A DNA stretch of 59,195 bases, filler included, from Jimgerdemannia flammicorona (lineage: Eukaryota): NCBI GenBank assembly GCA_003990765.1. It is 3 parts of 3 records of this genome, joined end to end, with 100 filler letters (N's around TTAATTAATTAA, not from the genome) between each part and the next. Parts side by side here need not be neighbours in the genome. Positions count along the whole stretch, not along the records: positions 1 to 19,666 come from RBNJ01001879.1; 2 more parts are not named here. One strand, 5' to 3'. Numbering within the stretch: the stretch's first letter is position 1; every line of letters starts with the position of its first letter. Positions 1 to 59,195 of the stretch are shown piece after piece. The position numbers and the translations under genes are program-made. The notes under the pieces are model-generated. The model saw nothing but the letters and a program-made list of their open reading frames with translations, was not told the DNA's origin and ran no database searches.

Positions 1-2
1 AG

Positions 3-710
3 CAGCACCCACGTCCACTACCTATACAACATGAAGACGAAATCAAATCGGAATTCAAAATCAAGTCCGAAATCGAATCCGCCTCGGCCAACCCAGTCGT
101 CGCCCTAACTGCTCCGGCCAACCCAGTCGTCGCCCTAACTGCTCCGGCCAACCCAGTCCCAGTCGCTCTACCGGCCATCGCCCTAGCCCTGGCTGCCCCG
201 GCCAACCCAGTCATCGCCCTAACTGCTCCAGCCAACCCAGTCCCAGTCGCCCTACCGGCCATCGCCCTAGCCCTGGCTGCCCCGGCTACCGCGGCCGCTC
301 CAGCCACCCCAACCATTCCAGCCACCCCAGCCCCAGCTACCCCGGCTGCTTCAGCCGCCCCGGCCCCAGCCCCGGCCCCGGCCCCAGCTGCCCCATCTCC
401 AGCTGTGACCATGCCGACCACGACCACGAGAAGACCAAGAGGTCATCGACCAAGAACTAGTTGTCACAACTGTAGAACCTATGGAACAACGTGCAGAAAA
501 CACTCCTACCTTTGCCAACATCTCAATCCTTCCCTACCAAATATCTCTTCGAAAAAGAGAAAATATAATAATACTGGCCGAGCTGCTGCTGTGGTGAAAA
601 GATGCCGATACCAAAGGGAGGCCGAGGAGGATGAGGAGGCCGAGGAGAACAAGGAGGACGAGTGGGCCGAGGAGGACGAGTGGGCCGAGGAGGCTGAGGA
701 GGACGAGTAG
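3..710 (+). CDS. 3' part of a gene: Pro/Ala-rich repeats, degenerate Zn-cluster-like motif, acidic tail (5' end outside window)
   Basis: The frame of ORF 405..710 is open back to position 3 (…SANPVVALTAPANPVVALTAP…). It contains RPRTS-CHNC-x6-C-x6-C, a basic KKRK patch and EEDEWA repeats. Confidence 0.55.
   Translation, partial: QHPRPLPIQHEDEIKSEFKIKSEIESASANPVVALTAPANPVVALTAPANPVPVALPAIALALAAPANPVIALTAPANPVPVALPAIALALAAPATAAAPATPTIPATPAPATPAASAAPAPAPAPAPAAPSPAVTMPTTTTRRPRGHRPRTSCHNCRTYGTTCRKHSYLCQHLNPSLPNISSKKRKYNNTGRAAAVVKRCRYQREAEEDEEAEENKEDEWAEEDEWAEEAEEDE
86..290 (+). repeat. Coding tandem repeat, 30-bp unit GGCCAACCCAGTCGTCGCCCTAACTGCTCC with longer variants
   Basis: Directly visible repeated units encoding ANPVVALTAP / ANPVPVALPAIALALAAP. 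Confidence 0.85.
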
Positions 711-1488
711 GCCAAGGAGGAGAAATGTGTGAAGTACAATCTCGAAATGAGGGGAAGAATGGGTAGGGTGTGTGAATGGGTGAATTTCAAGTGCCGATTT
801 TGTCATTTTCATTGATTCAATAAAGAACTTAAAGAACTGATAAGAACTGATGACGCGTTGGATGATGCGGATTAGTGCTAAACCTCCCTATCCGAATTTG
901 GATTTTGCTCATGATGGTCCGATCCTCACGATGGTCCGCCACATATATTAATATATTTTTTATTTCTAATAATTTATTTTTGATTTATTTCTAATTTTCA
1001 ATGATATTTTTATTTATTTATTCTAAATATCTTAGATAATATTTTTAATATCTTATAACTTTTTTTTATCTTTAATTGTATTTTTTATTTAATAAAGAAT
1101 TATATATATATATAGACAAATTTGCCTGTAAAATATTATAGCATATGTAAGAGTTAAAGATAGATTATATTTTTTTCTTAAGTTAAAATAATAATAAATA
1201 ATATAATTTTAGATTAAATTAAAGATATAAGTTAGCTTGAATTATAAAATACTATTTATTAGTAATATTGTAATGGTATAGCCAGATTCGGAAGAAGAAA
1301 ATAGGGAACAGATACTTGATTGCATTCAGTCTCAAAGTAGTATAGCTACATAGTTAGTAGTCCTCGATTTCACCACTTACTAAATATTTCGCAAAGTGTG
1401 AGATCAAGCTTCTCAATATAGTATAGCATTTCGCAACTGGTGAAATATTTTGCAAAGTGTTAAATGACTCATAACTTAGCTACATAAC

Positions 1489-3562
1489 TGTAAGAGGGTT
1501 ACTTTTTAAGGTGACCGTTACATAGTTCTAGAAGGGTTTTCTGGATATTCTGGATGTTCTAGAAGACTGTTTTCTTATGGTCAAGATCAATTTCGTATGG
1601 AGTATGTCCTCTACGCTTATTGATTTCAAGATTGGGTTGACGTCTCAACCAAAGTCCTTTTTCGGACTAGTTCTGGATGTTCAGGATTTTCTGTATTTCA
1701 GAAAGTTCAAGAAACTAAGACCAGCTTAGTTGAATTGGCGTATCGCTGCAGACAATACCCAATTAGGAAATTTCGTGACAGAGTTAGGAGTAGGACCTAA
1801 CAGGGAGCGGATTTACTTAAGAGTGATTTGTGGGTTATGGAATAGGTTTATTTGCTATTCATGATATTGCTATACTAGGAGTATTTGTGTGAAGGGATAT
1901 TGTGGGGAAGTGCTCAGGAGTTGTGTTCGGATTGTTCAAGTCTATTCGAGTCTGAGATTCTGAGGTCTGGGGGAGGGGGTATTTATACTAGTAAGGGGCT
2001 ATCTAGACTATACTAAATATGGATGTAGCACTAAGTGCCTTGCTGAGTCAGAATGCAGTCACGTAGTACAAGTGTGATCTGACATGTCAAGAGATTGTCT
2101 GACTGCTGAGTCAGTTCACAGTCACGTTGTACAAGGCTAATCTATCTATACTATGACTGCTAGACTATTTATAGGTTTAGGCACTATCTGGGTAGTCTTC
2201 GATGATATCACCATCGATTGCATAATCTCTGATGAAGTAGTCATCTAGGAAGAGTGGTTCGCAGATTACTTTTCCTTGTTGGCTGAGGTAGTAATACATT
2301 GGGACTTCATCTCCATCCTACAGGATAGCATCGTCTGTTTCGTATGCTGAATAAGGTGTTGGTAGGCGAAGGATGGGTGTATTGTCTTCACTTTCATCAG
2401 ATTCGCTGTCTGCATACCTTCTATAGATTACAGCACTATGAGTCGCGGGGTTGTAGTAAGCTGGCGGCTGTGGTTTAAGTTGCTCGTACTCAGGTGGTGG
2501 CGTTGTTGGTTCAATCTCGAGAGTTGTCTGGAGGTACAGATTGTGTTCTCCAGTCTCTTCATTGTAGTTGAAGTAGTCGGGGGTGAACGCGGGTTGGTAT
2601 TCGTGCCAGTGGTCATTGTCCCAATAAGTCTCGTATGCAGTTATGAACTGTTGTAAGTTCATCGGCAAGGTTGGTGGAGTGATCAGGGTTGGCAGAGATC
2701 CTTGGCTAGAGGTCATGTCAGTGTCAGAGGGATCATTGTCTTCTGCTTCGTCTTCATCGAAGTGGATTATATTGTAGACATCCTTCATGATATATCTGAC
2801 TTGAGGCATTTGTAGGATATGGTCATCGGGGTGCGGGAAGGTTCTGTCTGTGGTCTGGACGTATTTGAGGTACTTGTGGTTGATTTCTTGTATCATATCG
2901 TCAATTTGGCCATAGGACAGGGTAGCGACCATTTCGGTGGTAGTGACTCGGAGGCGGAGAATAAAGGTGCTGTACTCATAGAAGAGTTCTCGATGTTTGC
3001 GGGTGATGAGCTTCTGGTGTTGAGATATCTGGGTAATGTCTGTATCATGGTGGTATTCAACCATGTCTTCCAGGAGGCGGCCGATCTAGTAGTAGCTTGA
3101 GATTTGTTCAATTCGGTGGGCCTTGCTAAGCATGTTCAGGGCATTCCATCGGGCTTCCACGAAGTAGAGGGGTGCCAGGCTATGGATATTCATGAGGGGC
3201 AGAGGGGGTGTGGCTCAGTTGACAATGGCATTCCAAATGTCAGCGCGGATGCAGTTGTAGATCTCAGTGGTCATGTTTGTGTGTTTCGAAGTTGTGGTTG
3301 TTGTTTGTTTTGGTTCTCTGATTCGACGTGTCTCGGTGCTCAGTATATATGCATTTGGTCCTGATTGGTAAGGTTCCATTTGTGTAGATCTTGTGTTCCG
3401 TGACTTCGTATTGACTCAGCTTTGTGCGCTGTGACTTCGGTTTGACTCAGCTTCGTGATCAAGCAGGTGATTTCCAGATTTGTTCAGAGGTCACGTGTGA
3501 TTTCAGTGGCTTGTTCAGAGGGTGATGTGTAATTTTGGTGGCTTGGAGGTTGTGTGCTTACA
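1489..3562 (-). mobile_element. Solo LTR of family B (2074 bp), antisense, with 5-bp TSD ATAAC
   Basis: TGTAAG…CTTACA termini, ATAAC at 1484-1488 and 3563-3567, and reverse-complement match to 11030-13061. Confidence 0.93.
2177..3274 (-). pseudogene. LTR-encoded accessory ORF of family B (about 365 aa ancestrally; two premature TAG stops)
   Basis: ATG at 3274 to TAA at 2177 in one frame, including track ORF 2318..3064. Both stops are sense codons (CAG, TGG) in the 11286-12380 copy. Confidence 0.85.
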
Positions 3563-3868
3563 ATAACCCAGTAACCATCTCATAGCTAGCAAACTTATAT
3601 AAATAACCCAGTATCTTCGAGTGAATAAACCTCAGATCAAAATAGTTCAAGTAAAGAGATAGCAAAGGAACTAGTAAGCCTGTGGGCAGATACACTTCAA
3701 ACTCACCCACCCTCTCCTGCAACTCAAAGAACTCTGAGGAGTCAGAGAAGATCAAGTTTTCAAGATATAGAAATCTGATGTACTTTCAAGAGTAAGCATC
3801 TGCCACATTACAACTTGGTACCTATTGGCTGGTGATTCAAGACGAATTCCTCACTTTCAAGCTGAATA

Positions 3869-5127
3869 ATGAACAACCACCCCTATCTGAACAACTATAC
3901 AAACTGAGCCCCAATACCCAGACAAGATAGATATGAGACCACCAGTATTCCATAGATATATCTCAGATGAATCAATCATCACCTTCATTGACGATTTCAA
4001 GCAGTATGCCACTATAAGGACCCTGACAGCAGTACAGCAAGTAGCCCTCATGCCCTTTAGCCTATGAGGTCCTGCCAGAGCAGCATTCATAGCTACAACC
4101 CATACAGGAAATGATGCTAATGCTATACTGATAGTACAGAAGACCTGGCTCTGAAATACATATTATATAGATGAGATCAAGCAAGCCCTGAAGATCAGCT
4201 CAATACAACATGCCAAGGAATGAGCGAGGATCTAAACATATTCTATACTAGAATTCGATATCAGATAGTTCTTGCAGATTATGCTGCTGCTATCCAAGAT
4301 CAAGTAGCTGAAGCAACCTTCATGAAAGGAGTCTATCCAGAAATAGCCATGGCCATCTGCTCATCACCAGTGATTCCGGATCTGCTACAAAAGATCACCT
4401 ATGCTCAGCAATACTAGATAGCCAGACACCCACAAGACCATACAATGGAGAGAGTTACAGGAGTCAGAATCAAGGCACCTAAGTCAACCAGTATGATCCC
4501 CATCATAATGATCAATCGAAACACACCTCAGCCCAAAGCTACAGAGCAGCAAAAGAACAGTGACCCTTTGGAGGAACTTACCAAGAGATTTGCAGAAATG
4601 ACTGCCTACTTGGGGGATATAGTAAAGGAGATCAGAGGAAGAGACTGCCACCCTGTCCAGAAGTTTGCTGCCACCTCAGACAAGAAGAAAGGCACCTGCT
4701 ATACTTGCAGAGAAGAAGGCCACTACTCCTATGAATGCATGAGCGAAACTAAGTACAAGGCTCAACCAAGCAATGCTACATAAAACAAGGAGTAGGCCAA
4801 TACAATTATCTTTAAGAAAATTGGAGATTCTGATGAAGAAGAATAGGAGGCCTATTCTGCTCAGACTACCAAGAAGGATGTTTACAAGGAACCCTACAAG
4901 AGACCACCAGAAAGACTCAAGAAGAATCCAGTAGAAAAGCAGATGGAAACAGCCACTAAAAGCCAAGCTGAAGAGATGGACCAAGATATGGAGCTAGAAT
5001 AAGCAGTTCAAGATATTATCCAAGGAACTACCCCAGCCAGTGAAGGAGAAAAAGAAAAGAAACTTCGCAAGACCAAGACTTTCAAGTACGATATCTTCAA
5101 GGACCTTAGCCAACAAAAGGTCAATGC
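3869..5127 (+). pseudogene. gag: gag of element A
   Basis: CCHC zinc knuckle CYTCREEGHYSYEC at about 4697-4738; located after the PBS; disrupted by stops. Confidence 0.8.
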
Positions 5128-6319
5128 CATCCCCCTTTCTCCACTACCTTACCGGTCACAAGGTTTGGTAGGCGACCTTCCGAGTCCCCTTTCCCCTAAT
5201 ATTACCCCCTCTACCTCAGGTTGGTTTGCTGTGCCTGTAGGGGCATGGTGGGAGGAGGGCAATGGTGATGAGTTGCCCCTTTATCGGTGTCAGATCGGTG
5301 CTTCCTCCACTTTTTCGCAGATTCTGGTGCCTTCAGCTGCGTCTGGGGTGTACCCATTTTGGTGCGGTGCCTTCTTCCTTTTGCCGTCGCCAACAAGGAG
5401 TTGTCTTGGTGTGTCTCGGGCTATGTAGGGAGTCGGCCGACCTTGGGCGTCAAGTGCTCAGTGTAGGTTACCTGCAGGTCCTCGGTGCCTGTGGTGGGGC
5501 CCTCTGGCTTTGGCAAGCTTCCCGGTGAGCGCGGTTCTGGCATAGGTAACTGCTTTTCGGGTGTTGTCGGGATGGGAGGAGAGATGGCCGTCACAGATAG
5601 GCGGAAGGGCGATTACGGTGAACCAGTAGGGTGCCAGGCTGGGGGCGGTCATCGGGGCTGGGGCAGGTGCTGCTTCGGTGGGGCCTTTTGATTGGTGCGG
5701 CGCAGTTAGGTAGTAGGTGACACTCTCGGCTTCTTTTGGCAGGTAGCGGGGTGAGGTCCCAGTCGTCAGGGGGGGTCGGGGGGCCCGAGGCTACCCATTT
5801 CAGGCGTCTTGGCTGTACTCAACTGGAACCGGGAGCTGACACGGCAACGTGATCGAGGCCCGCAGGCTTGAGCAGTGGGGTATTGGGGGTTTCCTCCCGC
5901 CTCACGTGTAAGTCCTTTACTCACCTCAACTGGGAGAACTAGGCCCTACCCACCGTGTTGTGCTTTGATGAGGGTTTTTTCTTTGCCTGTCATTCTCTTT
6001 GGAGTGGCAGGGGCTATTCTATTCGGCTCGGACATGGCCTTGTACATACGTTGGGTTCTCAGGCGTGCGCTTTCGGTCGTTGGCATATGGTTGGGTTTCC
6101 CCTGGTAGTAGGGAGAGCATGGTGCGCAGAATGAGGTGCAGGCTTATCAGCCCTGCTATGCCTGGCATGGTCAAGCTGCTGGACAATAGCTAGCCTAGGT
6201 TAATGGGGGGGCAGTGCTTGGTGGGTGGTGGGGGAGGGTTTTGGCCTATATAGTCTAGGTTCCCTTCCAATAAAAATCCGTGGGACATGAGTCCGTAAAA
6301 CAAAAAAAAAAAAAAAAAA
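5128..6319 (+). mobile_element. Poly(A)-tailed retroposed insertion (5'-truncated LINE 3' end or SINE-like) in element A
   Basis: 16-bp TSD AACAAAAGGTCAATGC at 5112-5127 and 6320-6335, AATAAA near 6268 and an A tail. A homologous 3' end lies on the minus strand at about 38980-39390. Confidence 0.9.
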
Positions 6320-6335
6320 AACAAAAGGTCAATGC

Positions 6336-9076
6336 AACCTTTGGTCAGCTCACAGAAATCCCAACATTCAGACAACAAATGAGGTTCAGACTTGCCGAAA
6401 CAACCAAGGAGCAAGGATGGAAGATAACTGAGGCCAATAATATTCAAGAGGACTCAGGAGAAGAAAGTGAAGATAATCGCAAAACCTCCACCTATGCTAC
6501 CTGCCAGATTGAGAACCAAGTCTTTGAAGCCATCATTGATATGGGAGCAAAAGGATATCTCAGCAGTAGACTGCCTAGGCTGGGAGATAGAAGAAGCCAC
6601 CAAATTGGTGTTTGTTATAGCTAATGGAATATGAGCAACACTTCTGGGAAATATCTGGGATGTACCCATCAAGTTTGGAGAAGCCACCATCCTGGTAGAT
6701 GTCATTGTCATCAATACAACCAACTACAATATCCTCATTGACAATCAATGGCTTCACAAAGCCAAGGCAATGATTGATCTCAGTGCACAGAAGATGCAAA
6801 TTGTCTACTGGGGAAAGAAGATCAGAATTCCCATCAATGTCCACAAAGGAGTCTGCCTGGAAATGGAGGAAGAGCAAGAAGAAGAAGCCTACATGGTTAC
6901 TATGAAGAAAGGAAAAGATAAGCAGTGGATAGAGGAAGAATGGTACAAAAGGATTGCAGATGGATACACCCCACTAGGAAGGTGCCCCCATGGTGAAAGA
7001 ATGTACTGTGCCCAGTACTTGGATTGCTGCTACTCCTATATCATCAAAGTGAAAAAGATCTCCAACAAGCCAAAGAAGAACCAAGAGGAACCAGAAGATG
7101 GACCACCAGAGCTATTGAATGACAGCAATGATGAAGAAGACATCACAGTCAAGATACAAAGGATTCACCCCAATGCAGTCTTGCCACAATACAAATCAGA
7201 GAATGCAGCAGGAATGGACCTATCTATCACAACACACACAATCCTTAAACCGCAAACCACTACTATGCTGGGAACAGAAATCGAAGTAACCATCCCACCA
7301 AATCATGTCAGAATCCTCAAGACAAGGAGCAGCTTGGCAAAAAGTGAAATATCCATAGAAAGAGGAGCCATTGATTCAGACTATACAGGAGAAATCCTCC
7401 TCCTCACCAGGAATTATAATCCAACAATCCCATTTGAAGTAAAGAAGAAGGATTGGCTGACACAAATGCTCATCTTATCTGTCCTTAACCCAAGAATCAA
7501 GGAAGTTGCAAACATCAGACAAACTCAGCAAGGAAGAGCTAGATTTGGCTCTACAGGAAGAGGAGTCCTTATAGCAACCAAGATTACAGAATTGGAGCAC
7601 AAGAAGGAGGAAAGCTAAGACAAACACACTTATGTAATTGGAAAGAACTTTCCCCTCAGAAAGGAGTTGCAGAACCTCTTGCATACATTTGAAGATGTAC
7701 TGGCCACAGATTTCAAGGACATCAAGACTAAGAAATCCTTATACTATCATGATATCAATACTGGAGATGCAAAACCAATCTATCAAAAAACCCACCCCAT
7801 TCTGCCAGTATACAGAGAATGGCTCAAGACTGAAATCAAGGAAATAGAGGAATCCGGTATCATCAAGGAAGCCAGCAGCCCTTGGTCTTCACCTATTGTC
7901 CTTGCACCAAAGAAAGGAAGCTGACTAGGAGAATTTGCACCAAGACTCTGCACAGACTATAGAAGACTCAATGAGGTCACAGAGAAGGATAGACAACCAT
8001 TGCCCAATATTGGTAACATTCTTATTATGCTGGGGAATGAATTATGATTTTACACCACTCTGGATCTGTTCTCAGGATTCTACCAAATTGGCCTTATACC
8101 TGAAGCCAGCAAAAGATCAGTCTTCATTACTCCTGATAGAACCTATGTCTATCTCCACATTCCCTTTGGAATGTGCAATGCACCAGCAAGCTTCTAGTGA
8201 ATGATGAATAGTATCTTCAGAGATGTTATGGAAAAATGGATAATAGTATATATGGATGATATGATCATCTTCAGCCAAACAGCCAAGGAGTACTTAGAAT
8301 ATATTGAGGAAATCCTCAGAAGGCTTCGCAAAAATGGCCTCTACATCAAGCCCAAGAAATGCAAATTTGAAGAAGAAGAAATTGCATACCTCAGACACAT
8401 CAACCATGAGGGAACACACATAGATCCTATAAAGATCAAGGCAGTAGCAGCATATCCGGTACCTACCAGTATCACTAAAGCCCAAACCTTCATGGAACTA
8501 GCATCCTATTACAGGAGATTTATTCAAAGATTCTCCCACATTGCTAGCCCTATCTATGATCTGTTCAGAAAAGAATTCAAGTTCCAGTGGATACAATAAC
8601 AGCAACTAGTCTTTGATGAACTCAAGATCAGGCTGAACCAGGCCCCAATTTTGAGAAGACCTGACTGGATATGAGAATTTATTCTACAGACAGATGCCAG
8701 TGTAATGAGACTTGGAGCTATTCTTACACAGAAGAATAATGGCACTGAGTATGTAGTAGCCTATCTCAGCTGAGGTACTTGCAGAGCAGAGCAGTCCTAT
8801 GAGTCAAATAAGCTAGAATATCTTGCAGTCATCTGGGCTGTAGAGAAGTTCCACTATTATCTGGTGGAAAGACACTTCACTATTCAGACAGACCACTCAG
8901 CACTCACCTGGTTGCTCACCACCAGTGAACCCAAAGGAATCTATGTCTGATGGATCATGAAGCTGCAAGCATATGATGCCACAATCACTCACTGCCCTAG
9001 AAGAACCAATGCCAATGCTGATGCCCTCTCATGGATACCCCGAAGGACTCCACCCCCACAAAATCACCATGAATAG
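6336..9076 (+). pseudogene. pol: pol of element A: aspartic protease, Cys/His motif, dUTPase, RT, RNase H
   Basis: AIIDMG protease-like site near 6530, SPWSSPIVLAPKK, YMDD near 8250, LQTDAS and NANADALS RNase H motifs. Confidence 0.9.
7141..7563 (+). pseudogene. dut: dUTPase domain between protease and RT (element A)
   Basis: Motifs AAGMDL, RSSLA, GAIDSDYTGEI, TQMLI and RFGSTG in ORF 6770..7618. Confidence 0.92.
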
Positions 9077-10261
9077 GGAGCTGTACTACAGAATTATCAG
9101 CTACCTGGGGCAGCGAAAGATGCCCTCGCATCTGGAAGAATGGACAAAAACAATTATTAATCAGACATGGAAACAATTTGAAACTGATGGAGAAATACTT
9201 AAGAAAGGATAACAATTAGTCATTCCCAAGTACCAGAAGAATCAAGTAATGAAGAAAGTACATGAACAAGGCTATGTAGAAGGAACAAATATATATGACA
9301 AAGCAAGAAGAACCATGTGGTGCCTGAAATGGAAGAAGATATCAGACAATTTGTCAGAACCTGTGACAAATGTCAGAAACAGAAACAAGACCAACAAAAC
9401 CAGGCCCCGGGATCAGCATGCATAGAACCAGTACCATTTGCCCACATAGCAATGAATGTAATTGGCCCTCTACCCTTGACCCTGACTGGTAACTGATATA
9501 TCATTGTCATTGTAGACCTTTTTACGAAGTGGATAGAAGTAGGACCCCTCAAGGAAGCTAATGTACAGTCAATCACTAATTTCTTCCACAAGGAAATCAT
9601 CTGTCAGTTCAAGACCCCAACACAAGTAACTATAGATAGAGGAACAGAATTCGTGAACTAGCTCTTTGAGGTTCTCTACAAGAAGTATAAGATCCAGCAC
9701 ATTCAGACCACAGCCTATCACCACCAAGGAAATGGACAAGCAGAAAGGACCAACAAGACCCTCAAGAATGTTATCACCAAGATCTGTAATAACTATGAAA
9801 ACTGAGATCACTATCTGCCAATAGTATTATCTGCTCTCTGGGATATCAGATCACAAAGTACCCACTTTATCTCCTGGGAGATGCTGTTCAGAGAAGAAAG
9901 TTCTAGTGGAAGTTTGTCAGCAAATAATGATGCAGTCTGGAAGCATATGGATATGGAGATATGGAGATTACATCAAATTAGGAAAAAGGCAGAGAATTAT
10001 ATAATCAAGGCATAGGCACTACAATGGAGTAATGCAGAAAAGATCCACAAGCCCGTGGAGATTATTAAGATAGGAGATGAAGTCCTGGTAAACTAGAACA
10101 TAGTAGAAGCTTCTTGGTCATGAAAACTGGAGCCCAAGTGGGAAGGACCTTACCTGGTGTAAGATATAAAAGGGACCACTTTCCAACTATGAAAGCCCTC
10201 AGGCACAATAATCCCCACCACCATTCACTGAAACCAACTTAAGAAATATCATGGCCAGTAA
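9069..10261 (+). pseudogene. Integrase of element A, starting at its own ATG
   Basis: FVRTCDKCQK zinc-binding part, VIGPLP, IDRGTEF and GNGQAER core, KWEGPY C-terminal motif; disrupted. Confidence 0.88.
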
Positions 10262-10730
10262 TAAAAGTACTGCAATGGCACTCAAGATCACTAGTACTGC
10301 CCAAAGAGCCATCAAGAGACAATGGCATACCACCAAGCCTCTGACTATAGAGAAGTCTTATGATAGTATCCAAAGCATTGTACAGACTCATCTCTCTCGA
10401 ATCTCACACTTCAAGGCCTATTAGCATCAAAATGAATTTCAAGAGTACTTAAAACTTGGCCAAGTACTCAACCAAGACCCAGAAATGACCAAAGAAAATT
10501 GGATCGCAGAATGCCAGCTCTCCTATTCCCAGATCACCATTGCTAAGAGAATCTATAAGCTATTCCAAGAGGATGAACCAGCACTAGCCCACCTGTGAGA
10601 AGTGACTCCCTCAGACTTCAACCAAGTCAGGTGACACTATTGGGAAATAGTAATGCAACAAATCACACAATACAAGACCATATAGACCATTGAAGCCTAG
10701 GAGTTTGAATAGATGCTTCAAGGATGAGAT
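10251..10730 (+). pseudogene. Accessory ORF3 of element A, similar to the LTR ORFs of families B and C
   Basis: Hand translation from ATG 10251: …QEYLKLGQVL…ITIAKRIYKLFQEDEPALAHL*EVTPSDFNQV…. The stops are consistent with C>T or G>A decay. Confidence 0.65.
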
Positions 10731-10749
10731 CATCTATTCAGGAGAAAGT

Positions 10750-11029
10750 TGTGACAGTATAGCCAGATTCAGAAGAAGGAAATAGGGAACAGACACTTGA
10801 TCACACCCAGTCCCAAAGTAGTATAGCTACATAGTTAGCAGTCCTTGATTTTGCTACTTGCTAAATATTTTGCAAAGTACAAGATCGAGCTTCTTGATAG
10901 TATAGCATTTCGCAACTGGTGAAATATTTCACAAAGTGTTAAATGACTCATAACTTAGCCACATAACTCAGTAACCATCTCATAGCTAGCAAACTTGTAT
11001 AAATAACCCAGTATCTTCGAGTGAATAAA
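10750..11029 (+). repeat. 3' LTR of element A (5' part; interrupted by element B, remainder not seen)
   Basis: Direct match to 1269-1488 plus 3568-3629; TATAAATA at 10998-11005. Confidence 0.9.
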
Positions 11030-11285
11030 TGTAAGCATACAACCTCCAAGCCACCGAAATTACACACGACCTCTGAATAAATCTGGAAATCACCTGCTTG
11101 ATCACAAAGCTGAGTCAAATCGAAGTCACAGCGCACAAAGCTGAGTCAATATGAAGTCACGGAATACAAGATTTACACAAACAGAATCTTACCAATCAGG
11201 ACTAAATGCATATATACTGAGCACCAAGACATGTCGAATCAGAGAACCAAAACAAACAACAACCATAACTTCCAAACACACAAAT

Positions 11286-12380
11286 ATGACCACTGAGATC
11301 TACAACCACATCCATGCTGACATTTGGAATGCCATTGTCAACCGAGCTACACCCCCTCTGCCCCTTATGAATATCTATAGCCTGGCACCCCTCTACTTTA
11401 TGGAAGCCCGATGGAATGCCCTGAACATGCTTAGCGAGACCCACCGAATTAGACAAATCTCAAGCTACTACCAGATTGGCCGCCTCCTGGAAGACATGGT
11501 CAAACACCACCATGATACAGACATTACTCAGATGTCTCAACACCAGAAGCTCATCGCCCACAAACATCGAGAACTCTTCTATGAGTACAACACCTTTATT
11601 CCCTGCCTCCGAGTTACTACCAGTGAAATGGTTGCTACCCTGTCCTATGGCCAAATCGATGATATGATACAAGAACTCAACCACAAGTATCTCGAGTATG
11701 TCAAAACTACAGACAGAACCTTCCCACACCCCAATGATCATATCCTGCAAATACCTCAAGTCAGATATGCCATGAAGGATGTCTATGATATAATCCACTA
11801 TGAAGATGAAGCAGAAGACAATGATCTCTCTGATGCCAACATGACCTCTAGCCAAGGATCTCTGCCAACCCTGATCACACTGCCAAACTTGCCGATGAAC
11901 TTACAATAGTTCATAACTGCATACGAGACTTATTGGGACAATGACCACTGGTATGAATACCAACCCGCATTCACCCCCAACTACTTCAACTATAATGAAG
12001 AGACCGGAGAACACAACCTGTACCTCCAGACAACCCTCGAGATTGAACCAACCACTCCACCACCTGAGTATGAGCGACATGAACCACAGCCACCAGCTTA
12101 CTACAATCCTGCAACTCATAGTACTGTAACTTATAGAAGGTACACAGACAGCGAATCTGATGAAAGTGAAGACAATACACCCATCCTTCGCCCACCAACA
12201 CCTTATCCAGCATACAAAACAGATGATGCTATTCTGTGGGATGGAGATGAAGTCCCAATGTATTACTACCTCAGCCAACAAGGAGAAGTAATCTGCGAAC
12301 CACTCTTCCTAGACGACTACTTCATCAGAGATAATGCAATTGATGGTGATGTCATCGAGGACTACCCAGACAGCGCCTAA
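11286..12380 (+). pseudogene. LTR-encoded accessory ORF of family B (364 aa; one premature TAG at 11907-11909)
   Basis: A single frame runs from ATG 11286 to TAA 12378-12380. The one stop is CAG in the solo-LTR copy. Confidence 0.87.
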
Positions 12381-13064
12381 ACCCATAAATAGCCTAGCAG
12401 TCATAGTATAGTTAGATTAGCATTATACGACGTGACTGTGAACTGACTCAGCAGTCAGATGATCTCTTGACATGTCAGATCACACTTGTACTATGTGACT
12501 GCATTCCGACTCAGCAAGGCACTTAGTGCTACATCCATATCTAGTATTGTCCAGATAGCCCCTCACTAGTATAAATACCCCCTCCCCAGACCTCAGAATC
12601 TCAGACTTGAACAATCCGAACACAACTCCTGAGTACTTCCCCACAATATTCCTTCACACAACTATGTACTCCTAGTATAGCAATATCATGAATAGCAAAT
12701 AAACCTATTCCATAACCCACAAACCACTCTTAAGTAAATCCGCTCTCTGTTCGGTCCCACTCCTAACCCCATCACAAAATTTCCAAATTGGGTATTGTCT
12801 GCAGCAATACGCCAATTCAACTAAGCTGGTCTTAGTTTCTTGAACTTCCTGAAATATGGAAAATCCTGAACATCCAGAACTAGTCTGGGAAAGGACTTTG
12901 GTTGAGATGTCAACCCAATCTTGAAATCAATAAGCATAGAGGATATACTCATATGAAATTGATCTTGACTATAAGAAAACGGTCTTCCAGAATATCCAGA
13001 ATCTCTAGAAAACCCTTCCAGAACTATGTAATGGTTACCCTAAAAAAGTAACCCTCTTACAACT

Positions 13065-13076
13065 TGGTAGCAGCGG
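13065..13076 (+). promoter_or_regulatory. Primer-binding site TGGTAGCAGCGG (resembles the complement of an initiator tRNA-Met 3' end)
   Basis: Lies 3 nt after the LTR end. A near-identical TGGTAGCAGCAG follows the LTR of element D. The tRNA identity is inferred. Confidence 0.7.
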
Positions 13077-15094
13077 TTTATAATCCAATTCCACTTCAAG
13101 ACACTTCCTCACCCTGCTACAAACCCTTCTGAGAATTCCTACAAGTTGGTATAAAGCCCAACCACTGAACTGGAATTTATCCTGAACCATCTGACAATCT
13201 GGAGAGAATTGAACCTAATGTACAAGGACAATTTGACCTCCATACCTGCAACAAGTGGGATAAACTTCATTCAAAGAAAGAAGTACTCCAGTTAAACCAG
13301 CAAATAGATGAAACCCTATTCACCGAACTCCTTGCACTACACCCAGCAAGTCAAGACAAAGAAGGTCTTATTGAAGCCTTCTTTACTCTTCTCAACAAGA
13401 GTTTTGTCAGCTCCACAAATCTGAGCAACCTAGGACAACCAGCAGCAGTCTTTCTAGCCTTAGTTCCTCACAAAGCCCAAGCCTCTGTAGCCAAGTGGTT
13501 CAACTCTACCAACTTTCACCATACCAGGACCAAGACTACCTTATACTACCGATTCCAGAACAGCAAGGCCTGCTATATCCTTAAAGAAGAAGCAAGAGAA
13601 ACCCTTCATCAACTACCTAACCCCAAACCTGAAGCAGGCCCTGCTACAGCCCTACCTGAATCCGAAATCAATACTGAACCTGAACTTGACTTTGAATTAA
13701 GTTCATCTGAAATCAGATATACAACTGATTCTGTCTACTTTGATGCCAAGCAAACCCAATTACACGGGGACCAAACCGAAGAAGAGGAGGAGTATCTCAC
13801 CGAATTCGATCCTGGATACACCACTGAAGGAGACACATGCCCATCAGGACAGAATATACCTACACAGCAACAAACAGCTATCTATCAAGCTCTTACTCCA
13901 GATCCACAACTACTACTCTAGCAGCTTACACAGACTCAAAGAACCCCATCACACTCTGCACCAGTACCTCAAGTAGTACCAGTAACACTACTATCAGCAG
14001 TCCAACCGCCTCCAGCAATCAACATGGTGAACCAATAGATTCTTGACCTCACAGCCCAAGTAGCTATAATGGCAGCAACTATTACTGCCTTAGCTGAACA
14101 GACCTGACCTACCAAAAATCTGAGCCTACCTACCTTCAATGGTACTGTACAAGAAGTCCAAAGCTTCATTAGTATAGTTGATACCAACTTTGAAGCCAAT
14201 CAATGGACCAATGAGCGAGTTGCTGACTGTGTTCTGACAAACAATCAAGACCACACCCTAGAATAACTCTTTGCTACCACTACAGTCTATGTCCGCTGAG
14301 TTGTTACATTCTTCCGAGGACCTGCCGAAGAATGGTGGCGAACCCTTCCTGAAAAACCCCTCACATGAGATACCCGATCTGCAGTAGTTGCTCAGAATGT
14401 AGCAAACAATGCCCCAGGATATGGAGCCCATCCTGCAGCCCCTGGACTCAAACAACTCATGATTGCTCAATATCGCAGCGAAACTATGATTGCTGAATCT
14501 CGAGCAAAACTCCGCAACCTCAAATTCGATGTACATGGCAAAGAAGAATTTGAAACCTTCTGTACAAAACTCGAGTCACTCCTGAACACTGTTGGCCTAG
14601 GATACATTACCAATGACAAAGCACGAAATAGTACAAGAGCAGACCATTTATTTGATGCCCTGCCTGAATGGCTTACTAGAAAAATCTAAGAACAAGGCCG
14701 CCCAGTTGGTTGTGATCACCAACAATGGTGCCTGGCAAGAATCAAGACCATGGTCAAGCGAATCCTAACAGCTGGACCAATTCTGCCCTGAAGGCAATTC
14801 AACAACAAGGAAAAGACTTAGACCAAGAAAGAAGAACCCAAGTATGAAGCATCCCGAGCTCCCTCCACATCCACCTCTTGGACACCCAGAAATCCTGAAC
14901 CCACCCAGCCCAGTACCTTCAAGAAACTTACTGAAGGTGAAAGGAATGAACTTTGAAGAAGTGGAGCATGTTTCTATTGCTGAAAGACAGGACATATGGC
15001 CAGTGCCTGCCCTAACTGAAAACCCCGAACAGCAACATGAACAACTGTCACCACTCTATACCACCTCAACAACCTGACCACCAGAACACTAGAC

Positions 15095-15497
15095 TTTGCC
15101 AAGTTAAGATAAACTGGTAAGGTCCCAACCAAAGGAAGTCAAAAAGCAGCTGGATATGACCTGTATGCAGCTGAAGAAGCTACAGTTTCCAACCAAGAAG
15201 TCAAACAAGTCTATACAGGAATCAGTATCCAAATCCCTGAAGGACATGTTGGAAGAATATGCTGTTACAGCAGTCTAGCACTGAAAGGACTCTCAGTAGA
15301 AGAAGGAGTCATTGACGAAGATTACACAGGCGAAATCATTGTCCTCATTCGAAACCACAGTTGGACACCCTTCAAAATCCCTATTGGTTTCTGCATTGCC
15401 CAGATCTTGTTCGAAAAAATCGAGTCAACCCTGACAGTCAAGGAAGTCCCTGAACTACTACCCACCATCTGAGGATCCAAAGAATTTGGCTCATCAA
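15095..15497 (+). pseudogene. dut: dUTPase domain between gag and protease (element B)
   Basis: Hand translation gives KAAGYDLYA, SSLALKG, GVIDEDYTGEI, IAQILF and EFGSS. Confidence 0.9.
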
Positions 15498-16553
15498 ACA
15501 AGGCCCCAGCCCAACCTACTATGAGCAAAGAAGAATAATTCTACAAGAAGATAGAAGATGAATATGTACCAAGTGGCCAATGCCCTCATGGTATTGGAAT
15601 GTACTCTTCCCGAATGATTGATAATTGCTTCTCTTGTGTCAATAAACTGGCTTAAAGAAGAACCAACAGAAGAAAGGCTCCTATAACTGAAATCACCACA
15701 ATTGGATCAGACAAACTGCTCACCCTTAAAGCTTTTGTCAATGGAGCACCTGTCAAGATTATGATAGACAGTAGTGCCTCAGGCAACTTCATCAATGAAG
15801 AGACAGCCAACAGACTCAAGGTCTTCACCTTCCCTATACAGCAAACTCAAGCAGTTGCTACAGCTGATGGAACCTCACATGTTATTAGCAAAGAAGTCCG
15901 CAATCTACCCTTCTGAATTGGCGACTACCGAGTATATGTTACCCTCCAAATCATACCACTTCCTGACAATGAAATCATCCTTGGGACTCCATGGTTAAAG
16001 CAAGAGAACCCCATGATTAATTGGGTAAACCATTCTCTGACCATCAAGAAAGGACACCACAACTTCAAACTATAAGGCGAAAAGGACTCACTCAACTCTA
16101 GTGACCCTGGACCAAAGATCACCCACATCAACAAGCTACAACTCAAGAAATTGGCCAAGAAATGTCCTCTCTTCACCATCTCCATCTGACCATCCAAAGG
16201 AGAACCTGAGAACTCTGAAGAAGATTTTTCTAAAGTTGACAGCCATGTCAGACCACTACTCCAGAAATTCCGAGACATATTCCCAAAGAAGCTCCCGAAA
16301 GGCCTACCTCCCAAATGAGCAGTAGACCATGCAATCAAGACTATCCCAGATGCCAAACCAGCCTTCAAGTCAATCTACCACATGTCTCCGAGAGAAATTG
16401 ATGCACTCAAAAAGGAAATCAACGAACTCCTAGAACAAGGATTCATCAGACCCAGCGTATCACCCTATGGTACACCAGTCCTCTTCGTTGTTAAGAAAGG
16501 AGGAGACCTATAGATGTGTATTGACTACTGTGATCTCAATGAACAGACCCAAA

Positions 16554-19305
16554 GGCACATCTTTCCTGGTAACATTCAGGTTACACAACCCTTTGGCAAC
16601 ACTTTCGACATAGTTTCTGGAGAAAAGCTACTAGTATCATGGCAACCAACGAGCATCCGGAGGTGCGTACTGGGCAGGGTAGCCCTAGAGCATTTGAATG
16701 GCAGCAAGTGGGGAGAGGCCCCAGCTTGGGGGGTAGTATGAGGGGCCTGCTGGTGGGGGGCCATGGTGGAAGAGGGGGCAGAGCTGGAGGTCAAGGGTCT
16801 GGCAGGGTGAGCTTTGCGGAGAAGGTGAAGGGGAGTCGGTAGGGAGTGAGACTGGAGAGCTGGCTGAGAGGGGGGAAGGTACCGGTGATGGCTTCTAGGC
16901 AGTAACCTCTTGGGGGTGCCTCTCTGGAGGGCCATAGGAGTGGAGCTGGGGGGGTAGCAGCTGGGGTGGGGACTGCTGATGGGGGTGTGACAGGTGATCT
17001 GGAGAAAAATCTAGATGGGACTGCTGATGGTGAGCCGAGCAGTGGGAAGGCCCAGGGACCTGGCGGATGGTGTAACGGGACTGGCGGTGGCCCCATTACT
17101 CAAGAAGTCGATCTTAGTGTTCGCAGTCATACTGTGCTTCTGGGGCTTAGCAGTGACGGCAAAAATGGTGTTGGGGCTTATTACTAAGCAGGTGATGGGA
17201 GCGGCTTCGGTGAAGTTTCTGAAGGGACTGGAGGGGGTAGAGGTGGGATTTGAGGAGGTGGAACTGCTGGAGGAGGTGCTGAAGATTGGGTTAGTGGTTG
17301 GGGAGATGTATGTTCCAATGGCGAGGTGTTTGAAATGGGATCTGAGGGTGGTCCAACTGCTGGTGAAAGGAGTACCCACAGTGATGGTGATGGAGATAAG
17401 GAAGAGAGTGGAGGATGTCATGGCGGAGTATGGAGAGGTAGTGGATATCGGATTCAGAGTCTGGGAAGGGACCACACTCAGGACTGGGGATGTGGGTGTG
17501 AGGATTCGGCTGGCTGGGAAAGAGGCTACCGGGAAGATGAGAGACTGGCCTTCAGTATTGGTCTGGGGGGCTTTCCTGTGCAAGGTGACATGGGTGAAAG
17601 AAAGTGAAGAAGAGGAGGAAGATTTATTGGAAGCACTGGAGGAGCTGGATGGAGCTGTGGAATAGCGAGCTAAGGCCTGGAAGACTTTCGAGGAGTCGAT
17701 ACTCCTGGAGGTGGTGGATGGAAAGAGGATTCGAGTGGACAAGGTGCAGTGAGAAAGGGCTCAGGGGTAGAAGAGGCAGAAGGATTTGCTGGCTAAGCTG
17801 GGGGGTGGACAACAGAAGGATGCAAGCATGAAGACAGATACAGAAGGGGCCGGAGCGAGTGTCTGGGCTGGTGAGAGGAGTGGGAATGAAGGAGCAGGGT
17901 CAGGGAAGGCTAAGGAGGTGAAGATTAGAGACCTATATGCTGACGGCACCTTGGAGATTTGGGATGACGGCTGTGAGAACTCCCCCACCCCTTCCCCTCT
18001 AATCAGGTAGGGCCCAGCTTCCAGAAACAAGCCTGGGGAGGACGTGACGATACTGGGAACCCAGCAGGTGAAATTCAGCATTCTGGAGGTATTGGATGGG
18101 GACCAAGTAGTGGCAGCAGGGGAGGAGGAACTGGTGGATGTCCTGGAGGTGTGGGATGAGGACGCAAGTGCAGGAGCAGACACTATAATGCTGGATGGAG
18201 GGAGGCTGGCGACCCCTGGTGGAAAGGAGGTAGGGAACCTACTTTGGATGTGCCGGATGATGAATAACCTAGTGGCAGAAGAGCTGGGGGAGGTGGACTT
18301 GCATGGGATGGGTGACAAGTACTGGATAAGAATTTTGTAGGAGGAAGGAGTGGCAATGGCACTGAAGGTGGAAATTCTCATGGTGTATCTAGAGGAGGAA
18401 GAGTATGAGGTGGATAAGGAGAGGGAGGTGGAGTTGGCGGTGGTCACTGGGGAGAAGGCTGAGTACTGTTGGAACAGGCATCATGGGTTGCAGCTTTGGC
18501 AGGAGGCTTGCATTGAGTTCCGAGAGGAGTTTGAGGAGAAGGCTAATAAGGAGATGAATGAGCTGTTGGCTGGACTGGAGGCTCAGAGGGCTGAAGAGGA
18601 GGAGGTGATGGCTGAACATAATCTGGACATGGCACAGGAGGAGAGGGGCATGGAGCAGTAGGATTGATTGAGAACAAACCATATTTTATTATGAACAGTA
18701 CAACCAACATTTTTTCTTTGAACGTGAATGGGCTAAGGGGTGCAATTAGACGCAGGAACATTTTTCTTTGGTTGAAGGGATTGGAGGCCAATCTCTTCCT
18801 CTTGCAGGATGTCAGGTGCGAGGATGATGCTAATAGGATGGAATGGACTAAGGAATGGGGTGGTATGGTGATTTGGAACAGCAAGGTTGGGATTCTGGTT
18901 CGGAAAGGCAGAGGGGAGATAAAGGATGTGAGGAGCTGAGGGGAGAGACTGGTCTGGGGTGAGTGGATTTGAGCAGGTTGGGAGCCGGTCACAGTTGGCT
19001 CCTGTTACTGCCCTGCAGTGTGGGGGGAGCATGTGGATTGGGTGAAAGGACTCCTGGAGAGTGGGATCCTTACTGAAGCTGGGTTGGATATGCTTGGAGG
19101 AGATTTCAATATGGTTCGAGATGTATGGCTGGATAGAACTGATGGAGGATGGGGTATGGAGAGCAGGAGTGGGGGGTTAGTGACATGGGAGGAGGTTGAA
19201 AGGCTAGGAGCACTGGTGGATGCTGGTAGGGAGCACTGGGGGGACAGGAGAGTATATATGCATTGGGCTGGAGGTCTGGGGACAAGGATTGATTGGATTC
19301 TGATG
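16554..19305 (+). mobile_element. L1-like LINE family 1, 5' part (ORF1 16639-18661, APE endonuclease from about 18691), inserted in RT of element B
   Basis: 5' UTR nearly identical to 53454-53540. APE motifs SLNVNGL, GGDFN and RIDWIL. Confidence 0.88.
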
Positions 19306-19666
19306 GCCCGTCTTGCCCGTCTTGCCCATGTTACCCGCGTCTTACCCGTATCGTTTTGCCCGTTTTGCCCATCTTGCCTATGTCATCCGACTTGCCATCT
19401 TGCCCATCATGCCCATGTTACCCGCCTTGCCCGTCTTGCCCGTCTTGCCCGTCTTGCCCGTTTTGCCTGTCATTTTGCCCATTTTGCCCGTCTTGCCCAT
19501 GTCGCCTGTCTTGTCTTGCCCGTGTTGCCCATCTTACCCATTTTGCCGGTCTTGCCCATGTCGTTTTGCCCATTTTGCCCATCTTGCCCATGTCGCCCGT
19601 CTTGCCATCTTGCCCGTGTTGCCCACTTGCCCGTTTTGCCTGTTATGCCTGTCTTGCCCATTATGT
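19306..19666 (+). repeat. Degenerate 9-bp minisatellite (GCCCGTCTT/GCCCATCTT)
   Basis: Directly visible; abruptly replaces the LINE sequence and runs into the gap. Confidence 0.92.
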
Positions 19667-19766
19667 NNNNNNNNNNNNNNNNNNNNNNNNNNNNNNNNNN
19701 NNNNNNNNNNTTAATTAATTAANNNNNNNNNNNNNNNNNNNNNNNNNNNNNNNNNNNNNNNNNNNN
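19667..19766. other. Artificial contig linker
   Basis: 44 N + TTAATTAATTAA (stops in all six frames) + 44 N. Confidence 0.97.
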
Positions 19767-19985
19767 AAAAAAAAAAAAAAAAAAAATACCTGCAATATTT
19801 GTAAGTAACTTCATTTTCTCCAGTTTTGGTACAGTATTGCCAAACTTCAGAATGAGAAGCATAGTACAGAATATTATTTAAGGAAGGCTGAATATTGTTC
19901 AAGGAAGTCTAACTTAAAGTATCATCAGTATTGGAAAATACTGATAACTGATCTATTGATATTGATGTTGATATAGTGTATATAT

Positions 19986-22206
19986 TGTGATGTCTACAAT
20001 TGACCCTGTCCAAATTCGGAGTACCCTGTGACCACAAGATCAGATGACATTATGGTGCGATAACTGGTGACCAGCCCAATCCATCAAGTGATTTCACCAA
20101 AAGAAGACAAGATGATCCGAGCCAAAATGAAGACCATGTTATTTAAGGAACCATACTCTGCCTCAGGGATTAGCACCAAAGAACCAAGTACCCACTATAC
20201 AATGCCTCCCATTCGCCGATCCAACCAGACTTCCTGCCGCTCTACCCCTTTGCCTGGCCCAAAGACTCTGATCTTTGAAGCTATCAAGAAGGCCATATGG
20301 TGCCCAGATACTTCCGAACACTTGAACTTCTATACTGAGGACCTTGGACACTTCATCAACTACCAGTATATAATGACCCAACAGCTCAAAGATACTACCG
20401 AATGAATGACCCTCTGGCATGACTATGAAATCAGACACTGTCTTTGCAATGAAACTCAAGAAGATGACCAGGAAGGCCTCATTACTGAGTTGTTAACCAC
20501 CAGCCGGCTAATCAAGAGAGCCCTCCGTGTTTACCAAATCTTCCGCCATATCCCCTGGGCTATAGCACACTTACAAGGAGTGACTGCTGGAAGTCTTGCC
20601 CGCCTCTCAACTGAAGATGCAGACTGGATAAAATCTGAAGTAGCCAACTCTATTGGCAGCAACTGCATCGCCGTAGGAAGTCAACAAACCAAACCTACTC
20701 AGCCAGGTTTCCACACCACCCCACTCCGAGACAACTATCAAGGTCATCTAATAAGTCTTATGGAGATATTTGAAGGACTGCCCATTACCATAGAAGTACC
20801 CATTGGAGCTACCCCAACCACCCACCACTCTGTCAGCCACAATTCACATCTCATCATTTGGGAACTGAATCAAGAAGAAGCCCAAGAGGTCTCCATCTTT
20901 AAAGAGGAAGCCCAAGAACTCCAAGACCCTGCCCCTGAAGAAACCCCCTCTGATACTGAAACTGATGAGTCTCAAGAAGAAGAAGAGGAGCAACAGAGAG
21001 TCTACCAGTCCTCTGTCCGCATTCAAGCTATTCAAGGGTTGGAGAATGTTGTTGAAGATGACTGGCCACTTTTCTACCCCCTCACCTCTTGGCCGGTACT
21101 TCCCCCCTTTGAGGAGAGATATGATGAAGAAGAAATCGCAACCCAGCAAGATTTGCCTGCCGCAGATGAAGGGTACTACTATTCCCTCTAGAAGTACCAC
21201 CCGTCAGCCGTGAGAATTGTGCAGCCTTCATGTCAGCAAGTCAGCAAGTCCGTTTTCAGTATTGCCACCCTCCATAACTGTTTCTGGCAACAATCATCAT
21301 ATTATGTCAGCAAGTCCGAATCCAGCATTACCACCCACAACATCCATATCCAGCACTAGCACTCATCTTATCCCTATTCGGCGCAAACAATTGTCACACC
21401 CATTTTCAGCATTGCTATTCCCTACAATCCAATCTGTAGTAAACAATAGCCTACACCTTGCATTGTGCAAGCCAATAGCATAGCGAAGTTCACTACAACA
21501 TAGTATACCTTAGCCTTAGTCGTGCCCCCCCCCCCATAGCTAGCAAACTTGTATAAATAACCCATATTCTTAGAGTGAATAAACCTCAGTCAGCTTGTGT
21601 TTAAAAGTAAAAAGGATTACTGAGAAACCTCACTGCCTCCAAGAGACTGGATAAATTCTGAGAACAAGATAACAACCTAGAGCAACGGATCGCTCGGAAG
21701 TTTGAGTTAAAGAATTTTCTCTTGCCACGGAAAGAAAACATTACCCGCCATTCGACTGCCATTTGGACCGCGCATTCGACCGCCGCCATTCAAGATTCAA
21801 GACCCAGAAAACCAAGGACCCAAGGATACCCAGCCAAACAAGACCGCAGCCTAAGACCCGCCAAGATATTCGAATGACCGCCAGGAACCTTTCAAGTTAA
21901 CAAGTCAAGACGGACGAGCGAGCCATCAACCTCCATTTTCCCGACCTACTGCGCCACGGACCGCCTTAATTGACCGCATAAAGAGCAAGACCGTCAAAAC
22001 CGTCGCCGCATAGATTCAAGTTCGCCGCCAAGTTATTCGCCGCCCTTTTCCACTAAAAAATTGAGCCATCGACGTCCTGAGCCCATCATCGTTGAACAAT
22101 CGAACGATCTCCCGCTATTATTACCGCACGAATCGAACGACCTGTCACGTGACCATCGACCCGTAACCGCCGCGAACGACATCAACGCCTTCAGATATAC
22201 ATCACG
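19986..22206 (+). mobile_element. Probable solo LTR of a third family (C), about 2.2 kb, with internal ORF
   Basis: Imperfect inverted termini TGTGATGTCTA…TATACATCACG. The TATA/AATAAA block at 21535-21589 is almost identical to that of LTR A, and the layout matches LTR B. No clean TSD. Confidence 0.62.
20202..21191 (+). pseudogene. LTR-encoded accessory ORF of family C (one in-frame TGA at 20403-20405)
   Basis: Track ORFs 20067..20405 and 20406..21191 share a frame. Motif KRALRVYQIFRHIPWAIAHLQGVTAGSLARLS and an acidic C-terminus. Confidence 0.72.
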
Positions 22207-22304
22207 CGCTTCACCAAGTGGCACACATTGAGCCGTGCAGTCGAAGTTTATTATACATAACAGACGCCACAATATGTAGGGAGAGGTGGGTGGTAATGAA
22301 AAAT

Positions 22305-22393
22305 GCGTACGAATGTACAGAAGCGCAGAACGTAAGTGTAACGTGCGTACGAATGTACGGAAGCGCAGAACGTGAGTGTAAATCGCGTACGAA
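22305..22393 (+). repeat. 40-bp tandem repeat, about 2.2 copies (GCGTACGAATGTAC[A/G]GAAGCGCAGAACGT…)
   Basis: Directly visible. Confidence 0.85.
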
Positions 22394-22914
22394 GTGTTGG
22401 GTGGAATGAATGATGGATTACATGTAGAATTAATGCGCACACTGCGCTAATACCATAAAAGGAAACCTACGCCCGATTTACATATGCCTTAAACAAAAAC
22501 ATCGGCGTTAAAACATTTTTGGGCGCTAGGCGCCCAAGACATACCTGCATTCATTGACCTGTGGTCTCGAACGAGCCCACTCATTACCTTCAAACCCTAA
22601 CGTGTATAAATACGTCGATAACTGATTCAACTTATATACACCTCTTTACGCTCCCTTTTCACATACACTCTAGAAGACACATATTCCTAGCACGACTCAA
22701 TTTGTTATTGGTCAAAAAGTCAACGGAAAGACACATAATATCGTCAAACTTTCCATATCGGAACACCGCCAAACATACACTTTCAATGCTAAAACAGACC
22801 GATATCGCATGTATGAAATAGACAACTGTTCCTATTCTCTCGCAACTGCCGACCACAGTTCGTCAACTTGGTTCTCTTCCGTCCTTCCCGATTTGTCTCA
22901 GATACGAGTTTCAT

Positions 22915-23400
22915 GACAGCGTAATGTCGAACGGCTCCCAACCTGAGGACCTACTCCCTATCATATCGACATATTTCCGACTGGTGTATTGGACCGAAGT
23001 TCCACAGTCACTCGGATACACGCCAACCTCCTGCCTGCGCTCGCCGGCGACGCGATAAATCAAAAAACGCCGAATCCAGGGCCAATTCGTCAGCAGACCT
23101 ATGCCAACCCACAATCTTTTCCATTTCCTCCTAGCGCGAATGTCACCTCACTGACGTGCCCCGCAGCCACTTTCTTATCCAGGCTTATTCCGTATAAAAA
23201 CTGTCTAGACTTTTCGAGGAGGAAAAGGCGATGTACATAGCGTTCATCATACCGATAGCATCACCAAACGTAACCCACCTGGAAATTTTTGCGCCAGATG
23301 CAAATTTGATAAGAAGGGATGGCGAGGTGCACCCTGCAATCGTTGTAATCACTTCGGTAGGCTTTGCTATGTCGATGATTAAGTAAGGCGATCCTCATAT
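22915..23400 (+). pseudogene. Paralog 1 of the Zn-cluster gene, disrupted
   Basis: GDAINQKTPNPGP…IPYKNCLDFSRRKRRC*, then KRNPPGNFCARCKFDKKGWRGAPCNRCNHFGRLCYVD; aligns with 28910-29261. Confidence 0.85.
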
Positions 23401-24539
23401 AGACTTTGCCGCCAACTTCTACGGACTCGCTTTGTCGTCAATCGAATTAGCATGTTCCAACTACCATTTGACTAATTTACTATGGTATGCACTTATAGTG
23501 AAAAAAAAAAAAAAAACGACTCCTATTTTATGCATATGGCACATATATTTATAATTGTATGTATATTTGACTAGTTATTATCAGTTTACACATCAATACC
23601 ACAATAAGACTAAAATAAATCGAAATTTTTAAGGCATACATTTCTTTCTCGATTTTGGATTTCCACCTTTAATGACGTGGCATATCTAATTGAGCAACGA
23701 CAGCATATGTGGGTCTCGCGATAGGTTGCACTGGATCGCCAAGTCACAACTTACATATTTATTGTCATCACGGTTCCGTTCCACTGCGTCTTATCCAATG
23801 GGTAATGACTGTAGGTTCCTTCTGCATGAGAACTTCCATACAAGCAACAGTTAGCATAGCTTCTCCAATATTATCTGCGCAGTCAGTTTAGCAAAACTCA
23901 GAAGCTATATTATGAGGTGGCTCGCACTCACACAGTCTTCCATCGAAATCGTGTTCCCGGGTTTATTTGCGCAAGTTTTAAATTCGACATGTTGTCCTTC
24001 CCTCAATGTTTCTATGCAATCGATATTTAAGCCCGATATATATATAATGTGTATATATGTATATGTCTTATTTGGGATGTCCGAAAAAGGAAGAGGATAC
24101 GAAAAGGGAAAGGACTATAAAGTCCAGCCCGGCCCGGCAAAAGCAAGTATGGAAGTTGAAAGAGGAACCCAAGGAGGGAGATGGTGGGCGGGAAAAAGGA
24201 AATGAGCGGTAGAGTGAATGAGTGGTAAAGCGGTAAAGCTGAGTGTCCGATGTGTGTGTCTAAGTAGCGTATGTCTATCTTAGGTACTAGCTAGCGTACA
24301 TGGTTTGCATAGGTTGCCCTTTGGCGCAGAGTGTCTTTGGCGCCGAATGTCTTTGGCGTCGAATGTCTAGGACCGGCGTGTAAGACCTCTCCGCCCACTC
24401 CTAACCTGCGACTGCATGTAATTAATTGATGCATGTCCATTGACTCGTAATCTCGGTTGATATTACATATTTCTACCGGCCATCGACGTTGGATGCGTTC
24501 TTTCGACACAGCGATATGGAGGGGCGCCTGTAGCATTGT

Positions 24540-24880
24540 CAGCCATCCAACCCCTCGGTTGAAGTAGCGTCGGAGCTAGGACCAATTCTACAGCAGTTCT
24601 CTGCTAGCCAACATGAATATTGCCCTAATGCAACCACGGCCACTGCCATCCCTTGGCCCATTCCGTATAAGGAATGTCCCGAGGAGGAGCCGATGTCGCA
24701 TTCATGCTACTGGCAGGGCCACAAAACGAAACCCTCCCGGAATGGTGTGCGTTGGATGCAAATTGGACAAGAAGGGATTTCTTGGAATGCCCTGCACTCG
24801 TGGTAAACACTTCGGCAGGATTTGCCACGTTGACTATAAGTAGATGGCCCTACTTCTCAAGCACCGCCAACCTTCTACGA
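24540..24880 (+). pseudogene. Paralog 2 of the Zn-cluster gene (3' part, frameshifted, two Cys lost)
   Basis: RCRIHATGRATKRNPPGMVCVGCKLDKKGFLGMPCTRGKHFGRICHVDY in ORF 24613..24843. Confidence 0.88.
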
Positions 24881-25609
24881 TTCCGTGTGTTCCAAAAAAC
24901 AAAAAAAAACAAATGGTTTGATACAATTGTATGATATATAGTTATTATGAGGTAAAGAACTCAAACATTGTGATATGTAAAATATGTATAAGCAAATCTA
25001 TAGTTAGGCATATCTTATTCCAAAATTAAGAAGAATTATGTGTGGATATCTTTTTTTAACTTTGGATTTCTACCTTGAGTGAACAGGGCACCCTAACTGT
25101 TGGTTCCGTTTCATTGGTGTCTTAGCGTGCTGTGTGACAAGAGTATTCAAACGTCGTGCGAATGGCAATAACAGTCGCATCTGCAGGGTGCCTGATCAAT
25201 ATTAATAGGCGTAAAACCACCCAAAGGAGGTGAATCGCCCGAAACCACGTGCCGTAGGATCGCTGGCCATAGGGTAAAATAACCCCACGGTAATTTTTTA
25301 AATGTTTCGCTCTTCCTGAACAGGTTCCTTTCGGCCGGGCGAAAGGCGAGGCTTTACCGATCGACGTAGGTTTTTGGAATGACCGAAGGCGATTGCACAT
25401 GATCATTATATAATGCGCCAATCCGCTGTTGGTTACAATTTTGCTCTCCGTGACCGAACATGCCCCATAACAATGCCCGAAGAGTTATCACCGCTTAGTT
25501 CGGCTTCTGGTATTTTCGCTCCGTTTTACCTTTCTAGGAAGGGGAATGGTGTATGTTGTCCTTAATTTTCAAAGTTGTGTAAGCTGTATATACTTGCATC
25601 GAAACATGC

Positions 25610-27790
25610 TTACATCATAATCATAGTCCACGAAATTAATTATATAAATATGTAACTTGTTGCGCACTTACAGAGGAGGATGTTTCAACATTGTGGAGGA
25701 GCAGAAACGTTTGACGTTCCATGAGCAAAACAAAATAATTGAAAGGGTTTCTGCCAGAATTTTTGTCTCCTTTTCTCTTCTTTTCACCCAGTATCTACCG
25801 CTTTGTGCATTGGTAAAACAACATTTTGTGTGCGGTTAATGTGTGATATTTGAGGCAAGCAAACGCGGCGGAGGGCCAATTTCCAAACACCCGGGTGAGG
25901 GAGATGTGACACGAATCAATGCGCGTAAAGTTCGTTTCTCTGTATCCTACAGCCTGGAACGGCCTACGTCATCCACGATGACGGCTTCCGACCACTACCA
26001 TATCCTAAGTCGATCAGCAGAACCCCTGTTCGGTAGCAACAGCTTTCGGGTTTGGAAGTACTATCTGAAGCGGAAACTCCTCAAAAATAGGCGCGACGGC
26101 ATTGAGGGGTTGCTTTCCCTGATCGGTATTGAGTCAGAAATGTGCATTGACCATTTCCGATCTTCGGTGTTCTCGGGTTCTCGGGCGTGCTCCTTTGGGT
26201 CGTTTTACGTATAGGTACAACGGAATAGCTAGGTCGGTATCTTTGTGATCAGCATTCGCATGGATCGTCTGTCAAATTTATTTTTTTTCGTGTTCCCGAG
26301 CTCTGTAACGGAATTTACCACTTTTGGATCGCTTTAAGCATAGGAGGTCAAATAAGGACTCCCTGTACAGTTGCGATACAGGTAATTAACGTGTAGCTCA
26401 TTCTCGGCAATCGCGGCTTCTGCACCGACCTACTAAGGCATGACAATTAGGACGAGCATATTGGGAGAGTGCCTCGATCAAGACTGGCACGTCACCTCAC
26501 GTGATATCTAGTCTGGGCCAACCCAATTTGGCCGGATTCTTTCAGCCAAGGCCATTTCCGGAACAGCTGACCTGAGCTGGAAAATACGTTGTTGTGGTCG
26601 GAACCCGGCACGGGTGAGTGCCGAATTATTCCTATTGAAGTTAGGGTCACGAGTACCTTTCTGTTAGGGCCAACTCCCGAACAGCCGACGTGAATGTTGT
26701 CGGAACCCGTATAGAACTATTTCTATTGAAATTAGGGTCACGGGCACCACATCGGGCGTCGAATGCAGATTTGCAAATATATATATATATAATAGCTAAC
26801 AAGAATAAATCAAAAGACGGGCATTGCAGACGAAACGAGCGTCTATGAATTTCCCCAAGATCTGAATCTATCAGCAGTAGTAGTACAGTAAGTGTAGGAA
26901 TAATTACATTTGGCAATGTCCTAACGTATACAACATGATTATTTGCGAATGCGACAGCTCTTTCCGTATTCGCGCGATGTTTAAATGTTTGATTCCGATG
27001 GGTTCAAGTAATTATTGGACTTCCCTTCCAGATCTGAAGCACTTTGTGCATGTGATGTTTTTGATTGTTTTGGGCATAGCATGCCCATGTTGAAGATATG
27101 GCATTGATAAGTGTTCCTAGGTTTTTGCCCCACGAACCAATATAATCTCGGCCTTAATGTAGAGCGTTTCTTTAAATACATAAAATGATCCGAAAGGTGG
27201 CAAATTCAGGTAAACACAAGGACACGTGGGCATAAATAAAGATAGAAAGAAGACGAACGGGACATCCCCGTACCGTGTTTCTTTTTTTTTTTTTTTTTTC
27301 GAAATTTTAACAGCTTGATATTTGACCCTTACCCTCCGGACATTTTCCATTGTAAGCCCACGACGGATAAGCACTTAAGCATGTTAGAATGAGGGAAGCT
27401 CAAAAACTAAGGACCATCAAACTGACCAGAAGGCATGGTTCCGTTGAAATCGGCCGTCCCGTTGTGACCAGGACTTTCGTATGACCAGATCGATATCGGT
27501 CAAGGCTCAGCTCCGACTTGCCGTACAGATTTGGAAGTGGCCGAAACTGTCATCGTAGCACGACGCTCCAATTACAATTGCCGATCCAGGCCACAGTTTA
27601 ATAATTCTTTTTTTTTTTTTTTTTTGTAATAGTGCTTGCTGGTCCGAACGTGCCCCAGTTCTAAAGAACAAAAGCTAAAAACATGTCCACGGTTTTGCCT
27701 TCTCCACAATGTTGAAAAATCCTCCGCTACTAGGACTCAACAGGTTACATATTTATATAATTCATTTCGTAGACTATGACAATCCACCCT
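25610..27790. repeat. Diverged inverted repeat, arms about 25610-26030 and 27490-27790
   Basis: CATAGTCCACGAAATTAATTATATAAATATGTAAC…TTCAACATTGTGGAG matches the reverse complement of 27700-27780; 25967-26030 matches the reverse complement of 27495-27567. Confidence 0.75.
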
Positions 27791-28577
27791 ACAAACGTGT
27801 AGCCAAAACATTCCCATCCTCAAAATCTGAGAAGAAGAAGAAAGCATACAAAATTAATAATAATGTTGGCATGCATCGATGTAAATAATGCTGACACAAC
27901 GTTGGAATTAAGGGGCATATACGCCAGCTCTTCCTCCTAACGTAAAAAACAAAACAAAATACAAAGTCATACACGGGATGTTGAACTAAGCTTCGAGCAT
28001 TTCTATGGGTCAAAGGGAGCAAAATCGCAACCGAATCTAACCTTGGAATGGTATGCAAAATAATGACCGTGTGGATCGCGATTAGATCCGGATAGAGCCG
28101 GATTTCGGGAAGTCGATATGTAGCCAAAAGGATATTCGAAAGCTCTATTTCAAACATGTGATCCAAGCAGTCTGGCGATGTAGACAGCCGGGTCAGGCTC
28201 GGACCATCTTAAAGCCACTTGTGCAACCGTTTCACATGCAAGAGCTGGGTACGGTATGCTAATTCATTCCCTTTTTTTAAAATATGAATTTCCGTGCAGA
28301 GCTGCGTATAGTTTGGATAGTAATTATCTTCCTCTTTTGTTCATGTGTGTGATTTTTTTCCAACTCGCCGTCAACACTGATCTTCCGTGCAGATCTGGGT
28401 ATGGTAAGCAATTTGCCAATTTTCCTCTTTCTAACAATTTTCCAAACAGAGCTGCATAATGTAAGTGTTGTAATTGTACAGAGTTCATCCATATGTTAAT
28501 GTATGCTGCCCCACACAAAGTTGTGTGTATAAAATGGGTTCCTTTCGCTTACTTTGCCCATAGTTGTCATTAAAACC

Positions 28578-29261
28578 ATGAGCAACAATTCTCACACCAC
28601 AAAATTTCGCCGCATTCTCCCAAAGCCGCGAGAGCCGTTGCCATCCTTTCGCAACCTCCACGATATCGACCTCCGCTCGTCTAGCATACCGCCTTGCTTC
28701 CAGTGTCTCTTCTGCCAATATAAGATTTGCCCAGTCCATACTACCTCGGAGCTATATGGCAGCGTAATACCGAACGCCGACTCAACCAGTGGACGTACTC
28801 CCGCCTACACGGACACCCTTCCAACTGCTGACGTATTGGACCAAAGCTTGCAGAGCCACCCTGAAGCAATACTACTCCATTTCACCTCGAATACCAATGC
28901 CGGCAACTTCCCTAATGGCGACCCAATCAATCAAGCAACCCCAAACCGAGGGCCAACCTTTCAACAGCTTTCCACCTGTCCACCATCTTTTCCATCTCCT
29001 CCCAGCGCGAGAGTCACCCAACGGCCGCACACCGAATCCACTTTTAACCCTATGCCTATTCCGTATAAGGGATGTCCCGATTGTTCGAAGAGGAAGAGAC
29101 GATGTCGCATTCATGCTACCGGCAGGACCGCAAAACGGAACCCTCCCGGAAAGGTTTGCGTTGGATGCAAATTGGATAAGAAAAAATGTCTAGGAATACC
29201 CTGCACCCGTTGTAAACACTTCGGCAGGCTTTGCCATGTTGACTATGTAAGACGGTCCTAG
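28578..29261 (+). CDS. Intact 227-aa protein with C-terminal Zn2Cys6-like cluster and two additional Cys/His motifs; putative DNA-binding regulator
   Basis: CVGC-x6-C-x4-CTRC-x6-C, with upstream CPDC-x6-C-x2-H and CFQCLFC-x4-C-x2-H. TATAAAA near 28528, ATG in an ACCATG context, no intron needed. Confidence 0.8.
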   Translation: MSNNSHTTKFRRILPKPREPLPSFRNLHDIDLRSSSIPPCFQCLFCQYKICPVHTTSELYGSVIPNADSTSGRTPAYTDTLPTADVLDQSLQSHPEAILLHFTSNTNAGNFPNGDPINQATPNRGPTFQQLSTCPPSFPSPPSARVTQRPHTESTFNPMPIPYKGCPDCSKRKRRCRIHATGRTAKRNPPGKVCVGCKLDKKKCLGIPCTRCKHFGRLCHVDYVRRS

Positions 29262-29399
29262 ATCTTAAACGCCGACATCCTCAGACGATTTGTGTATATG
29301 ATCAAAAGAAAAAAGAAAAAAAACGTTATACTTATGGAAATTTTTTATATATTAGTTTACATACTATAACCAAGAATAAAATCGTAGATTGGATTTGAG

Positions 29400-32165
29400 C
29401 GATATCTGGAACCGAAAATTTTTATAGTGACGTCACAGTCCGGTAGTTGGTGCAGTCACAGGGTGCAGTGTGACCAGAATTTTCAAACACCGCACGAATG
29501 GGAAGTGTCGCTTCGGCTGCGCCGTCGCTACCGCAATTATGAAAAAGAAGCCAAAAAGCGAATAGCCCGAGTACACCGCGTCATTTCATTGACTACGGTC
29601 AACATTCCGATTTCAGAGGATAAAGTTACCCCGTGCCAATTTTGAGTTTCGCACTTCCGGAACAGTATCCGGCCCGCGTTAAACGACCCAAAGGTGGTGA
29701 ATCGCCCGAAAACACGTGCGCGTGGTATAATTGACCCACGGTTGACGCACATTCGAAGTCAACACCACTCATAGGGGCCAATTTTCAAAAGGTTTCGCAT
29801 TTTCCCAATGGGATCTGGCCGGCTGAGCGAAAGACGATGCTTTGCCGATCGACACCCTTAGCTAATATCGGAATACCGTACTCGCCCACACGGATTAAAC
29901 CGGACACTTTCGTCGTGGTCATGTACACCAAATTGGAGCAGCTGCTCGTCAGCAGACATATTATTCACCCACTTAAAGTTTATTTACGTACACGCAAGGA
30001 GATGACAGGTACCAAAAAAGAAGGGAGAGAGAAAGGAATGGAGACAAATATCTGACCCATATCTTTTCATGAAAAAAATATATATATTCATTTCTACATT
30101 TAGGTTATTCAGACAGAGCTAGATGCACGCGTATGGCACATTCAGAAGCTTGATTATCTTCGCATTCAGCTCGCTTCGCCGTCTTGCAACGTACAGCCTG
30201 TAACTTCTCCACCCTCTGGAACCAAAGAGGAAAAAATTATTTGATACCGTATGGCCGCAGCACACCAAATATATAATGCTCGTGGTTAAAACTTTATGGG
30301 TAACAGGGACCCGACGCTTGGGTAGCAAGATAGTAATTAGGGTCATGACTGCCAGATCGGACCGTTCACCAAAACTTGAAACCGGTCAATTTTGTTGGGT
30401 CACAGGATGTATTTAGGACAATGCTGGGGGGAAGCACACCATTAGGCACAATTCTTGCACCTAGGGTCAATTCCAGATCGGTCAACCTAACCCGGGTCGT
30501 GATCTGGACAATGCAAAATCCGATACGGAGGGGCACACCGCTCGGAAAATTCGGTCATTAGAAGTAGTGCTATGGGTACCTACCTGACCAAGCCTTTCAG
30601 CCAGGGCCAATTACCGGCTGATCCGGCCACAGGATTGTTGATTGGGTTCGGGACAATGCCAGACCTCACACTGGGGGGCTGGAGACCCGACAGAATTCCT
30701 CCATTAAAAGTAAGGGTCATTGACAATTTAGTTGAGCCAGGATTGTTGAGTCACAGGATTGTGTTTGGGCCAATGCCAAACCTCACCCTGGGGGGCTGAG
30801 GGAGCACATCGTCCGGCAGAATTATTCTACAGAAATTAGGATCATAAGTACCAGATCGGATTTGCCAACAGATTTGTATAACTTTATGGGACGGAACGCT
30901 TCTTTGAGGTTCCGACACAAGAACAATATAACGAGGACCCGGCCCCAATGTTTCGTGCTTCAATGTCCTATATATATGTATCACTCAGCGCCCAAGTTTT
31001 CAAACCTTGTGTTGGTGTGTTACATTTCCGTCATGCTTTCAATCCCGTGACAAATATCCAAACTTGCCCTAACAACCGGAAGCTAAGAAAGAACCGCGGG
31101 AATATGATCTGCATCCATCTGCAGTGTTGTTTACATTTTTTTTGAAAGAAGGGAGACAAGAAACCTTAATCTGGACGGGTTACACGTTGTGCTACTCTGA
31201 TCCCCGAGCCCGGAATAAATTCCGGAGAAGCGTAGCTGCGTGGCGAGGCCACAGACAAACCAAAATTGGGGAAGGATTTACCTGCATGATGTCATATTAA
31301 CCTAGCCAATTACCCCGCATTTAATGAAAAAAAAAATAAACTCTGAGGCGAGAGATAACATTGTGCCAATGAAACGGCTTTATTTCTCGCAGCCAACAAG
31401 AATGAAAAACCATTTGCGTATAACTGTCTGTATCGTCAAATATATACCCTTGTTAGCGTATACATTTCGCAGATCTAGCACGGAAGCGGAATTTGACGAC
31501 GTCTTGCCCTCGAACGTTAGGAAGTTTGCCGTTGTCCACCGGCGTGTCGCCTTTCCAATAGCCTCCAGGAACCCCTTCATTAATTGCGATGGCATGAGCG
31601 GCGCCTAGCTGCCCCCCATATCTGTCTGCACCCAACCGGGGCTTGTGGTGAGCACCGTAAATTCCTCTGATTGGGGTTTGTTCGCTAAACAGTTGGTCAC
31701 TAGAAATTTAGGGTGTATAGGCCTGTATTCAAGCACCGATTTCTTATCGAATTTAATTATTGAAACACCACAAGCAAACGCGAAAATATATACGCAAGTT
31801 CTCGGCAACTTTCTAATTTTGGCTATTGATGTATCCAATTCGGAGCTGCTGTTGATGATCTGGAACGGGGAACGCTTGCGGAGGGCAGGGAGGAAGGACT
31901 CACGTTATTAAAGAAATTATTGAAATCATTCTTGGACCCGGGTTTTTGTGAATTGGAAACCACATGAGGTTATGTGTGAGGTAGATATTAGGAGAAGCCA
32001 GGTACATTTTGGACGCGGTCGAAGGGCCGCGAAAGATGCCAGCGCTGGTGAAGAGGGATTGGCTGCTTATTGATACGATTTGATTTATAGGTATACCAGC
32101 AATACATCCTTGTTTATTAGGATGTCGATACCGTCGGCGACAACTTTTCCACCTACTCAGCTGCG
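29400..32165 (+). repeat. Left arm of a large diverged inverted duplication
   Basis: Collinear reverse-complement matches: 29450-29535 with 35400-35490, 29660-29845 with 35005-35205, 30830-30960 with 34100-34230, 31380-31595 with 33440-33650, 32090-32160 with 32925-33000. Confidence 0.9.
30290..30900 (+). repeat. Degenerate tandem array of roughly 100-130-bp units (GGACAATGC…GGGGG…AATT…TAGGGTCA…CCAGATCGG)
   Basis: Core GG[A/C]CAATGC near 30416, 30505, 30651 and 30768; related units inverted at 34190-34430. Confidence 0.6.
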
Positions 32166-32260
32166 GTCTCTATTCGAACCAATAGAAAGTTATACGTCGA
32201 GGTTCCAACGTCAAGTAATCGCTTTGGATGCCACAGCCATCCAAGTACGTCATAATCTTT
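31495..32260 (-). pseudogene. Short-chain dehydrogenase/reductase (C-factor-like) pseudogene, left copy
   Basis: Fragments LDV…SIETAAE, VADGIDILIN, SPGWVQTDMGG*APL…KGFLEAIGKA…NFLTFEGK, with stops and frameshifts. Confidence 0.75.
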
Positions 32261-32469
32261 CTCAATATGTGGGCGTAATGTGGGTACAGCAGGGTTTATT
32301 TCCCCTGCCAATCGAATATGGTTTGCGTTGACCTTTAAACATATATTTTATCACTTTCATTTGCACCGTCGTACGTTGCTGCGTGTTGATTTTTAAATTT
32401 TCTTTAGAGAGTAAGAAAAATCCCTCTCACGAATTTTCATGCCTCCCGACCTGGGAACTAAAATGCAAA

Positions 32470-32704
32470 ACCGCATTGCCCAGTCCCCAGTTGGAGGGAT
32501 AAGTGTAGTCAGCAGTAGTTCCATTTGTTGAGACGCCGTTCAGTAGTCTGGGCCAATCAAATATTGGCAGAAGGGACTCAGTTGGAAACTAGGTGGCATG
32601 CTGGAAGAGCTGAGGTTGATGTCGTGGAATTACGAGTGAATGGTAGCTGTTCTCGAGGCTTTGACAGAATAGTCGGAATTTGAAATGTATGAATTGTTAT
32701 ACAT
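32470..32704 (-). pseudogene. Paralog 4 of the Zn-cluster gene (5' part), in the palindrome spacer
   Basis: The reverse complement from ATG 32704 aligns with 28578-28740. The upstream GCTGCCCCACACAAA…GTATAAAATGG (32738-32771) matches 28505-28537. Confidence 0.82.
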
Positions 32705-32924
32705 ATTTTGCTTTATGAAAATTGAGGTTGACATGGTTCCATTTTATACTTACAATTTTGTGTGGGGCAGCAAGCATCTTTTTTTTTCATGTTATAAGAA
32801 GGGTAATGAAGAAACCCTATAGGATTACAATGTTACAATATGTCAACAACATGTGAGCGTAATGAGGATACAGTAGGGGTTATTTCGACGTATGAACACT
32901 CTTTGGCCCTGGTTAGAATATAGA

Positions 32925-33543
32925 CCACAGCTGTGTAGGTGGAAAAGGTTTTGCTGACGGTATCGATATCCTAATAAATAAGAATGTATTGGTTGTATAC
33001 TTACAAATCAGATCGCATCAATAAAAACCATCAATAACGCGGGCATCTTTCGTGGTCGAAAATATACGTGGCTTCAAAAATCTATCTCACACATAATCTA
33101 ATGCGGTTTTTTGCCCCCCTCGAAATCAAATCACAAAAGTCCTACTCCAATAATGATTACAATAACGTCTATAATAACAACGTGAGTCCTTCCTCCCTGC
33201 CCTCCGCAAGCGTCCCCCGTTCGGGATCAACATTGGGCTCCTTGGTGTATATATTCATAGCCAACCCTAACTAACAAGGTTAGCAGGTTGCTGAGAACTT
33301 GCGTATATATTTTCGCGTCTGCTCGTGTTGTTTCAATGAGCAATTTCGATGCTTGAATACAGACCTAAGTGACTGTTTGATAGGTGAACGAGCTCCAATC
33401 GGGTGCTCACAAGCCCCGGATGGTTGCAGAAAGATATTCACGCCATCGCAATTAATTAAGGGGTTCCTGGAGGCAATCGGAAGGTGATGCCGGAAGACAA
33501 CGGCAACTTTCTAACATTCGAGGGCAAGCCAGCGCCGTGGTAG
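32925..33543 (+). pseudogene. SDR pseudogene, right copy
   Basis: ADGIDILIN…TPSQLIKGFLEAIG…PEDNGNFLTFEGKPAPW* (TAG 33541-33543), a typical C-factor-like SDR C-terminus. Confidence 0.72.
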
Positions 33544-33680
33544 ATTCCATCTACGTGCCAGCTGTGCGAATATATATATTAACAAGAGTATAAATTTTGA
33601 CGATACGAAGGGTTATGCGCGAATCATGTTGGCTGCGTGAAATGAACCGTTTCATTAGTGCAGTGTGACTCGTCCTAGAG

Positions 33681-33714
<34 letters not shown>

Positions 33715-35500
33715 CGTAATCAATGCGCAATTGCCTAGGTGGCACGACGATATCGTGCACGAAATACCTCCCTAATTTCGGATTGTCCGTGGTCTCGCCG
33801 CAGCTCCGAAAATTGATTCCAAGTTCCTGAATCAGGATAGCACAACCAACATGTGATCGCATCTTCCCCCTCTCCCGTCATAAATTTCCGTATAGAACAC
33901 AGTTTAATGTTCATCCTTGCCACTCTTACTCCCATCTTTCGAATAAATGTAAATAAAAATGCAGAAGGATTCGGGTTTTATTCCCACGATTCCTTCTTCA
34001 TTCCGTTTAGGCAAGTTTGGATATTAGTAAGTATAATTGCAATATAACACACTAACACAAGGCTTGAGAACCTGGGCGCCGCGTGATATGTATAGACAAT
34101 GGTAAGTACGTAGCATTGAGGCCGAGTCCTCGTGATATCGCTTTTGTCTCGGAACCTCAAACCAGCATCCCGTCCAGGTTATACAAATCTTGACAAATCC
34201 GATCTAGTACTTATGATCCTAATTCTATAGAAGATTTCTGCCGGATAGCGTGCTCCTTCAGCGGTCAGGTTGACCGGCCTGGCATTGTCCCTAGCCGAAA
34301 GAATTATGCCGAATGGTGTGCCCTCCCCCAGGGTTGGATTCGGCATTGTCCCGCTCAACCAAATTGACAGAGCAGGCTTGGTGAAAAGGTCGGATCTATT
34401 AGTCATGACCCTAATTTCTATTTTACCCCGGTCCCAAACATGATCACAAAATTGTCTGATCAGGTCGGTTGGCATGGAGTTGGCTGTCTGCTTAGCACCA
34501 AAAACATTCCTATGACCCAACAAAATTGCCGGATAATGTCGGCTGGCTTGGCCCAAACTGTTAACCATACTCGCATTGAGGGATATTTATTTTGCATGCT
34601 GCGGTCATACGTGTAACAATTATTTTTTCCTCTCAGGTTTCGAGGGAGGAAAGGCGGCGAAACGGGCTGAACACAAAATGTATTAAATATTTACTATTTA
34701 GCTTCGTTTGAACAACCTAAACGTAAAATATGCAAAATATCTCATTTTTACGTAAGGATTTGGGATAGATATCTGTCCCCATTTCCCTCCCCCCTCATTT
34801 TTGTAACCTACCATCTCCTCCTTGCGTGTAATCGTAAATCAACTTTATATATATGATCGACATGGCTGCTTACGAGCAAAGCACGGCGCTGCGCGTAGTT
34901 TTACCATTTTGGTGTACAATGCTATTCCTCGATGCACGACGGAAGAAAGAATCCAGTATTTGAGAGCACAATCGAACCGGTAAACAATTATAACCTTATA
35001 ACAGCTCTAAGCCTCGCCTTTCGCCCGGCCGGCCAGATCCCTTTGGGAAATTGCGAATCATTTTAAAAATTGGCGTGAGACATACTCTGTGATCGGTGTT
35101 GAGTCCGAATGTGCGCCGACAGCGGTCAATTATATTGCGCGACACGTGCTTTCAAACGATTCCCCACTTTTGGGTCGTTTAACGCCGGCCGGATCCTGTT
35201 CGGGGGGTGCGGGGTTACTTTACCGTGTGATCGACTTTGAATCAGAATGTGCCTTGACATTGTCAATTATACGCCGCACATGTGTTTCCGGGCAATTCGC
35301 TATCGTTGTTCGTGGGAAGTCTATCTATGGTCAATTTTCATCATTCTTTTTAGTTGGCAATGGGAGGAGTTCTTTTTTTTTTTCAATTGGTTAGCCTACC
35401 TGCGGTAACGACACCGCCACGGAAGCGACAACTATTCCCATTCGCGCGGCGTTTGACAAATCCTTCACGCTGTGCACTGTGACTGCCCCAATCTTCGCTC
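32925..35500 (-). repeat. Right arm of the large inverted duplication
   Basis: See the matches listed for the left arm. Confidence 0.9.
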
Positions 35501-35639
35501 ATTCGAGATATAGTGCCGCGAACCTAAAGACCTCAGTCACATGACCAAAAATTGACGAAGTGGCAATAATCTCACTAGAGTCCTATTATGGAATAGCATC
35601 ACACAACTGCAATTCTGGGTAACAGTCACGCGATGTGGC

Positions 35640-38220
35640 ATAGAATGATATTTTTAATCTATCTCTTACTAAGTATATAATTGATCTGTCTCTATTATTA
35701 ATTGTAATATTCAAAAGTTGACTAAATATATATTATAAAATACTGGGCTTAAATTTTAAAATTTGTTTAGATTGCTTAAAGATTTAATTTTAAAAATATA
35801 GTTTTTATATTTTCTTAAATAAAATTTACCTAGAATATATTTTGAAGCTATAATTAATAGTTTTCAGATTTTGAAACTAGGTTAAAATTTTAAAAAGAAA
35901 TTAACTGATTTTATATATTTTTAATATCTTATTTAAGAATTTTTTTTATTTATTTTTATATTTTTTATTATAAAAATAAATATAAAATAAAAATATCTCT
36001 CAAAAAAAAAAAATGTATACTTAAAAACTTTAAAAAGATGATATATTTTAATATATTATTTTTTTTTTAAAGAAAATAATAATAATAATAATATAAATAT
36101 AAATAGAAATTATAAAAATAAAAATAATAAAGAATCAAATAATAATAAAGAAAAACTATATAATAAATTATTATATATATATATATCACTAGAAATTTCT
36201 AATAGAAATTTCTATAGAAATTGTAATGAAATTTTCAACTAATAGTTATAAATACTAAATATAGTATATATAACTATATATGATAGATCCAGTGTACTAT
36301 ATTTAGTTATAGCTTTGAATCTGTATAAATATCCTCAATACTGAGTATATTATAATCTTAGCTCTACTTTTTCTGAATAGAAGAATAATGTAGTATTCCA
36401 TCATAAAACTCTCAGATCTGACTTATTAATAATCTCAAGTCTGATATCAGCATAGTACCTCTGTTATCAATATAAAAACCTGAAAGCAATACTTAAATTA
36501 TACTGTTACAATAGATAATTGAAACTCAGTACTTTTAATAAGAACTCAGAACTAGGACTGATAGTTAATATTGATTATCTATAATATATTAATTCTATCA
36601 GTATATAGATTTATTATAATTTAGTAATAGTAGAAGTCAGTCTCACCCATGAGTAAGCTTCTCATAAAGATCCTATTACAAATATAGACAACTAAGTCAA
36701 TATCACCAATATTATTAGTAATAATTAAAGAATATCTTCACACTGGCTACTCCTTAGAACTAAGCTAAAGAAGCCAATAGAATTATCACTAAGTAGACTG
36801 AGACCCATATCAGTCAAGAGGAATTCAATAGACTCAATAATAAATCTATTTAAGAAGTATTCAATATATTTATCATACTTAACAAAAAGTTATACATATT
36901 TAAAAAAAAAAAAAAATTCAAAATAATAATTAGTAGCTACTTTTATAAGAAATATATAAGAGAATCTATTAAGCTATAAGTAGATATTTCTTAAATCTCC
37001 TTTCAAACAATTACTACTACAAAGCTAAGATCTTCTTGAACTATAAGAGATATTATACCAACTAAAGGAAATCTTATCTCTATTACTGAGTCCTCTATAT
37101 ACAAGTAAAGATAATCCAATAGTAAGGATTGCAAACTACCAGACCTAGCAAAGTCTCTTCTATATAATCACAACCTAGAAGAATAGTCAAAAAAATATCT
37201 AAACCTGATATCAGTAGTACCAGTATTACTATAGACTCACTACTAAGAATATCAAGTCTACTAAAAATTACTGCAGAAGATCTAGTAATAACTTCATCAA
37301 AACCACTAATCTATATATAGAATGATCACTAAGTTTACCTATCTTAATAATATTATAGAAGAAATAACTATATATTATACCACTTCTGAATAATAGTATT
37401 GAAAGAAAGACTATCACTATCTCACTATATAAGTAATAGAATAATATCAGTAGATAAAAAAATATAGCTCTGACTGATCAAGTGACCATACTTTCCTAAG
37501 CTCTTTACTTTAGTATCAAAATAAATAAACCAATAAAGGATCTCTGACTCATACCATTTTAAAGCAAAGTAGACCAAGTAATAATATTTATTGGACAAGT
37601 TGATACCAATTATTATACTAATGAATAGAATGATAATTAGAATTCAGACAGTACTCTCCAAAATAATAAATTTTATAAGATTGAAGATCTCTATATAACT
37701 GTAGGCTCACAAGTAGAGAAAGTTATCACTCATTTCACAGGTATAGCTACTCAGTAGTGGTATAATTTTCCAGTATACTTTCTCATAGAGAAACTTATAC
37801 TGAAATCATTATATGTGAAGGAGATAATGATCACTCTAACTATAAAGCCTATACAGCTATCATAGATTTAAAAGAGCTGATCATCCAATAGTTCTACAGC
37901 TCTGTCCATATTGCTAAAGTCAGAACCAAGCTCAGAACCTTCAATTCTACAATAACAAAAAAGAAGACTTGAAAGTATTTACAACAAGATCAGAAACTCT
38001 CCTGAATACTATAAAAGCAGAATATTATCAATAAGAACAAACTGTGAATAGAATCAGAGCAGTATACTTCTTTGACACTATTCCAGGATTACTGTAATAA
38101 ATTGTTACATATCTATAAGCTACTTGAATTTCTGACAGAAATTTCAATAGAAATTCTTATAGAAATTCCTATAGAATTTTCAACCAGTAATTATAGATAC
38201 TGAATATAGTATAACTATAT
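35640..38220. other. Very AT-rich, CpG-depleted relic DNA with a ~90-bp direct repeat (36190-36280, 38137-38220)
   Basis: Base composition, absence of ORFs and the repeated AGAAATTTC…TATAACTATAT block. Origin not identifiable. Confidence 0.6.
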
Positions 38221-38920
38221 TGTAATGTACTGACAAATTACAGAGTTAGGGGTTAATATAGTTTAGCTTGAGCTCTCAGTTACTTTGTTAAAAAGTAACA
38301 AAATGTTCTAAGATTTCTCATTAATATCTAGTAGTATAATAGTCAAATATAGATACAGTGATCAATTTCTAGGTCAATTTTCTTATTGGGATAGTTCTTG
38401 GGTATAGTGGTAATTTGTATAATAGTCTCAATAAATAAGTTTCCTTATATAATTTCTGCAAAATGATCTCTATATAGCATAAGTAAATTTTTTACCAGAA
38501 TTTAAAATTTATATTTCTAACAGAAATAGCTAAAAATATCAGAAATGGCAAGCTATAGTTAGCTATATAGTAACTAGATAGCAATCTACTTATATAAAAT
38601 ATCCCAGAGATAAGATAAGTAAACCTCAGTCTGAAAAGTCAAAGAAAAGCAGAGAGCTTCCTTTTCCACTCTAGTTCACTTTCTGATATAAGGTCTGTGA
38701 AATCTGCCAAAGTTTGAGTGAAGAGCATTACTATTATTTGAAGAGAAATCTGCTGCTTAAAGAGAAGTCTATAAAGTCAGTCTAGTTTAAAATACAACTT
38801 TATAGTGAACTTATATTTATATAAATGAAGCTAGTCTTTAATATAACTTTGCTCAAGAATTTACACCATCTGAGTTATTTTAAAGAAGTCTGTTTTACAA
38901 AGCTAGTCTAGAATAAGATA
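38221..38920 (+). repeat. Possible heavily decayed LTR
   Basis: Begins TGTAAT. CTTATATAAAATATCCCAG…TAAACCTCAG at about 38588-38629 resembles the LTR A/C promoter block. Confidence 0.45.
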
Positions 38921-38924
38921 TATC

Positions 38925-39388
38925 TTTTTTTTTTTTTTTTTTTTTTTTTTAATCTTTGTTTTTTTTTTTTTTTTTTTTTTTACAGACTCAGTGTCCTGCA
39001 GATTTTTATTGGAAGGAAACCTAGACTATATAGGCCAAAACCCTCTCTCACTACCCACCAAGCACTGTCCCCCCATTAAATCTAGGCTAGTTATTGTCCA
39101 GCAGCTTGACCTCATTCTGTACACTATGTTCTCTCTATCATTAGAGAGAACTCAGCCATATGCCAATGACAGAAAGTGTATGCCCAAAATCCCAAAATAT
39201 GTATAAGGCCATGCCCAAGCCAAATAGAATAGCCCCTGCTACTCCAAGTAGAAATGACAAACAAAGAAAAAATTCTCCTCAAGGTACAGAATGGTGGACA
39301 GGACCTGGTTCTCCCAAGTGAGGTGAGTAGAGGACTTACACATGAGGCAGGAGGAGACTCCCAATACCCCACTACTCAAACCTGCAGG

Positions 39389-39392
<4 letters not shown>
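38925..39392 (-). mobile_element. 3' end with poly(A) tail of the same retroposon family as 5128-6319
   Basis: Reverse complement matches about 5860-6300; T runs at 38925-38981. Confidence 0.88.
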
Positions 39393-39432
<40 letters not shown>

Positions 39433-39532
39433 NNNNNNNNNNNNNNNNNNNNNNNNNNNNNNNNNNNNNNNNNNNNTTAATTAATTAANNNNNNNNNNNN
39501 NNNNNNNNNNNNNNNNNNNNNNNNNNNNNNNN
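39433..39532. other. Artificial contig linker
   Basis: 44 N + TTAATTAATTAA + 44 N. Confidence 0.97.
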
Positions 39533-40163
39533 CCGATCCCAACTGCCTGCCAGCCACCCGGCCAAAGATCCCGGCCAAGCCCCTGCTGACACTCCACTCC
39601 CTCCCCAATATCGAATGCAGCCAAGGGAGTACCCCCCAGGAGCAGTCTATCCCAATGCCACATATTAGGCCCCCACGCTGCCTCCCCCTCATTGCCTCGC
39701 CAGCGCAGGCCAATACGGTGTGCCCCCTCAGCCACTCCTCACCAAAACCCCTTAAACCGCAGCCTCCGAACTCCATTCAGCCCCACCAAAGAGAGCAGAT
39801 CCCCGGAGGACCCTCGAGGGGACGTATGCATCTCCCATACTTTCTGCAGCAGAGGTACCCAACCGCTGCCTCGCAATTCCACAGCTCTCTTCAACCACCA
39901 GGCTCTCAAGCAGTGCAGCCTCTTAGGGAAATCCACCAGGCCAAGTCCTCCCCTGACTACCGGTCTCGCAAGAGTATCCCAACTGACTTGGGACCTCCTC
40001 CCCGCCCAAATCCAATTCCTAGCCACCTTTATGAGCCTCTTCACCACCCATGCCGGGAAGTCCAGATGATATGCCACATACCACAGCTTAGGGAACCAAT
40101 ATACATTCAGGATCGACACCCGTCCTGCCAAAGAGATGTGGCGGCCTCCCCAACCTCGAAGGG
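39533..40163 (-). mobile_element. 5'-truncated LINE family 1 ORF2 fragment inserted in element D
   Basis: LAGRVSILNVYWFPKLWYV…GGLGLVDF, matching 57950-58570. Confidence 0.87.
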
Positions 40164-43100
40164 ATAGTACATGAGGTTGTCTTTGATAGTGTACTTTTCC
40201 TTAAATTTCTTGGTGTTCCTTTATAGAACCAGAGAGTCTTGTTCGTATGCCATCTTGATCTGGTTGAGGAATTCAGGTGCCATGGTGACTTGTAAAATTG
40301 CAGTAAGGTCAGGTCTCCTTAAAAGTATATCTGGTACAACTAGCATTTTGCCAGACTTATAGATGATGTTTGGGGTAAAGGTCTGAAGTAGTTGACTCCA
40401 CTTGGCTTGTTGGCAAGAAAGGGTTGGTTGAGTGTTGATATACTGAAGGGACCTGTGATCAGTGATCATGTTGAACTCAACTCCTTTTAGATAGTATTAC
40501 CAGATCTTGAGGGCATGCATGATTGCCAGGAGTTCCTTTTCATGAGTAGCCAGCTTTTGTTCAGCTGGGAACAATATTCTTGACTTAAAGGCAATAGGTT
40601 GGTGTCCTTGACCATCATCTTGAGAAATGACTGCACCGATGGCAAAGTTAGATGCATCTGTAGTGACTGTGAACTTCAAGTTTGGGTCCATGTTTCTAAG
40701 GACAGGTGCATGGGTCAGGTAGTTCTTGAGTTCTTGAAAAGCTTGTTGACAGAAGGTATCCCAGATGTAGGGGACATAGAGGTCAGAGTTGGATTCCTTT
40801 CACAGAAGATTTATCAAAGATTCTACAATATCAGAGAAGTTCTTGACAAATTGATGGTAGTATCCAGCCAGACCAAGGAAGGACCTGAGTTCAGTGAGGT
40901 TTACTAGTATGGGCCACTGTTCAATGGCTTGTATTTTTCTTGGGTCTACTTGAATTCCTTTGGCTGATACAATGTATCCAAGATATTTAACTTGATCCTT
41001 GAAAAATTCACATTTCTTGAGCTTTGCATAGAGCTTGTTCTCATGGAGAATCTTGAGGACTTGTTCAATATGCTTGAGGTGTTCTTCTTCAGTACTACTG
41101 AAGATCAGGATGTCATTAATGTACACAAGTACAAAGATATAGAGCTGATCCTTGAAGACAGTTTGCATAAGGTCTTGAAAGATTGCTGGTGCATTGGTGA
41201 GACCAAAGGCCATAACTAGAAACTCATAGAGTCCAAAAGGTGTCATGAAGGCAGTCTTGGGTATGTCTTCTGGCTTGATTCGAATTTGGTGATACCCAGA
41301 GGTGAGATCAATCTTGGTGAAGTACTTTGCATTCTTGAAAGCATCAAAGATTTGATCTATGAGCAGTAGTGGATAATGGTTCTTGACTGTGATCTTGTTG
41401 AGTGCTCGGTAGTCTATGCATATTCACAGAGTATCATCCTTTTTCTTGAAAAATAGGACTGGGGAGCCAAAGGGTGACTTGCTTGGCTGAATGGCTCCTC
41501 ACTCGATGAGTTCATTGAGTTCCTTCTTGACTGCTTCAATTTCGAGTAGAGACATGTAGTACATTTTCTTCTTAGGTATGACTGCATCAGGTACCAACTT
41601 GATTTCATGATCATGGTCACTTGAAGGTGGTAGACCAGGTAGTTTGGCTGGGAAGACATCCTTATATTTGTTCAGCAGTAACTTGATGCTTTCACTAATT
41701 GATAGCTTCTTGTCTTCTTTCTTTGGTCAGATCAGTACCACAAAGGCATAGGTAGCTTTCTTGAGGGCCTTCTTAAACTAAATTGCTGAAAGGGTAGCAA
41801 TTGGGGTTCTTGTCTGAGTCTTGTCTGGCTTGATAGTAATGTTGGCTCCATCCTGAATCAAGGTGACTTCATTCTTGGTCCAATCAATCTGAGGATTGTG
41901 CCATATAAGCCAGAGTTTGCCTAGGATCAGATTATGGTCTCCTAGTGGTGCTATCTCAAAATCTAAATGTTCTCAGTACTTCTGGATCTTGAGGGGAAGT
42001 TTAGCAGCAATTGAGTCAATTGGTAAGGTGGTACCATCTGCAGTGACAACTTCACCATTCTTGCCAGCTGGTTTGGTGAGAATCTTGAGCTTGTCGATAA
42101 GGTTCTTGTTGATGAAGTTCCCAACAGCTCCACTGTCTATGAGAATATCTAGTTCTTGTCCCTTGACTAGACCTTTGAAAATGAGTATTGAATTGGCTTG
42201 GTTCTCAGCTATGCTTGCAACTTTGTTAGTACTGCCAAAGCCTTTCTGATCTTGCTTGGTTGAAGACAGCTTGGTGACTTCTTTGATGACTGGTAGGGTG
42301 GCTCACTCCAGAATAAGCTGTGCAATTCTGTCTCCTTCATTGATAGTATATGGTTGGTTCTTGTGGTTGACTAGCAGGACTTGCATTTCACTTTGGAAGT
42401 CAGGGTCAATGACTCCAGCACTAACATCCAATGAGTGCTTGAAGCTGAGGCCAGATCTTGGTGCATTTCTTGTATAATATTCCTTGGGGATTTCGACTGA
42501 AAGACCAGTTGGAATGAGCCTTCTTTCATGTGCAGGGATAGTGACTTGTTGTACTGCTTAAAGGTCTAAACCAATGGCTCCTTCTGACTGTGCTTGAGGG
42601 ATCTGAGCCTTGGGGTTGACTTGCATGAAATTGAGTACAACTTCTTATTCAACTGGTTGACCTTGAGTGTCTTTGGACAGAACCATGATCCTCTTTGGTT
42701 TGGCAGTTTTCTTGGGACATTTGGTTGCAATGTGACCAGGCTGATGGCAAAAGAAGCAGGCTCCAGCCTTCTTGAGGTACTCCTTTTCCTCAGGTGTAAG
42801 CTTGCCTTTCTTGTTCTTGTCGATGGTGTCTAGGTCCATGGGGGCAGGTCCAACAGTTCTGACTTTGAGTTCCTCTCTTCTGTGGTTGTTGTTGTTGTTG
42901 AAAGGCAGTCTCTTCTGTTCAAAGCAGTGACCATAGGTGATGACATCAAACCTATCAGCAATTTTCATTGCTGTATCTAGGTTCTTGGGTTCTTCTAGTT
43001 CAACATGAACTCGGGTTTCATCTTTCAGGCCTCAGATGTACTTGTCAACCTTCTCGTCTTCAGTGACATGTGGTAATTCTAGCAGGATTGACAGGAATTG

Positions 43101-44128
43101 TGCATTGTATGCTTATACAGACTTGAGTTATTTGACATTTGCCAGATGGTCTTGCATGGCCTTGGTGCTGTTGACTGGTTTGAATTGGCCTTGGATAGCA
43201 TCAGAGAATTCGCCCCAAGTCTTGATTCAGCCAGAGAATCTGGTATTCTGGACATGATTTTGCCACCAAATTGCAGCATTCCCTCAGAGGAGTATGGTGG
43301 CAAATTGGACTAGTGTGGCTTCTTCCAAATTGGTCAGTTCTTTATATTGCTCTAATTGGAAAAGCCAGGCATTGGTAGACAGTCCTCCTCTTTGACTATC
43401 AAAGGTGTCAGACTTCTGAGGCTTAATAGTGACTGCTGTTGGATATATTGATGTTGGTGGAGGTGCAGAGGTATGAGCAGGGGCCTTGCTTTCCTTTCTT
43501 TCTATGCATTCTTGAAGTTGAGAAATCTGAGCTAATGTAGTTTACAAAAGACTGTAGGGTTTTGCTGTTCCTCTTCTTCTTGCTGATTGTACTGATTATA
43601 TGAGGCATTGCCTGGACCATAGGTACTATATGAAGGATTCCACCCATTGTCCTCCATAGTATTATGACTGATATCTTGAAAGGTGTCTTGTTAAGGCTAG
43701 GTGTAACCATCTGCTGCTACCAAGTATAACAGTTCTAGTTTCTAAATGAGGAAGTGACTAATTCTAGTGGTCCTAAGTAGCTTGAAGAGATACTTAAGGA
43801 TTCAAGTATTCTTGAAAGATTTCTGAGAGAAGATATTTCTAAACTTTATTTATGAGAACAAAGGGGGTATTTATACAAGATCTGAAAGAAGGATCCAGAA
43901 GGATCTGAGAAATCGAAGGAAAATGCCAAGAGGAAAGTTCTTGGCAAAGGTGATACATAATGACAAATAAAGTTCTACAAGTTTCTAGGATATTCAGTGA
44001 CTAACTAAGTAAGTACTAGTTAATGCTTAGCACCAAGAAAGGATTTCTAAGCATTCAGAAAGTACCAGAAGATTGTAGAATATTGAAGAAAGACAAAGAA
44101 AAGGAATAAATTATGCTAAAATGTTGCA
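40164..44128 (-). mobile_element. Ty3/Gypsy element D, 5' part: LTR (43725-44128), PBS, gag, dUTPase, protease, RT, RNase H
   Basis: LTR termini TGCAACA…TGTTATA, PBS at 43711-43722, PMDLD and CFFCHQPGHIATKC, ILIDSGA, FGLTNAPAIFQ, YIND, VTTDASNFAIGAV. Confidence 0.92.
42228..42630 (-). pseudogene. dut: dUTPase domain between gag and protease (element D)
   Basis: Hand translation gives AIGLDL, APRSGLS, AGVIDPDF, GDRIAQLI and KGFGST. Confidence 0.92.
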
Positions 44129-46566
44129 CCATTGCCTCAATTAAAGAGTACTCCTTTAAACTATGGCCACCAATACACAGGTCTCCCAATTACCACAATC
44201 TCTGCTCAGGGTTCTCACCCACCTCTATCTCTGGGCCTGCCAACCCCATGACCAGCCAGGCTTCCACAATGCCCCACCAGAACCCCTTAAACTGCAGCCT
44301 ACCTATACTTCCAACCTGAAGCAAGCCTTGCATATCCTTCCAGATCTCACTATAGGGGCAGAACTGGACCTCCCAATTGTCCATGGCCAGCCTGCCCCAA
44401 TCTTCCTCACCAAGTTCTATCATTTGGTGCCCCCACCAACCCCGAAGAACCTTCAGCCAGCATCTGAAATCCACCAGCCCCAGGCCTCTATCAGAAGACC
44501 TCATCACCAAAGTCTCCCATCCAATCTGCGGATGTCTTCCACGCCATATCCACTCTTCTACAATCTTCTTCAGCCACTGCACTACCCACCCTGGAAAATC
44601 CAGGTGATAACTCAGATATCATAGTTTGGGTAACCAATACACATTCAAGACCACTATCCTGCCAACTAAGGAGAAGCTCCTCCCTGACCAACCCATCAAT
44701 GCACCTTACAGCTTCTGAATCAATCCACACCACCACTCCCTTGGCAGAACTGTCCCATACACTAAGAACCAGATTCCCAAATACTGAACAGCACTCTCTG
44801 TGACTACCAATTGGCTGAATTGTCCCTGTCCCCCCAGGCCAGCACCAAGTTTCATTGTCTCACACTTGCCCCAATTCAACTTTGCCCCTGTTAGTCTCTC
44901 GTACTGTTCAACCCCTTCTTGTAAGACTACTACATCCTCCTGACTATCCAACCCTACCACCATGTCATCCACAAAGGTGCCCAGCTGCCAGACCACATCT
45001 CCCATCTGTAGTCCAGAGAGTCACTCCTTCAGCCACACCAGCAAAGGCTCTAGAGAAAGTACATAAAGAAGAGGGGAGAGAGGATCCCCCTGTGGCACCC
45101 CTCACCCCAAGGCAAACTCTGGTCCACACCATCCATTCATCAAAACCACTGCTCAGCATCCCCATACTAAGCCCATCAGTCACCCTACCTCTACTACATT
45201 GAACCCTGTCTTCCTCTGAACAGCCTCCAGGTAGCTCTACTACACTCTGTCATAGGCCTTCTCTTGATCCAGAAAGACCATCTGACCATCCACCTGCCAG
45301 CTCCTACAGCTTTCCAAGACATTCTGCACTCAAGCAGTACTATCTTGGATCTGCCTCCCCTTGATAAAGTCTTGCTGCTCTTCACCAACTAGCATACCAA
45401 CATACTGCTGCATCCTCCCTGCTAGAATCTTTGAAACCAACTTTCTATCCACATTCAGCAGCATGATAGGTTGCCAATTATACCACACTCATTGGTCTCC
45501 CTTCTCCTTATATAGAAGAGAAACTAACCACAAGGAACCATTGTCAATCCAGCTACCCTCCTTCAGAACAGCATTGGCCATCTCCACCAATCAGTCACCA
45601 AACTCAGTCTTGAACTCCTTCCAGAATTCCCAGAGCAACCCATCCTCCCCAGGAGACAAACCAGTCTGTGTCTTCCTCAGTACTTCCAATACTTCATCTA
45701 GAGACACCTCCCCCATAATCGCCCTCTACCTCAGATATCGCTGTCACTGACCAATTGGTCACCATATTGTCATTATCCTCTCCATGCCCAGTAACTTCAG
45801 CATACTCACCTCTATCCTGCCAAAGAGCCTGCCATTGACCAGATACCTCTCCTAACATGTCAGCAATTCCAGAGACCTCTACTCCATCTTCATGCAATAC
45901 TGAGGCCCAACTATGATGTACTCTCCTGGCCTTCAAAACACTAGACAGATATCTTGTCAGCCTCTCTCCTTCTTTCAACCTTCTAGCTTGTAGTCTGGCC
46001 AGTAGGCCATCTACCACTCTGGTCTCAGACATCCTTAAATCTGCCTGCAGCTCTGCTACCTCTACCACCAACCAGTAGTGCACCTCTTCGGACAAGTACT
46101 CCTTTTCCAAAATCTTCAATCGCCATCTCAGCCCCTTCTCTACTCTCCTTTCCTTATCCTTCTATTCCTTCCCAGCCACTTCCTCAACTTCATGCCAGTA
46201 AGCACCAGTCAAATGTTTGAATTTACCCCACCATTCTGCTATCAGCTGTCCTTCATTCTGCTATCACAAAACTTCCTGTTGCATAACTGTCACAAAATTG
46301 TCCCTCTCCTTCTTCCTCTTGAGTAAGGCTATATTGAGGTGCCAGCACCCTCCACCACTGCTTGCTGCTTGGAATCTACCACAAACCTCTACTCCCCAGT
46401 GATCAGACCAAGGGCACCAGTGTACCCCAGCAGTATCCAGTACATTGCCCCAGCACTCTACCACTAGCACCCAATCAATTCATATCTCAACCAATGCTGT
46501 TCCACCAGGAGAAAGGTCTCAACTTATCCCCCTGTCATTGATGAACACTATCCACCAAACCCATGT

Positions 46567-46611
<45 letters not shown>

Positions 46612-46706
46612 CAAACAATTCATATCTAAACCAATGCTGTTCAACAAAAAGAAAGAAATAAACTTATCCCCCTGTCATTAATGAACACTATAAACCAAAC
46701 ACAAAT

Positions 46707-46759
<53 letters not shown>

Positions 46760-49309
46760 AAACCCATGTCACTCTCCACCTGCAGCCATTGAGAAAGTCC
46801 AGAAGATACCATGCCTTCTGCTCCACCATCAGACCTATCTAGTGTACAATCATGTACTATACCCCCAAATGTCCAAAGTAACTACCTCCTGACTGTCCCA
46901 TGTCTGCCATCTCTCAACCCATTGCTTTCACTCTCAGCCAACTGCAGAGAGATAAACTGAGCCAATCATCAGGTCATCATCTGTCCCACCTTTTAGTCTT
47001 CCCCAGATCAGTCTGTCACCATAAATCTCTACCTCCACCAGCTTGCCTTTGCCTACACCAACCAAGATGCCCACCTGCTTATTCCAACCTGCTCCATCAT
47101 ACTATTCTTTACTCCACATCTCATAGTCCAACTTGCCATAAGCTCGAACATCCTGAAGAAACACAACATCATACCTCCTGACATTAAGCCATCTGAAAAG
47201 CCACCATCTTTTAACACTATCCTGCAATCCATTGACATTGATCGACAAAATATATAATTGTTCATCATTATGAAGAAAATTGTTTAAAGCTCAGCTGGGA
47301 CTGCCACCACCTTCTCAGTCCTTTCTCTAACAATCTCTTGCTGGTTCTCACAAATTGCCCTCCAGATTCACTCACCATTGGCACTGCTACAGAAAAGATC
47401 CACTCTCTCTGTTGCCACCTTCCTGATGTCAGCTATCCTGCTCTTGTCAATATCATATCCTTCATCATCCAGAAGGGTAGCAACCATTGCCATCACCAGC
47501 TTAGGTCACTGTATCACTACATTGAGGAATTCTTCCCATGCCTCCTGAGATCTATGAAACACATCCACTTCCTTGATGTCTTCCTCTGCCAACTCCTCAA
47601 GTACTGCCTGATACCAGCTCTCCACCATCATTACCAGGGGTTCAGGAGTCGATAGCCTGGGGGTTCTGCTCAGTTCTTGTAGTTGCTCTCTGTCTGCTGA
47701 TACATCAGAAGCCACATCCACCAGCTCATCCTCCTCTGCAACTTTCTCCAAATGAATAACCTCACTGGCTTCTGGGCACTCTCAATGGACATTTGCTGCC
47801 CCAGCCATATGGGTATCCTCCACCTGAGTCTCTGGCACAACTTCATTATTGACCTCAAAGCCTCCTCTATCAACCTCCTCCTTATCCACCCACTTTCCTC
47901 TCACCAGCACATGTGCTGAGTTCTCTACACCCCCCAGCTTGGAAAAGGACACCTCTGCCACCTCCACTCCTTCCATCTGATTCTTGGCTGCCTCTACTCT
48001 TGCCTCCTCTTCCACAGCTGCCCCTTGAAGGGCTGCCTGCAGATGCTCCTAGTTCCCTTTCCTCCACCTCTTCCTCTTGCCATCAGCCTCAATCCAGACC
48101 CAATCCTTGACATACTCCTCCCACTTCCTCTTTCGCAGCTCCTTGGCAGCCTCTCTCTCCTCCAGAGCAATTGCCAACTCTTCCTCCTCCTGTTCTGTTC
48201 CCTTCCTTCTCTATACCTTATACTCTTGCCCCCCAATTCTAATTCCTTCAGACCAATCATGGCCCAGTCTAGTAGCCTCCTTGTCTTCCAGTTGCAGCAT
48301 TACCTTGCAGTTGCTATTCCTCAATTTGGTGCCCTCCCAGAACATAAACCCGAAATCCACTATCTCACCATATCCTCCCAGTGCCTCTACCACCATCTCC
48401 TTGGTCTCCTGTCTGCCCAGGATTGGCAATTCTTCCACCACCAGCTGAACAGCACATGGATCCCACCTCAGACACCTTGCCATCCAAATCTGGATGCCCT
48501 TGACCATCATCCCTTTCTCCTCCACAAATCCAATCTCCATAGCCTCTGCTGAAGGGATGAATTTCAGAGACTTTGCCCCAGCCACTTCCTCCACCACCAG
48601 CCTCAGAACCTCCCTCACTGACATTGCCAATCCCAGGAAGTTCGCTGAGACAGCCTATGTCAATATCGATTTGTGGAAGAAAGGCCTCACCACCAACTCA
48701 CCTGTCCCTGCCACTAGAGTCACCTTTCCCTTGATCCCTAAAACACCTGCAGTTGTTGCACCAGGTACAGCTACACCACCAGCAGTCCTCTCTCCAGCCA
48801 CCTGCCCAGCTACAGAAGAACCAGTCCCCAGTATCACACCACCAAACCCCTGTCCCCTGCCAGCCACCTGACCTGTCATCTGACTCATTACCTGACCCTT
48901 CCCTCTGTCAACACTATGCCCCCCCTGTCCAACCCCCATAGGCCTAACTATAGCCCTCCTATTCCTAACCACCATATGCCAGGCCTCAATCCCACCAGTC
49001 CTCCTCTGTCTACCAGCCCTTCCTGCAGCCACACCAGCCCCAGCAGCAGTTGCAAAGCTCTTGGAAATACCCTGACCAGGCCCCCCTCCTCACCAGACAC
49101 TCAGAGCTAGAGGAATCTTGACTAGCCATATTGCCAAAACTTGACTGTTTTCCTTGAGACTTGTTATGCCTTGTAGGTAGACTCCCGCCACACAATGTAC
49201 ATTAGTATGTTTGAAATAAAAACTTGAAAACATGTTGTCTTTCGCTGAAAGATATCTGTGTGGCTTAGCTCGCTCTGAGTGGTTTGAGCAAAAGAAGTCC
49301 CACTTCCCT
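44129..49309 (-). mobile_element. L1-like LINE family 2 (ORF1 from ATG 49129; ORF2 APE-RT from about 47265), interrupted by element D
   Basis: SINVNGL, WSDH, QGDP-like and FVDD motifs; ORF1 similar to that of 49310-50749. Confidence 0.87.
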
Positions 49310-52187
49310 ACACTCTAGTACAACCATTCTTCCATAAGTCAGTATTAATATGGGCAGTCTCTACCAATTTTCTGGGCCTTGGTCTGTTGGCCAAGGAAGT
49401 TCTATAGCTGGTGTGTGAGGAGGTTGCAGGGGCTGAGTCACTGAGGTTTATCCTCTCAGTGGAGGCAGTGGAGGTTGGATTTGTAGAAAAGGAGACTATG
49501 GTGAAGGCCTTGGAGAAGGGACTAATGGTCAAGAATGTTAAGATGGGAATGGCGAGGTGTCTGAGATGGGACCTATGTGCAGTGAGATTGGTGGTGGAAG
49601 AATTGCCAATGCTGAGCAGGCAGGAGACTAAGACGGTGATTACCAAGGCTCTGGAAGGCTTTGGGGAGATGGTGGATTTCGGATTTATGTTTTGGAAGGA
49701 AACAAAGTTGAGGGATGGCAATTGTGAGGAAATGGTGCAGCTGGAGGGGAAGGAGGCAACAGGTCTGGGGTGAGACTGGTCAGAGGTCATTTTTATTGAG
49801 GAGCAGGACTGTTGGGTCTGGAGGAGGAAAGGCTCTGAGCAGGAAGAGGAGGAGCTGCTGATAGCCCTTGAGGAGCATGATGAGGTGAAGGTATTGTGGA
49901 AAAAAAAAATGGGAGGAATTTGCAAAAGATTGGATCTGAAATGAGATGGATGGCAAGAGAAAGCATTGGTATAGAGCAAACTGGGAACTGCTACAGGCAG
50001 TATTGTGAGCATCTGCAGAGGAAGAGGTTGAAAGGGTAGCATCTGACAGGAATTGAATAGAAGGGGTGGAGGTGGCCAAGGTGTCCTTCTCTCAGCTGAG
50101 GAGAGTGAGAGAATCTGTGCATGCACTGGTGATAGAGAAGTGGGCAGATGGTGAGGAAGAGCGAGAAGTGGGCTTCAAAAATAATGTTGAGGTGGTTCTA
50201 GAAACTCAGGTAGAAGACATGGTGATGGCTAGGTCAGCAAATGTACACTGGGAATGTCCAGAAGCAGGGGAGGTAGTGAGGTTGGATAAGGTCTCTGAAG
50301 AGGATGAGCTGGTGGATGTTGCTTTGGATGTATCTGCAGACAGAGAATTGCTTCAGGAGCTGTGCAGGACTCCCAGGCCTGTGACTCCAGGACTATTGGC
50401 AATGGTGGCAGATGGCTGGTTCCAGGCAGTTCTGGAGGAACTGGCAGAGGATGACATTAAGGAAGTGGATGTGTTTCAGGGCTCCCCAAAGGCATGGGAA
50501 GAATTTCTCAAGATGGCATTACAAGGACCAAAGCTGGTGACTGTGATGGTCACAGCCCTTCTGGAGGATAAAGGGTATGAGGTAGATGATGGCCAAATGG
50601 CAGATATTCGTAAGGTGGCATCTGAGCGAGTAGACCTCTTCTGTGGTAGTGACAATAGTGAGAGGATTTGGCGAGCAGTCTGTGAGGAGCATGGAGACAT
50701 CATTAAGGGCCGAGCTGAGATTGTAGTGGCAGTGGCAGCTAATATCTAAACTTCAAATTTTCCATGATGAAGTACAACCTATGAATTCTGTCAATCAATG
50801 TCAATGGTTTGTGAGATGGGATGAAGCGGCGGCATCTATTTTGATGGTTGAAAGTCCAGGGGTATGATGTGGTGTTTTTTCAAGATATTCAGGCCTATGG
50901 TGAGAAGGATTATGAATTGTGGAGTAAGGAATGGTTCGGAGATACTGGTTGGAGTAAGCAAGTTGGTATTTTGGTGGAAGTTGGAAAGAGGGAGTTAGTG
51001 GATATGGAAAGTTTGGTGATCGACTAGTGTGGGGCAGGCTGAAGAGAGGAAAAGGAGATGGACTCTTGGTGGGCTCTGTATATCTGCTGGCAGTTGGCAG
51101 AGAGTGAAAGCAATGGCTGGAGGAGTGGATGGCTTGGGAGGATTGGGTGGCTCTAGGGTTAGACATTTTGGGGGGTGATTTTAATATGGTTAGAGACTAT
51201 GCGCCAGATTGGTATGATGGTGGGGCTGGTGTAGTAGTTTCTCCAGGGCTGTCTCAGTAGCTTCAGGTGGAAAAGGGCATGGGATTGGTGGATGGTGTAT
51301 GATTGAGGGCAGGAGATGAGTCAGGCCCCTTTACTAGGTGGCATTCTATAGACAATGGGATGGTTGGCATACAGATTGATTGGGTACTGGTAGCTGAACA
51401 TTGGAGTAATGTTTTCGATGCAGTCAGGGTATAGTGGTGCCCATGGCCAGACTATTAGAGAGTTGAGGTGAGTGGAAGATTCCAGGCTATTAATGGGGGA
51501 GGTGGGCATTGGCATCTTAATGTGGCTCTGCTTTAGTGTCTGGTGGAGTGAGAGCAATTTGTGTACTTAGTACGAAGGGAAGTAGAGCAGTGGGTAGCTG
51601 GTGGTCTATCTATTGCTGATTGGTGGGGCAGATTCAAATAACTTACTGGTGTATATTGGAGAGACACTGGGGAGGTGGTAAGAAAGGAGTGAAAGGACAA
51701 GAAAAGGAGAGTTGAAAGAGGTCTGTAGTGGTGGCTGAAGTTATTGGAGAATGGTTCACTGATAGAAGAGAAGAAGGGTCAACTCACTAGAGAGGTGGTT
51801 GACTTACAGGTGACTTTGAGGGAGGCTGAGGATAGAGTAGTGGACATGCTCCTGACATACCTGAGGGCTAGACAACTGGAAGAGAGTGAATGACTGACAA
51901 AGTACTTATCTGGTATCTTGAAGGTGAGAAATGTTTGACACAGCTGGTCATCAGTCTTGCGAGAAGATGGTGTTGAGGTTACCAGTATGACAGAGATATT
52001 GGAGGAGATTTTGGGACAATGGCGGACTCTCTGAAGTGATGATAATATAGGAGGGGGTGTTGGAGTAGGGGATGTTATGGAGGCACCTCTTATATGTAAC
52101 TGGCCAGTAGTGCTATTACATACTAGTAATAGGAGCTATGGTGTTAGGCAGAGTGTCTTTGGAGGAGGTGTTAGAGGTTCTGTGGAA
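49310..52187 (+). mobile_element. LINE family 2 fragment (ORF1 3' part, APE region), host to insertions on both sides
   Basis: Collinear homology to the minus-strand copy; SINVNGL near 50790 and GGDFN near 51170. Confidence 0.85.
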
Positions 52188-53453
52188 GGCATCCACCTTT
52201 CACCAGTAACATTCGGGTGACACAAGACTCAGACAACACTTTTTACAATGTTTTTGGTGTCCAACAACTAACAATATGGATGGCAACGATCGAACTGGTG
52301 AGCGTACTGGCCAGGGGAGTGATAGTGCCTTTGGCTGGCAGCAGGTGGGAAGAAGGGGAGATGGTTTGGGGATGCCAGGGGCCTCGATGGCTAGCCGAGG
52401 CCCTGGTGGTGGAGGGAGGGGCGGTCTGAGGCAGAGAGGAGGGGAGAGGTCGACCTTTGCTGATAAGGTCAGAATGGGGAAGATGGTTTCTGGGCTAGAT
52501 GGTTGGCTGGGCCTGGGGAAGGTGTTGATGGCTACTGCTGGGGGTCAAGAAGGTGCACTCCGGGGTACTTCTGGTGGTAGGGAAGAGGCCAGAGTAGGGG
52601 CTGGAGATGTGACTGTTGATGGGGCTGTGACTGGGGACCTGGCTGATGGGGTGACGGGCATGGTATCGGCCCCGTTACTCAAGAAGTCGAGGTCAGAATT
52701 CGCAGTCATGATGTGCTTCCGGGGCTTGGCAGTGACAGTGAGGATGATTTTGGGACTGGTGGCACAGGAGGCTAAGGGAGCAGCATCGGTGAAGTTCTTG
52801 AGGGGAAAGGAAGGGGTTGAGGTGGGGTTTGAGGAGGAAGATGCCTTTTTGGCAGCCATGGAGAAGGGGGTGAGGGTTGGTGGCATTGTGGTCCCTATGG
52901 CCAGGTATATATGCTGGGACCTCCGAGTGGTGCAGTTGATGGTGTTGGACCTCCTGACTGTGTCAAAGGAAAGGACCAGGGAGTTGGTTGTGGAGGCGGT
53001 CAAGGAGTATGGTAAGATTGTGGATGTTGAGTTCAAGGTCTGGGAGGGCATGGAGCTCAGGACTAGTGATGTCGATATCAGGGTGAGGCTGGCTGGAAAG
53101 GAGAATACGGGGAAGTCGAGGGACTGACCAGCAGCACTAAGGTGGGGACTGGTAGAGTGTAAGGTCACCAGGGTGAAGGGGACTCCGGAGGAGGAGGAGG
53201 ACCTGTTGGAGGCTCTGGAGGACCTGGAAGGGGCAGTGGCGAGGAGGAGATTGGCCTGAAAGGAGTTTGAGGCCAGGACGGTAGTGGGGGAGGTAGATGG
53301 GAAGAGGATCCAGATGGAGAAGGGGGCCTGGGAAAAGATGCAGGAGAGGAGGATCCAGAAGGAGCTGTTGGCAAAGTTGGGCAGGGGTGGAGCTGGTAGA
53401 AGCTCAGGGGAGAGAGTTGCAGGGTTGCAGGAGAGTGCCTGGGCCAAAAAAAC
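52188..53453 (+). mobile_element. LINE related to family 1, 5' end (ORF1 from 52276), interrupted by another LINE
   Basis: 5' end GGCA…GTAACATTC; ORF 52276..53127 similar to the family 1 ORF1. Confidence 0.85.
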
Positions 53454-53540
53454 GGCAACAGCTATCTCTGGTAACATTCAGGTTACACAATCTTTTGGCA
53501 ACACTTTCGACACAGTTTCTGGAGACAAGCTACTAGTATC

Positions 53541-55584
53541 ATGGCTACCGATGAGAATCCTGAGGTGTGTACTGGGCAGGGTGGCCCCGGAGCGTTTGGA
53601 TGGCAGCATGTGGGGAGAGGACCTAGCTTGGGGGGGAAGCATGAGGGGCCTGCTGGCAGGAGGACGTAGTGGAGGAGGAGGCAGGGCTGGAGGGCAAGGG
53701 TCTGCCGGCAACAATGGGGGTAGATCCAGGTTTCCGAGCTTCGTGGACAAGGTCAAGGGGAGTGGGTGGCTGGCTGGTAATAGGGCTGGTGCTGCTGAGG
53801 GGAAGGGCAAGGCAAGCCTAGGGAGGGGGGGTGGTGCTCTGGCTGGGAGTGCAGGAGTAGGGACTGGAGGGGCAGTGGCTGGGGGTGTGACTGTTGATGG
53901 GGGTATGACGGAGAATCAGGAAAAAAAAAGAGATGTGATGGCTGATGGCCAGGTGGGGCAGGGGGTCCCGATGCGGAAGGGAGACCTGGCCGATAGTGTT
54001 ACGGGGCTGGCGGTGGCACCATTACTTAAGAAGTCGATCTCGGAGTTTGCGGTGACTCTGTGCTTCCGAGACTTAGGGGTGATAGCGAGGATGGTCTTGG
54101 GGCTTATCTCAAAGCAGGTGGCTGGGGCAGCTTCAGTGAAATTCCTGAAGGATCTAGAGGGAGTTGACGTGGGCTTTGAGGAGGCGGGCCTACTGGAAGA
54201 GGCACTGAGGACAGGAGTGGCAGTTGGTGAGGTAGTGGTCCTCATGGTATGCTGTTTGAGGTGGGACCCCAGGGTGGTGCAGCTGCTGGTGAAGGGGGTG
54301 CCCACAGTGATGAAGGAGGAGATGAAGAGGAGGGTAGAGGAGGTGATGGCAGAGTATGGAGATGTGGTGGATATTGGCTTCCAGGTGTGGGAGGGGACGA
54401 TGATCAGGACTGGCGATGTTGATATCAGGATTCGGCTGGCAGGGAGGGAGGCCACAGGGAAGACTGGTGACTGGCCCTCAGTGTTGATGTGGGGGGCCTT
54501 CATTTGTAAGGTGTTGAGGGTGAAGAGGAGTGAGGAGGAGGAGGAGGATTTGTTGGAGGCATTGGAGGAGATGAGTGGTGCAGTGGAGCGGCGGGCAAAG
54601 GCCTGGAAGCTTTATGAGGAGTCGACGCACTTGGAGATTGTGGAGGGGAAGCATATCCGCACTGACAAGAGGCAGTGGGAGCGGGCTCAGGGGTGCTTGA
54701 GACAGAGGGAGCTCTTGGTGAGTATGACTGGAGGGGAGAAGAGGAAGGTTGATGGGGCTGAAGGGTCTGGAGGTGTCAAAGCCAGTGTATGGGCTAGCGA
54801 AGGCGGCAAGGAGCCGGTGGTGACAGAAGAATGGGCTGCGAAGGTACTGGGCAGGGATCCCTATGCAGATGGTACTTTCGAGGTCTGGGAGGAGGAGTCA
54901 GATGGTATCCCCCCCCTATTTATCAGGAGGGGCCCGGTGGGGTGGAGAGGGGCAGCAGAAGATGTACCAATGAAGGGGGCCCAGCAGGTTACCTTTGGGG
55001 TCCCAGATGTGGCAAAAGGGGGCCAGGTGGTGGCTGTTGGTGAGGACGAGCTGGTGGATGTCCCAGAAGAGGAGTGGAATAAGGATGCCAGTGTGGGTGT
55101 GGATACTATGATGCTGGATACAGGGTGGCCAGGGACCCCTGGAGGGAAGGAGATCGGGAATCTGCTGTGGATGAGCAAGGTGATGGATAACCTTGCAGCT
55201 GAGGAGTTGGGGGAAGTGGATCTGAGGGTTATGCCGGAGGAGTACTGGGCACAGATTCTGCAAGGTGAGGGAGTGGTAGAGGCGCTGCAGATGGAGATTC
55301 TTATGATACTGCTGGAGGAAGAGGGTTATGAGGTGGATGAGGTGAGGAAGGTGGAGCTGGTGGTTGTTGCGGGTGAGTGGGCGGCCTACTGTTGGGCAGA
55401 ATGCCATGGTTTGCAGTTCTGGCAGGAGGCCTGTAGGGAGTATAGGGAGGACTTTGAGGAGAAAGAGGATGGGGCAATGGTTGAACTTCTGGAGGGATTG
55501 GAGGCACAGGGAACTGAGAGGAAGGAACTGGCTGCAGGACGCAATTTGGATTTGGTACAGGTGGACTTGAGTGCAGATTTGTAG
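53541..55584 (+). pseudogene. LINE ORF1 (Gly-rich N-terminus, acidic C-terminus); +1 frameshift in the G run near 53630
   Basis: ATG 53541 is homologous to ATG 16639; the remainder is open in track ORF 53284..55584. Confidence 0.8.
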
Positions 55585-55615
55585 AGGAGAGGTTTAATCT
55601 TTAACAATATTCCTC

Positions 55616-58600
55616 ATGAATAGTACAACTAACATTCTCTCTCTCAATGTAAATGGCCTTCAAGGATCTGGGCAGTGTAAGAACATTTTTACTTAGCTAA
55701 AGGGATTGGAGGCTGACCTCTTTTTACTGCAGAATGTATGGTGTGAGGATGAGGATGATCGGGTGGAATTGACTAGGGAATGGGGTGGGGCTACTGCTTG
55801 GTTTGGAAAGGTGGCGATTCTGTTGAAGAAGGGTAGAGGAGATTTGGAAGGGATCAAGAACTGGGGAGATCGACTGGTCTGGGGTGAATGGCACTAGCCA
55901 GGGTGGGAATCAGTGAGGGTGGGCTCATGCTAATGCCCAGTGGCTAGGGGAGAGAGGATTGTATGGATCAAGAAACTACTGGAGGAGGGCATTCTCTTGG
56001 AGGATGGGGTTGATGTTCTTGGTGGTGATTTTAACATGGTTCAAGATTTGCAGTTGGATAGGACTGATGGAGGAAGAAATGCTGGTGGGAGGAGTGGCGG
56101 TCTGGATGCATGGGAGGAGGTGGAAAACCTTAGCTCCTTAGGGGATATGGGCCAAACATAGTGGGGTGACACCAGGGTCTACACACACTGGGTGAATGGC
56201 TTAGAGACAAGGATTGACTGGATTTTGACAGCTGAATGTTGGGGTGCTGACGTCTGGAAGACTTTGGAGGTGGTGTGGTGCCCATGGTCTGATCACTGGG
56301 GACTGATTGGCCAGGGGCAGTTTGGGGGGAGTGGAGATGGACCCAGACATTGGTGTCTTAACTCCTCCCTGCTGGCTGAGAAGGGGTTGTAGGACTCATG
56401 GGTAGAGGACATACAGGCAAAGATTCCGTTTTGGAGGCAGGAGGGTTTATCTGTGGGTGTCCGTTGGATGAGATGGAAGGAGGCTGCAAGGGTTTATTGG
56501 GGAGGAGCTGGTAGGGAGGCAGGAAGAAGGAGGAGGAGGTGAATATAGTCTGCCTCCAATAGGCTGAGGAGATTACAGTTGGAGTGGGCAGATTTGCTTG
56601 CATCTGATGAGGTGGAGGATTGGAGGTTAGTGAGGGTGAAATTGAAGGTTGTTGAACTGCAACAGGTGTTGCGAGAGGAGGAGGAGATTCATATGCGAGG
56701 TATGGTGGCCAGGCTTAGATGGCAGGGGCTTGAGGAGGGGGAGCGGCCTACTAGGTACTTGTCTAGGCTCCTCAAAGCCAGGTGGGTGAGGCATAGGTGG
56801 GATGGGATCTTGGATGCTGAGGGAGAGTTGGTGCATGGCACACAGCAGATCCTGGGAGTGTTGAAGGAGAATTGGCGGGGTCTGTGGAGTGAGGAAGAAG
56901 GGGGTGCTGATGCAGAGGCGATTGGTGACACACTGGAAGAGTGGGAGCTGCCACAGGTAGAGGGGCTGGGGGACTTGACCTTATCTGTCCAGGAGGAGGA
57001 GATACAAGGTGTCCTGGCAGCGACAAAGCTTGGGATGGCACCAGGGGAGGATGGATTACTGTGGGACTTCTGGAAGAAGAATGGCATGTGGGTTGGTGAG
57101 TAGGACTTAGGGCTGGTTGCCCTATTGTACAAAGATAAGGGCCGGCATGAAGATTGGAAGAACTGGAGGCCAATCATGCTACTGGATATGGATCGGAAGT
57201 TGGTGACTAAGGTGATTGTTGCAAGGCTACAGAAGGTTGCTCAACAGGTGCTGGGGGAGGAGCAGCAGGGCTTTGTAGGTGGTAGACTTATAAGAGATGG
57301 AACTGCCTGGGTACATGGCATTATTGAAGGAGCCCGGGCCTGTGGACTGGATGGAAGGCTGGTCTTTTTGGATCAAGAGAAGACCTATGACTGTGTTCGG
57401 CGGGTTTGGTTGGACAAGGTGCTAGACAGGATTGGCATTACACCACAGTTTCAGGCCTCTATGTTGAGTTTGTTGGAAGGGAGTCGAGTGGCGCTGATGT
57501 GTAATGGTCACAGGGGTTTGGCGTTCCCCTTGGGGAGAGGAGTCCCTCAGGGGGACCCACTGTCCCCTATCCTTTATGCACTCTCCTTGGAACCTTTGAT
57601 GGACAGGATCCATAAGAGAGTAACTGGGCTCTCTGTATATGACATGGAATGGAAGGTGGGGGCCTTTGCAGATGACATGGTGGTTGGACTTGGATCAGTA
57701 ACGAATGTAGAGGCTCTTCGGGAAACAGTGGAGTGGTATGAGGCCCACTCTGGAGCAAAGCTCAACTGGCATAAGTGTGAGACAATGGTGCTGGGGAATA
57801 GGCTAGTGGGAGGAGATGTCATTGGAACAATTATCCCCACAGGAGAGGTGGTGCAGTACCTAGATATCTTCCTCTCTGTATATGGATCAGTCCTACCACA
57901 AATATGGTAGGAGAGGAGAGTGGCCATTTGGGGAGAGGCTCTAAAAGGCTGGGGGGGTCATCACATCTCTCTGGCAGGGAGGGTGGCAATTCTGAATGTA
58001 TACTGGTTCTCCAAGCTGTGGTATGTGTCGTATCACTTAGACATTCCTGCTTGGGTGGTGAAGAGGCTGATGAAACTGGCTAGGGATTGGATTTGGGCTG
58101 GTAGAAGGGCCCAGATCAGTTGGGATACCCTTGTTGAGCCAGTGCTTAGGGGAGGCCTGGGCCTTGTGGATTTCCCTAAGCCTACACTGCCTGTGAGCTT
58201 AGTGGTTGAGAAGGGCTGTTGATTTACAGGGTAGAGGTTTGGTGCCATTGATGAAGAAGGTGTGGGAGATGAGAGTCTCCCCCCGGGGGTCCACAGGGGA
58301 TCTACTCTCTTTGGTGGATCTGAATGGAAGCCGACGGTTACAGTATAAGGGCTTCTGGTGGGGAGTAGTTGATGGGGTGCACCGGATAGGTCTGTGCTGG
58401 CATGGAAATGAGGGGGAGGAGGTATGGGGTCCAGCTATGTGGTGATGGGACTGTCTGCTTCTAGGGGGAGTTCTATTAGCTGAGTTTGACATTGGTGATA
58501 GAGTAGAGTGTCAGCGGCAAATTGGCCATGATCTTTGGCCAAGTAGCTGGCAGGCGGTGAGGATTGGTGAAGAGTGGGATTGGGCAAGGATCTGGTCTTG

Positions 58601-59120
58601 GAGTATGGAGGTCCGGTGGTGGCTCTCTCCTAAGTTCTGGGTAGTGTGGTGGTATATGTTGCGGAGAAATGTTATGTTGAACTTCTGTGCTGGATATCTG
58701 GTGGATGGGAGTCAGCTGGATTGTGAGGAGTGTTATAATGTTGGGCAAGTCGGGGGTTTTGTGCAAATGCCAGAACATTGGCTGGGGGAGTGTGAGGTTC
58801 TGGGTGACTTTTGGATAGCTGTAGGGGACCACCTTGGGGTTGAAAGGTGACCAGATGGAGAGAGAGGTCGCTGGGAAGATCTGGAATTTAGACTTGTGGG
58901 AGGTGTTAGCAATAGGTGGCTTACTGTAGGATGGGTTGTGACAGTGTGGGTGGGGTTGGCTGGACATTGGCTCTTTGTTTTTGAGGAGGGGCAACAGATA
59001 GGGATATGGGAGAAGTTATTGAGATGGGAGGAGTTGGTGGCAGATTTGTTGACAGGGTGGTGGGTTGGGTGGGGACTGCAAGGTGGGCGATGTCGCCGTC
59101 TGGTGGAAGGGATCTGTGAG
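55616..59120 (+). pseudogene. LINE ORF2 (APE endonuclease, reverse transcriptase, CCHC), multiple stops; 3' limit approximate
   Basis: SLNVNGL, GGDFN, RIDWIL and WSDH, followed by RT motifs in ORF 57125..57910. Confidence 0.9.
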
Positions 59121-59195
59121 CAGAGTGGTGGGCGGGTGGCGATGGTGTTTGATAAAGTGGTCTTTTGTCGAGAAGGGGTAGGGAGGGGGAGTGGG

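Follow-up and report, generated by a model that had tools for sequence, protein, structure and literature searches.

Three decayed open reading frames (ORFs), here called A, B and C, in a 59,195-nucleotide stretch of DNA from the soil fungus Jimgerdemannia flammicorona (the window, filler included; three contigs joined by N44-TTAATTAATTAA-N44 linkers) are probably copies of one previously undescribed accessory gene, the third after gag and pol, of dUTPase-bearing Ty3/Gypsy retrotransposons. What is established of this explanation is the homology of the three ORFs, the constraint on their coding sequence and the placement of A and B. The peptides that a first-pass annotation had quoted for the three ORFs were found at their coordinates and in their frames, and its claim of a conserved third gene is borne out in that one family joins A, B and C, intact ORFs are present in relatives and purifying selection is indicated between the B copies.

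Copy A lies at the 3' end of an element with the following parts in the window:

1269..1488, plus strand: 5' LTR of element A, first part, 87% identical to 10749-10968 (boundary by alignment)
3563..3812, plus strand: 5' LTR of element A, second part, with TATAAATA at 3598-3605
9213..10261, plus strand: integrase of element A (matches to Pfam Integrase_H2C2, the H2C2 zinc-binding domain; reading frames)
10251..10712, plus strand: ORF A, the A-type accessory gene, 153 codons with five premature stops
10740..10749, plus strand: polypurine tract AGGAGAAAGT, read from the sequence, directly 5' of the 3' LTR
10750..11029, plus strand: 3' LTR of element A, with TATAAATA at 10998-11005

Ty3/Gypsy elements (Metaviridae) are defined by a gag zinc knuckle and by protease, RT, RNase H and integrase in the order PR-RT-(RH)-IN between LTRs. 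Element A belongs here by its LTR pair and its Pfam domains, which follow each other as zf-CCHC, RVP_2 (weak), dUTPase, RVT_1 and Integrase_H2C2. A solo LTR of the B family is nested in the 5' LTR and splits it, flanked by the target duplication ATAAC at 1484-1488 and 3563-3567; joined across this insertion (1269-1488 plus 3568-3812), the A LTR has 465 bp, and the LTR pair is 87% identical. The second part of the 5' LTR ends with CACATTACA, followed by ACTTGGTACC, a PBS-like sequence, and the 3' LTR breaks off at 11029/11030, where element B is inserted. The integrase terminates in ...WEGPY...NQLKKYHGQ with the stop TAA at 10259-10261, and short ORF A is located, as initially described, between this stop and the 465-bp 3' LTR starting at 10750. 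Its proposed end at 10730 had to be corrected: judged from the intact 153-aa relative P0028, to which ORF A is 76% identical, the native stop is 10710-10712, 37 bp upstream of the 3' LTR, which places ORF A outside the LTR and sets it apart from a sag-like, LTR-internal gene.

The ATG of ORF A at 10251 falls inside the last integrase codons in a different (+1) frame, with no room for a promoter between the two, as would be expected if the A-type ORF were not a gene of its own but prolonged Pol at its C-terminus, by way of a frameshift where it overlaps the integrase stop. This we consider very unlikely, since the nine A-type database proteins have been called as short stand-alone ORFs, five beginning with the same Met as ORF A and four with an internal one, and since the B and C ORFs possess their own ATG hundreds of bases away from any pol sequence.

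The separate accessory gene is met in a second arrangement in element B and in a solo LTR of the same family:

11030..13061, plus strand: 5' LTR of element B, 2,032 bp, TGTAAG...CTTACA
11286..12380, plus strand: ORF B, the B-type accessory gene inside the LTR, 364 codons with one premature stop at 11907-11909
12570..12577, plus strand: TATAAATA of the B LTR, 190 nt past the stop of ORF B
13065..13076, plus strand: primer-binding site TGGTAGCAGCGG of element B, read from the sequence
13169..15913, plus strand: internal region of element B with a gag-like ORF, dUTPase at 15113-15469 and aspartic protease at 15656-15913 (Pfam)
1489..3562, minus strand: B-family solo LTR with the ends TGTAAG...CTTACA, 2,074 bp; read in reverse, it is 91% identical to 11047-13061
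2177..3274, minus strand: B-type ORF copy in the solo LTR, 365 codons with three premature stops

Element B is truncated to 5' LTR, primer-binding site (PBS), gag-like ORF, dUTPase and protease, and the Pfam scan of the window detected nothing recognisably Gypsy 3' of the protease. The placement of its ORF within an LTR of about 2 kb, followed by PBS, gag, dUTPase and protease, was confirmed; in both LTR copies (11030-13061 and 1489-3562) the whole ORF precedes the TATA box, and, translated, the ORF of the solo LTR is 86% identical to the forward copy over 411 residues. As the domain order is PR-dUTPase in A versus dUTPase-PR in B, with dUTPases 38% identical, A and B are assigned to different Gypsy lineages.

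The three types are connected predominantly through profiles. The motif columns noticed by eye (Y-x-[IL]-G-x2-L; A-[KR]-x-x-x-x-F; L-x2-V-T) correspond to the best-conserved columns of the family alignments, and pairwise comparison gave z=5.0 for A-C, a score reached by none of 300 shuffles, versus z=1.3 for A-B and z=0.7 for B-C. An HMM of C-type database proteins, scanned over the six frames of the window (396 chunks), placed A (E=3.6e-4) and then B (E=0.05) next after C itself, and the two match HMM positions 6-151 collinearly. Profile-profile alignment, proposed in the first-pass annotation together with structure prediction as a check on the three, was significant with hhalign for the C-family versus the A-family (P=3.4e-6, probability 88%, 79 columns) and for the C-family versus the B-family (P=5.7e-4, 129 columns, probability only 30%), the B profile being shallow with three sequences 87-91% identical to the first. 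Direct likeness between A and B was not significant, neither by hhalign (P=0.084) nor by an A-only HMM on B (E=3.6 and 2.6); B joins the family only via C-type or combined profiles. With a combined HMM of 20 C-type and nine A-type database proteins, and no sequence from the window, the six-frame scan recovered B with E=3.7e-6 and the solo B copy with E=1.1e-4, noise starting from E=3.6, and the two B copies were, besides A and C, the only matches above noise. Past the N-terminal domain, MAFFT aligns the B blocks HILQ...DVYD, G.LP and EPLFLD with blocks of the C clade.

The insignificant A-B comparisons, the low hhalign probability for C-B and the weak score of the more decayed solo B copy with the C-only HMM (2.5 bits, a value that 24 of 1000 shuffles attained) might be taken to mean that only A and C are related and that B is an unrelated orphan gene which arrived at the matching place in the LTR by convergence or independent capture. 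We regard this as unlikely, as the hhalign P value fell from 0.29 via 0.0063 to 5.7e-4 when the profile was widened with sequences unrelated to B, the HMM E-value for B improved from 0.05 to 3.7e-6 with the wider profile, and the alignment is collinear over about 130 residues with more blocks aligning in the tail. Furthermore, P0027, an intact protein of the B type, attains 33.5 bits with the combined HMM compared with a maximum of 7.7 among 1000 shuffles, although residue shuffles lose helical periodicity and may thus flatter all-helical proteins. On these profile comparisons, A, B and C are homologous, with a likeness beyond chance.

Equally, the substitution pattern speaks for coding function. 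Between the two B copies, dN/dS is 0.22 and substitutions are distributed 31/16/50 over the three codon positions (chi-square p=1.3e-4); one indel (3 nt, in-frame) is found in the 1,095 nt of the ORF versus eight in the 937 nt outside (Fisher p=0.014), and each of the copies has its premature stops at codons of its own. Metagenome proteins and the relative L001 provide intact ORFs, of 325, 324, 331, 342, 271, 247, 292 and 153 aa. That decayed repeats contain these open frames by chance, with a coincidental motif, as the chance-level pairwise scores of A-B and B-C could suggest, is refuted by the low dN/dS, the preference for third-codon-position substitutions, the avoidance of the ORF by indels, the intact relatives, the significant profile matches and a confident fold model. 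By these signatures the accessory gene is a real gene, with the B copies under purifying selection.

Common to the A, B and C types is an N-terminal all-helical domain of about 150 aa, of which the A type entirely consists. In the B and C types it is followed by a conserved middle block and by an acidic tail, about 150-200 residues long, which is rich in proline and aromatic residues and closes with a short hydrophobic motif (PLF, or P-x-[IV]-L-N-F). The acidic tail had already been noticed in B and C, where it has 20% D+E and 3-4% K+R, and is indeed restricted to these types; tail composition ranges over 18-24% D+E, 3-5% K+R and 7-14% aromatic residues. Structure prediction succeeded in part: AlphaFold2, provided with a 25-sequence family alignment, modelled the A-type P0028 confidently as seven helices (pLDDT 86.3, pTM 0.78), and a C-type protein modelled with no other sequences than those of the C type came out poorly (pLDDT 39). 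Among 25 members scanned, no Pfam family matched more than one member (best E-value 0.026, none at the gathering score), and the accessory ORFs of the window matched no Pfam family. The N-domain model gave no match at E<=0.001 with Foldseek against the PDB nor in BFVD, and the best VIA-align Z among 48,161 chains was 4.9. One DUF3102 phage protein (probability 0.69, TM 0.44) is recorded as a lead only. The description of the gene as non-env is upheld, as no stretch hydrophobic enough for a membrane anchor is present in seven proteins (maximal Kyte-Doolittle 19-residue mean 1.07) and no Env-like signal or membrane segment was found in these members by a simple hydropathy scan, not a dedicated predictor. 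The accessory protein is accordingly predicted to be soluble.

The surroundings of the third copy are less complete:

20202..21191, plus strand: ORF C, the C-type accessory gene, 329 codons with one premature stop at 20403-20405
19800..21745, plus strand: candidate C-type LTR, with TGTAAG at 19800 and a possible end ...CATTAC at about 21744
21535..21590, plus strand: promoter core of the C region, with TATAAATA at 21552-21559, near-identical to the core of the A LTR (alignment)

ORF C, 77-80% identical to the intact 325-aa protein P0001, lies 435 bp into the second contig. No integrase likeness was detected in the approximately 400 nt upstream and no gag or pol domain in the 8.4 kb downstream (three frames read through). 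A related metagenome contig reads ...GTTACA where the candidate LTR would end, and metagenome contigs of other LTR families have only the promoter core in common. Location of the ORF inside the LTR, originally proposed for both B and C, is thus shown for B only: neither a second copy of the C region in the window nor a target duplication was found, and a PPT-like, LTR-start-like sequence 3' of ORF C (GAGAAT followed by TGTGCAGCC) counts against C being inside an LTR.

The DNA context of one relative, L001, could be assessed. Here, a clear GGAGGGAGGA followed by TGTAATAAG is present 3' of the ORF, an A-type layout, with no integrase likeness in the 375 nt upstream of the ORF. No relatives of the family were found among known retroelement proteins, and the database relatives come without context, so that, accessory ORFs of LTR elements being often captured, a host gene might have been taken up once or repeatedly by a Gypsy ancestor, the present copies being passengers and not an original part of the element. 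We judge this quite improbable, as no relative has a Pfam domain or a host-like annotation, the relatives are all found on short contigs, L001 carries a polypurine-tract and LTR-start signature directly 3' of its ORF, and the same slot is held in two Gypsy lineages of differing domain order. An old single capture and a gene original to the element do look alike in the present data.

The order of integrase, ORF, TATA box and R/U5 is complete in A, and B and C show the part from the ORF to R/U5, without integrase here. A and B differ in the start point of the LTR: in A, polypurine tract and LTR start lie 3' of the ORF, which leaves the gene internal and the LTR at 465 bp, whereas in B the LTR starts 256 bp upstream of the ORF, so that the U3 of the 2,032-bp LTR contains the whole gene. 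Being wholly in U3, the gene is present in both LTRs of B and stays behind in solo LTRs. The A-type layout is suggested to be the older one, with the B LTR having been extended upstream over the gene. A 14-nt motif, AGTATAGYYAGATT, has four matches in the window versus 0.06 expected, two 7 nt inside the A LTR starts and two about 25 nt past the stop codons of the B ORFs:

12405..12418, plus strand: AGTATAGTTAGATT, candidate relic of a former LTR start, the motif occurring otherwise only at the A LTR starts

Within the B LTR, the motif would seem to be the remnant of an LTR start of the A type. The earlier notion that the gene was absorbed into the LTR has gained this one supporting item; the reverse direction is also possible.

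TATA-like boxes 54-80 nt upstream of the ATG in B, C and L001 suggest that the gene may be expressed on its own. The accessory protein might then act in trans as regulator or adaptor of the element, its helical domain binding a target and its acidic, aromatic tail recruiting a host factor; activation or anti-silencing of the LTR promoter would be the likeliest roles, a proposal that we offer tentatively. The conservation of the A type without a tail fits an activation-domain model poorly.

To our knowledge, it is rare for a protein gene to be situated wholly within an LTR, and most known cases come from a handful of retroviruses. The sag gene of mouse mammary tumour virus (MMTV), the 'LTR ORF' in U3, encodes a membrane glycoprotein. 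As with MMTV sag, the complete ORF lies inside U3 in B and thus in both LTRs; unlike sag, to which no sequence or fold likeness was found, the accessory gene encodes no hydrophobic segment, is carried by a fungal Ty3/Gypsy element and is present outside the LTR in a sister lineage (A). Complex retroviruses carry regulatory genes (foamy virus Tas/Bel1, HTLV Tax and HIV nef) that follow pol/env and precede or overlap the 3' LTR, nef overlapping U3, and Tas consists of a binding domain and an acidic activation region. The 3'-end slot is alike and the B and C types resemble the two-part build of Tas, but there is no homology, the A type has no tail, and any regulatory function of the accessory gene is putative. 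VANC proteins are anti-silencing proteins of the VANDAL (Mutator-like) DNA transposons of Arabidopsis; small, element-encoded and without a known domain as well, they provide a model for how such a gene might pay its way, although they belong to another transposon class and kingdom and are likened by description, not by sequence. Errantiviruses and Athila carry an env-like ORF3, equally a third ORF downstream of pol, from which the accessory protein differs by having no signal or membrane segment. Some Gypsy elements of fungi have been depicted with an 'add. ORF of unknown function' in a study that also describes fungal dUTPase-bearing Gypsy families with a variable dUTPase position (PMC2864245). 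This additional ORF is likened to the accessory family by its description, not by sequence, and the accessible portions of the literature on additional Ty3/Gypsy ORFs yielded none that place such an ORF inside an LTR.

One gene family on both sides of the LTR border in related Gypsy lineages of fungi offers a natural comparison for how LTR borders move, and lets one ask what an element gains from an accessory gene that is doubled into both LTRs and survives in solo LTRs. Without a known domain or fold, yet conserved over at least three divergent types in soil metagenomes, the family lends itself to study as a possible new class of retrotransposon-encoded factor in very repeat-rich fungal genomes, and its recognition is of value for annotation, where such ORFs are otherwise masked as repeats or called orphan host genes. 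More doubtfully, the gene could be a transactivator or anti-silencing factor for its own LTR promoter that, in B-like lineages, moved to U3 with its own promoter. If so, every LTR, solo LTRs included, would be expressible as a gene standing by itself, the regulatory genes of complex retroviruses would have a counterpart in fungi, and a trans-acting factor would still be supplied to the retrotransposon family by thousands of otherwise dead remnants.

All three contigs of the window consist of decayed retroelements and are joined by linkers (N44-TTAATTAATTAA-N44, at 19667-19766 and 39433-39532) with stops in all six frames; as these linkers join separate contigs, features are unreadable across them. 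Scanned against Pfam, 90 and 138 stop-to-stop ORFs yielded only Gypsy domains, namely zinc knuckle, aspartic protease, dUTPase, reverse transcriptase (RT), RNase H and the integrase zinc domain, together with a LINE-type RT. Fungal Gypsy families bearing a dUTPase at variable position are described in PMC2864245. Two carrier elements, A and B, are assigned to different lineages because their domain orders differ (protease-dUTPase in A, dUTPase-protease in B) and their dUTPases are 38% identical.

Landmarks of the carrier elements A and B
1269-1488 plus 3568-3812, + strand: 5' LTR of element A, 87% identical to the 3' copy; the two define a 465-bp LTR
From 10750, + strand: 3' LTR of element A, pairing with the 5' LTR and cut at 11029/11030 by element B
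1489-3562 (2,074 bp), reverse strand: B-family solo LTR with TGTAAG...CTTACA ends and the 5-bp duplication ATAAC, splitting the 5' LTR of element A
11030-13061 (2,032 bp), + strand: 5' LTR of element B, 91% identity with the solo copy
13065, + strand: primer-binding site TGGTAGCAGCGG of element B, followed by a gag-like ORF, dUTPase and protease

Both B-family insertions went into LTRs of element A, at ATAAC (1484-1488 / 3563-3567) and ATAAA (11025-11029); A/T-rich sites in LTRs may be preferred targets, or this may be due to chance. A LINE-like element (53260-55581 and 57104-57907, both +) comprises an open 774-codon ORF without Pfam match and then an RVT_1 ORF; a fragment at 16557-19201, located after the truncated element B, is a copy of the first ORF at 70% identity, and the end of the first contig is occupied by a tandem array of ~9-11-nt, CCCGTCTTG-like units (19306-19665). 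On the second contig, an inverted repeat (30767-32200 / 32885-34291) with arms of ~1.4 kb, 67% identical, could be either a DNA transposon or the product of a palindromic rearrangement; smaller inverted pairs lie nearby, and between 36001 and 38000 the G+C content falls sharply to 25% versus 40-50% elsewhere.

The accessory ORFs of this retroelement landscape are the following.

Accessory ORFs
10251 to native stop 10710-10712, + strand: ORF A, stop placed from the intact 153-aa database relative P0028; five premature stops
11286-12380, + strand: ORF B, 364 codons, one premature stop, wholly within the LTR
2177-3274, minus strand: solo B copy in the solo LTR, three premature stops at codons different from those of the forward copy
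20202-21191, + strand: ORF C, 329 codons, one premature stop, starting 435 bp into the second contig

The peptides quoted for A, B and C in the first-pass annotation are all present in the window. Its placement of ORF A between integrase and a ~465-bp LTR is equally borne out: the ATG at 10251 overlaps, in another frame, the final three integrase codons together with their stop (...NQLKKYHGQ, stop 10259-10261), and the native stop lies 37 bp from the LTR and 27 bp from the polypurine tract AGGAGAAAGT. Of the span proposed for A, 10251-10730, the start stands, and the end moves to 10710-10712 as judged from P0028. ORF B, described as lying inside a ~2-kb LTR, indeed falls within 11030-13061, with 256 bp separating it from the LTR start and TATAAATA located 190 nt beyond the ORF.

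The accessory ORF is a real gene, conserved as had been claimed. When the two B LTR copies are compared, a single indel (3 nt) falls in the 1,095 nt of ORF versus eight in the remaining 937 nt (Fisher p=0.014), and substitutions are distributed 31/16/50 over the codon positions (p=1.3e-4). Counts of 48 synonymous changes on 225 sites and 46 non-synonymous changes on 855 sites give a Nei-Gojobori dN/dS of 0.22, a rough value because this method ignores the strong transition bias here. Furthermore, intact relatives of C (324-331 aa, 77-97% identity) exist in the protein database, more distant intact ORFs measure 342, 271, 247 and 292 aa, nine A relatives include an intact 153-aa protein, and a 128-aa fragment related to B begins at the same methionine. 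Across the window, repeat copies differ overwhelmingly by transitions, which account for 88 of 97 differences in the B ORF, and the premature stops compared between the two B copies are of the type produced by a C-to-T or G-to-A change; both fit a deamination-type decay, of the methylated-C or RIP-like kind.

In line with the non-env reading, the encoded protein is not env-like: a hydropathy scan of seven family members shows no hydrophobic segment. Pfam gave no family match for 25 members scanned (best E-value 0.026, from a single member), and the PDB sequence search no match (best E=2.2). Modelled with AlphaFold2 from a 25-row family alignment, P0028 folds into seven helices (pLDDT 86.3, pTM 0.78); the C-type model, built on 14 C-type rows only, is unusable (pLDDT 39). 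Foldseek comparison with PDB and BFVD returned no match at E<=0.001, and the best VIA-align Z of 4.9 is the noise level for helical models. Beyond the helical domain the C clade carries the conserved block P-[IL]-L-x-D-N-P-D-Q...F-[EQ]-G-P-P-I, loosely matched in B, and after it B and C continue into the acidic tail already noticed at first reading, with 18-24% D+E versus 3-5% K+R, abundant P/W/F/Y and a terminus PLF or P-x-[IV]-L-N-F. The A type has no tail.

Whether three such divergent ORFs form one family was addressed by several comparisons. Full-length pairwise alignment gives z=5.0 for A-C, reached by none of 300 shuffles, z=1.3 for A-B and z=0.7 for B-C; with the N-domains alone, A-C ranges over 3.2-6.7 and B-C over 0.7-4.2, depending on the matrix. 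In tblastn over the window, A and C are each the best match of the other (E=0.055 and 0.28). One full HMMER pass of the C profile over 1.84 billion representatives recovered eight proteins, four of them divergent, and when the C-only HMM built from them is run on the six frames of the window, C itself is followed by A (E=3.6e-4) and then B (E=0.05), both collinear with HMM positions 6-151; noise sets in at E=0.7, ahead of the solo B copy (E=4.7), which matches weakly, with a score reached by 24 of 1000 shuffles. A mixed-alignment database search collected 18 proteins (8 C-clade, 9 A-type and 1 B-type). With an HMM of C plus A, built from 29 database proteins and no window sequence, B rises to E=3.7e-6 and the solo copy to E=1.1e-4, noise beginning at E=3.6. 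The intact B-type protein P0027 scores 33.5 bits against this HMM (shuffle maximum 7.7, n=1000) and 18.6 bits against the C-only HMM (shuffle maximum 6.7), with shuffles that do not preserve helical periodicity. The A-only HMM misses B (E=3.6 and 2.6 for the two copies). The likeness first seen by eye has a mixed outcome in hhalign with separate family alignments, holding for C-A (P=3.4e-6, probability 88%) and C-B (P=5.7e-4, probability 30%) and failing for A-B (P=0.084).

B alone against a 5.8-billion protein set produced 72 candidates and none at E<=0.01, under a length window that left out the 128-aa relative found later. Scanning metagenome contigs with a four-sequence alignment gave one locus among 223 pattern matches; the family was found in none of 80 stretches from viral contigs and none of 35 from prokaryote genome contigs. 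In the ESM Atlas, B had no usable match and every cluster matched by P0028 (0.92-0.95) was unnamed or unrelated. A weak B tblastn match at 44880-45098 (E=2.0) was dropped because a LINE reverse-transcriptase fragment lies at that place. Element D (40224-43722, minus) was considered for a further family member in its 5' LTR, and the region upstream of its primer-binding site is a LINE-like fragment without family match. As the B score increases steadily when unrelated sequences are added, and ~130 columns are collinear, A, B and C probably belong to one family, on evidence from sequence comparison that is good, if not final.

ORF C had been placed inside an LTR like B. In favour of an LTR starting at 19800 (candidate 19800..21745) are a TGTAAG at 19800 that adjoins unrelated poly(A), the ~400 nt upstream of ORF C without integrase likeness, and a TATA-like box 54-62 nt upstream of the C ATG. 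Against it count the lack of a second copy in the window and a polypurine-tract-like, LTR-start-like sequence directly 3' of ORF C. Equally, ATATT precedes 19800 and no CA followed by ATATT is found downstream as target duplication of a solo LTR, no primer-binding site resembling the B type follows the candidate, and nine read-through frames over 21745-30146 (8.4 kb) match no Pfam family, gag and pol included. Metagenome contigs from four runs, with 85-99% likeness over ORF C and the promoter core, are too short for an LTR border at 19800 or 21221, 19790-19957 being nearly uncovered; the seven matching sequencing runs listed have small shares (0.05-0.13) and include no RNA. Directly after the candidate LTR, 21745-22250 is CpG-rich with repeated CCATTCGAC/GACCGCC motifs, in contrast to the transition-worn neighbouring elements, and related metagenome contigs extend into it.

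In A, B and C alike the ORF is followed by 190-360 nt, TATAAATA and R/U5; what differs is the start of the LTR, downstream of the ORF in A and upstream of it in B. The promoter core of ~55 nt is nearly identical between the A and C LTRs, and in metagenome contigs it is the only part that other LTR families have in common. The window contains four matches to the motif AGTATAGYYAGATT against 0.06 expected, two of them 7 nt inside the A LTR starts and two ~25 nt past the B ORF stops. In the B LTR it can be read as the remnant of a former A-type LTR start, which supports an upstream extension of the B LTR over the gene; alternatively, its presence in both layouts would reflect a shared functional element. 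The absorption of the gene into the LTR, as originally proposed, stands for B as regards the ORF lying within the LTR, and for its direction the putative relic is one piece of support. The sole relative with DNA context, L001, with an intact 292-codon ORF, has GGAGGGAGGA abutting TGTAATAAG directly after the ORF, an A-type layout; its 33-nt direct repeat (170-202 / 1481-1513, 82%) is too weak to be considered an LTR.

What these analyses show is a soluble protein of two parts, conserved and under selection, whose gene lies at the 3' end of the element; in B this gene is duplicated into both LTRs and retained in solo LTRs. TATA-like boxes, common in AT-rich DNA, precede the ATG by 69-77 nt in B, 54-62 nt in C and 73-80 nt in L001 and suggest that the accessory gene would be expressed independently. 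Its product would serve the element in trans, with LTR transcription or silencing as the likeliest point of action. Complex retroviruses carry regulatory genes at the 3' end, and by this analogy, along with the folded domain and the acidic, aromatic tail, a regulator is possible rather than probable; the protein might instead direct integration targeting or serve particle assembly. That the A type is conserved without a tail points to a separate function for the helical domain.

In a full-text literature search, neither the family nor an LTR-internal gene of a fungus came up; the text of PMC2864245 mentions an 'additional ORF of unknown function' drawn for certain Gypsy elements of fungi. Neither accessory ORFs nor LTR-embedded genes are new as kinds. 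New would be that an ORF3 internal to the element in one lineage and genes carried by the LTR in another probably constitute one family, and that the shift of the border between A-type and B-type layouts may have left a traceable relic.

Follow-up and report, generated by a model that had tools for sequence, protein, structure and literature searches.

A probable protein-coding gene within the 2-kb long terminal repeat of a Ty3/Gypsy-type retrotransposon from Jimgerdemannia flammicorona

Long terminal repeats (LTRs) are commonly treated as non-coding promoter/terminator blocks, and annotation pipelines mask them. The locus described here raises the question of whether an LTR can also carry a complete protein-coding gene of its own, as had been proposed for a 2-kb repeat in a 59,195-nucleotide stretch of DNA (the window) joined from three records of the J. 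flammicorona assembly GCA_003990765.1; positions are counted along the window, and its first 19,666 nucleotides come from RBNJ01001879.1. In our reading, the repeat probably belongs to a Ty3/Gypsy-type element with a selected 364-codon gene in U3, laid out as a self-contained unit with an acidic product.

Two copies of the repeat are present in the window, as follows:

11030-13061, plus strand: LTR copy A, the 5' LTR of a truncated Ty3/Gypsy-type element (2,032 bp; TG..CA ends)
1489-3562, minus strand: solo LTR copy B (TG..CA ends; target site duplication [TSD] ATAAC at 1484-1488 and 3563-3567)

Searching the window with 11030-13061 by blastn returned a single further match (1489-3513, minus strand; 91.0% identity over 2,030 columns), the boundary of which was pushed to 1489-3562 by alignment. 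The pentamer ATAAC is doubled around copy B and occurs once at the uninterrupted paralogous host-repeat site (10963-10967). For copy A, the right-hand flank of the insertion site is missing from the window; its insertion point has a matching empty paralogous site at 3625-3634, and metagenome contigs continue beyond 11029 with the sequence of that site. In six contigs of soil-metagenome run X2, a purine-rich tract directly abuts the LTR start before 11030 (agreement, 0.85), the junction of polypurine tract and 3' LTR being known from short, loose contig ends; this tract had no match within the window with up to 3 mismatches allowed. The summed contig depth of the LTR in run X1 was ~3 times that of the internal region, which is a weak measure according to the tool's own warning. 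No full-length element with the 2-kb unit at both ends was seen in the window.

Downstream of copy A, the following features were identified:

13065-13076, plus strand: primer-binding site (PBS) TGGTAGCAGCGG, 3 nt past the LTR end
13064-16556, plus strand: internal region encoding, in one frame, Gag, a CCHC knuckle, dUTPase, aspartyl protease and the start of reverse transcriptase (RT), with 24 stops

We take TGGTAGCAGCGG to pair with the CCA end of a tRNA. The coding order runs from the CCHC knuckle through dUTPase and protease to the RT start, with no integrase between protease and RT; the element is interrupted at ~16556 by a LINE-like insertion, so that its sequence ends before the RNase H/integrase region. 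A protein search with Gag (13169-13918) gave no match among 345 candidates, and scanning the window for Rfam families and tRNAs gave no hit. The 2-kb unit thus is a true LTR, as originally predicted, on the evidence of two copies at 91% identity, TG..CA ends, a short TSD with its empty site, and the PBS and gag-pol that follow copy A, to which the contigs add the polypurine tract. The element itself is most likely an LTR retrotransposon of the Ty3/Gypsy type, its LTR being 2 kb long. Both window copies are now dead, having decayed by CpG-biased transitions.

Each LTR copy holds the same long open reading frame (ORF), which starts 256 nt from the LTR 5' end and lies wholly within the repeat:

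11286-12380, plus strand: LTR-resident ORF of copy A, 364 codons plus stop, with a premature stop at codon 208 (11907-11909)
2177-3274, minus strand: LTR-resident ORF of copy B, 365 codons plus stop, with premature stops at codons 20, 63 and 319

The frame was therefore found in 2 of 2 window copies, including the solo LTR, in which the gene had been expected to be retained, and pieces of metagenome contigs span all bins of the ORF. The premature stops of the two copies never coincide, each facing a sense codon in the other copy. The sole indel between A and B within the ORF is 3 nt long, whereas the six indels outside it in the A/B alignment (32, 1, 10, 4, 1 and 1 nt) include no multiple of 3; among the eight indels listed for metagenome contigs within the LTR, the 3-nt indel just mentioned is the only one to fall in the ORF. 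To gauge frame length, we used a first-order Markov null that was composition-matched to the LTR (2,000 runs). The longest open frame observed (254 codons) was reached in none of the 2,000 simulations, which yielded at most 205 codons, and the longest span with one stop was 411 codons, relative to at most 266 in the simulations. Over the stretch of the ORF, the remaining five frames contain 13, 34, 3, 25 and 27 stops, the values of 13 and 34 belonging to the other sense frames. Unshared stops, an indel of one codon and a frame length beyond the simulated range all bear out the proposal that the ancestral ORF was intact.

The differences between the two copies carry the imprint of coding constraint. 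More specifically, 48 of the 97 A/B differences in the ORF are synonymous, whereas a neutral model matched for context predicts 32.8 ± 4.0 (P about 0.001), and the excess is seen in either half of the ORF (26 versus 18.5 and 22 versus 14.4 expected). Differences at codon positions 1, 2 and 3 numbered 31, 16 and 50 (expected, 32.9, 28.5 and 35.6), i.e., a 3>1>2 pattern. The nonsynonymous load is about half of neutral, a figure that mixes selection before insertion with decay after it, and all of these estimates are drawn from two DNA copies, both of them dead. Coding on the opposite strand was considered and rejected: an excess is lacking in the antisense frame that has just 3 stops (26 synonymous versus 28.7 expected), and the antisense frame in which one is seen (47 versus 33.6) contains 25 stops and simply has wobble sites in common with the ORF. 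Codon usage of the ORF agrees with that of the element's own gag-pol (relative synonymous codon usage, r = 0.72), compared with 0.27 and 0.55 for the shifted frames. In copy A, one stop was found in the 364 codons of the ORF versus 24 in the 1,165 codons of gag-pol from the same insertion (Fisher P = 0.026). The synonymous excess, the codon-position pattern and the relatives described below indicate that purifying selection acted on the ORF during the family's active period.

Two relatives of the LTR protein were retrieved. P0004, a fragment of 128 aa at 91% identity, is an open frame starting at the Met of the LTR ORF. P0003 has 247 aa, 63% identity and 80% positives; two small gaps leave its frame unbroken, and its C-terminal end coincides with that of the LTR protein. 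The openness of both is partly a matter of ascertainment, since protein collections take called ORFs only. The near-relative protein search gave 1 match among 481 candidates, and the search for shorter proteins gave 1 among 30. A profile search of 1.84 billion representatives produced three matches, namely, P0003, P0004 and a marginal one, P0005; the last is a repeat protein (E = 8.9e-4), which we take as a chance match and not as a relative. Among the same 1.84 billion representatives, no cellular homologue was found. Likewise, there was no Pfam family at E ≤ 0.01 (at E ≤ 10, only a chance IMCp match), no relative among PDB sequences (best E, 0.27), no usable look-alike in the ESM Atlas, no similarity to the element's own Gag by hhalign (probability, 0.1), and no paralogue in the window by tblastn. 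In Metagenome_contigs, none of the 584 matches to a protein pattern was confirmed, and there was no match to a 22-nt pattern from the LTR; in Viral_contigs, pattern scans gave 20 matches, none confirmed, and 0 matches. AlphaFold2 models were unusable (pLDDT of 33.4 with a 4-row alignment and 38.9 for the N-part alone), and the Atlas model of P0003 has a pLDDT of 0.39. The family and structure searches suggested for 11286-12380 thus returned neither a Pfam, PDB or Atlas match nor a confident AlphaFold fold.

In composition, the LTR protein is acidic, with few lysines and arginines and without a cysteine cluster, a make-up that speaks against direct DNA binding. Neither a signal peptide nor a basic cluster is visible in it. 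Its N-half is helix-prone; its C-half, with a pI of 4.05 and 17% aromatic residues, is probably disordered, and the protein as a whole would appear to be soluble. The PPxY motifs and the acidic/aromatic tail of the original prediction are both present as described, PPEY and PPAY occurring in both window copies, but P0003 has a PPxY at neither of the 2 positions. The motif is hence not kept in this relative, contrary to what would be expected of a late domain or WW-binding site, and because it is missing at both positions in a 63% relative, it is likely non-essential.

Several motifs and repeat units surround the ORF, all on the plus strand:

11103-11164: two tandem 31-nt units 5' of the ORF, with TGAGTCA in each
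11211-11216: TATATA, which lies 70 nt before the ATG and is a candidate ORF promoter; kept in copy B (3349)
12419-12452 and 12485-12515: arms of two inverted copies of the 31-nt units, between the ORF and the main TATA; 73-77% complementary
12570-12577: TATAAATA, presumed main LTR promoter, with the putative U3/R border after it; conserved in copy B
12698-12703: AATAAA polyadenylation signal; conserved in copy B (1852)

The borders of U3, R and U5, the ORF promoter and the use of the poly(A) signal are readings of these motifs. TATATA, TATAAA, AATAAA and TGA[CG]TCA sites are all conserved in copies A and B, and TGAGTCA is presumably a bZIP site of the AP-1/Gcn4 type. Since the ORF is upstream of the conserved TATAAA (12570) and AATAAA (12698), it would lie wholly inside U3. 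An in-frame stop at 11142, upstream of the ORF, excludes the ORF as a continuation of pol. The inverted repeat modules bracket the ORF symmetrically, with two units on each side, arms of 22-34 nt and 73-77% complementarity; differing between A and B at 1-3 positions per ~31 nt, these units are no better conserved than the remainder of the LTR. As a separate observation, none of the sequencing runs containing the sequence was listed as RNA, and in run X15, which is RNA by guess, the summed contig depth was high only at 12627-12887 and low across the ORF, contig depth being no measure of expression.

From this arrangement, we propose that the gene formed its own transcription unit, in which the units with bZIP sites (11103-11164) and TATATA (11211) would drive the ORF and its mRNA would stop at the poly(A) signal of the LTR itself; a mirror-image pair of the repeat units would stand ahead of the main TATA. 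Its position in U3 would make the gene 3'-terminal on the RNA genome, 3' of the polypurine tract. With the polypurine tract 5' of the ORF, the gene would be part of the repeat, so that reverse transcription would place a copy at both ends of the element and each solo LTR would keep one.

Alternatively, the same gene may have been expressed in the manner of nef, sag or env, its protein being translated either off a subgenomic RNA produced by splicing or off the 3'-terminal part of the genomic RNA, with the 5' LTR as promoter. LTR copies would then not be independent units, and solo LTRs would be silent for the protein. We regard this route as possible rather than likely. Every genomic transcript would indeed carry a U3 ORF at its 3' end, and there are parallels in the literature: sense ORFs 3' of pol, e.g., in barley Bagy2, are expressed by splicing (PMC7264820), and the CERV protein of Cer1 comes from a spliced mRNA (PMC10309623). 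Set against these parallels is the conserved TATATA at 70 nt before the ATG, which is accompanied by the same repeat units as the main TATA and from which no AUG intervenes up to the start codon of the ORF.

Rather than being native to the element, the ORF cassette could be foreign, i.e., a small inverted-repeat element or a transduced cellular gene that landed in an ancestral LTR and has hitch-hiked since. This origin, which is suggested by the symmetry of the units at 11103-11164 and 12419-12515 and by gene capture by LTR retrotransposons, as recorded in PMC7264820, strikes us as unlikely. There is no target duplication beside the repeat arms, Pfam revealed no transposase or other domain, the profile search yielded no cellular homologue, and the codon usage of the ORF is that of the element's gag-pol. 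The synonymous excess and the frame-intact relative at 63% identity moreover imply selection after any capture. A foreign cassette bears on the origin of the gene and is compatible with a present function.

Finally, a third alternative, in which the protein is never made and the frame is either a relic without function or a consequence of an A+C-rich strand, is very improbable: both window copies are broken and the protein has neither a family nor a confident fold (the P0003 model included), but the frame length went unmatched by composition-matched simulation, the synonymous excess and 3>1>2 pattern are those of a coding sequence, indels in the ORF are in-frame only, and frame and stop are retained at 63% identity.

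Returning to a self-contained U3 gene, what its product does is a guess, because it has no relatives outside the family, no confident fold and no recognizable domain. A trans-activator or an anti-silencing factor had been suggested; speculatively, we picture a protein-binding adaptor acting in trans to aid expression of the family, rather than a DNA-binding factor, with co-activation, RNA export and relief of silencing as possible routes. Equally tentative is the idea that each LTR is an autonomous gene, thousands of such units supplying a trans-acting "public good" to the remaining active copies. LTR units would persist after loss of the internal region, and solo LTRs would keep feeding an adaptor that counters silencing or boosts expression. 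The lesser decay of the copy A ORF relative to its gag-pol would fit such a longer-lasting constraint on the LTR gene.

The nearest precedent for an LTR-resident gene is that of the mouse retrovirus MMTV, whereas for retrotransposons there is apparently no description. As in MMTV sag/naf, the whole ORF lies within U3 of the LTR, the U3 border here being read from motifs. In MMTV, the dUTPase is located just upstream of the protease, and the same pairing of a dUTPase before the protease with a U3 gene is found in the present element. MMTV Sag is a membrane glycoprotein, whereas the LTR protein is acidic and soluble-looking; the two share no sequence homology (no relevant Pfam match at E ≤ 10, no PDB relative). 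The element also differs from MMTV in being a Ty3/Gypsy-type retrotransposon with no env seen in a sequence that ends at ~16556, and a superantigen role is not expected outside vertebrates. According to PMC9412291, an extra promoter inside U3 can drive the sag/naf ORF of MMTV, and the virus also carries a dUTPase.

Among retrotransposons, the additional ORFs (aORFs, as defined by Vicient & Casacuberta 2020) offer a partial parallel: those of Athila and Bagy2 are env-like, and those of Grande, RIRE2, Retand and Boty are antisense (PMC7264820). Like the LTR ORF, they are family-wide extra ORFs besides gag-pol, without cellular or transposable element homologue; as described in that review, however, aORFs are internal, mostly between pol and the 3' LTR or else before gag, whereas the ORF described here is inside the repeat and hence also in a solo LTR. 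The phrases "in the LTR", "within the LTR" and "inside the LTR" are absent from the text of PMC7264820 that was searched. Cer1, a Ty3/Gypsy element of Caenorhabditis elegans, encodes the accessory protein CERV, an orphan that evolves fast and works in trans on RNA of its own element (PMC10309623), and CERV, likewise an orphan accessory protein, may serve as a model for what the LTR protein does. It differs in that its 5-exon spliced mRNA shares gag exons, its domains are predicted to be globular and its gene is not LTR-resident (PMC10309623); the family and profile searches gave no match between the LTR protein and CERV.

Fungal Ty3/Gypsy elements with a dUTPase include PosPlaTy3 of Postia placenta, elements of Phanerochaete and Tmt1 of Tuber, and the position of the dUTPase varies among such elements, the amino-terminus of Pol being one of its sites (PMC2864245), a likeness to the present element as regards dUTPase-bearing Gypsy elements. 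Figure 3 of that paper marks an "add. ORF" in some elements, and the accessible part of the text has no mention of an ORF inside an LTR. The window itself contains two dUTPase-bearing Gypsy families that differ in the position of the dUTPase. An exact-phrase search of open-access text for an ORF inside a retrotransposon LTR returned no case other than MMTV, a result that is not proof of absence.

A conserved LTR gene would be doubled with every insertion and would outlive the LTR-LTR recombination that removes gag-pol, so that its dosage would follow the number of solo LTRs and not that of intact elements. If expressed, it would be the retrotransposon counterpart of the retroviral U3 genes, such as MMTV sag and the overlapping nef, and it would provide a handle on how a high-copy family of a soil eukaryote coped with silencing of the CpG-methylation type.

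Comparison of the two copies of the 2-kb LTR confirmed, at the level of sequence, that the gene residing within it is real and was under selection. A blastn search of the window with the LTR at 11030-13061 (plus strand; copy A) returned one second copy only, on the minus strand at 91.0% identity, the limits of which were placed at 1489-3562 (copy B) by a MAFFT alignment including the flanks. Both copies start with TG and end with CA; 146 transitions and 16 transversions separate them, and CpG context has a strong influence (27 C/T differences before G versus 42 conserved CpGs). As originally predicted, copy B is a solo LTR with a target-site duplication: ATAAC lies on either side (1484-1488 and 3563-3567), and the copy interrupts an LTR belonging to an unrelated, second Gypsy family; this family's other LTR, just 5' of copy A, presents the uninterrupted site with a single ATAAC (10963-10967). 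Copy A was inserted ~60 nt further along the same host LTR, after ATAAA (11025-11029); the uninterrupted counterpart of its site is 3625-3634, and metagenome contigs matching the window up to 11029 continue with this counterpart sequence. One insertion occupies each LTR of the host element; measured in LTR coordinates, the two sites are ~60 nt from each other, and the orientations are opposite. This arrangement may reflect a target preference. The host family spans 1268-11029, excluding the insertions (1489-3562; 11030 onward), and encodes a CCHC motif (4418-4780), a protease followed by a dUTPase (6635-7615), and RT (8201-8596); its dUTPase comes after the protease, whereas in the 2-kb-LTR family it comes before.

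The reading of copy A as a 5' LTR with a primer-binding site was upheld, in that TGGTAGCAGCGG lies three nucleotides past its end and is followed by a single gag-pol frame in which a CCHC knuckle, a dUTPase (E 2.7e-29) and an aspartyl protease precede the earliest RT motifs, until a LINE-like insertion interrupts the element at ~16556. Duplication of the 2-kb unit at both element ends was not seen in the window, where the right side of the copy A insertion site is absent. The 3' junction was seen indirectly in X2, a public sequencing run whose metagenome contigs were compared with the LTR region: six contigs have a common purine-rich tract directly before 11030 (agreement 0.85), as expected where a polypurine tract meets a 3' LTR, and this tract has no occurrence in the window.

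The LTR-resident ORF comprises 364 codons with one premature stop (codon 208) in copy A (11286-12380, plus strand), and 365 codons with three stops (codons 20, 63, and 319) in copy B (3274-2177, minus strand). None of these stops is common to both copies, a sense codon standing opposite each, and the only indel within the ORF is of one codon, versus six elsewhere in the LTR (32, 1, 10, 4, 1, and 1 nt); frame length, stop placement, and coding indel agree with what was first proposed. Among the eight LTR indels listed from metagenome contigs of four runs (28 further entries exist), seven lie outside the ORF and measure 1, 2, or 4 nt, and the remaining one is the 3-nt ORF insertion already mentioned. 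A and C predominate on the LTR strand (A 0.34, C 0.27, G 0.16, T 0.23). Relative to 2,000 first-order Markov simulations of the LTR in six frames, the longest open frame (254 codons; simulated mean 99, maximum 205) and the longest one-stop span (411; simulated maximum 266) were both beyond the simulated range. Over the ORF stretch, the remaining frames contain 13 and 34 stops (sense) and 3, 25, and 27 stops (antisense), and G content by codon position is coding-like (0.26/0.10/0.14).

To derive a neutral expectation, the observed differences were placed randomly among sites of equal base and neighbour class. Synonymous changes accounted for 48 of the 97 ORF differences versus 32.8 ± 4.0 expected (P = 0.0002 in 5,000 simulations, 0.001 in 1,000), and the excess was present in each half of the ORF. 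More specifically, differences at codon positions 1, 2, and 3 numbered 31, 16, and 50 (expected 32.9, 28.5, and 35.6). No synonymous excess was detected in the two shifted sense frames (25 and 17) or in the antisense frame with few stops (26 versus 28.7). Antisense coding was rejected, because the antisense frame that does show an excess (47 versus 33.6) has 25 stops and shares its third positions with the sense frame. In this context-matched comparison of the two window copies, the nonsynonymous/synonymous ratio was about half the neutral value; as both copies have decayed since insertion, it sets an upper limit for the period when the family was active.

The gag-pol frame of copy A's element (13064-16556) carries 24 stops in 1,165 codons versus 1 in 364 for the ORF of its own LTR, and 24 of 107 stop-prone codons were converted in gag-pol versus 1 of 28 in the ORF (Fisher P = 0.026). 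CpG observed/expected values are 0.26 (internal region) and 0.41 (LTR). Possible explanations for the heavier decay of gag-pol are that the body was more heavily methylated, that gag-pol was defective when inserted, or that the LTRs underwent gene conversion.

Very large protein collections yielded two relatives of the ORF only. P0004 (128 aa, 91% identical) has the same starting methionine and is open to its contig end, and P0003, a 247-aa protein whose contig is 998 nt long, aligns with residues 115-363 at 63% identity and 80% similarity; this alignment has two small gaps, no stop interrupts it, and the C-terminus is the same. Such collections take called ORFs only, so the openness of both is partly ascertainment; judged from these sequences, retention of frame and stop position at P0003's divergence is not how a non-coding repeat behaves. 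Codon usage of the ORF matches that of the element's gag-pol frame (RSCU r = 0.72; shifted frames 0.27 and 0.55), which argues against a recent foreign origin.

The ORF lies among the following LTR features:

11103-11164, plus strand: two tandem 31-nt units, each containing TGAGTCA
11211, plus strand: TATATA, conserved in copies A and B
11286, plus strand: ORF start ATG, conserved in copies A and B
12419-12452 and 12485-12515: two inverted copies of the 31-nt units (73-77% complementarity)
12570, plus strand: TATAAA, conserved in copies A and B
12698, plus strand: AATAAA, conserved in copies A and B

Since the ORF ends 190 nt 5' of TATAAA, these motifs would place it in U3. An in-frame stop at 11142 rules out a run-on of pol. 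No AUG occurs between TATATA and the start codon. The first pair of 31-nt units ends 47 nt 5' of TATATA, 55 nt separate the second pair from TATAAA, and TGAGTCA is presumably a bZIP (AP-1/Gcn4) site. Read from the motifs, the LTR would contain two separate promoter modules, serving the ORF and genomic RNA, respectively, and the ORF mRNA would terminate at the poly(A) signal of the LTR itself. Conservation of the units between copies A and B is no better than that of their surroundings. Alternatively, an old insertion nested in the LTR could have left the units as its inverted ends, although no target duplication is seen around them.

The encoded protein has no Pfam family (even at E ≤ 10), no PDB relative, no look-alike in the Atlas, no similarity to the element's Gag, and no paralogue within the window. 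AlphaFold2, which had been proposed as a check, gave no confident fold (pLDDT 33 with a four-row alignment, 39 for the N-part alone), drawing helices at residues 3-175 and little beyond; the Atlas model of P0003 has a pLDDT of 0.39. The N-part has a pI of 5.5 and 13 His. The acidic/aromatic tail first described is evident in the C-part (pI 4.05; 33 D+E versus 6 K+R; 27 aromatics in 156 residues; 18 Pro). The PPxY motifs, PPEY and PPAY, occur in both window copies and are missing from P0003. Residues 115-160 and 195-310 are well conserved in P0003, unlike the acidic linker (165-190), where conservation is low. Few basic residues and one cysteine in each half make direct DNA binding unlikely; from composition, our guess is that the protein acted as a protein-binding adaptor.

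Sampled words of the LTR were partly present in 20 public runs from 13 studies, mostly soil metagenomes, half or more of the words being in none. Contig pieces from four runs over 2.6 kb numbered 3,892, 760, 443, and 341, indicating that the family is high-copy in some soil eukaryote, and their changes are again transition-dominated. Gypsy elements bearing dUTPase have been described in basidiomycetes and Tuber (available part of PMC2864245), with which a fungal host is compatible; "fungal" is an assumption.

The whole window appears to consist of nested transposons; no cellular gene, tRNA, or Rfam RNA was found in it. A G-rich LINE-like family (16557-19666 and 53458-56126; copies ~70% identical; GC skew +0.4 to +0.5) interrupts the Gypsy RT and has an endonuclease-like N-terminus by eye (18691-18939), without a Pfam match. 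A 774-aa ORF (53260-55581) has no Pfam family, and RVT_1 occurs at 57104-57907. A third Gypsy-type element (40224-43031, minus strand) contains CCHC, protease, RVT_1, and RNase H. A tandem repeat (19306-19665) precedes the first N block; both blocks are identical (44 N, 12 bases, 44 N; 19667-19710/19723-19766 and 39433-39476/39489-39532), and elements do not continue across them. Masking or joins made during assembly could account for these blocks. The G+C content is 21-29% in 36001-39000 and 40-58% in the remainder.

The nearest architecture is that of MMTV, a mouse betaretrovirus which, according to the portion of PMC9412291 available, has the sag/naf ORF in U3, a second U3 promoter able to drive it, and a dUTPase; the U3 ORF and dUTPase are shared. 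However, Sag has no homology to the LTR ORF, and a superantigen role would be senseless for this element. Additional ORFs of LTR retrotransposons are treated as internal-region features in the accessible part of a review (PMC7264820), whereas the gene described here is part of the repeat itself, beyond the polypurine tract. An example of the role that such an orphan accessory protein can have in a Gypsy element is CERV of Cer1, a C. elegans Ty3/Gypsy element, which acts in the export of genomic RNA (PMC10309623, as excerpted). Phrase searching of open-access texts brought up no retrotransposon whose LTR contains a gene, which is not proof of absence. The case is limited in that it rests on two dead DNA copies. 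The LTR gene would combine a retrotransposon accessory ORF with a retroviral U3 gene, and is of clear interest to transposon biologists.
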